DNA of 64,000 nt from an uncultured Candidatus Rokubacteria bacterium (GTDB taxonomy: Bacteria; Methylomirabilota; Methylomirabilia; Rokubacteriales; CSP1-6), in assembly GCA_963747235.1 (NCBI GenBank), contig CAVVEU010000040.1, positions 224,001 through 288,000 on the forward strand, read 5' to 3'. The notes below the pieces were generated by a model, which was not told the origin of the DNA, made no database searches, and saw only the letters and a list, made by a program, of their open reading frames with translations. Positions within the stretch are counted from its first letter, which is position 1, and each line of letters opens with the position of its first letter. Of the stretch, positions 1 to 64,000 are shown in pieces. The translations under genes were made by a program, and so were the position numbers.

Positions 1-365
1 TCACGTCCTTGGACGTCATGTCGCTGCCGTCGTGGAACTTCACCCCGTGACGGAGCTTGAACGTGTAGACCAGTCCCGTCCTTGGAGATCGTCCAGGACT
101 CCGCGAGGTCTCCGACCGGCTTGGTGCCCGTCTTGTCGAACGGGTCCACCTTGAGGAGCGTGCTGTAGTGCGGCGCCATCGGGTGGATGACCCCGAAGGT
201 CTCCTCCTCGTGCGCGTCGTAGGAGGGCGGCTCCGAGGGCACCACGAAGAGGAGCTCGCCGCCGGAGCGGGGCTTGTCCTGGGCGACCGCCCCGGTCCAA
301 CCACTGGACAGCACCAGAGCCAGTGCGATGAGCGAGTAGCGCAGCCAATTGTGACGCTGGTGCAT
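1..365 (-). CDS. Peptide/nickel ABC transporter substrate-binding protein (family 5), 5' part, runs off the window
   Basis: Manual translation from ATG 365 after a GGAGG RBS: MHQRHNWLRYSLIALAL...KPRSGGEL...GDLAESWTISKDG, then (frameshift) YTFKLRHGVKFHDG, the SBP_bac_5 signature. Lies downstream of two Dpp/Opp ATPases. Confidence 0.85.
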   Translation of the reverse strand, partial: MHQRHNWLRYSLIALALVLSSGWTGAVAQDKPRSGGELLFVVPSEPPSYDAHEEETFGVIHPMAPHYSTLLKVDPFDKTGTKPVGDLAESWTISKDGTGLHVQAPSRGEVPRRQRHDVQGR

Positions 366-480
366 GAGCCACCTCCCCGATGAGATGTGCGGCCGAGCCT
401 GTTGAGGAATCAATCCGTGAGGATGGATCTATCGGTTCCCGTCTAAGTTTCGCTACTTTAGCGGGCAGCGGCCCGCGCTG

Positions 481-1481
481 TCAAGCCTGACCTACAGCGC
501 GGATACAGGCCGCCAGGTGCCCGGGCTTGATCTCCCGCAGCTCCGGGACGATCTGGCGGCAATCGGCCATGGCGATCGGGCAGCGGGGGTGGAAGACGCA
601 CCCCGACGGCGGGTTCAGCGGGCTCGGCACCTCCCCGCCCAGGACCATCGTGCTCCCGCAAGGCCTCCACGGCCGGGTCCGGAATGGGCACCGCCGAGAG
701 CAGGGCCTTCGTATAGGGGTGCTGGGGGTCCTCGTAGAGCGACTTCCGGTCCGTGATCTCCACGATCTTGCCCAGGTACATCACGGCCACCCGGTCGGAG
801 ATGTGGCGCACCACCGAGAGGTCGTGGGCCACGAACAGGTAGGTCAGCCCGAACTCGGTCTGGAGCTCCTCCAGGAGGTTGATGATCTGGGCCTGGATCG
901 AGACGTCCAGCGCCGAGACCGGCTCGTCGCAGATGATCAGGCTCGGCTCCATGGCCAGCGCCCGGGCGATGCCGACGCGCTGGCGCTGCCCGCCCGAGAG
1001 CTCGTGCGGGTACCGTCGGGCCATGGCTGGGCAGCAGGCCCGCGTGGCGGAGCAGCTCGTGGACCCGCGCGGCGCGGGCGGCCCGGTCCGGCACGATGCC
1101 GTGGACGGCCAGCGGCTCCGAGATGATCTGGCCCACGGTCATCCGCGGGTTGAGCGAGCTGTACGGGTCCTGGAAGATGACCTGCATGCGCCGGCGCACC
1201 CCGCGCAGCTCGGCGTCCGAGAGCTTCGCCATGTCCCGGCCCTCGAAGATCACCTCGCCGCTGGTGGGCGGCTCCAGCCGGAGGATGCCGCGGCCGGTGG
1301 TGGTCTTGCCGCAGCCCGACTCGCCCACCAGGCCCAGCGTCTCGCCGCGGCGGATCGAGAAGCTCACGCCGTCCACCGCCTTCACGGTCGCCGCGCGGCC
1401 GCCGAAGAGGCCGCCGCCGATCTGGAAGTGCTTGACCAGGTTCCTGACTTCCAGTATTGCTTCGTCGCCCTTCGGGCTCAT
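481..1481 (-). CDS. Oligopeptide/dipeptide ABC ATP-binding protein (DppF/OppF-like), frameshifted
   Basis: GESGCGKTT Walker [38 protein letters not shown]-terminal CVFHPRCP...HLAACIR. Split over ORFs 615..1481 and 458..1024. Confidence 0.9.
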
Positions 1482-1505
1482 CGCGCGTCGGGGCTAACGC
1501 GCCGC

Positions 1506-2504
1506 TCACTTCGGCGCGGGGTCGAGGGTTGGCAGGTCCCGGGCGAGCCAGCAGGCGGAGAGGTGGTCGGCGCTGATCTCGTCGAGCGGGGGCACCTCCG
1601 CGCGGCAGCGGTCGACGACGTAGGCGCAGCGCGGCGCGAAGGAGCAGCCCGCGGGCAGGCGCGAGAGGTCGGGGGGCTGGCCGGGAATCGGCTGCAGCTT
1701 GGCCCGGCGCGGCTCGTCCAGCCGCGGCACCGAGCGCAGCAGCCCGAGCGTGTAGGGATGGCGCGGGTTGGCGTAGATCTCGCGCGCGCTCGCGCGCTCC
1801 ACGATCTTGCCCGCGTACATCACGTTCACCCGGTCCGCGTAGCGCGCGACCACGCCCAGGTTGTGCGTGATCATCAGGATCGCGACGCCCAGCCGCCGCG
1901 AGAGACTCTTCATGAGCTCGAGAATCTGGGCCTGGATCGTCACGTCGAGCGCGGTGGTCGGCTCGTCGGCCAGGATCAGCGCCGGATCGCAGGCCAGCGC
2001 CATCGCGATCATGATCCGCTGCCGCATCCCCCCGCTGAACTGGTGCGGGAACTGGCGGAGGCGCCGCGCCCCGTCCGTGATGCCCACCAGCGAGAGCATC
2101 TCGATCGCCCGGGCCTGCGCCTGCGCCCGCGTCATGCCGAGGTGGATCTCGAGCGGCTCGGTGAGCTGGCGCCCGACGGTGAGCACCGGGTTCAGCGAGG
2201 TCATGGGCTCCTGGAAGATCATGCCGATCTCCCGCCCGCGCACCTTGCGCATCTCCTCTTCCGGGAGCGCGAGGAGGTTCCGTCCCTTGAAGAGGATCTC
2301 GCCTTCGACGATGCGCCCGGCCGGCGCCGACACGAGCCGCATCACGGAGAGCGCGCTGACCGACTTGCCGCAGCCCGACTCGCCCACGAGGGCCACCGTC
2401 TCGCCCTTGCGGACATTCCACGACACGCCGTCCACCGCGCGGACCACTCCCGCCTTGGTGTGGAACTGGGTCCGGAGGCCACGGACGTCGAGGAGCACTT
2501 CCAT
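1506..2504 (-). CDS. Oligopeptide/dipeptide ABC ATP-binding protein (DppD/OppD-like)
   Basis: MEVLLDVRGL start, GESGCGKS, IFQEPMTSLNP, FSGGMRQR, ADEPTTALD, GCSFAPRC. Confidence 0.92.
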   Translation of the reverse strand: MEVLLDVRGLRTQFHTKAGVVRAVDGVSWNVRKGETVALVGESGCGKSVSALSVMRLVSAPAGRIVEGEILFKGRNLLALPEEEMRKVRGREIGMIFQEPMTSLNPVLTVGRQLTEPLEIHLGMTRAQAQARAIEMLSLVGITDGARRLRQFPHQFSGGMRQRIMIAMALACDPALILADEPTTALDVTIQAQILELMKSLSRRLGVAILMITHNLGVVARYADRVNVMYAGKIVERASAREIYANPRHPYTLGLLRSVPRLDEPRRAKLQPIPGQPPDLSRLPAGCSFAPRCAYVVDRCRAEVPPLDEISADHLSACWLARDLPTLDPAPK

Positions 2505-2539
2505 ATCCGGCGGCGAGTCTACCATACCGCCCGCGGCGA

Positions 2540-3448
2540 TCAGCGGGAGCGCAGCGGAGCCCGCTCCTCGACACCCGGCAGCGCGGTGCGGAAGGTGTCG
2601 CAGTCCTGCGCCCGGCCCGACTCGAGCCCGCGCCGGAACCAGCCCGCGCGCTGGCGGGCCGAGCCGTGGGTCCAGGTCTCGGGCGTCATGCGGCTGCCGG
2701 CCTGCTTCTGGATGCGGTCGTCGCCCACCGCCGAGGCGGCCGCCAAGGCCTCCTCGACGTCGCCTTCTTCGAGCAGCCGCCGCTCGTTGGTGGAGTGCGC
2801 CCAGACGCCGGCCAGGCAGTCGGCCTGCAGCTCGACCCGCACCGACCGCGCGTTGGCGCGGTCGGGACGGGTCTGCTGCCCGCGCTCCTGCCCGATCAGG
2901 CCCAGCAGGTGCTGGACGTGATGGCCGATCTCGTGGGCCAGCACGTAGGCCTGGGCGAAGTCGCCCGGGGCCCCGAACCGGTTCCTGAGATCGTGGTAGA
3001 AACCCAGGTCGATGTAGACCTTCCGGTCCTCGGGGCAGTAGAAGGGTCCGGCCGCCGCATCCGCCGCGCCGCAGCCGGAGCGGACCGCGTCGGTGAAGAG
3101 CACGAGCTTGGCCCGCTCGTACTCCCGGCCGAGGCGGGTGAACTCGCGGGCCCACGTGTTCTGCACGTCGTCGAGGACGAACGACATGAAGTCCGCGGCC
3201 TGCTCCTCGGCGGGCGAGCTCTTGCGCGCCGGGTCCGTCGGCGCGCCACCGCCCGGCGACGGCGTGAGGTCCCCGCTGCCGTCGAGCAGCGCGAAGAAGT
3301 TCTGGCCGAAGACCAGGCTCAGCACGAGCAGGATGACCGCGCCGCCCAGGCCGATGCCGCCGCCCACGCGCAGCCCCGAACCGCGCCCGGGCGATTCACC
3401 TCTCCGGTCCTCGAGGTCCTCGCTGCGGTTCCCCCGCGTCCAGCGCAT
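2540..3448 (-). CDS. Neutral zinc metallopeptidase (YpfJ family)
   Basis: [12 protein letters not shown]-terminus, [17 protein letters not shown] (HExxH), [17 protein letters not shown]. Confidence 0.9.
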
Positions 3449-3451
3449 GAC

Positions 3452-4605
3452 CTATCTCCTAGGGCTGCCCGCCCAGTCGGTCCTAGGCGCGCAGGAGGTG
3501 ACCCCGAGCTCGGCGACGACTTCGCGGATGGCCTGCAGGGCGCCCGCGCATCTCGGTCTCCCCGAGCGCGCCGATGCAGCCGACACGGAAGCTGTCGGCC
3601 ACCGTGAGCTTGCCGGGGTAGATCACGTAGCCGCGCCGGGCCAGCCGGTCGTAGAAGGTCTCGAAGTGGAACTTCGGATCGGCGGGCATGCGGACCGTGA
3701 CGATGATCGGCGCCTGCAGCCGGTCCGGCAGCAGCGTCTCGAAGCCCATGCCGCGCAGGCCCTCCACCAGCAGCGCGCAGTTGCGGCGGTAGCGCGCGCC
3801 CCGGCCGGCCACCCCGCCCTCGGCCGTGTGCTGCTCCAGCGCGCGATCGAGCGCCGCGAGGACGTGGGTGGGCGGCGTGAAGCGCCACTGCCCGTTCTTC
3901 TCCATCGCGACCCACTGGTCGTGCAGGTCGAGGCTCAGCGACGGCGCCTGGCCGCGCGCCTCCTCCAGCGCCTCGCGCCGGATGATCGCGAAGCCCACGC
4001 CCGGAACGCCTTCGAGGCACTTGTTGGCGGAGGCCACCAGGGCGTCGAAGGGCACGCGCCGGGCGTCGAGCGGGATCGCGCCGAAGGCGCTCATCGCGTC
4101 GATCAGCAGGCGGCGCCGGTGCCGCGCCGTCACCGCCGCGATCTCCTCGACCGGGTTCAGCACGCCCGAGGTGGTCTCGCAGTGCACCACCACCACGTGC
4201 GTCACGGCGGGATCGCGCGCCAGCGCGGCGTCGAGCACCGCCGGGTCGGCCGGCTGATCCTCCGCCGTCTCCTGGACCACACAGGCCCGACGGTAGTACT
4301 CGCACATGCGGACCATGCGCCGTCCGTAGGCCCCGTTGACCAGCACCAGGAGCTTGCCCGCCGGCGGCACCAGCGTGCCGATCATGGCCTCGACAACGAA
4401 TGTGCCGCTGCCCTGCAGCGGGACACACACGTGGCTGCCGTCGCCCGTGCACCAGCTCGGTCAAACGCCGGCGCACCCGCGCGTTCATCGCGATGAACTC
4501 GCCGTCGCGCGAGCCCCAGTCGCGCAGCATCGCTTCCTTGGTGGCGCGCGTGGTGGTGAGCGGGCCCGGGGTCAGCAGGAACGGCTCGCGCGGCGTGGCG
4601 TCCAT
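3452..4605 (-). CDS. phnW: 2-aminoethylphosphonate--pyruvate transaminase, frameshifted
   Basis: [68 protein letters not shown] are all PhnW motifs. 3' end inferred across a frameshift. Confidence 0.92.
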
Positions 4606-4622
4606 GGCTTGGTCCTTTCGCC

Positions 4623-9539
<4,917 letters not shown>

Positions 9540-9543
<4 letters not shown>

Positions 9544-10535
9544 GGGCGATCCCCCCCGGTGACCCGGATATTGAAGACGTCCTCCGGCGACGGGCCGAAG
9601 CCGTACTTGTACGGCTCCTCGCCGCGCAGGAAGTCGAAGGTGGGGATGCCGCGCTCGATGGCGTCCTGGATGAGGTGCGCGAGCAGCACGATGCCGGGCG
9701 CGAGCTGGGCACGCGCCGGATCGAAGCCCGAGTTGTAGAGCCCGACGCTCCCCGCGTACTCGAGGCAGATGAACGCGGCCACCGCCGCGCCCTCGTACTC
9801 GAGGAACCAGAGCCGCGCCCAGCCCTTCGCGGCGAGGATCGCGGTGGCGGCGCGGAAGAAGCGCTCCATGCGCTCGTCCATGAAGCGCGCCTTGCCGACC
9901 TTGGAGAGACGGTGCAGCGTCAGGAAGCGCGTCATCGCCTCGTCCCAGCCGGCCGCGTCCGCGTGGGAGCGCACGGTCGCCCCGGGCAGCTCCCGCTCGA
10001 GGCGGCGCATCTTGCGCCGGAGCTCGTGCCGGTCCTTGCCGGAGAGCCTGGCCAGGTACTCGTCCCAGGTCTTGGGCAGCGCCAGCACGGGGCAGCGATC
10101 CTGCCGCTCCACCGTCGCCCGCAGCCCGTGGGCCGGCGCGAGCGCGGGCAGCACGGTCGCGGTGGCCGAGGCGGCGCGGATGCCGTGCAGATCCCACTCG
10201 CCGGGCTGGCCGGCGCGGTGCTGCAGCAGCGCCTGCCAGATCTCTTCCTCGCGTCCGGCGATCGCGATCAGGTCGAGATAGTCGGAGACGTCCACCCCGC
10301 CGATGATCCGCTGCCGCCCGGGCCCGTCCTCGTAGAGCGGCAGCACCCCGACCAGGCTGCCGTCGGCGTCGGTCGCGGTCAGGATCTGCTGGGGGCGGTC
10401 CGCCGCGAAGGCCCGGCTCCACTCGGTCTGCCACTGCCAGGTGAGGAAGAGCGAGGGCAGGCGCGAGCGGTCGAGCAGGGCGTTCCAGCGGCCCTCGTCC
10501 AGGGCCGCGAGGCCGGGCAGCACGTCGATCTTCAC
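9540..10535 (-). CDS. GNAT family N-acetyltransferase (CelD/BcsL-like)
   Basis: FLTWQW, SDYLDL, WDEYLARLSGKDRHELRRKMRRL, YNSGFD, FDFLRGEEPYKY. Confidence 0.85.
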
Positions 10536-10924
10536 GCCGACAGCTCCCCCGCGTCGTCCCCGCCGCCGCCCGGGTCCATCAGGGCGCCGTCGTCATCGCC
10601 GGGCCCGCCGCCCTCGCCCATCGCCTCGTCCATGGCCGAGTCGAGGTCCTCGCCCAGGTCCTCCCCCATCTCGTGCCCCATCTTCTTGACGAACCGGGCC
10701 ACGCTCTGGGGATCGTTCTCGTCGAGGTCGCCGAAGCTGGAGGGGTCGGAGAGGGAGTCGAGGCGGGCGTCTTCGGATTTGACGGTGGCGAAGCGGGACA
10801 TCAGGCGGGACAGCGCGACGCTGCCGCAGCGCGGACATCGCGGCGCCTCGGCGGCGGACAGGGTCCGGATCAGAAGGCTGACCCGCCGCTGACACCCCTG
10901 GCACTCGTACTCGTAAATCGGCAC
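10532..10924 (-). CDS. FmdB-family zinc-ribbon protein
   Basis: (M)PIYEYECQGC...CPRCGS..LSRLMSRF with an acidic, Gly-rich C-terminus. Confidence 0.85.
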   Translation of the reverse strand: MPIYEYECQGCQRRVSLLIRTLSAAEAPRCPRCGSVALSRLMSRFATVKSEDARLDSLSDPSSFGDLDENDPQSVARFVKKMGHEMGEDLGEDLDSAMDEAMGEGGGPGDDDGALMDPGGGGDDAGELSA

Positions 10925-10981
10925 GCGCCTGCCCTCCCGCCCCGTTTGGATGCGCCATTCTATCACGTGGATTCCGGGCGT

Positions 10982-11990
10982 TCAGGGGCGGGTCGGGGCG
11001 CTCCGGCGGCGGCTCCGCCACTCCTGCTCGACGGCCGCGCGATCGGCGGTCTCGAGGCCCAGCAGCTCCTTGATGTCCTCGCCGTTGATGGCGGGCGCGT
11101 CCCCGACATTGTTGTTCAGCTTGAAGTAGACGCGACGGGCCTGCCCCTCCAGGGCGCGCCCGCGGGCCACGATTCCCGGCCAGCTCGGCGCGATCGTACA
11201 GGTAGCCGTACTTCTCGGCCACGCTCGGGGCCCGACCCTGAAGCTGCTTCATGAAGCCCTCCCGGTTGCGCCCGTGCAGCCGGATGACCGCGGTGGGGGC
11301 GGTGAGCGCCACCGCCGTGTCCACCGAGGCGGGCGTGCGCGGCGCGTCCACCGAGACGTAGGCCAGCCCGCGCGCGCTCAGCATCGCGAGCGTCTCCTCG
11401 GTGTGCCGCGGCAGCCAGGAGGCGTCGCGGAACTCCACCGCGATCGTCGTCCCGGGCAGGCGGGCGGGCAGCCCGGCGAGGTACTCGAGCGCCCGCTCCC
11501 CGTACTTCACCCACGGCGCCATCTGGAAGAGCACGTAGCCGAGCTTGCCCGCGTCGGCCAGCGGCTGCAGCCCCTCCCGGAACGCGGCGAAGGCCCACTC
11601 GCGCGCCTCCTCGCCGAAGGCGGCGTTCTCGATCTGGCCCCGCTCGTTGGGCCGGGCGGAGGCGGGCAGCCGCGCGGCGAGCGGCGGCGGCAGCCGCGCG
11701 GCGTCCAGGTGATGCCCGGTGAGCAGCGCGTAGGCCTTCACGCTGAAGAGGAAACCGGGCGGCGTCCGCTTCGCCCAGAGCACCGCGTTCTGGGCGGACA
11801 GCGGCGCGTAGAACGTGGAGTTGACCTCGACCGCGTCGAAGAAGCGGCTGTACCACCAGAGCCGCTCCTCCGCCTTCATGCTCTTGATCGGGTAGAACGA
11901 GCCCTCCTCCACCATGCTCTTGTCCTGCCACGCGCAGAGGCCGACGCGGTACTCCGTCGCGACGGGGCCGTCGGGGTGGTAGCGGATCAG
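10982..11990 (-). CDS. DUF72 (YecE-like) domain protein, frameshifted; start approximate
   Basis: YRVGLCAW, FDAVEVNSTFY, FSVKAY, LFQMAP, AVEFRDASW, RLHGRN, YLY, FKLNNN. Confidence 0.85.
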
Positions 11991-12026
11991 CGGAGGCGCG
12001 CCCTCTGACGATCCATCGGGCGCCGA

Positions 12027-14322
12027 CTATCGGGGGACGACTTCGGCATCGGCGCTGCGCTCGGCCAGGCCCAGGCGGCGGTGGAGCGAGACCAGCGGCG
12101 CGGGCGCCCACCAGTTCCACCGCCCCATGAGCCGCATGGTGGCGGGCACCAGCAGGGCCCGCACGATGGTGGCGTCGATCACCACCGCGAGCCCGATGCC
12201 GATGCCCACCGCCTGGATGATCACCGAGCGCGCGGTCGCGAAGCCGAAGAACACCGCGGCCATGATGGCGGCCGCGCCGGTGATGAGCCGCCCGGTGGAC
12301 TCGAGCGCCTCGGCCACCGCCCGCGTGGTGTCGCCGGTGCGCTCGTACTCCTCCTTCACCCGGCTCAGCAGCAGGACCTCGTAGTCCATCGAGAGGCCGA
12401 AGACGAAACAGAACATGATGAGCGGCGTGGCGGTCTGGATCGGGCCCGGGGTGAAGTGCAGCCAGCTCGCGAGATGCCCCTCCTGGAAGATCCACACCAG
12501 CGCGCCGTAGGACGCGCTGATGGACAGGAGGTTCATGATCACGGCCTTGAGCGGCAGCAGCACCGAGCCCAGCAGCAGGAAGAGCACCACGTAGGTCGCG
12601 ACCATGACGAGGCCGACCGTCATCGGGGCGTGGCGCGTGACCATGTCGATGATGTCGAGATCGAAGGCGGTCTGGCCCGTCACGAGCACCTCGCCCGCGA
12701 GCCGCGGGTGCGACGCGCGGATCTCCTCGACCAGGGCACGCGCCTCCGGGCTCGACGGCTTGAGCGCGGTCGAGACCACCAGCAGGGCCAGGCGGCCGCC
12801 GACGGTCTGCCGCAGGACCTGGGTCACGCCGGGCGGGCGCATCTCCGCGGGCGCGGTGGCGAGCTGCTGGTACTGCTCGCGCGTCACGCTCGGATCGAGA
12901 TCCACCAGGCTCTCCACCCGCGCCACGTTGGGCCGCGCGGCGAGCCAGCGGCTGAGATCGTAGAGGCCGCCCACGCGCTCCGCGGTGAGGGGCGTACCGT
13001 CCGGGTAGCGCACCACCACCAGGATCCGGTTGCTGTCGGCGCCCGGGAAAGTGCTCGCGGAGCACCTCGTCGCCGCGCCGCGAGACCGCCTCCGGCGGCA
13101 GCGCGTTGACGTCGCCCGAGCCCACCTTCAGGTGCAGGAACGGCAGCCCGAGGAACAGCAACAGGGCCGAGACCGAGATGAAGACCGCCCACGGATAGGC
13201 CATCACGGTGACCGCGATCTGGTGCCAGATCCCGCGCCCGGTCAGGCGGCGCTCGGGATGGATGAACGGCAGCCGGAGCGCGTTGACCCGCGGCCCGAGC
13301 ACGGCGAGCAGCGCGGGCAGGAGCGTGAGCGCGTAGAGCACGGCCAGCGAGACGACCACGGTGCCGGCCCAGCCGATCGAGCCGATGTTGCCGAGCCCGA
13401 GGAAGACCATGCCGAGCAGCCCGATCGCGACGGTGAGCCCGGAGAAGAGGATGGCCCGCCCGGCGGTGGCCATCGTGCGCTCGAGCGCCTCCGACCCGGG
13501 GTGCTCGCGGATCTCCTGGCGGAAGCGGCTCACGATGAAGAGGGAGTAGTCGATGGCCACCCCGAGGCCGATCATGGTCACGATGTTCGGCGCGTAGACC
13601 GAGACCGAGGTGTAACGGGCCATGAGCAGCGTGGCCGCGATGGCGCCCGCCATCGAGAGCGCGCCCACCGCCAGCGGCAGGAGCGCGGCCACCACCGAGC
13701 CGAACACCAGCAGGAGCAACACCACCACCACGGGCAGGATCACCAGCTCGGCGCGCCGCAGATCGGTGCGCGTCACCTCGGTGAAGTCGTGGTTGAGCGG
13801 GATGTTCCCGACCGGCAGCACCTCGAGGGTCTCGGTCTTCACCAGCGCCCGCAGCGAGGGATACACGTCGGGGGGCAGCACCGAGAACTCGAGCGAGGAG
13901 AACGCGGCCGCCTCGCCCTTCAGCTCCACCACCACCAGCACCCGCCGGCCGTCGCGCGACACGAGCTGGGCGGCCGGCACCGAAGCGTCGTAGACCGGCG
14001 GGTCGTACGCGGTCAGGACGCGGGCCACGCGCGCGTCGCGGCGGAGCGGCGCCACCGCCCGCTCGACTTCCTGGCGAAACGCGGGGTCCTGGGCCGAGCG
14101 GGTGGGGCTGCTGAAGATGAAGCTGAACGAGGGCGGCCGGCCTGGCAGCTCACGCCCGATCAGATCGAGCGCGCGGCCGGACTCCGTCGTCGTCGGGATG
14201 TCGGTGGTGGCGAGGCGCCCGCCGTGGAAGATCAGCCAGAGCGACGGCACCAGGCTCAGCAGGGACAGGGCGATGATGGCCACCCGGAAGCGATGAACGA
14301 GACGGCCCCATCCCGCGAGCAT
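12027..14322 (-). CDS. MMPL/RND family transporter, frameshifted
   Basis: LLLVFGSVVAALLPL, GLGVAIDYSLFIVSRFRQE, TAGRAILFSG, FGLSMDYEVLLLSRVKE, TGRLITGAA, DATIVRALLVPATMRLMG.WNWW. Confidence 0.92.
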
Positions 14323-14328
14323 AGGTAC

Positions 14329-14743
14329 TTATCGTACCGCGAACCGACAATCCGCCCGGCGCTTTACGCTCCGGGGCGGCGGCGGGCTGCGCTCGCGGGC
14401 GGCCGCTGCCACCACCGCGCCGACCACCACCAGCGCGCCCGCCAGGGACCAGAACACCGGGCGATAGCCGCCCCACCAGCGACCAGGCGCTGAGCGGGCG
14501 GTGCCCAGTCGCGCGCGCTCCGTATGAGCGCCCAGGGCCCGCGCCGATCGAGCCAGCGCTCCACCGGCAGGGCGGGAGCGCCGCGACGCCCATGCCGACC
14601 CTGAAGGCGCCGATGACCGCGCGCGCGCGAGGGCGCCGAGGTCTCGCGCCATCGAGGCGAGGAAGACGGGGAAGCCGTAGTAGAGGATGCCCCAGGAGAC
14701 CGTCTCGGCGACGGAGAGCGTCACGACGACGCGCCAGCCGTAG
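14329..14743 (-). pseudogene. MFS transporter remnant with a large internal deletion
   Basis: N-terminal YGWRVVVTLSVAETVSWGILYYGFPVFL..MARDLG and RWLDRRGP (motif A-like) are joined almost directly to a C-terminal GGYRPVFWSLAG helix. Only about 0.4 kb versus about 1.2 kb expected. Confidence 0.6.
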
Positions 14744-15239
14744 TCAGAGAAGCTGCTCCATGATCAGGACGTCCACCCAGCGGCCGTCGAGCTGGCCCTG
14801 CTCGTGGTACACGCCGACCGGCGTGAAGCCCATGCGCCGGTAGAGCGCGAGGCCCGCGTCATTGTAGGGAAAGGTGGCCAGCACCATCTTGTGATAGCCG
14901 ATCTGGCGCGCGAGCCCGAGCACGTGCTGCAGCAGCGCCTTGCCCACCCCGCGGCCCCGCCAGGCGCGCTCGACGTAGACCGAGAGATCCACCACGTTGT
15001 CGTAGGCGGGGCGCGGATTGAACGGGTTGAGGCTCCCCCACCCGACCACCTGGCCGTCGGTGGTCGCGACGACCACGGGGTGACGCGGCCCGCGCGCGGC
15101 CATCCACTGTCGCCGCTCCTCCGGGCGTGCGCAGCTCGGTCTCGAGCGTGGCGATGCGGTCCTCGATGCCCTGGTTGTAGATCGCGCAGATCGCCGCGGC
15201 GTCGTCCGGCGTCGCGGGGCGTAGCGAGACGTCCCCCAT
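14744..15239 (-). CDS. GNAT N-acetyltransferase, ArsN1/phosphinothricin acetyltransferase-like, frameshifted
   Basis: RPATPDDAAAICAIYNQGIEDRIATLETE..., WGSLNPFNPRPAY, SVYVERAWRGRGVG, YHKMVLATFPYN, GVYHEQGQLDGRWVDV. Confidence 0.8.
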
Positions 15240-15298
15240 GAGCGTGCCTCCCTTGCCCCGCAGTCTGCCCGCGCGGCCGCGATAAGGGAAATAGATTG

Positions 15299-15319
15299 TT
15301 CTCATACCGACGATGAGAA
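15299..15319. promoter_or_regulatory. Inverted repeat, candidate LysR operator
   Basis: TTCTCAT-N7-ATGAGAA in the AT-rich gap between the divergent GNAT and LysR genes. Confidence 0.5.
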
Positions 15320-15332
15320 ATACTTTGGGACG

Positions 15333-16289
15333 GTGGATCTCAATCCCGCCCACGTGCGCACGCTCCGGGAAATTGCGCGCCATGGAAGCTTCTCGCGCGC
15401 GGCGGAGAGCCTGCGCCTGAGCCAGCCCGCGGTGAGCCTGCACATGCGCCAGCTCGAGGCCCGCTGCGGCACCGCGCTGCTCGAGCGGGTGGGCAAGCGC
15501 GCGTTCCCTACTCCGGCGGGGGTGGTGCTGCTGGAGCACGCCGGGCGGGCGTTCGCCGAGCTCGAGGCCGCGCAGGAGGCGCTCCGCCAGCTCCGCGGGG
15601 TGGTCGCGGGGCGGCTGCGCCTCGGCACCGGCGCCACCGCGAGCATCCACCTGCTGCCGCCGCTCCTGCGGCGGATGCGGGCGCGCTACCCCGAGCTCGA
15701 GCTGATCGTGGTGACCGGCAACGCGCCCGAGATCGCGGCCGCCGTCGCGGCCAACGAGCTCGACGTGGCCATCGTCACGCTGCCCGTGACGGGCCGCCAG
15801 CTCCTGATGACGCCTCTGTTGCTCGACCCGCTGGTGGCGGTGGGCCCGCCCGCGCAGGCATGGCCGCGGCGGGGCGCGCTCACCGCGGCCGAGGTGGCGC
15901 GCCACCCGCTCATCGTCTACGAGCGCGGCGGCACCATCCGGCGCGTGATCGACGGCTGGTTCCGTCGCGGGGGCGCGCGGCCCCGGATCGTGATGGAGCT
16001 CGGCAACGAGGAGGCCATCAAGAAGCTGGTGGGCGCGGGCCTCGGCGTCTCGGTGAGCCCGGCCATGGCGGTGCGGGACGAGGTGCGCTCGGGCGCGCTC
16101 TCCATGCGGCCGCTTTCGCCCGCCCTGGTGCGGCGCCTCGGCCTCGTGCGCCGCCGCGACAAGCCCGAGACCCCGGCGCTTCGCATGTTCCTCACGGCGG
16201 TCACCGCGCTCGCTAATGAAAATCGTGCGAAGGGACGCTCGCCAGCCGGTGGCGCAGCGGGGCGAGCCGCTCGGCGCGCACCGAGGTGA
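15333..16289 (+). CDS. LysR family transcriptional regulator
   Basis: HGSFSRAAESLRLSQPAVSLHMRQLE HTH, GRLRLG, EAIKKLVGAGLGVS. Confidence 0.93.
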   Translation: MDLNPAHVRTLREIARHGSFSRAAESLRLSQPAVSLHMRQLEARCGTALLERVGKRAFPTPAGVVLLEHAGRAFAELEAAQEALRQLRGVVAGRLRLGTGATASIHLLPPLLRRMRARYPELELIVVTGNAPEIAAAVAANELDVAIVTLPVTGRQLLMTPLLLDPLVAVGPPAQAWPRRGALTAAEVARHPLIVYERGGTIRRVIDGWFRRGGARPRIVMELGNEEAIKKLVGAGLGVSVSPAMAVRDEVRSGALSMRPLSPALVRRLGLVRRRDKPETPALRMFLTAVTALANENRAKGRSPAGGAAGRAARRAPR

Positions 16290-19200
16290 CGTTGTCCTGG
16301 CGCTGTAGAATGCCCTCGATCAGGAGGAAGGGCTCGTTGACGAGGGCCAGCCGGTGGCGATGGAAGAGCGCGGGCCGCACGATGACGTTGACCAGGCCCG
16401 TCTCGTCCTCGAGGTTCAGGAACACGAAGCCCTTGGCGGTGCCGGGCCGCTGGCGCACCACCACCGCCCCCGCCACCTTCACCCACGCCCCGTGACGGAA
16501 GGCGGCCAGATCCGCCGCGCGCGACACACCCATCCGTAATAGCGCGCCGCGCCGGAAGGCCATCGGGTGCGGCCCGAGCGTGAGGCCGGTGCCCTCGTAG
16601 TCGGCGATCAGCCGCTCCTCCGCGCTCATCGGCCGTAGCGGCGAGGGCTCCCGCGGCGCGGGCAGGTCTTCGTAGAGCGCCCCCGCGGGGCGCCCCGCGC
16701 GCTCCGCCTCCCAGAGCGCGGCCCGCCGCTCCGGCTCGAGGCTCGCCAGCGCGCCGACCCGCGCGAGCTGGGCCAGCTCGTCGCGCCGCAGCGCGCCCCG
16801 CTTCACCACGTCCTCCACCGAGGCTGAAGGGCCGCCGCCGGCGCTCCGCCTCGAGACGCCGCCCCGCCTCTTCCCGCAGCCCGCGCACGTAGCGCAGCCC
16901 GAGCCGCACGACGCCGTCCGGCTCGATGGCGCAGAGCCAGCCCGAGAAGTTCACGTCGGCGGGCCGGATCCCCTGCCCGTGCCGGCCCGCGTCGCCGATG
17001 ATGGTGGCCGGATCGTAGAAGCCCATCGGCTGGTTGTTGAGCAGCGCCGCGTAGAACGCCGCCGGGTGATGCGCCTTGAGATACGCGCTCGCGTACGCCA
17101 GCAGGGCGAAGCTCGCCGCGTGGGAGTTGTGGACGATCAGGTCATTGGCCACGAAGTTGTGGTCGCCCTCCACGGTGAGGTCGTACGTCTCCCGCACTCC
17201 GACCGGCGCCACGCTCACCACCCGGTCCCAGTCAACGTCGGTCATCTCCGACGTCCGAGGCGCCGCGATGTGGTCGCCGGGGCGCAGGCTCCCGAGCGGC
17301 TGCCAGCCGTCGACGGTGAGCAAGGGATGCTCCGGCGTGGCCAGCAGCTCCCGGCCCAGCGCGGTGCGAAGGCGATGGACCATCCGAGGGCCGCTCGCGG
17401 TGGCCGCGAGCACCCGGCGCTTCCGGATCTTGAGATCCGCATCGCACGCGAAGGTGTGCGTGAGCGGCACGTTCCCCTTCACCACGTCCTCGATCTTCAC
17501 CCGGCGTCCGGTCTCCGCGTCGATGACGAGCGTCTCGCCCACCACGCACTCCGGGAAGCCGTACAAGGCGAAGGCGGTGATGGAGTGGATGATGGCCTCG
17601 GCGGCGGCGCCCGAGATGCCCTGGCGCGCCATGCCCGCGCGGAGCTTCACCTCCACCTCGCGCATGGCCCGCTCCGAGCGCTTGAAGCCGAAGGCGCGGC
17701 GCAGCTCCTCGGCCTCGCCGCCGGTGAAGCCGGCGGTGGCCATCGCCATGCGGAGTAGCTGCTCCTGGAAGAGCGGCACGCCGAGCGTGCGCTCCAGGAT
17801 GGGCTCGAGCGCGGGATGCGGCACCGTGATCGCCTCGCGGCCCGCGCGGCGGCGCAGGTAGGGATGCACCATGTCGCCCACGATGGGCCCGGGACGGATG
17901 ATGGCCACCTGCACGACCAGATCGTAGAAGCGCTCGGGGCGCAGGCGCGGCAGCGTCGCCATCTGGGCGCGGCTCTCCACCTGGAAGACGCCGATGGTGT
18001 CGGCCTGCTGGAGCATGGCGTAGACCTTGGGATCGTTCTGGGGGAGATGGGCCAGGTCCACCGCGCCGCCGCGGCGCCGGATCATCTCGAGCGCGTCCTG
18101 GAGCAGCGACATCATGCCGAGCCCCAGCAGATCCACCTTGACGATGCCGAGCGCGGCGCAGTCGTCCTTGTCCCACTGCACCACGCTGCGGCCGGGCATG
18201 GTGGCGGGCTCGAGCGGCACCACGCCGTCGAGGCGCCCCTGGGCGATCACCATGCCGCCCGAGTGCTGGCCCAGGTGCCGCGGCAGATCCTGGATGCCGC
18301 TCCAGAGCCGGGCGAAGTGCTGCATGCGCGGCTCGGCGGGATCGCAGCCGGCCTCGCCCAGGTGCGCGAGCAGGCTGTCGCCCGGATCCGTGTACTCCCA
18401 GTTGCTCACGAGCTGGGAGAGCCGCTCGATCGTGTCGGCGGGCAGGCCCAGGGTCTTGCCGACCTCCCGCGCCGCGCTGCGCCCGCGATAGGTGATGACG
18501 TTGGCGGTCATGGCCGCGCCGAGGCGCCCGTAGCGCTCGTAGACGTACTGGATCACCGTCTCGCGCCGGTCGCCGCTCGGCAGGTCGAGATCGATGTCGG
18601 GCCACTCGCCGCGCTCCTCGGAGAGGAAGCGCTCGAAGAGCAGCTCCATGCCGACCGGATCCACCGCGGTGAGGCCGAGCGCGTAGCACACCGCGCTGTT
18701 GGCCGCGGAGCCGCGCCCCTGCACCAGCACGTCGTGGGCACGGCAGTACTGGACCAGGTCCCAGACGATGAGGAAATAGCCCGCCAGGTCGAGGCGGCCG
18801 ATCAGGGCCAGCTCGTGCTCGATCTGCCGCCGCGCCTTCTCGGCGAGCGGGCCCGAGCCGTACCGGTCGCGGGCGCCCGCGTGGGCGAGCTCGCGCAGGA
18901 AGCCGATCGGCGTCTCGCCGCGGGGCAGCGGGTAGTCGGGGAAGCGATAGCCCAGGTCCTTCAAGGTGAAGCCGAGCCGCAGCGCCAGCTCGCCGGTATT
19001 GGCCACCGCTTCGGGGCAGTCCGCGAAGAGCCGCTCCATCACCCGGCCGCTCTTCATGAAGTGCTCGCTGTTGCGCGCGAGCAGGCGGCCCGCGGCCTCG
19101 AGCGTGGTGTGCTCGCGGATGCACGTGAGCACGTCGAGCAGCGGGCGGTCCCCGCGCGCGATCAGCCGGGGCTCGTTGGTGGCGAGCGGGGCCAGGCGGA

Positions 19201-19744
19201 GTCGCGCGGCCTCGCCGCGCAGCCACTCGTTGCGCGCTTCCTGCGGGCGGCTCAGGTGGCGCTGCAGCTCCGCGAAGACGTTGGAGCGGCCGTAGATGCC
19301 GACGAGCCGCTCGAGGCATTCGCGCCCGGCATCCGCGCCGGCGCGCGCGAGCGCGGCCGCCACCGGGCCGCGGCCGCTGCCGGTCAGGCAGACGAGGCCG
19401 CCCGAGAACTCGGCCAGCTCTTCGAACGTGGCGGCGCCTTCCCCCTTCGGCGCGCGCATCTTCACCCGGGTCAGCAGGCGGCAGAGGTTCTGGTATCCCT
19501 CGCGATCTTCCACCAGCAGCGGCAGCCGGCTGCCGTCGCCCAGCGTGATCTCCGCGCCCACCAGCGCCGAGAGGCCGAGCCGGGTGCAGGCGCGATAGAG
19601 CCGGGGCGCGCCGTAGACGCCGTCGGCGTCCAGCAGCGCGACGGCGGGCTGCTCGAGCCGCGCCGCGCGCTCGGCCAGCGCTTCGGGCAGCGCCGCCGCC
19701 TCGAGAAAGCTGAAGGCACTCCGGGCATGCAGCTCGACGAACAC
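16213..19744 (-). CDS. dnaE2: Error-prone DNA polymerase DnaE2 (ImuC) with an intein; one frameshift near 16820
   Basis: ELHARSAFSFL PHP start, GRGSAANSAVCY, PDIDLD, PRHLGQHSGG, QWDKDD, GVFQVESRAQ, LLNNQPMGFY, RQRPGTAKG, C-terminal SHDFH (DnaE2-specific SRDFH-type motif). Confidence 0.95.
17126..17548 (-). mobile_element. Mini-intein (141 aa, class 1, no homing endonuclease) in DnaE2
   Basis: In-frame insert between YGFPE and SHAASFA. Cys1 (CVVGETLV), block B TPEH, block F TYDLTVEGDHNF, terminal VHN, +1 Ser. Confidence 0.95.
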
Positions 19745-19764
19745 GGCCAGTCCTGCGAGGGACG

Positions 19765-21048
19765 CTAGTCGTAGATGCCTTCGAGGCGCCAGGCGGAGCC
19801 GTCATGCGCCAGGCGGCACAGCGTGCCGTCGGCCAGCTCCACGTCCCACTCGTCCTGCAGCCACGGCCGTGGGCTCCACCATTCGCCCGAGACGCGCCAC
19901 GGCCCCACCCCGGCGACGATGCGTCCCGTGAGGCGGCCCGAGCGCACCGCCACCGGCCGGCCGGAGGCGAGCGTCACCGACGCGGGCGCGGGCGGGCGGA
20001 GGCGGCGGAGGGCGAGGGCGGGGGCCTCGCCCCTCGTCTTCCTGCCCTCTCCCCTCAGGGGAGAGGGATAGGAGGCGAGGGCGACGGCGTCGGGGCGGTG
20101 GGTGTCGAGCAGCGCGGGGGCGCCGATGGCCTCGGCGCCCACGAGTGCCACCAGGCGATTTAATGTGGCGGTGAGCTGACGCGGAGCGGGGCGCGAGCGA
20201 TCGGTGAGCGACTCCTGCGCGGGCGCGAGCCGCACCGGGCGCGCGCGAAACGTGAGCGCTTCCACCACGCCGCGCGGCGGGCGCGCTTCGAGCGCCAGGC
20301 GGAGCAATCCTCCGACCGACCCGGCATCGGTGATCGGCACCGCGGGCGTGAGCGCGCCATCGTGAACGCGGCCGTCGCCGAGCCGGCAGGTCCACTCGAA
20401 GCTGTCCGCCGCGAGCCCGGCGGCGCCGAGGCGCGCGCAGACGCGGGCGGCCAGCTCGCGCAGGCGCTCCACCACCGGCTCGAGCGTCTCGAGCCCCCAC
20501 TCGCACGCGGCCGATTCCTCGAAGAGCGGCACGGGCCGCCACGAGACGAGCGGGCGCGGATCTTCCCCGCGGGCCAGTCGCTGGAGCCGGACGCCGTCGC
20601 CGCCGAGTCGCTCGAACAGCCCCGCGGTGGGCAGGGCGGCCAGCTCGCCGAGCGTGCGGAGCCCCCATCGCGACAGGCGCGTGGCCGTCTCCTCCGGCAG
20701 ATCGAGCAGCGAGAGCGGCGCCGGGGCGAGATAGGCGGCGTCGCCGCCCGGCGCGACGACCAGCACCCCGGGCCCCAGGCGCGCGGCGGCGAGCGCGGCG
20801 ATGCGGCTCTCCGCGATGCCCACGCGAATCTCCACGCTCGCCGACGCGGCGGCGGCGCGGAGCCGCGCGGCCAGACGTGGCTCGTCGCCGAAGAGCCCTT
20901 CGAGGCCGGACGCGTCGAGATAGAGCCGGCCGGCGCCGGCGTCCTCCACGCGGGGGGAATGCGCGAGCGCCACGCGTAGCAGCGCGGGCCGCGCGGGTTG
21001 ATTCCCCGCGGATTGATTCATGGTCAGCAGGCAGGCGATGCGGGTCAT
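19765..21048 (-). CDS. imuB: ImuB (inactive Y-family polymerase-like)
   Basis: SPRVE..YLDASGLEGLFGDE, LAPAPLSLL, WGLRTLGELAALP, LLDTHRPDA, GPWRVSGEWW..DEWDVEL..GIYD. Directly upstream of dnaE2. Confidence 0.88.
   Translation of the reverse strand: MTRIACLLTMNQSAGNQPARPALLRVALAHSPRVEDAGAGRLYLDASGLEGLFGDEPRLAARLRAAAASASVEIRVGIAESRIAALAAARLGPGVLVVAPGGDAAYLAPAPLSLLDLPEETATRLSRWGLRTLGELAALPTAGLFERLGGDGVRLQRLARGEDPRPLVSWRPVPLFEESAACEWGLETLEPVVERLRELAARVCARLGAAGLAADSFEWTCRLGDGRVHDGALTPAVPITDAGSVGGLLRLALEARPPRGVVEALTFRARPVRLAPAQESLTDRSRPAPRQLTATLNRLVALVGAEAIGAPALLDTHRPDAVALASYPSPLRGEGRKTRGEAPALALRRLRPPAPASVTLASGRPVAVRSGRLTGRIVAGVGPWRVSGEWWSPRPWLQDEWDVELADGTLCRLAHDGSAWRLEGIYD
20045..20067. repeat. 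REP/BoxC-like palindrome inside imuB
   Basis: CCCTCTCCCC-TCA-GGGGAGAGGG hairpin; same motif at 21116 and in 49694-49779. Confidence 0.75.
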
Positions 21049-21074
21049 AGCGTCCAGTCGAGCGTCCAGCAGCT

Positions 21075-21138
21075 CCCCTCACCTTAATCCCCTCACCCTT
21101 AATCCCCTCACCCTTCCCTCTCCCCAGAGGGGAGAGGG
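21075..21138. repeat. REP/BoxC-like element with a tandemly repeated CCCCTCACC(C)TTAAT arm
   Basis: CCCCTCACCTTAAT CCCCTCACCCTTAAT CCCCTCACCCTT CCCTCTCCCC AGA GGGGAGAGGG. Confidence 0.8.
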
Positions 21139-21714
21139 TATGGGGAAGGGCGGGAGCGGAAGATGGAGACCTCGGAGCGGAGGCCGGCCAGACGGGTGAG
21201 CGGGCGGAGCCCCATCCAGCGCGGCGCCGAGCCGCCGCGTGGCCAGGACCAGGGAGGCGGGGCTGCCCTCGCGATGGCGGGCGCTCCGGGTGATCAGGAT
21301 GGTGTCGCCGCCCTCCACCGCGCGCTGCAGCCGCAGATGGGCCGAGGCGGGCATGGGCCCGAGCTCGTCCAGGTCCAGCACGACCAGGGCGAATCCGGGG
21401 CAGCGGACCAGGAGATCGGCGGCGCTGAGCGCCACGCGGAGCCGGCCCCCGCACTTCACCCACAGCAGCGCGGAGAGATCGGCCCCGGCCGACGCGGCGG
21501 ACGCCGGGTCGAGCGCGTCCATCCCGTCCACGAAGGCCACCTGGCCGCCTGAAGTCGTGATCCGGGCGATGAGAGCCAGGAGCAGGCTGCTGCCTCCGGA
21601 GGATCGGGGACCGACGATCTCGCTGAGCCGGCCCGGTGGGAACAGACCGAGCAGGCCGTCGATCCCCTCGCGCTCCCATCCTGGCGGGGATGAGGACTCG
21701 ATCGGGATAGCCAT
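21079..21714 (-). CDS. imuA: ImuA (RecA/SulA-like), 3' end frameshifted or uncertain
   Basis: GIDGLLG..PPGRLSEIVGPRSSGGSSL (degenerate P-loop), VAFVDGMDALDPASA..AGADL..LLWV, ADLLV..GFALVVLD. First gene of the imuABC cassette. Confidence 0.8.
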   Translation of the reverse strand: MAIPIESSSPPGWEREGIDGLLGLFPPGRLSEIVGPRSSGGSSLLLALIARITTSGGQVAFVDGMDALDPASAASAGADLSALLWVKCGGRLRVALSAADLLVRCPGFALVVLDLDELGPMPASAHLRLQRAVEGGDTILITRSARHREGSPASLVLATRRLGAALDGAPPAHPSGRPPLRGLHLPLPPFPIPSPLWGEGRVRGLRVRGLR

Positions 21715-21739
21715 GAGGCTCTATAAGATGACCAGGCCG

Positions 21740-21762
21740 TATTACACATCACCTGTTTAGTA
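21740..21762. promoter_or_regulatory. Imperfect palindrome upstream of imuA, candidate LexA/SOS box
   Basis: TATTACACA-N5-TGTTTAGTA (7/9 symmetric) in an AT-rich patch 26 bp upstream of the imuA ATG. Confidence 0.45.
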
Positions 21763-21780
21763 TATGCAACCACAAAAAAA

Positions 21781-22224
21781 CTACACCTCCCCCACCCGGC
21801 CGAGCCCTCCGCGGACCAGCGCCACGTACGCCACCGCGTAGACGAGCACGCCCCACACGTACATCGCCCAGGTCACCGCCCAGATCGGCGAGCCCGCCGA
21901 CGTATCGCGTGAAGCCCTTCGTACGCGAAGATGCTCAGCGACACGCCCGCCGGGCCCCATCAGCAGCGCCGCGATGATCCGCGACGTGAGCCCTCGCGTG
22001 GTCGCCCACGGCGCCAGCAGCAATCCCGCCTGCGAGGCCAGCCCCATCACGCCGAAGATCGCCAGGCTGACCAGGTCGGTGCGCTCCGGCTCCACGCTGC
22101 GCCCGAAGCCGTACGCCGCGGCGGCGAAGGCGGTCGCGAGCGACAGCCCGGTGAGCCAGGTGGCCGCGAAGAAGACGACGAGCATGCCGGCGCGCTCAGC
22201 CAAGCCAGGGCGCTGCGACACCAT
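21781..22224 (-). CDS. Hypothetical membrane protein
   Basis: MVSQRPGLAERAGMLVVFFAATWL..., about four hydrophobic segments. Start overlaps the stop of the upstream lyase. Confidence 0.55.
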   Translation of the reverse strand: MVSQRPGLAERAGMLVVFFAATWLTGLSLATAFAAAAYGFGRSVEPERTDLVSLAIFGVMGLASQAGLLLAPWATTRGLTSRIIAALLMGPGGRVAEHLRVRRASRDTSAGSPIWAVTWAMYVWGVLVYAVAYVALVRGGLGRVGEV

Positions 22225-23087
22225 TACCGCCCCGCGAACTTCTCCTCGATGCCGTGCCACCAGTCGAAGCCCACGCGACGGAAGATGTCCATCGGGCCCA
22301 GCACCGGGCCGGGCTGCCAGTCGGTGCCGTGCTCCTTCAGGAACGCGAGCGACTTCTCCATCGCGGGCACCGCGGCGGCCATGCACACCGCCGGGAAGAT
22401 CACCATCTTGAAGCCGAGGCGCTCGAGCTCGGCGACCTTGATCGCGGGCGTCTTGCCGCCGATCACCATGTTGGCGAGTAGCGGCGCCTTGATCTCCCTG
22501 GCGACCCGGCGGATCTCGTCCTCGGTCTGCGGCGCCTCGAAGAAGATCAGGTCGGCGCCCGCCTGCGCGTAGCGGTTGCCGCGGTCGATCGCGTCCTCGA
22601 GCGAGGTCACCGCGCGGGCGTCGGTGCGCGCGATGATGACGAAGTCGGGATCGGTGCGGTACTCGGACGCGGCGCGGATCTTGTCGCAGAACTCCTCGGT
22701 CGGGATCACCTGCTTGCCCGCGATGTGCCCGCACTTCTTGGGCGCCACCTGGTCCTCGATGTGGAGCCCCGCCACCCCCGCCTTCTCGTACTCGCGCACG
22801 GTGCGCACCACGTTGAGCACGTTGCCGTACCCGGTGTCGGCGTCCGCGACCACCGGCAGCGAGACGCACGAGGCCAGATGCCCCGCGTGATTGGCCATCT
22901 CGGTGAGGGTGGCCAGACCCAGGTCGGGCTGGCCCAGGTGCGAGGCGGCGGTGCCCGCGCCGGTCATGTACACCGCCTGGAAGCCGGCCGCCTCGATCAG
23001 GCGCGCGGAGAAGCCGTCGTAGGCGCCCGGCGCGACGATGATCCCGGGGGCGTTGAGCAACTGGCGAAGACGCGTCGTGGCTCGCAT
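22224..23087 (-). CDS. Isocitrate lyase/PEP mutase family protein (PrpB/dimethylmalate lyase/oxaloacetate decarboxylase-like)
   Basis: APGAYD, YMTGAG, DADTGYG, HIEDQVAPKKCGH, IIARTDA, FFEAP, ANMVIGGKTP. Confidence 0.9.
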   Translation of the reverse strand: MRATTRLRQLLNAPGIIVAPGAYDGFSARLIEAAGFQAVYMTGAGTAASHLGQPDLGLATLTEMANHAGHLASCVSLPVVADADTGYGNVLNVVRTVREYEKAGVAGLHIEDQVAPKKCGHIAGKQVIPTEEFCDKIRAASEYRTDPDFVIIARTDARAVTSLEDAIDRGNRYAQAGADLIFFEAPQTEDEIRRVAREIKAPLLANMVIGGKTPAIKVAELERLGFKMVIFPAVCMAAAVPAMEKSLAFLKEHGTDWQPGPVLGPMDIFRRVGFDWWHGIEEKFAGR

Positions 23088-23267
23088 ACGGAAAACCTTT
23101 CCCGGGCGTTCGGCCCGACGGGGACGGCGTGGCGATCGGAGGCTCGGCGGCGAGGCCGATTGTCGGCCAGGGGCCTCGCGCTTGTCAAATGCGGCCGGTT
23201 CCCCTTGCCACCGGGGCAACAATGGTCCATGCGACGTCACCAACGATCCCAAGCGAGGGCCCGGTCC

Positions 23268-24296
23268 ATGCGACGGTTGACGCTAGCCTTTGTTCCGATG
23301 CTGATCCTCGTCCTCTCGCCGGTCGGCCCGGCCCGGGGCGACGAGGTGCTCTTCCTCAATGGCGACCGGCTGTCCGGCAAGATCCTCAAGGCGGCCGGCG
23401 GCAAGCTCACGATCAAGACCGAGGGCGCGGGCGACGTCTCGGTGGACATGTCGAAGGTGAAGACCTTCTCCACCGACGCGCCGGTCGCGGTCGGCGTCAA
23501 GGCGCAGCCGCCGGTGAGCGCGGACGTGGGCGCGGGGCCCGATCGCTACGTGCGGACCGCGCCCGCGCCCGGGGCGCCGCCGCAACCGGTGGCCATCGCC
23601 GACATCAGCGCGATCAATCCCACCCCGCCGGCGTGGACGGGATCGTTCTCCCTGAACGGGCTGCTCACCACCGGAAACTCGGAGACCGAGCAGCTCGGCT
23701 TCCGCGGCGCGCTGTCCAAGCGCTGGCCGCACGATCGCCTCACCTTCGGGGCCGAGTATTCCTACGGCCGGCAGGAGGACCCGAGCACCGGCGAGAAGTC
23801 CACCACGATCGACTACGCCATGGCGCTGGCGAAGTACGATCACTTCTTCACCAAGAAGTTCTACGGGTACCTCGGCACGAAGGCGGAGCGTGACAAGGTG
23901 GCGGAGCTGGAGCTGCGCCTGGCCCCGGGCGCCGGCGTCGGCTACCAGTGGTTCGAGGGCCCCGCCTTCAATCTCTCCAACGAGGCCGGCCTGGTATGGG
24001 TCTACGAGAACTACAAGCGGACCGGGTCGAGCGAGTTCTTCGGACCACGCCTGGCCTACTCGGTGGACTGGACCCCGATCCAGCCCCTCATGCTCTACCA
24101 CAAGCTCGAGTACATGCCGAGCTTCGAGGACCTGGGCGGCGACTACCTGCTCAACATCGACGCGGGGGCGCGCTTGATGGTGTGGAGGGGATTCTTCGCC
24201 GAGCTGCGCTACGAGTTCCGCTACGACTCGACACCGGCCTCCGGCCGCCAGCGGACGGACCAGCGCTACATCCTGGGCGCGGGCTGGAACTTCTGA
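23268..24296 (+). CDS. DUF481 outer-membrane beta-barrel protein
   Basis: Signal peptide, DEVLFLNGDRLSG, TGNSET, G.GVGYQW, C-terminal GAGWNF (terminal Phe). Confidence 0.8.
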   Translation: MRRLTLAFVPMLILVLSPVGPARGDEVLFLNGDRLSGKILKAAGGKLTIKTEGAGDVSVDMSKVKTFSTDAPVAVGVKAQPPVSADVGAGPDRYVRTAPAPGAPPQPVAIADISAINPTPPAWTGSFSLNGLLTTGNSETEQLGFRGALSKRWPHDRLTFGAEYSYGRQEDPSTGEKSTTIDYAMALAKYDHFFTKKFYGYLGTKAERDKVAELELRLAPGAGVGYQWFEGPAFNLSNEAGLVWVYENYKRTGSSEFFGPRLAYSVDWTPIQPLMLYHKLEYMPSFEDLGGDYLLNIDAGARLMVWRGFFAELRYEFRYDSTPASGRQRTDQRYILGAGWNF

Positions 24297-24305
24297 CCGC
24301 GGCGG

Positions 24306-25206
24306 CTACTCGGGCAATCCTTCGACCGCGTACATCCCGAGGGTGAGCGGGCTCGGGGCGCCCCACTGGCCGAACCACCGGCGGTAGATGTCGAGCACCT
24401 GGCCGGTGCGGTAGAGCCGAGCCAGCGTCCGGTTGACCGCGAGGCGGAACTCGGGATCCCCGCGCCTCAGCATGAGCGCGTACGGCTCGTACGAGAGATA
24501 GCGGTCGAGCAGCGCGAACTGCCGCGGGTTGCTCGCGCTCGTCACCAGGCCCATCAGGATCGCGCGGTCGGTGGCGTACACCTCGGCGCGCCGGTCCACC
24601 ACCGCGGCCAGCCCGTCGGCGTGATCCTGCACCGGGACCAGCTTCGCGTCGGCGGCGGTGGCGCCCATGCTCGCGATCGCGTTCTTGACCATCTGCTCGG
24701 TGGTGGTGCCCGGGATCACCGCGATCCGGATCGCGCCGAGCTGGTCGCCCACGTTCGTTCCGGCGAGGGCGAGCAGGCTCGCCCCGGTGATGAAGGTGGT
24801 CAGGCTGAAGTCCACCCGCTCCTGGCGCGACAGGGTATTGGTCGTGGACCCGCACTCGAGATCGATCGTGCCGTCCACGAGGGCCCGCACGCGCGTCTCG
24901 ACGCTCACCGGCACCCAGCGGGCCTGGAGGTCCGGCAGCTTGAGCTCGCTCCGCAGATCCTCGACCACGCGCGTGCAGAGGTCCACCGAGTAGCCCATCG
25001 GGCTCCTTGGTGGGACCGACGTACGAGAAGGGAACCGACGAGTCGCGATAGCCGAGCGCGATCGTCTTCGTCGCCCGGATCTTCTCGAGCGTCCCCTCGA
25101 GGGGACCCGGCGGAGCAGCACTCGGCCTCGTGGACGCGCAACCGGCCGTCGCCACCACCCCGCCCAGCGCGAGCGCCACCAGGAGTCTTCTCACGGGGGC
25201 GAGCAT
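24306..25206 (-). CDS. Amino-acid ABC substrate-binding lipoprotein (GltI-like), frameshifted
   Basis: Lipobox-like TAGC, TLEKIRATKTIALGYRDSSVPFSY, GYSVDLC, IDLECGSTTNTLSR, LSYEPYALM. Confidence 0.85.
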
Positions 25207-25285
25207 CGACCCGAACCCGCGTCGCCGTCAAGCGGCTCCTTGTTGTACAATCCGCACGGGCCGTTACCCGGATCGGAGCCGAGCC

Positions 25286-26188
25286 ATGCCGTTTGCCGAC
25301 GTCGGCGGAGTCAAGCTGTTCTACGAGGAGACGGGACAGGGCGCGCCCCTGATCTTCGTCCACGAGTTCGCGGGCGACTACCAGAGCTGGCACCTCCAGG
25401 TGCGGTTCTTCGCCCGGCGCTATCGCACCATCGCCTACAACGCGCGCGGCTATCCGCCCTCGGACGTGCCGGACAAGCCGGAGGCGTACTCCCAGGACCG
25501 CGCCGCCGATGACATTTTGGGAATCCTGGATCACCTGAAGATCCCGAAGGCCCACATCTGCGGGCTGTCGATGGGCGGCTACGCGGTGCTCCACTTCGGC
25601 CTCCGACATCCGGGGCGCGCGCTCTCGCTGACGGTGGCGGGCGCGGGCTACGGCAGCGTGCCGGGCGAGCGCGAGCGGTTCCGGAAGGACGTGGACGAGA
25701 CCGCGCGGCGCTTCGACACCGAGGGCATGGTGGGCGTGGCGTCTTTCTACACCAAGGGCCCCACCCGCGTGCAGTTCATGGACAAGGACCCGAAGGGCTG
25801 GCAGGAGTTCTACGACCAGTTCGTCGCGCAGTCCGCGAAGGGCCACGCGCTCACCATGCGCGGGGTGCAGATGTCGCGGCCGTCCATCTTCGAGCTGGAG
25901 GCCGCGATGGAGAAGCTCGAGGTGCCGACCCTGATCGTGACCGGCGACGAGGACGATCCCTGCCTCGAGCCCGGCATCTTCATGAAGCGCAAGATCCGCT
26001 CGTCGGGCCTCGTGGTCATGCCGAAGGCCGGGCATACGATCAATCTCGAGGATCCGGAGGTCTTCAACCGGGCGCTGCTCGATTTCCTCACCGCGGTGGA
26101 CGCCGGCCGCTGGCCGCTCCGGAACCCGCAATCGCAGACCGGCTCGGCGATCATGCCGGCCCAGCCGAAGCCAGGAGGATCGCGATGA
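25286..26188 (+). CDS. Alpha/beta fold hydrolase
   Basis: [24 protein letters not shown] nucleophile elbow, GDEDD, GHTINLE. Confidence 0.9.
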
Positions 26189-27351
26189 CGCTGCCGCTGT
26201 CGCCGTACACGGTGATCGATCTGACCCGGGCCCGCTCGGGCCCGACCTGCGTTCGCCAGCTCGCGGACATGGGCGCGAGCGTGGTCCAGATCTCCGCGCG
26301 CGAGGACGTGGAGGGCGATTTTCCCCGCCGCGGCTTCGACTCGCAGAACCTTCACCGCAACAAGCGCTCGCTCACGCTGGATCTGAAAGCGCCGCGCGGC
26401 ATCGAGATCATCCACAAGCTCGTCGAGAAGGCCGACGTGGTGGTCGAGAACTTCCGGCCCGACGTGAAGACGCGCCTCGGCATCGACTACGAGACGCTCT
26501 CCCGCATCAACCCGCGCCTCGTCTACGGCAGCATCTCCGGCTTCGGCCAGGACGGGCCCTATCGCGACCGGCCGGGCTACGACCAGATCGCCCAGGGCAT
26601 GGGCGGGCTCATGTCCATCACCGGCCTGCCCGGCCAGGGTCCGGTGCGCGTGGGCATCCCGGTGGCCGATCTGACCGCGGGCATCTTCCTGGCCCAGGGC
26701 ATCCTGGTGGCGCTGCTCGAGCGCGAGCGCTCGGGCCGCGGCCAGTGGGTGCACACCTCGCTGCTGCAGGCGATGGTGACCATGCTCGATTTCCAGGCCT
26801 CGCGCTGGCTCATCGGCAAGGAGATCCCGCCGCAGGCCGGCAACGACCACCCCACCGCGATCCCCACCGGGGTCTTCAAGACCAAGGACGGCCATCTCAA
26901 CATCGCGGCCTCCGGCCAGCACATGTTCCGCCGGCTCTGCGAGACGCTCGGCACCGAGCCCCTCCTGGAGGATCCGCGCTTCCGCAGCGCGCCGGACCGC
27001 TCCAAGAACCGCAAGGCGCTCGCGGTCGAGCTCGAGAAGGCGTTCGGCACCCGCACCACCCAGGAGTGGGTCGAGCTGCTCAACACCAAGGGCGTGCCGT
27101 CCGGCCCCATCCTGGACGTCAAGCAGGTCTACGAGAACGAGCAGATCCGGCATCTCAAGATGGCGGTGCCGGTGAAGCACCCGGCGCTCGGCGAGCTTTT
27201 CGTGCAGGCCCCGCCGGTCACGCTCTCGCGCACCCCGGGCGGCGTCCGCATGCCCGCCCCCGACACCGGCGAGCACAACGACGAGATCCTGGCCGAGCTG
27301 GGCTACTCCCCGGCCGACATCACGTCCCTTCGCAACGACAAGGTCATCTGA
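26185..27351 (+). CDS. CaiB/BaiF family III CoA transferase
   Basis: [49 protein letters not shown]. Confidence 0.92.
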
Positions 27352-27363
27352 CAGGAGATCGAC

Positions 27364-28155
27364 GTGAGAGAGAACGCGCTGAAGAAGATCTGGGCCCGCG
27401 GCGAGGCGGTCGTCAACGGGTGGCTGTCCATCCCGAGCGGCTTCTCGGCCGAGGTGATGGCCCACCAGGGCTTCGACTCGCTGACCATCGACATGCAGCA
27501 CGGGGTCGTCGACTACCAGGTGGCGGTCAACATGCTGCAGGGCATTTCCACCCTGGGCGTGGTGCCCCTCGCCCGCGTGCCGTGGAACGATCCGGCCCGC
27601 CTCATGAAGATCCTCGACGCGGGCGCCTACGGCGTCATCTGCCCGATGATCAACACCGCGCAGGAGGCGGAGGCGATGGTGCGCGCGTGCAAGTACCCGC
27701 CGCGCGGCTTCCGGAGCTGGGGGCCGGTGCGCGCCTCCCTCTACGCCGGCGGGGACTACGGCGACCACGCCAACGTCGAGACCATCGTGATGCCGATGAT
27801 CGAGACCGCGGAGGCGCTCAAGAACCTCGACGAGATCCTGAGCGTGGACGGCGTGGACGCCATCTACGTGGGCCCCTCCGACCTGAGCCTGGCCATGGGC
27901 CTCAAGCCCCGCCTCGACCAGACCGATCCGCCGGTGGTGGACGCCCAGAAGAAGATCGTGGCGGCCTGCAAGCGGCACAACGTCGTCGCGGGCATCCACA
28001 ACGCCACCGCGACCTACTCGCTCAAGATGATCGCGGAGGGCTACCAGTTCGTGACCATCGCCAGCGACAGCCGCTTCATGGCCGCCAAGGCCGCCGAGGA
28101 AGTGGGCATCGTGCGGAAGACCGGCACCAAGACCGGAAAGCTGCCGGCCTACTAG
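27364..28155 (+). CDS. HpcH/HpaI aldolase family protein
   Basis: [32 protein letters not shown]. Confidence 0.9.
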
Positions 28156-28778
28156 TGCCGGCGCGGCTGGACGGCGCGCTGGTCGACCGGGCGCGCGCCA
28201 ACCTGGCGTCCTTCGAGCGGCAGGCCCTGCCCGACGACGGGCGCCGCCGGGCCGCGGTGGCCCAGGTGCTGTTGCCCGACGCGGACGGCCGCCCGTGCTT
28301 TCTCATCACGCGGCGGGCGGTGACGCTTCGTAAGCACGGTGGTCAATGGGCGTTGCCCGGCGGCCGCATCGACGCGGGCGAGACCGCGGAGGGGGCCGCG
28401 CTGCGCGAGCTGCAGGAGGAGGTCGGCCTGACGCTCGACGAGAGCACCGTGCTGGGCGTGCTCGACGACTACGGCACCCGGTCGGGCTTCATCATCACTC
28501 CGGTGGTGGTGTGGGCCGAGCCCGACCACGAGCTCGTGCCGAACCCGGCGGAGGTGGCCGGGATCTTCCACGTGCCGCTCGACGATCTGGAGGGGCCGGA
28601 CGTGCCGCGGCTCATCAACATCCCGGAGAGCGACCGGCCGGTGATCCAGCTTCCCCTGCTCGGCACCCTGATCCACGCGCCGACCGCGGCCGTGCTCTAC
28701 CAGATGCGCGAGGTGGTCGTGCACGGACGGCCGACGCGCGTGAACCATTTCGAACAGCCCGTCTGGGCCTGGCGCTGA
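28155..28778 (+). CDS. Nudix hydrolase (CoA pyrophosphatase-like)
   Basis: [44 protein letters not shown] (Nudix box), NPAEVA, APTAAVL. Confidence 0.88.
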
Positions 28779-28807
28779 AGCCGGGCCCGCGGACCGGAGG
28801 ACACACG

Positions 28808-29596
28808 ATGGGAGCGCTCGACGGACAGGTCGCGATCATGACGGGAGGCGGTACCGGCATCGGCCGCGCGGCGGCGCTGATGCTGGCGGCCGAGGGCGCG
28901 CAGGTGGTGGTGGCGGGCCGGCGCAAGGCGCCCATCGAGGCGGTGGCGGCCGAGATCGCCAAGGCGGGCGGCCGCGCGGTGGCGCGCGCCTGCGACGTGG
29001 CGAAGCCGGCGGAGGCCCGCGCGCTCGCCGAGTGGACGGTGGCCCAGTACGGCCGCGTTGACGTGCTCGTCAACAACGCGGGCCACTCCAGCAAGCGCCG
29101 CAACGTGCGATGGGTCGAGCAGGACGACTGGGACGCGGTGGTCGCGGTGAACCTGACCGGCGTCTACGCCCTTACCCAGGCGGTGCTGCCGAGCATGATC
29201 GAGCGAGGCGGGGGGACCATCGTGACGGTGAGCTCGCTCGCCGCGCTCAAGCCCGGCCTGATCGGCGGGGCGCCCTACGGCGCGGCCAAGGCGGGGGTGC
29301 GCAACCTCATGGGCCACGTCCACACCGTGCTGCGGGAGAAGGGCATCCGCGCGACCACCATCATGCCCGCCGAGGTGGACACCCCGATCCTCGACAACCG
29401 TCCCCTGCCCCCGGACGCGAAGGCGCGCGCCACCATGATGCACGCCGAGGACGTGGCCCAGGCCATCATGCTCTGCGTGACGCTGCCCGCGCGCACCGTG
29501 ATCGAGGAGATGGTGATGAGCCCGACGATCCTGCGAGACCAGAGCGCCGATCTCAAGACCGCGCGCGACCTGGGGGCCACCCCCGGATCGAAATAG
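28808..29596 (+). CDS. SDR family oxidoreductase
   Basis: TGGGTGIG, NNAG, YGAAK. Confidence 0.9.
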   Translation: MGALDGQVAIMTGGGTGIGRAAALMLAAEGAQVVVAGRRKAPIEAVAAEIAKAGGRAVARACDVAKPAEARALAEWTVAQYGRVDVLVNNAGHSSKRRNVRWVEQDDWDAVVAVNLTGVYALTQAVLPSMIERGGGTIVTVSSLAALKPGLIGGAPYGAAKAGVRNLMGHVHTVLREKGIRATTIMPAEVDTPILDNRPLPPDAKARATMMHAEDVAQAIMLCVTLPARTVIEEMVMSPTILRDQSADLKTARDLGATPGSK

Positions 29597-29620
29597 GCCG
29601 CCCCGGATCGGCCGCGCGGC

Positions 29621-30110
29621 TCAGCCTCCGGCCGAGCCTCCGCTCGATCCGATCGACGCCTGCTGCACGTGGTTGCGGAAGCCGATCGGGTCACGCACCC
29701 GCCGGAAGACCTCGCGGGCGCCCCCGGTCCCGGTGACGGTGAGATCGCCGTAGTTGAGCATGCGGCCCACCAGCCCCTGCTGCACGCCGATGGACTCCAC
29801 CTTCGAGAGCAGCAGCTCGGTGGTGTAGCGTGAGACCAGCCCCACCTTGAAGATGAGCCGCGAGGTGGTGACCGCGAACTCGGAGGTCATCACCTCGACG
29901 TAGTGGACGAGGCCCCAGAACAAGCCCGATCAGCGCGACGGCCGCGCCGATCATCCAGAGCCAGGGAGGATCCTGAACCTGGCGCAGCACGATCGCCAGG
30001 ATCACCCCAGCCAGTGCCAGCAGCCCCGGCTTGACGAACAGCACCCAGTGCAGCCGCGTCTTGTACAGCACACGCTCACCCGGCAGCAGGTGCCGCTCCA
30101 CGTACCCCAC
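29621..30110 (-). CDS. Bacterial PH-domain membrane protein (YdbS-like), frameshifted
   Basis: GYVERHLLPGERVLY, TSEFAVTTSRLIFKVGL, KVESIGVQQG.GRMLNYGD.TVTGTGG. Confidence 0.8.
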
Positions 30111-30123
30111 GGGTGCGCCTAGC

Positions 30124-30654
30124 TCACGTCGGGCGGCGGCCGTAGAGGTCGCGGTAGTCGCGGTGCCAGAGCGCGACGTAGTCGGTGGCGTTGCGCAGGA
30201 TGTCGTCCAGCTCCTCCGGGCTCATCTTGCGCACCGGCTTGGCCGGCACCCCCATGACGAGCCAGCCCGCCGGCACCACCTTGCCCGGCGGCACCAGCGC
30301 GCCCGCGCCCACCTGCGCGCCCTCCTCGACCACCGCCCCGTCCAGCACCACCGCGCCGATGCCGATCCGCGAGTTGTTCATCACGACGCAGGCGTGGACC
30401 ACCGCGCGGTGGCCGATCGTCACGTTGTCGCCCACGATGCACGGGAACTGCGGCGTCACGTGGAGCACCGAGTTGTCCTGCACGTTGGAGTTGCGGCCGA
30501 GCTTGACGTAGTTGTCCTGATCCCCGCGCAGCACCGTGCCGGGCCACACGCTGGCCCCCGCCTCGATGGTCACGTCGCCGATCACCTGGGCCGCCGGATC
30601 CACGTAGGCCTCCGGGTGCACCCGCGGTGTGCGGCCGGGCACCTCGCGGATCAT
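30124..30654 (-). CDS. Gamma carbonic anhydrase family protein
   Basis: Hexapeptide repeats, VLRGD, NVQDNSVLH, TIGHRAVVHAC. Confidence 0.9.
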   Translation of the reverse strand: MIREVPGRTPRVHPEAYVDPAAQVIGDVTIEAGASVWPGTVLRGDQDNYVKLGRNSNVQDNSVLHVTPQFPCIVGDNVTIGHRAVVHACVVMNNSRIGIGAVVLDGAVVEEGAQVGAGALVPPGKVVPAGWLVMGVPAKPVRKMSPEELDDILRNATDYVALWHRDYRDLYGRRPT

Positions 30655-30664
30655 CGGGGACGAC

Positions 30665-31447
30665 TCACTTGCCGCTCCACCGGGGCTTGCGCTTGTCGAG
30701 GAAGGCGCGCACCCCCTCGCGGAAGTCGGCGCTCATGTAGGTGGTCGCGATCAGGTCCTCGTCGTCCGGCAGGGTCCGGCTCGCCGCGAGGCGCCGGATC
30801 GACTCCTTGGTCACCCAGAGCGTGATCGGCGCGTGCTCGGCGATCTGGTGGGCCAGCGCGGTCACCCGCGCCGCGATCTGCTCCGCGGGCACGATCTCGT
30901 GCACGTAGCCCGCCCGGTTTGCCTCCTCGGCGGTGAGCAGGCGCGCGGTGAAGATCAGCTCCTTGAGCCGCGAGGGGCCGAACACGTCCAGGAAGCTCGC
31001 GTAGGCGGCCATCGAGAGGCAGTTGCCGAGCGTGCGCGCGATCGGGGCGCCGAAGCGCGCGTCCGGGGTGGCGATGCGCAGGTCGCAGGCGGTGGCGATG
31101 CGAAAGCCGCCGCCCACCGCGAAGCCCTCGATCTGGGCGATGACCGGCTTGCGCACGGATTCGAGCCGCGCCATGCGCTTGTCCCCGTCGCGCTCGTAGG
31201 CGATGCCGTCCTCGGCGCGGTCGAAGACCTTGAACTGGCTGATGTCCGTCCCCGCCACGAAGGCCTTGCCGCCCGCGCCGCGCAGCACGAGCACCCGCAC
31301 CGAGTCGTCGGCGTCCACTTCCTCGCAGACTTCGTAGAGGCGATCGTACATGCCCCAGGTCATGGCATTGCGCGCCTCGGGGCGGTTGAAGGTCAGGGTG
31401 ACCACCGGCCCCTCGCGGGTCAGCAGTGTCTCGTCCGGTGTCGGCAC
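30665..31447 (-). CDS. Enoyl-CoA hydratase/isomerase family protein
   Basis: FNRPEARNA, AFVAGTDISQF, GFAVGGG, CDLRIA, SADFREGVRAF. Confidence 0.9.
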   Translation of the reverse strand: MPTPDETLLTREGPVVTLTFNRPEARNAMTWGMYDRLYEVCEEVDADDSVRVLVLRGAGGKAFVAGTDISQFKVFDRAEDGIAYERDGDKRMARLESVRKPVIAQIEGFAVGGGFRIATACDLRIATPDARFGAPIARTLGNCLSMAAYASFLDVFGPSRLKELIFTARLLTAEEANRAGYVHEIVPAEQIAARVTALAHQIAEHAPITLWVTKESIRRLAASRTLPDDEDLIATTYMSADFREGVRAFLDKRKPRWSGK

Positions 31448-31542
31448 GGCGCGCGCCTCCCTCTCTTCTCGTGATGAATCGCCGCATCGTAACATGCCCG
31501 CTCCGCTTTGTCGGAGCGCCCGGGTCGCGTAGCATCGAGCGC

Positions 31543-32157
31543 ATGGCGCGCCCCGCCGGCCTCATCCTCGACTACGGCAACGTGCTCACCCACGCACAGG
31601 ATCAGGCGTGGATGGACACGGCCGCGCGCCGGCTCGGCGCCGACGTCGCCGCCTTCCGGGCCGCCTACTGGCAGCATCGGCCCGCCTACGATGCCGATCT
31701 CACCGCCGCGGCGTACTGGGGCCGCGTCCTCGCCGCGTCGCGCCCGGGCGCCGGCGCCCTGGACACGGAGGATCTCGCGTGGCTGATCGAGGCCGACATC
31801 GCGTCGTGGAGCGTCTACCACGACGAGGTCTGGGCGCTCGCCGCGGAGTTTCGCCGGACCGGCGGCCGCACCGCCTTCCTGTCGAATAGTGGCCCCGAGA
31901 TCATGGCGCGGGTGCGCGCGCGCTGGCCGCTCGAGACGTGGTTCGACGCGGTCATCATCTCGTGCGAGGTGGGGCTTTCGAAGCCGGATCCGCGCATCTA
32001 TGAGCTCTGCCTCGACCGCCTCGGGCTGCCCGCGCCGGACACCCTCTTCGTGGACGATCGCGCCGACAACATCGAGGGCGCCGCGCGGGTCGGGCTGCGG
32101 ACGCTGCAGTTCGAGGGGCCCGACGCGCTCGCCCGGCTGCGGGCCCTGGTCGCCTGA
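31543..32157 (+). CDS. HAD family phosphatase
   Basis: ILDYGNVL, LSNS, VGLSKPDPRIY, FVDDRADNIEGA. Confidence 0.88.
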   Translation: MARPAGLILDYGNVLTHAQDQAWMDTAARRLGADVAAFRAAYWQHRPAYDADLTAAAYWGRVLAASRPGAGALDTEDLAWLIEADIASWSVYHDEVWALAAEFRRTGGRTAFLSNSGPEIMARVRARWPLETWFDAVIISCEVGLSKPDPRIYELCLDRLGLPAPDTLFVDDRADNIEGAARVGLRTLQFEGPDALARLRALVA

Positions 32158-32274
32158 GCCCCTGTCCGCGCGACGGGCCAACCTGGGCAATTCCCTTCTG
32201 GGCCTGGAGGAAAACTTCCGGACGCAATCCTTGCGGAGCCCACCTAACGTCTTGATTCGCCGATGCGGGAACCG

Positions 32275-32289
32275 TGGCGTGCCTCTTGC
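32275..32289 (+). promoter_or_regulatory. Sigma54 (-24/-12) promoter candidate
   Basis: TGGCGTGCCTCTTGC (GG-N10-GC) about 40 bp upstream of the ATG at 32330. Confidence 0.55.
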
Positions 32290-32329
32290 GATGGAGTCGG
32301 TAGAGATGCGACCACAACAGGAGAGACAT

Positions 32330-32806
32330 ATGAACCGATTGGCGATGGCGGTTGGACTCGGCGCGGGGCTGCTGCTCCTGGCCGGGCAGGCCGATGCGCA
32401 GTGGCGCTACACCGACGACAAGGGCGCGAAGGTCACGCAGTACAAGCTCGACATCCCCACGCCGTACCGCGACGCGGCCGAGTGGATCGGGCCGGTCGGG
32501 ATCGGCAAGCCCGAGCTGAGCGCGGACCAGATCCGCGCGGCGCAGCGCTGGGACGCCATCCAGCGGATCGTGGCCGCGGAGGCCGGGCTCCTGCAGTACA
32601 AGACCGTGACGGCCCAGGCGCCGCCGCCCGTGGATCCGGGCGCCGGCCGGCCCCTGGCCACCATGTGCATCGCGGGCGAGCTCCGGAACATGACCTCCCC
32701 GGGCATCTGGAAGGTCGTCGGCGGGTGCTCCACCGGCGCCTCCGGCTTCTCGACCGGCTACGGGACCGACGGCTACGGATCCTTCGGCGGCATCATGGTC
32801 AGGTGA
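32330..32806 (+). CDS. Secreted hypothetical protein (DUF4124-like N-terminus)
   Basis: AGGAGA RBS, signal peptide ending ADA-Q, WRYTDDKG..Y..IP.PYR motif, two Cys, Gly-rich tail. Confidence 0.65.
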   Translation: MNRLAMAVGLGAGLLLLAGQADAQWRYTDDKGAKVTQYKLDIPTPYRDAAEWIGPVGIGKPELSADQIRAAQRWDAIQRIVAAEAGLLQYKTVTAQAPPPVDPGAGRPLATMCIAGELRNMTSPGIWKVVGGCSTGASGFSTGYGTDGYGSFGGIMVR

Positions 32807-32807
32807 G

Positions 32808-33362
32808 CTAGAGACGGAAGCGGGCGCGGATCTCGTCGGGCCGCTCGGAGTAGGGCGGGATCGCCTCGGCCGGATCGAAGGCGATCTCGACCACGATCAG
32901 CGCCGGGGCGCCCGCCCCGCGCGCGCGCGTGAACGCCTCGCGCAGCCCCGCGACGTCGCCGACCGAGGCCACGTGGCCGATGCCGGCCGCGCGCGCCAGC
33001 GCCGCCCAGTCCACCGCCACCGCGGGGAGCGCCTGCCCGCCGGAGGACTCGTACCGGCCGTTCACCCAGAGCACCATCGTCAGATTCGGCGGCGCGGCCG
33101 CGGCCACGGTGGCCAGCACGTTGGGGCTCATCAGCAGCGAGCCGTCGCCCTCGAGCGCGACCACGTGGCGGTCGGGGCGCTGGAGCGCCATGCCGAGCCC
33201 GAGCGGGATCGCCGCGCTCATCGAGTCGCACAGCGCGAACACCGGACACGGCACCGTCATGTGCGGCAGGTAGCGGGCGTTGGCGCCCAGGCAGGAGACG
33301 AGCACGTCGCGCGGCGTCAGCATCGCGACCAGCGCGTCCAGCAGCGGCTTGCGCGCGGTCAC
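32808..33362 (-). CDS. TPP-dependent decarboxylase beta subunit (ComE/phosphonopyruvate decarboxylase-like)
   Basis: GLGMAL..PDRHVVALEGDGSLLM..LAT..NL....NGRYESSGGQ TPP-binding motif. Confidence 0.82.
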   Translation of the reverse strand: MTARKPLLDALVAMLTPRDVLVSCLGANARYLPHMTVPCPVFALCDSMSAAIPLGLGMALQRPDRHVVALEGDGSLLMSPNVLATVAAAAPPNLTMVLWVNGRYESSGGQALPAVAVDWAALARAAGIGHVASVGDVAGLREAFTRARGAGAPALIVVEIAFDPAEAIPPYSERPDEIRARFRL

Positions 33363-33853
33363 GCGAGATCCTCCCCGCTGATCAGCAGCACGAAGGGCCC
33401 GCGCGACTCCACGCAGAACTCGACGCCCTGTTGCACCTGATGGGCCAGGTCGCCCCGGCGGTCCGCGCGCGCGTGAGGCAGCCGCCAGGCGCGCAGCGTC
33501 TCCTCGGTCACGCGGCCCTTGGGCGCGTGGTAGTAGACCGGATCGCGATGATCGCCCCTCAGGGACACGATGAAGAAACACGGCAGATGGTAGAGCTCCA
33601 CGAGCCCGGCCAGGATCCCGCCGCAGTTGAGCAGCCCCGCGTTCTGGATCAGCACCGCGCCGCGCCCGCCGGCCAGGTTGGCGCCGCAGGCCACCGCCAC
33701 CGCCTCCTCCTCGCGGGCCACGTCCACCGCGCGCAGCCGCGGCGAGCGGCGCACCCCCGCCATCAGCCGGCCGATCCACGTATCCGGCACCGAGGCCACG
33801 ATCGAGACCTGGGCCGCCTCGAGCCCCGCGACGATCTGCTCGAGCCCGGTCAC
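33359..33853 (-). CDS. TPP-dependent decarboxylase alpha subunit (ComD-like)
   Basis: VASVPD, REEEAVAVACGA.LAG, LIQNAGLLN, IVSLRG. Confidence 0.82.
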   Translation of the reverse strand: MTGLEQIVAGLEAAQVSIVASVPDTWIGRLMAGVRRSPRLRAVDVAREEEAVAVACGANLAGGRGAVLIQNAGLLNCGGILAGLVELYHLPCFFIVSLRGDHRDPVYYHAPKGRVTEETLRAWRLPHARADRRGDLAHQVQQGVEFCVESRGPFVLLISGEDLA

Positions 33854-34929
33854 CGGCCGGCCTCGGCCGTCGCGGACCCGAGCCGCATGAAGGCGTCCGC
33901 CGGCAGGTGCACCCGCAGCGCCTGGCCCGACGCGAGCGCGACCGGGGCGGGCTCGGGCACGAACACGAAGAGGCGCTGGCCGCCCGCGATCTCGACGGTC
34001 AGATCGGTCTGCACGCCCTGGTAGACCACGCCGGTGACGCGGCCGTCCACCACGTTCTCCCCCGGCCCCCCGGCGAGCCGGACGCGCTCCGGCCGGATGG
34101 CCAGCTCGACCGCCTCGCCCGCTCGAAGCCCGGGCACACCCACGACGCGGACCACCTCGCCGCCCGCGAGCGTCACCTGGTCCGCGGCGGTCGCGCGGCC
34201 GCGCAGCACGCTGGAGGCGCCGATGAACTCGGCCACGAAGCGCGTCGCCGGCCTCTCGTAGATCTCGCGCGGGGCGCCGAGCTGCTCGATGCGCCCGCCG
34301 AGCATCACCGCGATGCGGTCGGAGAGCCCGAGGGCCTCGGCCTGATCGTGGGTGACGAAGATCGTGGTGATGCCGACCGAGCGCTGGATCTCCCGCAGCT
34401 CGCTCCGCATCTCCTCGCGCAGCTTCTTGTCGAGCGCGGCGAGCGGCTCGTCCAGCAGCAGCACGCGCGGCTCGTAGACCAGCGCCCGGGCCAGGGCGAC
34501 CCGCTGCTGCATGCCCCCCGAGAGCTGGGCCGGGCGGGCCTCCGCGCGCGTGTCCAGGCGCACGAGGGCCAGCGCCGCCCGCACCCGCCGCTCGATCTCC
34601 GCCCGGGGCGTCCGTCGCTCGCGCAGGCCGAAGGCCACGTTCTCGAACACGGAGAGGTGCGGGAAGAGCGCGTAGGACTGGAACACCACCCCGAGCCTGC
34701 GCTGGTGGGCCGGCTGGTCGGTGACGTCCTGGCCGTCGATCCGGATGCGGCCGGCGGTCGGCGGCACGAATCCCGCGATCAGGTTGAGCGTGGTGGTCTT
34801 GCCGCAGCCCGACGGGCCGAGCAGCGAGAGCAGCTCGCCCTCGTGGACGACCAGGTCGAGCCCCGCGACCGCGTGGACGCCGCCGTAGTCGCGGGTGCAC
34901 CCCACCAGCTCGACCACCGCGCGCGCCAT
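33850..34929 (-). CDS. ABC transporter ATP-binding protein (PotA-like)
   Basis: [43 protein letters not shown]-terminus. Confidence 0.92.
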
Positions 34930-34954
34930 CAGCCGAGCCTCCCCGGTGCCCGCT

Positions 34955-35731
34955 TCATCGGTGATGCAGGAACACGCCGCCCAGGTCCAGGAACCGGTCG
35001 GCGAGCCAGACGACCACGAAGGTACCCACGATGAAGAGCGTGGACAGCGCCGCGATGGTCGGATCGGTGTAGTTGACCACGTAGCTGAACATGGCCACCG
35101 GCAGGATCTCGGTCAGCCGCGTCGAGATGAAGAGCGAGACCACGAACTCGTTCAGCGACACGATCACCGCGAAGAGCCCCGCCGCGAGGAGACCGGGACG
35201 CAGCAGCGGCAGCGTCACCCGGCGGAAGGCCCGCCAGGGCGTGGCGCCCAGGCTGGCCGCGGCCCGCTCCAGCGTCGGGTCCAGATTCTGCACGCTCACC
35301 CACACCGAGCGCACCACGAACGGCAGGACGAGGGCCACGTGCGCCGCGATCAGCACGCTCCGGCTGCGCAGCAGGCCGAGCGCGGCCCCCAGGATCAGGA
35401 AACCCAGGCCGGCCGCGACGCCGGGCACCACGAGCGGCGAGAGGAGCACCGTGGCCCAGATCGAGGCCCCGCGCACCCGTCCGCGCGCCAGCGCCAGCGC
35501 CGCCGCGGTGCCGATCGGAATGGCCAGCGCGACCGCGCCCGCGGTCACCAGGAGGCTGTTCCACATCGCCCGCTGGAACTGGGGATAGGTGACCACGTTC
35601 ACGTACCAGCGCAGCGACAGCCCGTTCGGCGGGAACGACAGGATCGCGGTCGGGTTGAACGAGACCGCGATCACCACGACGGTCGGCAGCGTCATGAACG
35701 CGAGCAGGGCGACCACGACCAGCCGGAACAT
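34955..35731 (-). CDS. ABC permease (PotC-like)
   Basis: FPPNGLSLRWY, LERAAASLGATPWRAFRRVTLPL. Confidence 0.9.
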   Translation of the reverse strand: MFRLVVVALLAFMTLPTVVVIAVSFNPTAILSFPPNGLSLRWYVNVVTYPQFQRAMWNSLLVTAGAVALAIPIGTAAALALARGRVRGASIWATVLLSPLVVPGVAAGLGFLILGAALGLLRSRSVLIAAHVALVLPFVVRSVWVSVQNLDPTLERAAASLGATPWRAFRRVTLPLLRPGLLAAGLFAVIVSLNEFVVSLFISTRLTEILPVAMFSYVVNYTDPTIAALSTLFIVGTFVVVWLADRFLDLGGVFLHHR

Positions 35732-35732
35732 C

Positions 35733-36527
35733 TCAGGCGCCCCGATCGGCGACCGCGGTGAGCTTCCCCGCGCCCGCCAGCAGCGCCAGCGTGATCACCA
35801 GCGCCAGCAGCGCGAAGGCCGCGCCCCCGGGCCAGTTGAACGAATCGAGCGCCAGGTCGCGGACCACGTTGGCGATCATCTTCACCCGCCCGCCGCCCAG
35901 CAGCTCGGGGGTGGCGAAGGCGCTCAGCGTCCAGGCGAAGACGATCACCGAACCGGAGACGATGCCCGGCAGCGACAGCGGCAGGGTCACCCGCCGGAAC
36001 ACGCGGGCCGGGCTCGCGCCCAGGCTGGCCGCCGCGCGCTCGTACACCGGATCGATGTGGCTGATCGCGGCGGCCAGCAGCAGGATCATGGTCGGCATCG
36101 AGAAGTGCACGAGCCCCACCAGCACCCCCCGCGGCGTGAACAGCATCGGCACCGGCCAGGTGACCACCGTGTTGCCCAGGACCAGCACCCAGGCGTACGT
36201 CCGCACGATCGCGCCGGTGAAGAACGGGGCCAGCACCAGCACGAGGAGCGCCGAGCGCACGCGGGCCGACTGGGTGCGGGCGAGCGCGTAGGCCACCGGG
36301 TAGGAGGCGACGAGGGTCAGCCCGGTGGTGGCCGCGCTCAGCACCAGCGTGTCCCACACCGCGCCCAGGTACTGCCGGCTCATGATACCGGTGAAGTTGG
36401 CGACGGTGAGGCCGCCGGTCTGCAGCGACCCCGGCACGAACTCGAGCACGCTGTAGCGCAGCAGCGCGGAGAGCGCGGCCGCGAACACCGCGACGACGAG
36501 CACGGCCGGGGTCAGGAGCAGACGCAC
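35733..36527 (-). CDS. ABC permease (PotB-like)
   Basis: SYPVAYAL, VRTYAW, ERAAASLGASPARVFRRVTLPLSLPG, LLGG. Confidence 0.9.
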   Translation of the reverse strand: MRLLLTPAVLVVAVFAAALSALLRYSVLEFVPGSLQTGGLTVANFTGIMSRQYLGAVWDTLVLSAATTGLTLVASYPVAYALARTQSARVRSALLVLVLAPFFTGAIVRTYAWVLVLGNTVVTWPVPMLFTPRGVLVGLVHFSMPTMILLLAAAISHIDPVYERAAASLGASPARVFRRVTLPLSLPGIVSGSVIVFAWTLSAFATPELLGGGRVKMIANVVRDLALDSFNWPGGAAFALLALVITLALLAGAGKLTAVADRGA

Positions 36528-36542
36528 CGCTACTTGACCCCG

Positions 36543-37577
36543 CTACTTGACGATGTTGGCGGTGAACCACTCGCGCCAGCCGGGAAGGTTCCTGGCCCGC
36601 ACGTCGTCGTTCAGGATGTAGCCCTTCTCCTTCCACTCGGCCGGGGTCAGGAAGATGCCCGGCTGGCCCCGGAAGGCGGCGGGCACGGTGGCGCCGCCGT
36701 TCACCGGCCCCGCCTTGAGCGCCTTCGCCAGCTCGGTCTGGATCTCCGTGGACAGGGCCAGGTTGATGAACTCCTGGGCCGCGTCCGCCTTCTTGGTGCC
36801 GGCCATCACCGACATGCAGTCGATCCCCACGATACCCGGATAGTCCTTGGGCTGGACCAGCTTGACCGCGATGCCCTGCTCCTGGAGGTGATAGGCGTTG
36901 ACCGACAGCATCACCTGCACCGGCGCCTGGCCGGTCTTCATCAGGTCCTGGCTCTGGGCGTCGGTCGAGTAGAAGGCCACGATGCTGGGCTTGAGCGCCT
37001 TGAGCCGCTCCTGGCCCTTCTGCCACGTCGTCTCGTTGCCACCCTCCATCAGGGCCGCGATCGTGATGATGTGCGAGGGGTCGAAGTCGGGCATCGCGAT
37101 CTTGCCCTTCAGCGACGGCTTCCAGAGATCCGACCACGACGTGATCTCCTCCTTCACCAGGTCCGGCCGGTACACGATCGTGTACACGTAGCTCCAGCCG
37201 CCCATCTGGAACTCGCTCCGCTGGGCCTCGCGCGCGGCCGCCTTCGCGTTCGGGAGCTTGGCCATGTCGAGCGGGGCGAAGAGCCCGTCCGAGACGTAGA
37301 GGCGTCCCACGTGGCTCGTGGTGAACGTGACGTCCACCAGCGGGCTACCCTTGGCCACCCGCGCCTTGGCGAGGCGGTCGATGGTGCCGCCCACCTCGAA
37401 CTCGACCGGCATGCCGGTCTTGGCGGTGAAGGCCTTCCCGATGACGCGATCCACGGTGTCCTTCCAGTTGCCGCCCCAGACGCTCACCACGAGCGAGTTC
37501 TGGGCGTGGGCGGGGGCGACGGCCCCGAAGCACAGCGCGAGCAGGGTCAACACGGCGAGGCGCGCGAGCATATGCAT
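36543..37577 (-). CDS. ABC substrate-binding protein (PotD/PotF-like)
   Basis: Signal peptide, LVVSVWGG, SWSDLWKP.LKGKI, FINLAL. Confidence 0.85.
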   Translation of the reverse strand: MHMLARLAVLTLLALCFGAVAPAHAQNSLVVSVWGGNWKDTVDRVIGKAFTAKTGMPVEFEVGGTIDRLAKARVAKGSPLVDVTFTTSHVGRLYVSDGLFAPLDMAKLPNAKAAAREAQRSEFQMGGWSYVYTIVYRPDLVKEEITSWSDLWKPSLKGKIAMPDFDPSHIITIAALMEGGNETTWQKGQERLKALKPSIVAFYSTDAQSQDLMKTGQAPVQVMLSVNAYHLQEQGIAVKLVQPKDYPGIVGIDCMSVMAGTKKADAAQEFINLALSTEIQTELAKALKAGPVNGGATVPAAFRGQPGIFLTPAEWKEKGYILNDDVRARNLPGWREWFTANIVK

Positions 37578-37582
37578 CTCTC

Positions 37583-38068
37583 CTATGGCGTGCGGGGTTG
37601 AGCGACCAGCGCCTGAGCGGCCGCCTCGATGGCCTCGACGATGAAGTGGTAGCCGGTGCAGCGGCAGAGGTGCCCGGCCAGCATCTCGCGGATCTCCTCG
37701 CGCGACGGCGCGGGCCGCTCGCGGAGAAACGCGCAGGCGCTCATGATGATACCAGGGGTGCAGTAGCCGCATTGCAGCCCGTGCTTGGCCCAGAAGGCTT
37801 CCTGGATCGGGTGGAGCCCGTCGGCGGGGGCGACGCCCTCGATCGTCGAGACACCATGGCCGTCCGCCTGCACCGCCAGCATCAGGCAGGCGCGCACCGG
37901 CTCGCCGTCGAGCAGCACCGTGCACGCGCCGCACACCCCGTGCTCGCAGCCCACGTGGGTGCCGGTGAGATCGAGGTCTTCTCTGAGGAAATCGGCCAGG
38001 GTCGCGCGCACCTCGACCGTGCGCTCGTGCGCCTGGCCGTTCACGGTCACCCGGATCGCCTTGTTCAC
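37583..38068 (-). CDS. (2Fe-2S) subunit of xanthine dehydrogenase family (CoxS-like)
   Basis: GCEHGVCGACTVL, QCGYCTPG, LCRCTGY. Confidence 0.92.
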   Translation of the reverse strand: MNKAIRVTVNGQAHERTVEVRATLADFLREDLDLTGTHVGCEHGVCGACTVLLDGEPVRACLMLAVQADGHGVSTIEGVAPADGLHPIQEAFWAKHGLQCGYCTPGIIMSACAFLRERPAPSREEIREMLAGHLCRCTGYHFIVEAIEAAAQALVAQPRTP

Positions 38069-38942
38069 GACGCGCTCCCTCCGCACCGCGCGAGCGCCGC
38101 GGTCAGCGTGCGCTCGGCCAGGGTGGCCGCCACCTGCCGCCGGTACGACGCGGTGGCGTGGATGTCGCCGTCGGGCGAGAGCCCCGCCGCCGCGGCGCGC
38201 GCGGCCTCGCCGATGAGGGCCGGCGTCGGCGCGCGGCCTTCCAGCGCCCGCTCCGCGGCCGCGCCCCGCATGGGCGTCCCGCCCGCGCCGAAGAAGGCCA
38301 GCCGCGCCCGCGCCACCGTGCCGTCGGCGGCGCGCGTGAGCACCGCCACCGCGCCCACCAGGGCGAAGTCGCCGTGGCGGCGCGAGACCTCCGCGAAGCC
38401 CCAGCCCGAGCCGGCCGGCGGCAGCGTGAAGCGCACCGCGGTGGCCAGCTCGTGGCCGCCGAGCGCGGTGGTCAGCGGGGCGCGGTAGAACCGGTCGGCC
38501 GGGATCATGCGCTCGCCCCGGGGCCCGCGCGCGACCACCACGCCGTCGAGGCAGAGCAGCAGCGCGGGCAGCTCCGAGGCCGGATCCGCGTGGACGAGAT
38601 TGCCCACCACCGTGCCGCGATTGCGGATCGGCGGGTGCGCCACCACCCGGAGCACACTCGGCGAAGAGCGGCGAGCCGGCCCGCCGCCCAGCGCTCGAGC
38701 GCGCGCTGGCGCACGAGGGCGCCGATGCTCGAGGATGCCGCGAGGCCTCGCGGATCCCGTCGAGTCCCCGCAGCCGGTTGATGTCCACCAGCACCGCCGG
38801 CCGCGCCAGCCGCAGCGCCAGCATCGGGATCAGGCTCTGGCCGCCGGCCAGGATCTTGGCGTCGTCGCCCGCGGTGGCCAGCGCGCCGATCGCGTCGTCG
38901 AGCGTGCGCCGGCGCCACGTAGTCGAACGGGGCGGGCTTCAT
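38065..38942 (-). CDS. FAD subunit of xanthine dehydrogenase family (CoxM-like), frameshifted
   Basis: MKPAPFDYVAP, LAGGQSLIP, IRNRGTVVGNLVHADPASE, RRHGDFA, DIHATASYR. Confidence 0.9.
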
Positions 38943-41307
38943 GCGGGCATCGCCTTCCGGGCCGCCGCCTGCTCGAGCAGCCCGAGCACCACCGACGGGC
39001 CCAGGGGCGTGCGGGTCACGCGCACGCCGAACGGGGCGAGCGCGTCCTCGACCGCGTTGGCGATGGCGGCGGGCGGCGAGATCGCCCCGCCCTCGCCGAT
39101 GCCCTTCAGGCCGAGCGGGTTCCGCGGCGACGGGTACTCGAGGTGCACGGTCTCGATCGGCGGCAGCTCCATCGCGGTCGGCACCAGGTAGTCCATGAAG
39201 GTCCCGGTCAGGAGCTGCGCCTGCTCGTCGTAGACCATCTCCTCCAGGAGCCCGCCGCCGACGCCCTGCGCGACGCCGCCGTGGATCTGGCCCTCGACGA
39301 TCACCGGATTGATGAGCGTCCCGCAGTCGTGGGCCACCAGGTAGCGGAGCAGCTTCACCGCCCCGGTGCCGATGTCCACGTCCACCACCGCGACGTGGGT
39401 GGCGCTCGTGTAGGTCACGGTCGGCTGGTGATGGTACACCGTCGCCTCGAAGTCGGGCGAGGCCACGCCGGGCTTGGCGAACGTGGGGATCGCGGCCCGG
39501 ATCACGCTGGCGAGCGGGATCGCCGAGGCCGGCACCCCGCGCACCGACACGACCCCGTCCGCCAGCTCGATGTCGGCGGGCGCGGCCTCGAGCAGCGCGG
39601 CGGCGGCCGCGATCAGCTTGTCTCGCACGCGGCCCGAGGCCTCGTGGATGGAGCTGCCCGCGTTGACCGCGCTGCGCGAGGCGAACGTGCCGACCCCGAA
39701 CGGGATCGCGGCGGTGTCACCGCCCACGATGGTCACCGCCTCGAGCGGGATGCCCAGCGCGTCGGCCGCGATCTGGGCGAACGAGGTCTCGTGCCCCTGC
39801 CCCTGGCAGCAGGCCCCGGTGGCGACCACCGCGTGGCCCGAGGCGTCGAGCCGCACCGTCGCGCCTTCGTAGGGCCCGATCGCGGTGCCCTCCACGTAGC
39901 TGGAGATGCCGATGCCGCGATGGATCCCCCGCTCGCGCAGCCGCGCCTGCTCGGCCCGCAGGGCGTCGTAGCCGACCGCGCGAAGGGCCGCCTCGAGGCC
40001 GGCCTTGAAGTCGCCGCTGTCGTAGACCAGCGGGTTGCCGTCGCGATACGGGATGCCGCAGCTCGTACGGCAGGTCGGCCGCGGACAGGAAGTTGCGCCG
40101 GCGCAGCTCGGCCGGGTCCATGCGCGAGCTCGCGCGCCAGGCAGTCCACGATGCGGTCCATCGCGAACACGGTCTCGGGGCGGCCCGCGCCGCGATAGGG
40201 CGCGTTCGGCGTCTTGGTGGTCACCACGCCGAGGCACTCGACGTCGAGGTTCGCCACGCGATGCGGGCCCAGCAGATGCGCCACCGTGTTGTAGGGCAGC
40301 ACGATGCCCCAGGAGTTGTAGGCGCCCAGGTCCACCCAGATGCGATCGCGCACGGCCAGCATGGTCCCGTCCCGCCGCGCCGCGATCTCGATGTCGTGCA
40401 CCTGGTGCGCGCGCGTGGGCCGAGCCCATCATGTGCTCGCGCCGGTCCTCGGTCCACTTCACCGGCCGGCGCGCCAGCGATGGCCGCGGCGGGGATCAGC
40501 AGGTCCTCCGCGTAGCCGTTGGCCTTGGTGCCGAAGCCGCCGCCCACGTCGGGGGCGATGACGCGGATCTTGTGCGGCGGCAGCCCGAGCGCGGCCACCA
40601 GGCCCTGCTGCACGAAGTGGACGACCTGGGTGCCGTTCCACGTGGTGAGCGTGCCGTCCCGCGCATCCCACTGGGCGACCACGCCGCGCGTCTCGATCGG
40701 CATGCCCACGTAGCGCGGGATCACGAAGCGCTCGCGCACCCGCGCGTCGGCCTGGCGGAAGGCCGCCTCGACGTCGCCGAAGCCCGGTCTTGAACGAGAG
40801 GGCGATGTTGTCGCCCCACGCCGGATAGAGCACGGGCGCGTCGGGCCGCGCGGCCGCCTCCACGTCGGCCAGCGCGGGCAGCGGCTCGTAGTCGACCTCG
40901 ATCAGCTCGCAGCCGTCCTCGGCCACCGCGCGGCCTGACGGCCAGCACCATGGCCACGATCTCGCCCACGTGCCGCGCCTCGTCCCGGCACATCGCGAGC
41001 TGGTGGGGCTGCTTCATGGTGACGACGACGCGCGCGGCCAGGCCGGGCGGGATCGCGCCGAAGAGCGGCAGCGGCTTCATCCACCGCTCGAGATCGGCGA
41101 AGGTGAAGACGTGGGCGACGCCGGGCGAGCCGCCGGGCCGCGTCGGTGCGGATCGCCGCGATGCGCGCGTGGGCGTGCGGGCTGCGCACGAACGCCGACG
41201 TGGAGCATCCCGGGCAGCTTGATGTCGTCCACGAAGCGGCCCTCGCCGCGGAGGTAGCGCGGGTCTTCCTTGCGTCTTACCGATGCTCCGAAGTACTTGG
41301 CGCCCAT
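38939..41307 (-). CDS. Molybdopterin-binding subunit of xanthine dehydrogenase family (CoxL-like), multiple frameshifts
   Basis: RKEDPRYLRG, RSPHAHA, PDVGGGFG, KWTEDR, PYRGAGRPE, GQGHET, TFASRS, EGQIHGG, KGIGEGG. Confidence 0.9.
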
Positions 41308-41344
41308 GTGTTCGCCTGGCGGCTCCTGTCTCCTGCGGACTTCG

Positions 41345-41492
41345 GTTTACTTCTTCAAGCTCTTCATCTGCGGGGGCCCAGACATGGCCCCCGCACTCCC
41401 CCATGGCGGACAACCGTTTACTTCTTGAAGCTCTTCATCTGCGGGGGCCCAGACATGGCCCCCGCACTCCCCCAGATGGCGGACAACCGTTT
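41345..41492. repeat. Tandem direct repeat (2 x 71-73 bp) containing a GGGGGCC-N6-GGCCCCC-type REP-like hairpin
   Basis: GTTTACTTCTT(C/G)AAGCTCTTCATCTGCGGGGGCCCAGACATGGCCCCCGCACTCCCCCA(GA)TGGCGGACAACC repeated at 41345 and 41416. Confidence 0.9.
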
Positions 41493-41510
41493 CGGCGCTT
41501 GGACTTCTGC

Positions 41511-42201
<691 letters not shown>

Positions 42202-42221
<20 letters not shown>

Positions 42222-42986
42222 CCGCTCCCAGGTAGGCGCGGATCACCTCGGGGTCGCGCTGCACCGCGGCCGGGTCCCCGTCGGCGATGAGCCGGCCGTA
42301 GTTCAAGACCAGCACGCGGTCCGAGATGCCCATGACCAGGCGCATGTCGTGCTCGACCAGGAACACCGTGATGCCCTCGTCGCGGATGCGGCCGATCAGC
42401 GCGGCCACCGCCATCTTCTCGGAGGCGGTCATGCCCGACGCGGGCTCGTCGAGCAGCAGCAGGCGGGGCCGCGCGGCCAGGCCGACCGCCAGCTCCAGCA
42501 GCCGCTGCTCGCCGTAGGAGAGCGCGGTGGCCGACTCCTCGCGGCGCGCCCCCAGGCCCACGAAGTCCATCACCCGATCCGCCTCCGCGCCGAGCTCGCC
42601 GCTCCTCGGCGCGCACCCGCCCGCGGGCCAGCAGCGCGGCGGTCACGCCCACGCGCCCGCGCAGGTGGAGGCCGGTGAGCACGTTCTCCCGCACCGTCAG
42701 CCCGGGGAAGAGGCTCGTCTTCTGGAAGGTGCGCACGAGGCCCCGCGCCGCGATGCGATGCGGCCGCCACCCGGTGATGGCCTGCGCCGTCGTGGTGCAC
42801 CGTCCCCTGGGTCGCGCGCTGAAACCCGGTGATCACATTGAACGCGGTGGTCTTCCCCGCGCCGTTGGGGCCGATCAGGCTCGTCACCGTGCCGGGCGCG
42901 ACCGCGAAGCTCACGCCGGCCAGCGCGGCCACGCCGCCGAAGCGCACCGTGAGATCCCGCGCCTCGAGCGTCACGACGGCCGCCAC
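42202..42986 (-). CDS. Branched-chain amino acid ABC ATP-binding protein (LivG-like), frameshifted
   Basis: GPNGAGKTT, RTFQ, LSYGEQR, DEPASG, VEHDM, AYLG. Confidence 0.88.
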
Positions 42987-43957
42987 CGCCGACGCAGGGC
43001 GGGCCAGCCGCCCGCAGGGCTGGCCAAGCTGCCCGCAGGGCTGGGACGATCCCCTCCGGCATGAAGAACAGCACCGCGATCAGCAGGACGCCGTAGAGCA
43101 GCATCTGCCACTGGTACGAGGTCAGCTCGCGCAGCACCTCCGGCAGCACCGTGAAGAGCACGGCGCCCACCACGGGCCCGGCCAGCGTCCCCTTGCCGCC
43201 CGCCACCACCATGATCACCATCGTGACCGTGTAGGTGAAGAGGAAGACCTCCGGGCTGACGAAGCGCGTGTAGTGCGCGTAGAGGCCGCCCGCGAAGCCG
43301 GCCATCGCGGCGCTCGCCACCGCGGCCAGCACCAGGTAGTGGGTCGCGTCGATCCCCACCGAGGCGGCGAGGGTCTCGTTCTCCCGGAGCGCCACCAGGG
43401 CGCGGCCGACCCGCGAGCGAATCAGACCCAGGCAGAGCAGATAGGCCAGCACCACCGCGGCCAGCACCAGGTAGTAGTAGGCGCTCTTGGTGCGCAGCGA
43501 CAGGGCGGCGAGCCCGGGCAGCGCGATCTCCACCGGCGGCACGCCCGGGATGCCGAGCGGCCCGTTCGTCAGGTCCATCCAGTTCACGCTCACCAGCGAG
43601 ACGCAGCCCGCGAAGGAGATGGTCAGCAGCACGAAGTAGGCGCCGCGCAGCTTCAGCGCGAGCCGGCCGATGACGTAGCCGGCCAGGCCCGGCAGCACGA
43701 TGGCGGCCAGCAGGCCGAGCCACGGCGACCACTCGAGCTTGACGCTCAGCAGGGCGGAGGCGTAGGCGCCGATGCCGAAGAAGGCGGCGTGGCCGAGCGA
43801 GAGCTGCCCGGTATAGCCCAGCAGGAGATTCAGGCTCAGCGCGAGCACCGCGAAGATGCCGGCCATGATCAGCGTGTGGAGGTGATACGGGTTCCACACC
43901 CAGGCGGGCGCGGTCAGGACAACCGCGATGCCGATCACGCGCGCGAGGACGCCTCAT
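42971..43957 (-). CDS. Branched-chain amino acid ABC permease (LivM-like)
   Basis: LNLLLGYTGQLSLGHAAFFGIGAY, LRGAYF, GGKGTLAGP, PEGI. Ends approximate. Confidence 0.88.
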   Translation of the reverse strand: MRRPRARDRHRGCPDRARLGVEPVSPPHADHGRHLRGARAEPESPAGLYRAALARPRRLLRHRRLRLRPAERQARVVAVARPAGRHRAAGPGRLRHRPARAEAARRLLRAADHLLRGLRLAGERELDGPDERAARHPGRAAGGDRAARARRPVAAHQERLLLPGAGRGGAGLSALPGSDSLAGRPRPGGAPGERDPRRLGGDRRDPLPGAGRGGERRDGRLRGRPLRALHALRQPGGLPLHLHGHDGDHGGGGRQGDAGRARGGRRALHGAAGGAARADLVPVADAALRRPADRGAVLHAGGDRPSPAGSLASPAGGWPALRRRWRPS

Positions 43958-44828
43958 CCCACGCGCTCGGCGCGGGCGAAGAGGCCCGAGGGGCGCAGCA
44001 GCAGCACCGCGACGATCATCAGGAAGCCGACCGCGTCGCGGTAGCCGGAGGAGATGTAGCCGGCGCCCAGCTCCTCCGCGATCCCCAGCACGAGACCGCC
44101 CAGCGCGGCGCCGCCGAAATTGCCCAGGCCCCCCAGGATGACCACCGAGAACGCCTTGAGCGAGGCCAGGTCGCCCATGGACGGGTAGAGCAGGAACACC
44201 GGGCCCAGCAACGCGCCCGCCGCCGCGGCCAGCCCGGCCCCGAACGCGAAGGTCACGGTGTGGATGCGCTCGATGCTCACCCCCATGAGCGCCGCGGTCT
44301 CCCGGTCCTGGAAGGTGGCGCGCATGGCGCGGCCGAGCTTGGTGCGGCTCAGCAGGAGATGCGCGCCCAGGATCAGGAGGCCCGAGACCACGAACACGAA
44401 GATGCGGAGCGGCGCCACCGACACCGCGCCCAGCACCACCGGCTGGGTGGGGAAGGGCGTGGGCACGCTCTTGGCCACCCCGCCCCAGCCGAGCAGCTCC
44501 GCGTTCTGCATCGCGATCCAGAGGCCGATCATGACGAGCATGACCGTGTCGATGGACTGGCCGCGCAGGGGTCGCAGCAGCACCCGCTCGCAGACCGCGC
44601 CCGGCCAGCGCGCCCGGCCACGATGGCGAGCGGGATCGCGAGGAAGAAGTGCACCGAGGCGAGCGCGAGCGCGGCGAACGCGGCGTAGGCCCCGAACGTG
44701 TAGAACTCGCCGTGGGCGAAGTTCACCACGTTCATCAGCCCGAAGACCAGCGTGAGGCCGATCCCGAGCAGGCTGTAGGTGGCGCCCAGCAGCAGCCCGT
44801 TCAGCAGGTGCTGGAGAAGCTGGTCCAA
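43954..44828 (-). CDS. Branched-chain amino acid ABC permease (LivH-like), frameshifted
   Basis: GLTLVFGLMNVVNFAHGE, GRAMRA, ILGGLG, RPSGLF. Confidence 0.88.
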
Positions 44829-44850
44829 GCGCCCGCGATCGCCGGTCGCG

Positions 44851-46020
44851 CTACTTCTTGGCCGAGAACGCCGGCAGCGCGATCTTGCCGTCCTTCACCT
44901 GGACGATGAAGATGCTGGGCTTGCTCTGCCCGCTCTCCTTGCCGGCCGGCCCGTCCTTCTCGAACTTGATGGGCCCGTTGACGCCCATCACGTTCACCTG
45001 CCAGAGCGCGGCCTGCACCGCCTTCGGATCCGCCTTGCCCGCGATGCGGATGCCCTCCACCGCGGTGAGCACGCCGTCGTGGCCGCGGAAGCCCTCGGTC
45101 AGCCCCTCGAAGGGATGGCCCCGCTTGGCCCACTCGTCCACGAAGGCCTTCGCCAGCTTGCCGTCGGGCATGGCCTCCGGGAACCACGGCAGGAAGAACA
45201 GGATGTGGTACGTCCCCTCCGCCGCCGCGCCCGCCTGCTTGATGAGCTGGGACGGCGACGAGCTGCCGCCGGTGGTGATGACCTTGCGGACGAGCCGCTG
45301 CTCCTGCGCCTGCTTCAGGACCAGCGTGATCTGCTCGACGCTCGTGGTGAGGAAGAGCGTGTCGGCGCCGCCCGCCTTCACCTTGGTGATCTGCGCGTTC
45401 ATGTCGGTGGCCGCCTGCTCCATGAACTCGGCGGTGCCCACCTGCGCGCCCGAGCGCTTGAGCAGGTCGCCGAAGGCCCCGACCGCGCCGCGGCCCCAGT
45501 CCGTGTTCACCGCGAGGAAGTCGGCCTGCTTGATCCCCAGGTCCTTCATGTACTTCTCGAGGCCGAGCGCTTCCATCTCGCTGGGCGGGCTGATGCGGAA
45601 GATCCACGGGTTGCCGCGCTTGGTGATGGTGGAGGCGCTCGAGGTCTCCACCACCATCGGCACGCCGTATTCCTCGAGCTTCGGCATGGCCGCGAGCGTC
45701 ATCGAGCTACCCCAGGCGCCCACGATCACCGGCACCTTGTCGCGCACGATCAGCTTCTCGGCCGCGGTGGCGGCTTCCTTCGGGTCGGACTTGTTGTCCT
45801 CGATCAGCAGCTCGACCTTGCGGCCGAGCACGCCGCCCTTGGCATTGATCCAGTCCCGCCCGATCTCGGCGCCCATCCGGACGTAGTTGCCGGAGGCGGC
45901 CACCGAGCCCGACAGCGGCTGGATGACGCCGATCTTCACGGCTTCCTGGGCGGGCGCCGGCGCCGCGAGCGCGGCGACGACGGACAGCGCGACGAACAGG
46001 GCTCGGATTGCCTGCTTCAT
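44851..46020 (-). CDS. Branched-chain amino acid ABC substrate-binding protein (LivK-like)
   Basis: Signal peptide, KIGVIQPLSG, INAKGGVLG, WIFR. Confidence 0.9.
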   Translation of the reverse strand: MKQAIRALFVALSVVAALAAPAPAQEAVKIGVIQPLSGSVAASGNYVRMGAEIGRDWINAKGGVLGRKVELLIEDNKSDPKEAATAAEKLIVRDKVPVIVGAWGSSMTLAAMPKLEEYGVPMVVETSSASTITKRGNPWIFRISPPSEMEALGLEKYMKDLGIKQADFLAVNTDWGRGAVGAFGDLLKRSGAQVGTAEFMEQAATDMNAQITKVKAGGADTLFLTTSVEQITLVLKQAQEQRLVRKVITTGGSSSPSQLIKQAGAAAEGTYHILFFLPWFPEAMPDGKLAKAFVDEWAKRGHPFEGLTEGFRGHDGVLTAVEGIRIAGKADPKAVQAALWQVNVMGVNGPIKFEKDGPAGKESGQSKPSIFIVQVKDGKIALPAFSAKK

Positions 46021-46103
46021 GACCGACCTCCTCTGACCCTTACCTGGTTAGGTTCGTCCGCCACGCTGCGGTGTTCTAGGAATCGCGTAGTTATCCTATG
46101 TTT

Positions 46104-46160
46104 CATGTCACATGTCAAACGAAGACCCCGATTGACATTGCCGCAGGCCGCCCCAAGAAT
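46104..46160 (+). promoter_or_regulatory. GntR promoter/operator region
   Basis: CATGTCACATGTCA (tandem and palindromic) at 46104-46117, then TTGACA-N17-AAGAAT ending 8 bp before the GntR ATG. Confidence 0.5.
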
Positions 46161-46168
46161 ACGGCACC

Positions 46169-46884
46169 ATGCCACCCGCGAGATCCACCGCGCCCCGCGC
46201 CCCGATCACGCCGCTCATGCACGAGAGCCTCGGCGAGCGAGTATACCGGACCGTCCGCGACCTGATCCTGAGCCAGGTCTTCCCGCCCGGCTCCAAGCTC
46301 AATGTCGAGCAGATCTGCCGCGACCTGGGCGTGAGCCGCACCCCGGTCTGGGACACGATGCGGCGGCTCGAGAGCGAGGGCCTGGTCAACACGGTGCCCC
46401 GCCACGGCGTCTTCGTGCTGAACTACGGCGCCGACCAGATCCGCGATCTCTTCGCGGTGCGCGGCGCACTGGAAGCCCTCGCGGTGCGCCAGGCCGCGCG
46501 AGAATCTGGACGACGACGCGCGCGGCGCGCTCGAGGCGGCCGTGGCAGGAGATGGAGCGCGCGGCCGGCGCGGCCGAGATCGAGCAGTACTCGCGCGCGG
46601 CCATCGACTTCCACGACCGCGTGCTCGTTGCGGCGCGGAACCCGGTGCTCAGCCGGCTCCTCGAGAACGTCTACGCCCAGATCCTGGTCCTGCGCCTGCG
46701 GTCGCTCTACCTGCCCGAGCGGGTCGAGTCGAGCGTGGCCGAGCACCGCGAGATCTTCGAGGCGGTGCTGGCCGGCGACGCCGAGCGCGGCGAGCGCCTC
46801 GCCCGGGCCCACGCGGAGCACGTGCTGCAGGACGCGCTCGAGTTCACACGCCGGCGGCCCGAGCACGCGAGCCTCACGTCATGA
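46169..46884 (+). CDS. GntR (FadR/FCD) family transcriptional regulator, frameshifted
   Basis: VYRTVRDLI..PGSKL..LGVSRTPV...LESEGLV; FCD domain FHDRV..A.N..L, EHREIFEAV..GD. Confidence 0.9.
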
Positions 46885-47947
46885 GCGCCGCAGGCCGGGA
46901 CGCCCTGGGATCGCTACGCCGCGGCGCTGCCGGCGCATCGCGGCCGCGGTGGGCCGCACCCCGCTCGTGCGCCTGAACCGCCTCACCCGCGACGTGACGC
47001 CCGCGATCTACGTGAAGGTGGAGTGGTACGGGGCGACCGGCAGCCTCAAGGACCGCATCTATCTCCACATGTTCGAGCGGGCGGAGGCGCGCGGCGATCT
47101 CAAGCCGGGCATGCAGGTGCTCGAGTGCTCGACCGGCAACGCGGGGATCGCCTGCGCCTGGGTCGTCGGCGGTCAAGGGCTACCCCTGCACCATCGTGAT
47201 GCCGGAGGGCATGAGCGAGGAGCGCAAGAAGATCATGCGCGCCTACGGCGCCGAGCTGGTCTTCACCCCGGGCGGCGAGAGCGACGTGGATCTCTCGCTC
47301 GAGCGGCTCGCGGCAGATCCGCGACGCCGACGCCGGGGCGCTACTGGGTGCCGGGCCAGTTCGACAACCCGGACAACGTCGAGGCCCACGTCCTCACCAC
47401 CGGGCCCGAGCTCTGGGAGCAGATCGGGCGGCCGCATCGGCGCCTTCGTGGACTCGCAGGGCTCGGGCGGCCTGCTCACCGGGGTCGGCCGCTACCTGCG
47501 GAGCCGCGACCCCCAGGTGAAGCTCTACGCGGTCGAGCCCGCCGAGTGCGCGCTGCTCTCGCGCCGGGCGTGGGGCCATCACGGCATCGAGGGCATCGGC
47601 GACGGCTTCGTGCCCCGCAACCTCGACGTCTCGCTGCTCACCGGCGTGATCACCACCACCACCGAGGAGAGCGTGGACATCGCCCGGCGGCTCGCGCGCG
47701 AGGAAGGCCTCTTCTGCGGCATCTCGAGCGGCTGCAACGTGGCCGCCGCGCTCAAGCTCGCCCGCCGGCATCCCGGAGCTGCCGTCGATGGTGACGATCC
47801 TCAACGACACCGGCCAGCGCTACTTCACGACGCCCGCTCTGCGGGGAGGCCAAGCACGTGGACATCCCGGAGCGGGAGCATCCGCTGGATCCCTACACCG
47901 TCGAGCAGCTCGACCGCTACCAGAAGACCTGGGAAGTGCTCGCGTGA
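46881..47947 (+). CDS. PLP-dependent cysteine synthase family protein, frameshifted
   Basis: VGRTPLVRL, TGSLKDR, STGNAG, SEERK, QFDNPDN, HVLTTGPE, GSGG, IEGIG, EEGLFCGISSG, DTGQRY. Confidence 0.85.
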
Positions 47948-48910
47948 CGATCGCGCCGCGCGAGTACGACTTCGTCGCCGCGCGCGAGCGCCTCGAGGCG
48001 AAGCCCAAGTCCGCCGGACCCAAGCTCGGCTCCCTGGAGGACGCGGTCGCGCGCGTGAAGGACGGCGACCACCTGGCCATCGGCGGCTGCCTCTACTCGC
48101 GCACGCCGCTGGCCCTGGTGTGGGCGCTGCTCCGCCGCCGCCCGACGGGCCTCACCTTCTCGCGCAACCTCATGTGCTACGAGGGCGAGTGGGGCATGGT
48201 CTCGGGCGCGGTGAGCAAGGTCGTCACGTCCTGGATGGGCATCGGGCTGCCGTGGGGCCTCTCGCGCATCCAGCGCGAGTTCGTCGAGGCCGGGCGCGTG
48301 GAGTTCGAGGAGTGGAGCCACCTGGCACTCGGCCTGCGCTATCCGCGCCGCCGCCATGGGCGTGCCCTTCCTGCCCTCGCTCACCATGCTGGGCTCGGAT
48401 CTCATGGGCGTGGGCGGCTCCAAGACGATCGACTGCCCCTACACCGGCGCGAACGCTCCACGCGGTGCCCGCGCTCTTCCCCGACGTGGCGCTGCTCCAC
48501 GTGCAGAAGGCCGATCGCCTCGGCAACTGCCAGATCGACGGCTACCCGCACATGGACGCCGACATCGCCCGCGCCGCCGCCACCGTGCTGGTGACCGCCG
48601 AGGAGATCGTGTCCGAGGACGAGATTCGCCTCCACCCGGACCGGACGGTGCTGCCCGGCTTCCTGGTGGACGCGCTCGCCCACGTGCCCGTACGGCTCCT
48701 ATCCGCACGAGTGCTACGGCGTCTACGACGCCGAGCCCGACCACTTCACGACCTACGTGGACGCGCATCCTCGCGCGCGGCGCCGCCGGCGTGGCCGACT
48801 ATCTCGAGCGCTACGTCTACGCCCCGTCGAGCCACGCGGACTACCTGGCGCTCTTCGGCGAGGCGCGCCGGGCGGACGCCGCGGCCCGGGCCCGGATGCT
48901 GACGCACATG
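47944..48910 (+). CDS. Family I CoA-transferase subunit A (GctA-like), frameshifted
   Basis: VKDGDHLAIGG, RTP.ALV, EEWSH, AMGVPFLP, GSDL, PDVALLHVQKAD..GN, VTAEEIV. Confidence 0.82.
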
Positions 48911-49671
48911 ACGCGTCAGCGCGAACGAGCTGCTCGCGGTGATGGGCGCCCGCGAGCTCCGCAACGACACCACCGTGTTCACCGGCGTCGGCGCGCCCAT
49001 GATGGCCTCGGTGCTGGCCCAGCGCACCCACGCCCCGCGGCTCACCATGATGATCGAGGGCGGCGTCGTCGGGCCCACCTGGAAGCCGGGCGAGCTGCCC
49101 ATCTCCACCAACGAGATGCGCGCGGCCTACCGGGCCCAGATGCTGCCCGGCATCACCGACGCGTTCCTGCTCGCCCAGCGCGGCTTCTTCGACGTGGGCT
49201 TCATCGGCGGCGCCCAGATCGACCGGCACGGCAACCTCAACACCAGCGCCATCGGCGGCTACGCGCGCCCCAAGGTGCGGCTGCCGGGCAGCGGCGGGGC
49301 CAACGACATCATCTCGCTCTGCCGCGAGGTGATGATCCTCACCGTGCACGAGAAGCGCCGCTTCACCGAGCGCGTGGACTTCGTCACGAGCCCGGGCTAT
49401 CTCGAGGGCGGCGACTCACGCCGGCGCGCCGGCCTGCTCTTCGGCGGCGTCTCCCGCGTGGTGACCACGCTCGGCATCTTCGGCTTCCACCCGGAGAGCC
49501 GCCGCATGCGGCTCCTGGCCCTGCACCCCGGCGCGACGGTGGAGCAGGTGCGCGAGCACACCGGCTTCGAGGTCCTCGTGAGCCCGATCGCTCACCACCA
49601 CGAAGCCGCCGACCGACGAGGAGCTGTCGATCCTGCGCATGCTCGACCCCAAGCGGCAGTTCATCGGATGA
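48908..49671 (+). CDS. Family I CoA-transferase subunit B (GctB-like), frameshifted
   Basis: MIEGG, DVGFIGGAQIDRHGNLN, RLPGSGGAND, VDFVTSPG, HPG..V..HTGF, LR.LDP. Confidence 0.85.
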
Positions 49672-49693
49672 GCGCACGATCCATTGCCCGAGG

Positions 49694-49779
49694 CCCCCTC
49701 ACCCTGGCCCTCTCCCCCAAGGGGGAGAGGGGATCTCGATATCTCCCTCTCCCCTGAGGGAGAGGGCAGGGTGAGGGGC
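49694..49779. repeat. Inverted pair of REP/BoxC-like elements (REPIN-like)
   Basis: CCCCCTCACCCTGGCCCTCTCCCCCAAGGGGGAGAGGG ... CCCTCTCCCCTGAGGGGAGAGGGCAGGGTGAGGGG. Confidence 0.85.
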
Positions 49780-49790
49780 GCGGAGACCTC

Positions 49791-50726
49791 ATGACCGACT
49801 TCGGTCTGGCGATTCGCAACTTCGTGGGACCCGGCGAGGTGCCGGACATTCAGGGCGTCTACGCCTACGCGGAGCGGGCCGAGGCGCTCGGCTTCGAGTC
49901 GCTCTGGGCCTGGGACCACGTGCTGCTCGGCGTCGAGCCCTCCTTCCCGATCGTGGACTCGATCACGATGCTGGGCGCGGTCGCGGCGCGGACGCGCACG
50001 ATCAAGCTCGGCACCGGGGTGCTGGTGCTGCCGCTGCGCAACCCGGTGGTGGCGGCCAAGGCTCTCGGCAGCCTCGACGTGATCTCGGGCGGCCGCCTCA
50101 TCCTGGGCGTGGCCGCGGGCTGGTACGCGCGCGAGTTCGACGCGGTCGGCGTGCCCTTCAAGCAGCGCGGCCGGCAGTTCGAGCGCAACCTCGACATCCT
50201 GATGCGCCTCTGGACCCAGGACCGCGTGACCCTGAAGGTGGACGAGTTCAACCTGCGCGAGGCGGTGATGGTCCCCCGCACCGCGCAGCGGCCCCGGCCG
50301 CCCGTGCTCATCGGCGGCTACGTGGACGCGGTGCTCAAGCGGGCGGGCACGGTGGGCGACGGCTGGCTCACCTACTTCTACACGCCGGAGAGCTTCACCA
50401 AGGGATGGGAGAAGGTGAAGGCCTTCGCCCGCGAGGCCGGCCGCGACCCCGCCAAGCTCACCGCCACCAACCAGCTCGCGATCTACGTGGGACGCTCCCG
50501 GGCCGAGACCACCGCGGACATGCGCCAGTGGCTCTCCACCGAGTGGGACACCGCGGCCTGGAGCGAGTCCACGATCGACCACGCCATCCACGGCTCGGTC
50601 CCGGAGTGCATCGAGCAGCTCCGCGCCCACGTGAAAACCGGCGTGCACCGGATTATCCTGATCCCGTACCGCTATCAGCCCGAGCAGGTCGAGCGGATCG
50701 CCAAGGAGGTCTTGCCCAAGCTATGA
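49791..50726 (+). CDS. LLM class flavin/F420-dependent oxidoreductase
   Basis: AEALGFESLWAWDH, LGTGVLVLPLRNP, LDVISGGRLILGVAAGW..EF, PPVLIGG, GDGW. Confidence 0.9.
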   Translation: MTDFGLAIRNFVGPGEVPDIQGVYAYAERAEALGFESLWAWDHVLLGVEPSFPIVDSITMLGAVAARTRTIKLGTGVLVLPLRNPVVAAKALGSLDVISGGRLILGVAAGWYAREFDAVGVPFKQRGRQFERNLDILMRLWTQDRVTLKVDEFNLREAVMVPRTAQRPRPPVLIGGYVDAVLKRAGTVGDGWLTYFYTPESFTKGWEKVKAFAREAGRDPAKLTATNQLAIYVGRSRAETTADMRQWLSTEWDTAAWSESTIDHAIHGSVPECIEQLRAHVKTGVHRIILIPYRYQPEQVERIAKEVLPKL

Positions 50727-51511
50727 GCCAGCCCATCCACATCGACATCAACTGCGACATGGGAGAGAGCTACGGCCGCTGGACGCTCGGTCACGACGAG
50801 GAGGTGATGCCCAACATCACCTCGGCCAATATCGCCTGCGGCTTCCACGGCGGCGACCCGCACGTGATGCGCCGCACCGTGGAGCTGGCCGTCCAGCACG
50901 GCGTCGCGGTGGGGGCGCACCCGGGGCTGCCGGACCTGATGGGCTTCGGCCGGCGCCGCATGGACGTCTCCCCGGCCGAGCTGAAGGACATCCACCGCTA
51001 CCAGATCGGCGCCCTGGCCGCCTTCGCCCAGGCCGCGGGCACCCGGATCCAGCACGTCAAGCCGCACGGCATCCAGTACCACATGTTCGAGGAGAACCTC
51101 CCGCTCGGGCGCGCCACCGCCGAGCAGCTCCTCGAGCTCGATCCCCAGCTCATCCTGATGACCATGGCCATGACGAAGTACGACGCGGAGGCCCGCAAGG
51201 TGAAGGGCGTCCGCATCGCGGCCGAGGGCTTCGCGGACCGCGTCTACGCCGACGACGGCCAGCTCGTCACCCGCAAGCTCGGCAAGGACGCGCTGATCAC
51301 CGATCCGGCCAAGGCCGCCGACCAGGCCGTCCGCATGGCCATGGAGGGCAAGGTGCGCACGATCACCGGCAAGGTCATCGACGCCAGGGTCGAGACCATC
51401 TGCATCCACGGCGACAGCCCGGGCTCGGACAAGATCGTGGCCGCGGTCCGCGAGGGCCTGGTCAAGGCCGGCGCGATCGTGAAGCCGCTCCGGGACTGGC
51501 TGCCGCGCTAG
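50723..51511 (+). CDS. pxpA: LamB/YcsF family protein (5-oxoprolinase subunit A)
   Basis: IDINCDMGESYG, SANIACGFHGGDP, GAHPG.PDL.GFGRR, HVKPHG, EGFADR.Y, TICIHGD. Confidence 0.88.
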   Translation: MSQPIHIDINCDMGESYGRWTLGHDEEVMPNITSANIACGFHGGDPHVMRRTVELAVQHGVAVGAHPGLPDLMGFGRRRMDVSPAELKDIHRYQIGALAAFAQAAGTRIQHVKPHGIQYHMFEENLPLGRATAEQLLELDPQLILMTMAMTKYDAEARKVKGVRIAAEGFADRVYADDGQLVTRKLGKDALITDPAKAADQAVRMAMEGKVRTITGKVIDARVETICIHGDSPGSDKIVAAVREGLVKAGAIVKPLRDWLPR

Positions 51512-51659
51512 CAGTTCCCGACGCAGATCCTGCAGGGCCGGGTCGGACCGTCCGAAATCGGTACACTGTATTCCGATACTCGTCAGTCACCTCCGGCGAC
51601 CCCGCCGGGGAGTGTTCCGTAAGGTACCATCGCAACGTCCCTTTCCCCCCTCCCAGAAA

Positions 51660-51674
51660 TGGCACCGAGTTTGC
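51660..51674 (+). promoter_or_regulatory. Sigma54 (-24/-12) promoter
   Basis: TGGCACCGAGTTTGC matches TGGCAC-N5-TTGC. Upstream palindromes at 51543-51555 and 51557-51577 could be enhancer sites. Confidence 0.7.
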
Positions 51675-51941
51675 CCTAGGGTAAGTCGGCGCAACCATGG
51701 CGGACTACGCGGACGGCAGCAGCGTGAAGGGTGTGAGACACGGCGGATGCCGGCCCGGCGAGATCAAGTCGGGCGCGGGCAGTCGCGGACATCGTCTCTC
51801 GAACCCGCACGGGCCCCGCGGAGCCTTCAGGGAGCGCCACGTCGGCCAGATCGCGCGGGCTCACCGGCTCCCGCATCACCAGCGCGGTCTGGATCGATGA
51901 GCAGTCAGGCGGAAGCCGGGAACGCCATAGGGGAGGAAATC

Positions 51942-52247
51942 ATGTCAACCACCACACTGAGACTGCTGACGGGATCGGGTTACCGGCGCGAGCCGAGCGC
52001 GATGCCTTCGGACTCGCAGATCGCGCATGCCCTGTATGACGCGCAGAGTGCTCAAACCCAGAGAAGCCTCGACGAGATCCTGGCCATGGCTCAGCGGAGC
52101 TCGGGCTGGACGCAGGTCTTCAAGCAGCTCAAGACGGAAGGCCTGATCGAGGAGCAGACGCTGGGTCACGTGGTGGCCCGCTGGACCAATCGCACGATTC
52201 GCACCCGGCGGCCCGCGCTGGCGTCGGTCGAGAACATCTCCGCCTAA
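51942..52247 (+). CDS. Hypothetical protein (101 aa)
   Basis: GGGGAGGA RBS before the ATG; downstream of the sigma54 site. Motif LDEILAM...GWTQVFKQLK.EGLI.EQTLGHVV. Confidence 0.65.
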   Translation: MSTTTLRLLTGSGYRREPSAMPSDSQIAHALYDAQSAQTQRSLDEILAMAQRSSGWTQVFKQLKTEGLIEEQTLGHVVARWTNRTIRTRRPALASVENISA

Positions 52248-52265
52248 GCAGTCCCGCTAAGAGCG

Positions 52266-53285
52266 CTACCGCACGGCCAGGATCAGCTCCAGCCGCGCGG
52301 TAGCGCGTTCCCAGTCGAACTGAGTCCCCACGAAGTCCTGCCCCTGCCGCGCGATCCGCTGTCGTAGCTCCTGATCCTCCACCAGACGGGTGAGCCCCCA
52401 GGCCAGCGCGTCCAGATCGCGCCGCGGCGACACCACCGCGGTGCGGCCGTCGATGGCGTAGTCGCGACAGCCCCCGTTGTCGTAGGTGCAGAGCGCGGCG
52501 CCGCAGGCCATCGCCTCCATCGCGGGCATGCCGAGCCCCTCGTCCCACGACGGGCAGAGGTAGATCGGGCAGCGGCTGTAGAGCCACGCCAGGCGCTCCT
52601 GCGGCAGGTTCTCGTGGAACTCGGCGAACGGCAGCTTGCGCGGCGGCGGCTTCACGCCGAAGCCCACCAGGCTCAGCTCGGGATGGCGCGCCCGCACGCG
52701 GGCGAAGGCCTCGAGACCGTCGGCCACGCCCTTCCAGGGATACTCGTGGAAGAGCATCAGCACGCGAAGGCGCCCGTCCTCCTCGACCGGCACCGGGCGG
52801 AAGAGCGCGCGGTCCACCGGGGTGACCACCACCGCGGCCGGCGTCTCGAAGCGCTCGGCCATGATGTCGGCGAGCCACGTCGAGATCACGATCTTCCGCA
52901 GCGGGACGCGGTAGGTCGCGTCCACCCGCGCCGCCTCGCCGTGGTAGAGGCTCTCGTAGTGCTGGATGAAGTAGAACTTCCGGCCGCAGCGGGTCGGGGC
53001 CGCCGCCACCGGCTCCACCGACTGCCACGAGGTGGCGATCACCGCGTCGCCATCGGGCAGCGCCGCCGCGCTCCACTCCGGCACCCATCGCACCCGGGCC
53101 CCGAGCGTCGGCATCCACTCCGGCGCGCGCTGGAAGCGATTGCGCCACCACGCGGTCAGCGCCCGGCGGGCCGGGACGACCACGGTCACGTCGTGGCCGC
53201 GCCCGGCCAGCCGGTCCGCGTGGGTGAGGATCGCCCGCACCCCGCCCGCGATCCGCAGATGCGGACAGAGGAAGGTGATCTTCAT
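52266..53285 (-). CDS. Glycosyltransferase family 4 protein
   Basis: GGVR, IATSWQS, YFIQHYE, KGV, EGLGMPAMEAMACG, FDWE. Confidence 0.88.
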   Translation of the reverse strand: MKITFLCPHLRIAGGVRAILTHADRLAGRGHDVTVVVPARRALTAWWRNRFQRAPEWMPTLGARVRWVPEWSAAALPDGDAVIATSWQSVEPVAAAPTRCGRKFYFIQHYESLYHGEAARVDATYRVPLRKIVISTWLADIMAERFETPAAVVVTPVDRALFRPVPVEEDGRLRVLMLFHEYPWKGVADGLEAFARVRARHPELSLVGFGVKPPPRKLPFAEFHENLPQERLAWLYSRCPIYLCPSWDEGLGMPAMEAMACGAALCTYDNGGCRDYAIDGRTAVVSPRRDLDALAWGLTRLVEDQELRQRIARQGQDFVGTQFDWERATARLELILAVR

Positions 53286-54949
53286 ATGGCCATGCTGACC
53301 TGGCCGGTGCGCCGGTACGCGGCCGGGTCCAGCACCACGTTGACGCAGTAGACCTCCCCCGAGCCCAGCGCGCGCTCCAGCGCCGGACGGAGCTGGCCGG
53401 GCTCGGTCACGTGGATCCCCTTGCCGCCGAGCGCCTCCACCATGCGCTCGAAGCGGGTGAACGGCAGCGAGGTGCCCACCGCCCGCTCCGCGCCGAAGAA
53501 GGAGAGCTGCGGGTTGCGGATCTGGCCCCAGCCGCCGTCATTGCCGATCACCACCGTCATGGGCAGGCCGAAGCGCACCGCGGTCTCCATCTCCATGCCG
53601 TTGAGCCCGAAGGCCCCGTCGCCCGCGATCAGCAGCACGCGCTGGGACGGCCGCAGCAGCTTGGCCGCGATCGCGAACGACGGGCCCGACGCCGAGGCAG
53701 CCGAAGGGCCCCGGATCGAGCCACTGGCCCGGGCGCGCGAGCGGCACGATCTTGGACGCGCAGCCCACCACGTCGCCGCCGTCGCCCACCACCGTGGTGT
53801 CGGCGTCCACCACCGCGGCGATCTCGTGGCCCAGGCGGTAGTGGCTGATCGGCACGTCGTCCGAGAGCCGCTCGGTCATGAGCCGGGCCTGCGCGTCGGC
53901 CTCCTTCCGCCGCACCGCGGCCTGCCAGGGCTGCGACGCGCGCCGCCAGGTCCGCGCGGCAGCGCGTCGGCGAGCGCCCGCGAGCGTCAGCCCGATGTGG
54001 CTGGCGAGGCCCACCGCCAGCGGGCGGTTGCGCCCCAGCTCGACCGGGTCGCAGTCCACCATGGCCACCTGCACGTGCTCGGCGAAGGACGGCGGGCGGC
54101 CGTAGCCCAGCCGGAAGTCGAGCGGCGTGCCCAGGATCAGCACGAAGTCGGCCTGGCCGAGCGCGAAGCCGCGCGCCTGGGCGAAGGCCTGCGGGTGATC
54201 GTGCGGGAGGCTGCCGCGCCCCGCGCCGTTCATGAACACGGGCACGCCCGCGCGCTCGGCCAGCGCCGCGAGCTCCTTCGCCGCGTCGTCCCAGTAGACG
54301 CCGCTGCCCGCCATGATCACGGGGCGCTCCGCGCGGGCCAGCAGCGCGGCCAGCTCCTGGACGGACTCGGGGTCCGGCGCGGTGGGGCGGCGGTGCGCGT
54401 AGGCGGTCGGGATCGGGGCCAGGCGGTCCTCCACCACGGTCATCAGCAGGTCCACCGGGATCTCGACGAAGACCGGGCCCGGCCGCCCGGTCAGCGCGTG
54501 CCGGATGGCGGTGGTCAGCACCTCCGGGATCTGGCGCGTCTCGCTCACCGTCCACGAGCCCTTGGTGATGGGCCGCAGCAGGTCCACCTGCTCCACCTCC
54601 TGGAGCGAGCCGAGCCCGCGCAGGCCGAGCGGCGCGGCCCCGCCGATCAGGAGCACCGGGCTGCGCGCGGAGTAGGCGTTGGCGATGCCGGTGACCGCGT
54701 CGGTGACGCCCGGCCCCGCCGTCACCACCGCCACGCCGATATTGCGGGTGAGCCGCGCGTAGGCGTCGGCGGCGTGCGCGCAGGCCTGCTCGTGGCGCAT
54801 GTCCACGACCTGGACGCTTCTCGGTGATGCAGCCGTCGTAGATCGGCAGGATGTGGCCGCCGCACAGCGTGAAGATGTGGCCGACGCCCGCCTGCTTGAG
54901 CGTGCGCGCGACGAGGTGCCCCCCATTCAGCTCCGCTCAGATCCGCCAT
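53282..54949 (-). CDS. TPP-binding protein (acetolactate synthase / 2-hydroxyacyl-CoA lyase-like), frameshifted
   Basis: FTLCGGHI, RHEQ..HAADAYAR, TAGPG, GRPGPV, DPGPFGCLGVG, GDGAFG...GNDGGWG. Confidence 0.88.
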
Positions 54950-54951
54950 GC

Positions 54952-55369
54952 TCAGGCCGGCGGCGCGGTCGGGATATGCACGATCTCGAGCTTCACCCGG
55001 TCCGGATCCTCGAAGAACACCGCGTAGTAGCCCGGGCGGTACTCCGGGAACTCGCGCGGGGTCCCGTAGAGCGGGGCGAGCCTGCGCGGGGCCAGGAACT
55101 CGGCCTGGAAGCGATCCACGTCCTCGCGGCGGTCCACGCGGAAGGCCAGGTGGTTGAGGCCGGCCCGCTTGCGGTGAAAGCCCGGCCCGGCGTGGCGCCG
55201 GCGCCGCGGCGCCCACCCAGATGTCGGTCCCACGCCCGGAGAAGCCGGCCATCGCGTCGGTGTCGTACACGGTGCGGTACTCGAGGTACCCGAAGAGCGC
55301 CTTGTAGAACGGCAGCGAGCGCGAGGCGTCCGCCACGTTGATCTGGAGATGGTAGAGCTGCGCCTTCAC
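54952..55369 (-). CDS. VOC/glyoxalase family protein, frameshifted
   Basis: LYHLQINVAD..SLPFY, GLNHLAF, YYAVFFEDPD.VKLE. Confidence 0.85.
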
Positions 55370-56066
55370 CAGAACTTCTCCCACTTGACGCTCTTGCGGT
55401 CCATGCCCTTCCTGACGAGCACGTCGCGCACCTTGTTGATGGTCTCCCCGCCCCCGCACACGTAGACCACGAGCTTGTCCACGCCGTACACGAGGCGCTC
55501 CACCGCCTCCGCGGGCTCGCCCTTCTCGCCGCGCCAGGTCGCGGGCGGCTCGCGCAGCACCGGCAGGTAGGAGAAGCCCGGGTAGCGGCGCGCGAGCGAG
55601 CGGAAGTCGGCGTCGTAGACGAGCCAGCCGGGATTGCGCGCCCAGTAGATCAGCGCGGTGGGCCGCCCGTAGCCCGTCTCGTAGAGGTGGGCCAGGATCG
55701 AGCGGATCGGGACGATCCCGATCTCCTCGGCCACGAAGACGGCGCGGCGCGGGTCGGCGCGGTTGAAGACGAAGCCGCCGGTCGGCCCCTTGAACTGCAC
55801 CGGATCGCCCGGCTTGAGCGCGCGCACCCACTGCGAGCCGATCCCGCCGGGGGCGACGTCGATCGAGAGCGTGAGGCCCTTGCGGGTGGGCGACGAGACC
55901 ATGCTCCACGCGCGCACGATCTTGGGGCCGAAGGGCACCGAGATCCACTGCCCCGCCTCGAAGGTGAACTCCGGCGGGCTCGAGCACGCGGAGGTCCACC
56001 TCCATGATCTCGGGCGTCAGCCGCGCGCACCGCGGTCACTTCCGCCTTGCACTCGCGCGGCTTCAT
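55366..56066 (-). CDS. FAD/NAD-binding oxidoreductase (ferredoxin-NADP reductase-like), frameshifted
   Basis: FEAGQW, RAWSM, GIGSQW, GPTG.F, IGIVPIRS, YVCGG, EKFW. Confidence 0.8.
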
Positions 56067-57009
56067 GCCACCGTCTGCGCGCGCGGGATGACCTCGCTCG
56101 CGATGGTCTCGAGCTGCTCCCGCTCGTCCTCGGGATCGCAGATCGCGTTCATCACGAAGTAGTGGCAGCCGGCGCGCGCGAAGCGCTCCATCTGCTCGGC
56201 GCACTGCTCGGGCGTGCCGATCACCCCGTACTTGCGGGCGAGCGGGCCGAAGTCCTGCGCGTAGCGCCGCGAGAGGATTCGCACCCAGGTCCGCTCGGCG
56301 CTCTCGTAGTCGCGGCCCACCGTGATGAACGTGAGGTGGGCGGCCACGAAGCCGTCCAGGCGGCGCCCCGCCTGCTCCGCGGCCTCGCGGATCTTGGCCA
56401 GGCTCTGGGCATAGCGCTCGGGCTGGACGACATAGGACACCCAGCCGTCGCCCTGACGCCCGGCCCGCTTCAGCGCGGCGTCCGAGCGGCCCCCGACCCA
56501 GATCGGCGGCCCGGCCGCTGCACCGGCTTGGGATCGATGCTCACGCCCTCGAACTCGGTGAAGCGCCCCTTGAACGAGGCCGGCGTGTCCCGCCAGAGCG
56601 CCCGCACCACGTCGATGCCCTCGGTGACCCGGGCCCCGCGCTCGGTGTGGGGAATCCCGCAGGCCTCGAACTCCTTCGGATTCTCGCCGCCCACCCCCAC
56701 CCCGAAGATGAGCCGGCCGCCGGAGAGCGCGTCGAGCGTGGAGGTGATCTTGGCGACCACCGTCGGCTGGCGCAGGGCGAGCAGGTACACGCCACTGCCC
56801 AGCTTGATGCGCGTGGTGATCCCGGCGTAGGAGGCCAGGAGCGTCAGCGACTCGTAGATCGGACCGTGGAAGGAGACGTGGTCGCCCGTCCACAGCGAGT
56901 CGAGCCCCAGCTCCTCGCAGCGCCGGGCGAGCGCGAACTGCTCCTCCGGCGGATGGAGCGCGAGAAATGCGCCGAACCGCACCTTAGCGGGGGAAGGCAT
57001 CCTTGACAC
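56063..57009 (-). CDS. LLM class flavin-dependent oxidoreductase, frameshifted
   Basis: GLDSLWTGDH, LGSGVYLLALR, LDALSGGRLIFGVGVGGE.PKEF, PIWVGGRS, GDGW. Confidence 0.88.
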
Positions 57010-59048
57010 CGCCGTCCACCGTGATCGTGCAGCCCGTGGTCTTGGCCGAGCGGTCCGAGGCCAGGAAGAGCACCGCCTCCGCGACGTCCTCCGGCAGGAT
57101 CGGCCGGGCGAGGATGTTGCGCTTGCGGTAGAAGTCCTCGAGGTCGTCCACCGAGATGCCCTGCGCCCGCGCCCGCTCGCGCCGCACGTCCTCCGACCAG
57201 AGCTTGGAGTCGCGGAAGACGGCGTCCGGGTTCACGATGTTGGACCGGATGCCGTGGGGCCCGCCCTCGAGCGCCAGCACCTTGGCGAGCTGCGCCTCCG
57301 CGGCCTTGGACGCGGAGTAGGCCGAGAAGTCCTTGCCGGGCGACATCACGTTCTTGGTCGCCACGAAGACGAACGCGCCGCCCAGCCCCTGGGCCTTGAG
57401 CACCCGCATGCCTTCGCGCGCCACCAGGAAGTGCCCGGTGGAGTTCACCGCGAAGGAGCGCTCCCAGTCGGCGAGCTCCATCCGGTCCACCGGCGAGGAG
57501 TGCGCGGTGCCCGCGTTGGAGACCACGATGTCCACGCCGCCGTAGGTCAGCACCGCGGTCTCGAAGGCGGCGCGCACCGAGGCCTCGCTGGTCACGTCCA
57601 TGCCGAGCCCCACCGCCCGGCCCGCGCCCACGGCGCGCCACGATCTCCTCGGACGCCTTGCGCGCGCCCGCGGCGTCCAGGTCGGTCACCACCACGTGCG
57701 CGCCCTCGGCGGCCAGCCGCTGGGCCGCCGCGCGCCCGATGCCGCTGGCGCCCCCGGTGACCAGCGCGATGCGCCGGGCCAGCTCCTTCTCGGGCGGGGC
57801 CAGCGAGAGCTTGTAGAGCTCGAGCGGCCAGTACTCGACGTCGAAGGCGTCCTTGGCGGTCAGCGAGACGTAGCTCCCGAAGGACGTGGCCGCGCCCAGG
57901 ACCGAGATCGTGTGGTGGTAGATGTCGTCCACGATGCCGGCGGTGCGCCGGTCCTTGCCGGTGGCGAAGAGGCCGAGCCCGCCCACCACGACGACCCGGG
58001 GGAACGGGATCCGTCAGCTCGGCGCCCGCCGTGTTGTGGGCCTCGAAGTAGGCGGTGTAGTCGGCCACGAAGCGCTCGACCGCCTTCGTGACGCCGGCGC
58101 GGACCGACTCCGGATCCGCCGGGTTCTCGACCGGGGCGAAGCACGGCAGCCGCTTGGTGAAGATCGTGTGGTCCGGCGTGGCGGGCCCGATTTGACAGAG
58201 GGCCTCGGCCTCGCGCGAGCCCGCGAACTCCAGCACGTCCGGCGCGTCGTCGAAGAACAGCACCTGGCGCCGGTCGCGCCCGACCAGCCCGCGCAGGTGC
58301 GGCGCCACCGCGAGGGCCACGCGCCGCCGCTCCTCCGGCGGGCGGGCTCGCGAGCGCGACGCCGCCGAAGCGCGCGCGCCCCCGGGCGCGATGGGCGATC
58401 GCCTCCTCGGCGCGGCTGATCAGCTCGATCGTGGCGAGGTAGGCCTCCTTCACGGTGGCCCCCCAGCAGATCGTCCCGTGCTTCTCGAGCAGCAGCGCGC
58501 GCGCCTTCGGATGCGCCTCGAAGGTCTGCGCGACTTCCCGCGAGATGAGGAACCCGGGGCGCCGGTACGAGAGCGGGATGACGTCGTCTCCGTAGACCTC
58601 GCGGAGCACGTCACGGCTGCGGTGGTTGTTGGTGAGCGACACCACCGCGTCGGCGTGGGTGTGGATCACCGCCGTCGCGGGCAGGAAGCCGTGCAGCAGG
58701 GTCTCGATGGACGGGCGCGGGCTCGCGGGCTCCTGGAGCGCGTGGGCGAGATAGTCCACCATCTCCTGGTCGCCCATGTCCTGCCGCTCGAGGAGCGCCA
58801 GCACGTCGTCCATGCGCACGCCGGGGAAGTCCTTCGTCGGCGATGCTCTTGAGATCGGAGCCGCTGCCCTTCACGCGCAGCACGCGCGTCGGCCGGTTGC
58901 GGTGATCCCGCTCGTCCCGCTTCACGGACGTGTTGCCGCCGCCCCACACCACCAGCGTGGTCTCGGCGCCGATCAGGCGAGAGGCGTAGACGAGGAGATC
59001 GAGATCGTTCTTGCCCTGCGCGTCCGCGTCGCTCCATCGGGAGTTCAT
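56984..59048 (-). CDS. Bifunctional rhamnulose-1-phosphate aldolase/short-chain dehydrogenase (RhaEW/YuxG-like), frameshifted
   Basis: YASRLIG..GGGNTSVK, VKGSGSDL, PSIETLLH, HTHAD, TPDH, FDVEYWPLE.YKL, TGGASGIG, YSASKAA, VNPDAV, VDGG. Confidence 0.9.
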
Positions 59049-59053
59049 GGCGC

Positions 59054-59152
59054 CATCACCATACCCGAATCTTCCCGCCAAATCACCTGGCCCGAATCAC
59101 CTGGCCCAATTCACCTGTCAACATTGACACCTCCGCGCGCGGCTCCTATCGT
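59054..59152. promoter_or_regulatory. Divergent promoter region with 14-bp direct repeats
   Basis: AATCACCTGGCCC at 59081 and 59095, ATTCACCTGTCA at 59109, palindrome TGTCAA-CA-TTGACA, and TTGACA-N17-TATCGT ending 6 bp before the GTG at 59159. Confidence 0.6.
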
Positions 59153-59158
59153 AGGCGC

Positions 59159-60018
59159 GTGACCGCGTGGACGCGGCGGGCTCTCGCGCTGGGCGCGGCG
59201 CTGACTTTCACGGTGATGGGCACCGGCATCGGCCCTGGCGATCCCGGGCCGCGCGCCGCCCGCGCCGACGGGATCATGCTCATCCAGGCCGGCGCGTTCT
59301 GGATGGGGAGCGACGACGGCGCCCCCGACGAGCGCGCCGCTCCACCGCGTCTTCGTCCGCGTCTTCTGGCTGGACCGCCACAAGGTCACGAACCGGGAGG
59401 TCGCGCTCTTCCTCGAGGCGCGCGGCCTCCGGAGCGCCGAGGGCATGGACTACTTCGACGCCGGCGACCCCGATGCCCGCATCCACCGGCGCGACGGCCG
59501 CTTCACCGCCGACCCGGGCTTCGAGGACCATCCGGCCGTGGAGGTCTCCTGGTACGGCGCCCGCGACTACTGCCTCTGGCAGGGCAAGCGGCTGCCCACC
59601 GAGGCCGAGTGGGAGAAGGCGGCCCGGGGGGCGGACCGCCGCCGCTACCCCTGGGGCGACAGCCCGCCCGGGCCCGAGCACGCGGTCTTCGGACGCGCCC
59701 TACAACGCGACCGACCGGACCGATGGCCGTCCCTCGGGCGCCGGGCCGACCGGGGTCCAGGATCTCCTCGGCAACCTGCGGGAGTGGACCGCCTCCGAGT
59801 ACCGCCCCTACCCCTACCGCCCGGACGACGGCCGCGAGGCGGCCGGCCCCCGCGCCGCGCGCGTGGTGCGGGGCGCCAGCCACGACGATCCCCCGGAGAC
59901 GTTGCGGGTGACGATCCGGCGCTTCTACTCGTATGATGGACCCCACCGCGGCCTGGCCCGTGGCCACCACCACGTCGGGTTTCGCTGCGCGACCTCGGAG
60001 GACCTGGGAGGATATTGA
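59159..60018 (+). CDS. Formylglycine-generating enzyme (SUMF1/EgtB/PvdO) family protein, frameshifted
   Basis: N-terminal signal/TM, AGAFWMGS, VTN, HPAVEVSW, RLPTEAEWEKAARG, YPWG, DLLGNLREW, VRGAS, GFRCA. Confidence 0.85.
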
Positions 60019-60022
60019 CGCG

Positions 60023-61653
60023 ATGAAAGGCCTGATGATGGATTACCCGCTCACGCTCACCCAGTTCTTCGAGCGCACGCGGCGGCTCTTCCACCGGAAG
60101 ACCATGGCCACGCGGGTGCCGGGCGTGGGGCTCACGCGCTACACCTACGGCGACTACGCGGACCGCGTCTGCCGTCTGGCCGGCGCGCTGCGGGGGCTCG
60201 GCCTGGCCAAGGGCGCACGCGTCGGGACCTTCGCGTGGAACTCGCACCGGCACATGGAGGTGTACTTCGCGGCGCCGCTCATGGGCATGGTGCTCCACAC
60301 CGTGAACATCCGGCTCTCCGCCCAGGACATCACCTACATCATCAACCACGCGGGCGACGAGGTGCTGATCGTCGACGCGAGCCTCTGGCACATCCTCGAG
60401 CCGATCCGGAAGGACCTCACCACCGTCAAGCACGTGATCGTGATGAAGGACACCCCGAGCGCGGAGCTGCCCCCGGGCGCGCTCGACTACGAGCAGCTCG
60501 TGACGGCCACCGCACCGGTCACCGAGTGGCCGCGCATCGAGGAGACCGACGCGGCCGGCATCTGCTACACGTCGGGCACCACCGGCCACCCGAAGGGCGT
60601 GCTCTACACCCACCGCGCGATCTACCTGCACTGCTTCGCCTCGTCCACGGTGGACGTGCTCGGCATCTGCGAGCGCGACGTGATCCTGCACATCGTGCCG
60701 ATGTTCCACGCCAACGCCTGGTGCGTGCCGTTCGCGGGCGTCATGAACGGATCCACCCAGATCTTCGGCGGGCCGAACCCGCAGCCGCGCGACATCATCG
60801 AGATCGTCCACCACGAGAAGGTCACGCTGGTGGGCGCGGTGCCGACGGTGTGGATCGCCATCAATGGCATCCTCGAGAAAGAGCCCCAGTGGGACATCTC
60901 CTCGATCCGCTGCATCCCCATCGGCGGATCGGCGGCGCCGCGGAGCCTGATCGAGCTCTTCGACAAGAAGTACGGCGCCTACATGCTGCACGCCTGGGGC
61001 ATGACCGAGATGACGCCGCTCGGCAGCGTGTGCCGGCCGCGCTCCTACATGGACGCGCTGCCCGAGGACGAGCGCTACGCGGTGCGGGCCAAGCAGGGCG
61101 CGCCCGTCGCGGGCGTGGACATGAGGATCGTGGACGACGCCGGGCACGGTGCTGCCGTGGGACGGGCAAGAGCGCGGGCGAGATCCAGGTGCGCGGGCCG
61201 TGGGTCACCAGCGGCTACTACAACAACGCCGAGGGCGCGGCCCAGTTCACCGAGGACGGCTGGTTCCGCACCGGCGACGTGGCCTCGCTCGACCCCGACG
61301 GCTACATCCAGATCACCGACCGCACCAAGGACCTGATCAAGTCCGGCGGCGAGTGGATCTCGAGCGTGGACATGGAGACCACCATCATGGGCCACCCCAA
61401 GGTGCTGGAGGCCGCGGTCATCGCGGTGCCGCACGAGCGCTGGGTGGAGCGGCCGCTGGCCTGCATCGTGCCCAAGCCGGAGTTCAAGGACGCGCTCACC
61501 GGAGCCGAGATCATGGAGTATCTCAGGCCCCGCGTGGCCAAGTGGTGGCTCCCCGACGAGGTCATCTTCATCGACGCGGTCCCCAAGACCAGCGTCGGCA
61601 AGTTCGACAAGAAGGTCCTCCGCGAGCGCTTCAAGAACTGGCAGCCGAAATAG
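60023..61653 (+). CDS. Long-chain fatty acid--CoA ligase (AlkK/FadD-like), frameshifted
   Basis: [54 protein letters not shown]. Confidence 0.92.
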
Positions 61654-61705
61654 GATGGGGTCAGGTCTTGAACTACGACATTCGTAGACGGCTGGCGGCG
61701 CCCGC

Positions 61706-62800
61706 CTAGCAGCGTTTGGTGAGGGCGGGCCAGTCTTCGCGTGGCAGGACGGGCTCGAACGGGCCGGGCCTGGTGGCGGCCAGGGCCTTGAGGCGGGCGA
61801 TGCGCTCGGCGGGCATCGGGTGCGAGGAGAGATAGGTGAGGGCCTTCGGCTGGGCGCCCTCCTCCTTCTGCATCTTCTCGAAGAAGGCGATCAGGCCGGC
61901 GGGGTCCACGCGGGCGGCCAGCAGCATCTTCATCCCCTCGACGTCGGCCTCCTCCTCGTTCCGCCGCGAGTAGCGCAGATCGCCGAGCGCGCGGGCGGCC
62001 TCGAGCCCGTACGCGAGCGGGCCCGTCACGTCGCCGGTCAGCGCCATCAGCAGGAGCCCGGTGCCCACGTCCTGGATGACCGCGCGCGTGGTGTGGCGTC
62101 GCAGGATGTGCTGGAGCTCGTGGGCCATCACCCCCGCCAGCTCCTCGGGCGTGCCCGTGCGCTCGAGCAGGCCGTGGAAGATCACCACGTGGCCGCCCGG
62201 CGCGGCCAGCGCGTTCACCACCGGCCGGTTCACCACGTAGACCCGCATCGTGTAGGGTGACGGCGGTCCCGCGGCCACGAGCCGCGCCACGATCGCGTCC
62301 ATCGCCGCGCCCAGGGCGGGGTCGCCGCAGCGCCGCGCGGGCGGCGCCAGGTAGGCCACCGCGGACCGGCCCAGGGTCTCCTCCCAGGCCACCGGCACGC
62401 GCGGCGTGACGAGCGCGGCCAGCAACGGGATGCCCCAGAGATAGAGCGCGACGGTGGCCGCGAGCACGCCGCCCGCCGCCACGATCGTCCACCGCAGGCG
62501 CGCGGAACGCCGGCGCGGGTCGTGGAAGCGCGCGCCCACGTGGGGCGAGGCCTCGTGCAGGCTCTGGAGGAACGCGGCGTCGGCAACCAGCAGCGTCTCG
62601 GGCAGCTCCCCGCCCCGCTCGAGCCGCACCTCCTCGCCCGCGTAGGAGCCCTGCGTCTGACGCAGCTCGCGGTAGGGCCAGAGGCGCGCCCCGCCCGCCG
62701 CGGTGGTGAGCTCGAGGCCCTCGCGCATCAGGCGGATGGTCGCCGGCTGGCGCGCCGCGGTCCGCCCGTCCAGATAGGTGCCCTGCCAGTCGGTGCGCAT
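61706..62800 (-). CDS. M48 family metallopeptidase
   Basis: NALAAPGG, AHELQHI (HExxH), YSRRNEEEAD, LSSHP..ERI. Confidence 0.9.
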   Translation of the reverse strand: MRTDWQGTYLDGRTAARQPATIRLMREGLELTTAAGGARLWPYRELRQTQGSYAGEEVRLERGGELPETLLVADAAFLQSLHEASPHVGARFHDPRRRSARLRWTIVAAGGVLAATVALYLWGIPLLAALVTPRVPVAWEETLGRSAVAYLAPPARRCGDPALGAAMDAIVARLVAAGPPSPYTMRVYVVNRPVVNALAAPGGHVVIFHGLLERTGTPEELAGVMAHELQHILRRHTTRAVIQDVGTGLLLMALTGDVTGPLAYGLEAARALGDLRYSRRNEEEADVEGMKMLLAARVDPAGLIAFFEKMQKEEGAQPKALTYLSSHPMPAERIARLKALAATRPGPFEPVLPREDWPALTKRC

Positions 62801-62822
62801 CAGGACGGGGACGCCACGCGGG

Positions 62823-63929
62823 TCAGGCGAGATCGAAGCCGGAGTCGAAGAAGCCGGAGAGCCCCTCGCCCATGGTCGACACGCGCTGCGCCTCCTGCTG
62901 GATGCGCGCGAGATCGAGCGGGCCCAGCAGCGACAGGTTGCGGAACGCGAAGTGGATGTTCCGCACGCGCACCCAGGGCCACGCGATGCCGAGCGTGCCC
63001 ACGAGCAGCAGCAGGTTCACCGCCCAGAGGCTCAGCAGGGCCCGGCCGGTCACCGTGCAGGAGAAGCGCGCGGCGCCGAACGAGGTGTGGTCCCAGAAGT
63101 AGCGGCGCTTGCGCGCGATGTACCACACCCAGCACAACCCGAGCGTCGGCAGGGTGAGCAGGATCGCCTGCACGTAGACCCAGAAGAGATCCCGCCCGCG
63201 GCCCACGAAGTCGAACCGCTCGCTCCCGAAGTACGAGTTCGAGATCATGAACGCCTGCCGCTTCACCAGGAGGATCGGATAGTAGAGCCCCAGGGTGAGG
63301 CCGGTCAGGAAGGTGCCCACGATGACGATCTTCACCAGGTCCCACACGCGCCCCCGGAACGAGAAGCGGATCCCGCGCCACGAGGTCCGGCCCAGCCGGT
63401 AGCGGCGCGCCCCCACCATCGCGACCGGGAAGAGCACGAAGAGCAGGCTGCCCGAGAGCACCCCGGCAAAAACCTTGAGGAGCACGGGCACGTCCAGCAC
63501 GTCGCGGATGATGTTGAGCAGGTAGATCGGCATGCCGAAGACGAGCACCGCCTTGAGCGTGCCCAGGAGCAGCTCCCGTCCCGTGCCGTGATAGGCAAAG
63601 CGATCGCCGTCGATCTCGGTCTGGCCGAAGAGGTACCGCCGCAGGCGCGTCTTGGCCCAGAAGTAGTAGAAGCCGATCGTCACGATCGTCAGCAGCGTGT
63701 TGACGACGTGGATGCCGAAGAGCGTGCCGCCCGTGCCGTGGAAGCTCGGGCGCCGCAGCGTGTCGGAGGGCGGCACGGGCAGGTTCTCGGGGGCACCCGG
63801 CGTGAGCGGCCGCGCCGGTGATGGCGGTACGGGCGGCGGCGGCGCGATCGGCCGGCGGGGAGCGGAACTCCCGTCGGGCGCGGGCTTGCGGAAGAACGAC
63901 GGCCGCTCCGCGGATTCCTGCCCGTCCAT
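62823..63929 (-). CDS. YjgN (DUF898) family membrane protein
   Basis: FHGTGG..FGI..N.LLTIVTIGFY.FWAK.R.RRY, GDRFAYHGTG.E, TSWRGIRF. Paired with M48 as is usual. Confidence 0.88.
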   Translation of the reverse strand: MDGQESAERPSFFRKPAPDGSSAPRRPIAPPPPVPPSPARPLTPGAPENLPVPPSDTLRRPSFHGTGGTLFGIHVVNTLLTIVTIGFYYFWAKTRLRRYLFGQTEIDGDRFAYHGTGRELLLGTLKAVLVFGMPIYLLNIIRDVLDVPVLLKVFAGVLSGSLLFVLFPVAMVGARRYRLGRTSWRGIRFSFRGRVWDLVKIVIVGTFLTGLTLGLYYPILLVKRQAFMISNSYFGSERFDFVGRGRDLFWVYVQAILLTLPTLGLCWVWYIARKRRYFWDHTSFGAARFSCTVTGRALLSLWAVNLLLLVGTLGIAWPWVRVRNIHFAFRNLSLLGPLDLARIQQEAQRVSTMGEGLSGFFDSGFDLA

Positions 63930-64000
63930 AGGCTCCGACTATGGGCGGAATCCGCGCGGCGAGTCAACTTTTGCCCGTCAGTTGGCCGCGAACCGCTCCA

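Follow-up and report, generated by a model that had tools for sequence, protein, structure and literature searches.

The locus lies on the minus strand of a 64-kb stretch of DNA (the whole stretch that was analysed, hereafter the window), in which an imuA-like gene, an imuB-like gene and dnaE2 follow one another in the same orientation (imuA-like 21714-21079, imuB-like 21048-19765, dnaE2 from 19744). The features of the locus are the following:

21079..21714, minus strand: imuA-like gene, the first of the cassette, a 211-aa ORF of RecA fold (Pfam RecA)
19765..21048, minus strand: imuB-like gene, 427 aa, a divergent Y-family polymerase homologue (Pfam IMS)
17549..19744, minus strand: N-extein of dnaE2/imuC, residues 1-732, GTG start, ending in ...ALYGFPE (Pfam, NCBIfam)
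17126..17548, minus strand: predicted class-1 mini-intein of 141 aa (translation, Pfam PF14890, matches to PDB 1mi8 and 4o1r)
16826..17125, minus strand: first 100 residues of the dnaE2 C-extein, SHAASFALL... to ...RRRRPF, in the frame of the N-extein (translation)
16825, minus strand: a single extra base (A on this strand) that shifts the dnaE2 frame (comparison with intact homologues)
16213..16824, minus strand: last 203 residues of the dnaE2 C-extein and its stop, in the +1 frame (rest of the HhH region, OB fold)

Judging from its profile matches, the host is the DnaE2/ImuC error-prone polymerase of the C family and not the replicative DnaE. The ORF in the window reaches 1016 bits with the NCBIfam model NF004225 ('error-prone DNA polymerase', cut-off 939), for which the homologue P0003 scores 1220.6, and the replicative model NF004226 stays at 588, under its cut-off of 1002. 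The N-extein contains the Pfam domains PHP, DNA_pol3_alpha and DNA_pol3_finger, and over residues 280-733 it is 97-99% identical to intact homologues (P0009 and P0003, for example).

The two genes upstream only partly bear out the imuABC cassette named in the preliminary description of this DNA, since dnaE2 does lie downstream of an imuA-like and an imuB-like gene but the ImuA models remain under their cut-offs and nothing specific for ImuB was matched. According to Pfam, the imuA-like ORF has a RecA domain (51.3 bits, cut-off 27), and the NCBIfam models ImuA_translesion and ImuA' give 35.6 bits (cut-off 150) and 31.6 bits (cut-off 65), respectively. The imuB-like protein passes the Pfam IMS model (25.5 bits, cut-off 23.2), and NCBIfam yielded no ImuB-specific match for it and weak Pol IV matches far under the cut-offs. 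Among 80 related loci, homologues of imuA were found in 48 and of imuB in 57, and in all 14 loci whose coordinates were inspected the imuB homologue precedes dnaE2 in the same orientation. Upstream of imuA lies an AT-rich stretch of about 60 nt without a clear palindromic or LexA-like box, and its 30-nt core recurs in one of the 80 loci (L001, the closest one) when up to nine mismatches are allowed. In tblastn against L001 the imuA-like ORF is 96% identical over residues 1-162 only, and blastn reveals one extra base of the window at 21229, where this identity ends; the gene probably carries a 1-base insertion near this position.

The insert in dnaE2 was examined residue by residue. Translation of 17126-17548 (minus strand) gives 141 residues without a stop, CVVGETLV...NDLIVHN, in frame within the ORF at 15917-19744 (minus strand) and flanked by ...SITAFALYGFPE and SHAASFALLAYASAYLK; the junction codons on this strand are those of Glu-1 (17549-17551), Cys1 (17546-17548), Asn141 (17126-17128) and Ser+1 (17123-17125). 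Pfam Intein_splicing (PF14890) matches the insert with E=4.4e-20 and 72.5 bits (cut-off 35.8), the NCBIfam models intein_Nterm and intein_Cterm both pass (TIGR01445, 50.3 with a cut-off of 24.5; TIGR01443, 34 with a cut-off of 15.6), and the insert aligns over its full length with the solved mini-inteins Ssp DnaB 1mi8 (E=6.9e-27) and Npu DnaB 4o1r (E=9.6e-26), so that it is not a chance match. From this homology to solved inteins we infer a HINT fold. The boundaries can be taken as exact because the intein-free orthologues join ...YGFPE-SHAAS... with nothing in between, as is the case in 74 of the 120 closest proteins and in 73 of 76 evaluable genome loci. The GC3 of the intein (0.90-0.95) resembles that of the host gene.

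All the residues expected in a class-1 intein are found in the insert. Blocks A and B provide Cys1 and T71-P-E-H74, and blocks F and G with the junction read ...ETYD123LTVEGDH130NFVANDLIVH140N141|S. Between them, at the place where relatives have an endonuclease, the insert has the linker ...PRT-SEMT-DVDWD, which stands in for the ~281 aa found in P0013, and in the Pfam and NCBIfam profiles no LAGLIDADG, HNH or other endonuclease family matched the 141 residues. The insert is thus assigned, on its sequence, as a genuine class-1 mini-intein without endonuclease at YGFPE|SHA of DnaE2. The preliminary description had claimed just this: the in-frame insert of 141 aa at 17126-17548 (minus strand) is confirmed exactly by the translation and the empty-site orthologues, the splicing residues that it listed are all present (here Cys1, T71/H74, D123, H130, H140-N141 and Ser+1), and its statement that there is no endonuclease agrees with the profile searches.

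These residues are also well conserved beyond the window. Cys1 and H74 are invariant in all groups of 146 related splicing domains, where position 71 is Thr or Ser. Among 122 parsed inserts at the DnaE2 site, one of them a misparse, Cys1 and the TxxH motif are each found in 121 and the His-Asn pair and Ser+1 in all 122, and in block F the Asp is retained in 120 and the His in 118. The few exceptions in block F (the His changed to Gln, to Arg or in a different context in four of 122 alleles, and the Asp in two) are what could be adduced for considering the insert a HINT-type domain that does not splice, either bacterial intein-like or a degenerate intein, so that DnaE2 would be permanently interrupted. 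However, no canonical class-1 residue is missing from the copy in the window, which also has Ser+1, its boundaries match the empty site of the orthologues exactly and it strongly resembles solved, splicing-competent inteins over the full length; furthermore, an invariant motif of the finger domain is interrupted, so that DnaE2 would very likely be inactive without splicing. We consider a non-splicing domain extremely improbable.

The preliminary description had overlooked that the dnaE2 reading frame is not intact in the window: it runs in two frames, split by the extra base at 16825, which lies 100 codons past the intein and outside any homopolymer. The DNA at this site is ccc ttc a gcc tcg gtg gag, where homologues have ...RRRRPFASVEDVVKRG, and blastn against L002 gives CCCTTC-GCCTCC versus CCCTTCAGCCTCG. 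In the first part of the C-extein the Pfam HHH_6 match stops at profile position 52 of 90, and the residues of the 1275-aa ORF beyond 973 are out-of-frame junk. The product of 16213-16824 has the Pfam tRNA_anti-codon OB fold, covers positions 844-1047 of the 1047 of the NF004225 profile and is almost identical to the C-termini of the intact P0003 and P0010. Put together, the pieces (732+141+100+203) make 1176 aa, the same as the intact homologues, and without the intein 1035 aa, the same as the intein-free orthologues.

This frameshift is not an isolated case, as at least 14 further genes or gene regions of the window have Pfam domains spread over overlapping frames, which amounts to roughly one frameshift-like split per 4 kb. 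Because of these other split genes and regions the frameshift at 16825 is probably an assembly error, and our conclusion is that it most likely represents a sequencing or assembly error and not the sign of a dead gene. The 1-base insertion of imuA relative to L001 and the near-identity of the out-of-frame C-terminus to intact homologues also speak for an artefact. No error rate can be derived from the gaps in the alignment with L001, the closest locus with 92% DNA identity, because they are mostly compensating alignment artefacts. A programmed frameshift at 16825 was also considered and rejected, given that no slippery heptamer was seen, the relatives are in frame and frameshifts occur window-wide. 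If the insertion were real, this copy of dnaE2 would be a very recent pseudogene. The whole of dnaE2 being a decaying pseudogene, with the intein as an inert passenger outside its functional context, would fit with the uncompensated insertion outside a homopolymer at 16825, with a second 1-base insertion in imuA at ~21229 and with the homologous genes of the relatives being intact at 1176 aa. Against this, the splitting of at least 14 unrelated genes or regions throughout the window points to the assembly and not to the cassette, and both halves of dnaE2 have a GC3 of 0.9-0.98, are near-identical to intact homologues and are free of stops in their true frames, for which we regard decay as improbable. 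For annotation, this is a warning that the assembly of the window is rich in frameshifts and that its apparent pseudogenes should not be over-read.

The preliminary description had also proposed to map the states of the allele across dnaE2 orthologues, and the map shows empty, mini, intermediate and LAGLIDADG forms interleaved. In the 120 closest DnaE2 orthologues, an unbiased sample found with the N-extein as query and 88-99% identical to it, the site is empty in 74 and holds a mini-intein in 31, an intermediate form in six and a full intein in seven, with two unparsed, although these proteins come from metagenome assemblies, in which strain mixtures or chimeric contigs could add some patchiness. 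The full inteins among them are LAGLIDADG forms of 422-425 aa. On an extein tree of 113 rows, built with FastTree and weak at many of its forks, presence and absence require 31 changes, compared with a mean of 33.9 (minimum 28) after shuffling, and at least 21 are already required by the starred branches. The smallest well-supported clade around the window (seven rows) already contains three empty sites, three mini-inteins and one full intein. A second flavour of the DnaE2 extein, which reads LGFGEYGFPE, was also observed.

A search with the intein and its flanks found 582 proteins at E<=1e-3; the best 120 of the 582 were examined, and all of them are DnaE2-like and have PF14890. Their inserts measure 137-163 aa in 64 proteins, 193-224 aa in eight and 299-425 aa in 47, one being misparsed. 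Both LAGLIDADG motif patterns (LADLIAEG and LARLWEGDG) are present in 43 of the 48 inserts of at least 299 aa (the misparse counted), and the endonuclease of the relatives at the DnaE2 site matches PF14528. One of them, P0013, is a 422-aa LAGLIDADG form that is 93.4% identical to the intein of the window over the splicing parts. The linkers of the mini-inteins are unlike one another (PRTSEMTDVDWD; PRTRPARLGHPLDSPELKRLGVSDVGWD; PRVLPVLDSVEMKRLANSEVYWD; and others) and keep differing scraps of the endonuclease ends, which argues for repeated, independent deletions of the endonuclease.

Among species-representative genomes the intein is found at the site in three of 76 evaluable loci (L002, L005 and L007), all three within the 11 evaluable loci labelled as Methylomirabilota/Rokubacteria, with none in the 65 elsewhere. 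The splicing parts of the intein have diverged by a median of 2.1-fold as much as the N-extein, a comparison made at the protein level because L002, L005 and L007 share 57-72% identity in their inteins and are too distant for synonymous rates.

Concerning the origin of this intein, a tree of the 146 splicing domains places the 12 DnaE2-site inteins in one clade (SH-aLRT 99), which lies inside a clade of 44 tips (SH-aLRT 94) that otherwise contains only 32 inteins from the YGFNK|SH site of DnaE1. Both groups share the conserved motif …YGF-x-x|SH… at the finger-domain hot spot of Pol III alpha, the class-1 chemistry with Cys1 and Ser+1 and, in the full forms, a nested LAGLIDADG endonuclease; they differ in that the host is here the paralogous error-prone DnaE2/ImuC and the site PE|SH instead of NK|SH. 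In the alignment Ser+1 corresponds to Ser759 in the Pol III alpha of E. coli (...SHSAAYAL) and to Ser816 in that of Taq. A jump of this intein lineage from one paralogue to the other (DnaE1 and DnaE2), at a homologous site and in an uncultured phylum, is better supported than a role as a switch, and the tree, being unrooted, does not fix the direction of the transfer.

Compared with other known inteins, the best solved matches are the Ssp and Npu DnaB mini-inteins (1mi8 and 4o1r), which have the same blocks, a similar size and the endonuclease site in the same loop between blocks B and F, whereas their host is the DnaB helicase and in the tree the inteins of the DnaB site stand apart from the DnaE clade. 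1mi8 and 4o1r are laboratory products of endonuclease deletion, whereas the mini-intein of the window is a natural deletion. The cyanobacterial split DnaE inteins (Npu and Ssp) share the protein family and the finger-domain hot spot with the DnaE2 intein, but they are naturally split, splice in trans, have Cys+1 and a replicative DnaE1 as host, and their similarity to the intein of the window is weak (E=0.0017 for 7qil and E=0.044 for 2keq). As the native exteins of Npu DnaE are given as AEY|CFNK (PMC3759424) and Ser+1 aligns with Ser759 of E. coli, the split-DnaE site AEY|CFNK-SH lies 4 residues upstream, exactly as the preliminary description stated. The Mtu RecA intein and its laboratory mini derivatives (2in0, 3ifj and 5k08) also match over the full length, with E values of about 1e-18 to 1e-19; it is likewise of class 1, belongs to an SOS/repair protein and has been argued to splice conditionally (PMC11377839), although host and site are others. 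The finger domain of Pol III alpha has been described as an intein hot spot (Novikova et al. 2016, PMC4760082), and the searchable part of the supplements of that work contains no match to a DnaE2 intein. In the accessible text of Timinskas et al. (PMC3919608, PMC6511836) inteins are only mentioned as excised before analysis.

The preliminary description had put forward that the intein could act as a post-translational switch on mutagenesis. According to this, the endonuclease-less mini-intein would have been domesticated as a switch responding to redox state, metals, ssDNA or temperature, which would keep the mutator polymerase from maturing before there is a need for it. The endonuclease-less form is in fact the commonest intein state in the 120 closest orthologues (31 mini versus seven full), the catalytic residues are retained in 118 to 122 of the 122 inserts and a second cysteine, Cys35, in 114 of 121 DnaE2 inteins; moreover, conditional splicing is documented in reports on inteins of other repair proteins (with ssDNA in a recombinase, PMC5238726; with zinc in DnaB, PMC7360933; and in Mtb RecA, PMC11377839). 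However, the intein is missing from 74 of the 120 closest orthologues and is scattered practically at random over the host tree, a distribution that would not be expected of a useful regulator. In their splicing parts, full homing forms of this site still show 93% identity, the deletions of the endonuclease are many and independent, the intein diverges faster than the extein, and neither block F nor +1 offers a cysteine as a partner for Cys1. A redox pair of Cys1 and Cys35 was considered and dropped: position 35 is occupied by L, V, I or M in the inteins of the DnaB and P-loop sites, as well as in 19 of 34 from the DnaE1 site, so that Cys35 is probably a buried residue of the core, ill-suited as an exposed redox or metal sensor. 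We therefore judge domestication as a switch very improbable, and equally unlikely that mini-inteins are kept for conditional splicing, with the polymerase of the mutasome held inactive until DNA damage or oxidative stress. With alleles that are patchy and near-random, repeated deletions and a faster divergence of the intein, nothing in the analysis came out in favour of the switch.

The reading that we favour, and hold to be very probable, is that a LAGLIDADG homing intein circulates in dnaE2 (imuC) of soil bacteria of the Methylomirabilota/Rokubacteria type and that the insert is what remains of it after loss of the endonuclease. Taken from the sequences, the distribution is that of the homing cycle of a selfish element, because the alleles are interleaved, the endonuclease has been deleted repeatedly and the DnaE2-site inteins nest among those of the DnaE1 site. 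In the population the site is found at every stage of this cycle, empty, invaded by a full intein of 422-425 aa, partly deleted and minimal, and these stages would be shuffled among near-identical host alleles through homing and homologous recombination, the 141-aa form of the window being one of several independent deletion products. Against a purely parasitic model stands the persistence of the forms without endonuclease (31 mini versus seven full), which it explains only through slow loss. A sporadically distributed and well-catalogued selfish element was the outcome that the preliminary description had set against its switch; such an element, sporadically distributed, is indeed what we find, but the literature gave no support for 'well-catalogued', as we found no paper that describes the DnaE2 intein, even though its allele is abundant in the sequence databases and carries precomputed intein Pfam labels there.

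Regarding the mechanism, translation would give a precursor of 1176 aa, in which T71 and H74 would help Cys1 through the N-S acyl shift, Ser+1 would take over the thioester and N141 would cyclise with the aid of H140, D123 and H130. The expected products are a DnaE2 of 1035 aa joined as ...YGFPE-SHAAS... and the free intein of 141 aa. To judge by the chemistry and kinetics of its family, the intein of the window most likely splices constitutively.

As an intein, the element is ordinary, with canonical chemistry, a known Pol III alpha hot spot and a textbook selfish distribution. If splicing were conditional, this would be the first case of a dedicated mutator polymerase gated by an intein. What the locus adds is that, besides the replicative DnaE1, the error-prone paralogue DnaE2/ImuC hosts this intein lineage, for which we found no previous statement in a paper. 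Furthermore, the natural Cys1/Ser+1 mini-inteins of 137-146 aa form a set that could be screened for protein engineering, and the Rokubacteria-like population offers a fine-grained natural series of alleles that is usable for the study of the homing cycle and of the origin of mini-inteins.

The ORF at 15917-19744 encodes a C-family polymerase that scores 1016 bits with the NCBIfam model NF004225 ('error-prone DNA polymerase', cut-off 939) and does not reach the thresholds set for replicative DnaE. Its residues 733-873 (CVVGETLV...NDLIVHN), within the window, constitute an intein flanked by ...SITAFALYGFPE on the N side and by SHAASFALLAY on the C side. The features of this region are the following:

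15225-16289, + strand: ORF of a LysR-family regulator, convergent with dnaE2
15917-19744, - strand: dnaE2 ORF
16213-16824, - strand, different frame: true DnaE2 C-terminus (rest of HhH, OB fold; NF004225 profile positions 844-1047)
17126-17548, - strand: intein, 141 aa
upstream of dnaE2, - strand: imuB-like gene, 427 aa, Y-family-like (Pfam IMS, just above cut-off)
21079-21714, - strand: imuA-like gene, 211 aa, RecA-fold
21715-21780: AT-rich intergenic stretch of about 60 nt, upstream of the imuA-like gene

The intein is matched by Pfam Intein_splicing (E=4.4e-20, 72.5 bits, cut-off 35.8) and, above cut-off, by both NCBIfam intein_Nterm and intein_Cterm, and it aligns over its full length to the solved DnaB mini-inteins of Ssp (1mi8, E=6.9e-27) and Npu (4o1r, E=9.6e-26) as well as to solved Mtu RecA mini-inteins. 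Together with the translation, these matches bear out the mini-intein at the coordinates assigned to it in the preliminary description, which had also claimed that all class-1 splicing residues are kept and that the endonuclease is absent. Cys1, T71-x-x-H74, D123, H130, H140-N141 and Ser+1 (the first C-extein residue) are indeed all present, and no endonuclease family of Pfam or NCBIfam matches the 141 aa.

The upstream genes had been read with dnaE2 as an imuABC cassette. Curated models do not prove this label, as the ImuA-specific ones score the 211-aa protein below their cut-offs; it is reasonable by arrangement, given the gene order upstream of dnaE2 and the homologues in 80 related loci (57 for the Y-family-like and 48 for the RecA-fold protein), both lying 5' of dnaE2 in the 14 loci with inspected coordinates. 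No clear palindromic box indicative of SOS control was seen in the AT-rich stretch (window GC 72%). E. coli-type SOS boxes read CTGT-N8-ACAG, and TGCATATACTAAACAG, within this stretch, resembles them in its ACAG half only; among the 80 loci searched it recurs, with 2 mismatches, only in L001, the closest species-representative contig. The dnaE2 3' end (stop codon at 16213-16215) overlaps the 3' end of the LysR-family ORF by 77 nt (16213-16289), which may be genuine or may come from one more frame error, this time towards the end of the LysR coding sequence.

A point missed in the preliminary description is an extra base at 16825. Intact DnaE2 homologues have 1176 aa and read ...ERRRRPFASVEDVVKRG..., whereas the window has ccc ttc a gcc tcg gtg at this point, so that the ORF after residue 973 is out-of-frame junk. 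Summing the true coding parts gives 732+141+100+203 = 1176 aa, of which 1035 aa are left once the intein is taken out. This frameshift is probably not biology, since GC3 exceeds 0.9 in the dnaE2 frames on either side of 16825, the imuA-like gene carries a 1-base insertion at ~21229 relative to L001, and single Pfam domains are split over overlapping ORFs in different frames elsewhere in the 64 kb too, in at least 14 further genes or gene regions. The split domains are ABC_tran, DAO/GCV_T, MMPL, two TPP enzymes, FAD_binding_5, MoCoBD_1, BPD_transp_2, PALP, CoA_trans, Bac_luciferase, adh_short, FGE-sulfatase and AMP-binding, in these regions:

461-1493, 4626-7057, 12027-14322, 32811-34954, 37586-38938, 39736-40901
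43957-44894, 46136-48899, 53285-54926, 56066-58013, 59155-60015, 59912-61650

This amounts to about one frameshift per 4 kb, a density suggestive of an error-prone assembly that was left unpolished and not of decaying genes. ImuA, too, probably has an out-of-frame C-terminus as annotated, because the alignment to L001 (96% identity) ends at residue 162 of 211, exactly at the extra base.

A search with the intein plus its flanks retrieved 582 proteins, and the best 120, parsed at the junction, were all DnaE2-like with a precomputed intein domain. Their inserts measured 137-163 aa (64 proteins), 193-224 aa (8) or 299-425 aa (47), one being misparsed; the largest were mostly of 422-425 aa with two LAGLIDADG motifs each. 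One of these full inteins (P0013) is 93.4% identical to that of the window over the splicing parts, and its endonuclease occupies the exact place of the linker SEMT in the window. The mini-intein linkers are of many kinds and still carry differing remnants of the endonuclease termini, which indicates that the endonuclease was lost repeatedly.

The preliminary description proposed that the mini-intein could act as a post-translational switch on mutagenesis. This finds no support in the distribution, divergence or residues of the intein, and we consider conditional splicing very improbable. A search with the N-extein, which is unbiased for the intein, gave among the matches listed 120 closest orthologues (88-99% identical), most of which have an empty site (74, against 31 mini, 6 intermediate, 7 full and 2 unparsed). 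On an extein tree of 113 rows (the 120 minus 8 with a short N-extein or unparsable junction, plus the window) the distribution is near-random, with 31 changes between presence and absence (shuffled mean 33.9, minimum 28), at least 21 of them forced by the starred branches alone, and in the 7-row clade that includes the window 3 sites are empty, 3 have a mini-intein and 1 a full one. Divergence over the splicing parts exceeds that of the N-extein 2.1-fold in the median, and by far more among the closest pairs. Finally, the second intein cysteine, Cys35 (17444-17446, motif T-[LF]-A-C-D), conserved in 114/121 DnaE2 inteins and 12/34 DnaE1-site relatives, occupies a position that is L/V/I/M in other related inteins and is, judging from this alignment, probably a core residue. 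The account with most support is a HEN-less remnant of a homing intein which, going by the residues observed and the chemistry of the family, would splice itself constitutively.

Among species-representative genomes, 73 of 76 evaluable loci (80 in total) are empty. Inteins of 423, 139 and 144 aa occupy the other three, each of which belongs to the 11 evaluable loci with the label Methylomirabilota or Rokubacteria. The L001 contig (6096 bases; N-extein 98% identical) breaks off right at the intein site, its final base being the last one of the final N-extein codon, as an assembly-graph break would look with coexisting intein-bearing and intein-free strains.

No published description of an intein in DnaE2/ImuC was found in the literature searched, and the C-family polymerase surveys, in their available sections, mention inteins only as excised (PMC3919608, PMC6511836); hundreds of database proteins carry the DnaE2 intein under automatic intein labels. 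When 1.84 billion representative proteins were scanned without a profile, 5842 intein relatives came up, and the junctions of the best 150 revealed heavy use of the same site in the replicative DnaE1 (...YGFNK|C...HN|SHSAAYA...) and a second DnaE2 extein flavour, LGFGEYGFPE. The 12 DnaE2-site inteins group as a single clade (SH-aLRT 99) when 146 splicing domains are placed in one tree. This clade lies inside a larger one of 44 tips (SH-aLRT 94) that has DnaE1- and DnaE2-site inteins only, the simplest reading being a single transfer between paralogues at the homologous conserved site, with the tree unrooted as to direction. Two side cases were P0123 (5631 aa) and P0214 (1769 aa), with many repeated C-terminal HINT-like segments (...IVAHN|TY...) without matching N-terminal halves, which resemble the bacterial intein-like (BIL) or Hint modules of repetitive proteins more than true inteins, and P0242, evidently an engineered construct in the public protein set, whose intein sequence includes GGSGG linkers as well as a His6 tag.

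According to Novikova et al. (PMC4760082), PolIII alpha has a hot spot for inteins whose sites a-d and g lie within 75 residues of the fingers; the split cyanobacterial intein occupies site a. The claim that this split intein lies four residues upstream is right, as Ser+1 aligns with E. coli Ser759 and the native Npu DnaE exteins read AEY|CFNK (PMC3759424). This hot spot also shows up inside individual proteins: the DnaE1 sequences of P0167 (2210 aa) and P0194 (1308 aa) have related inteins at as many as three or four different sites of the finger or palm region (...GVFQFE|C, ...TYGI|C...HN|CVYQEQ, ...FNK|...SH).
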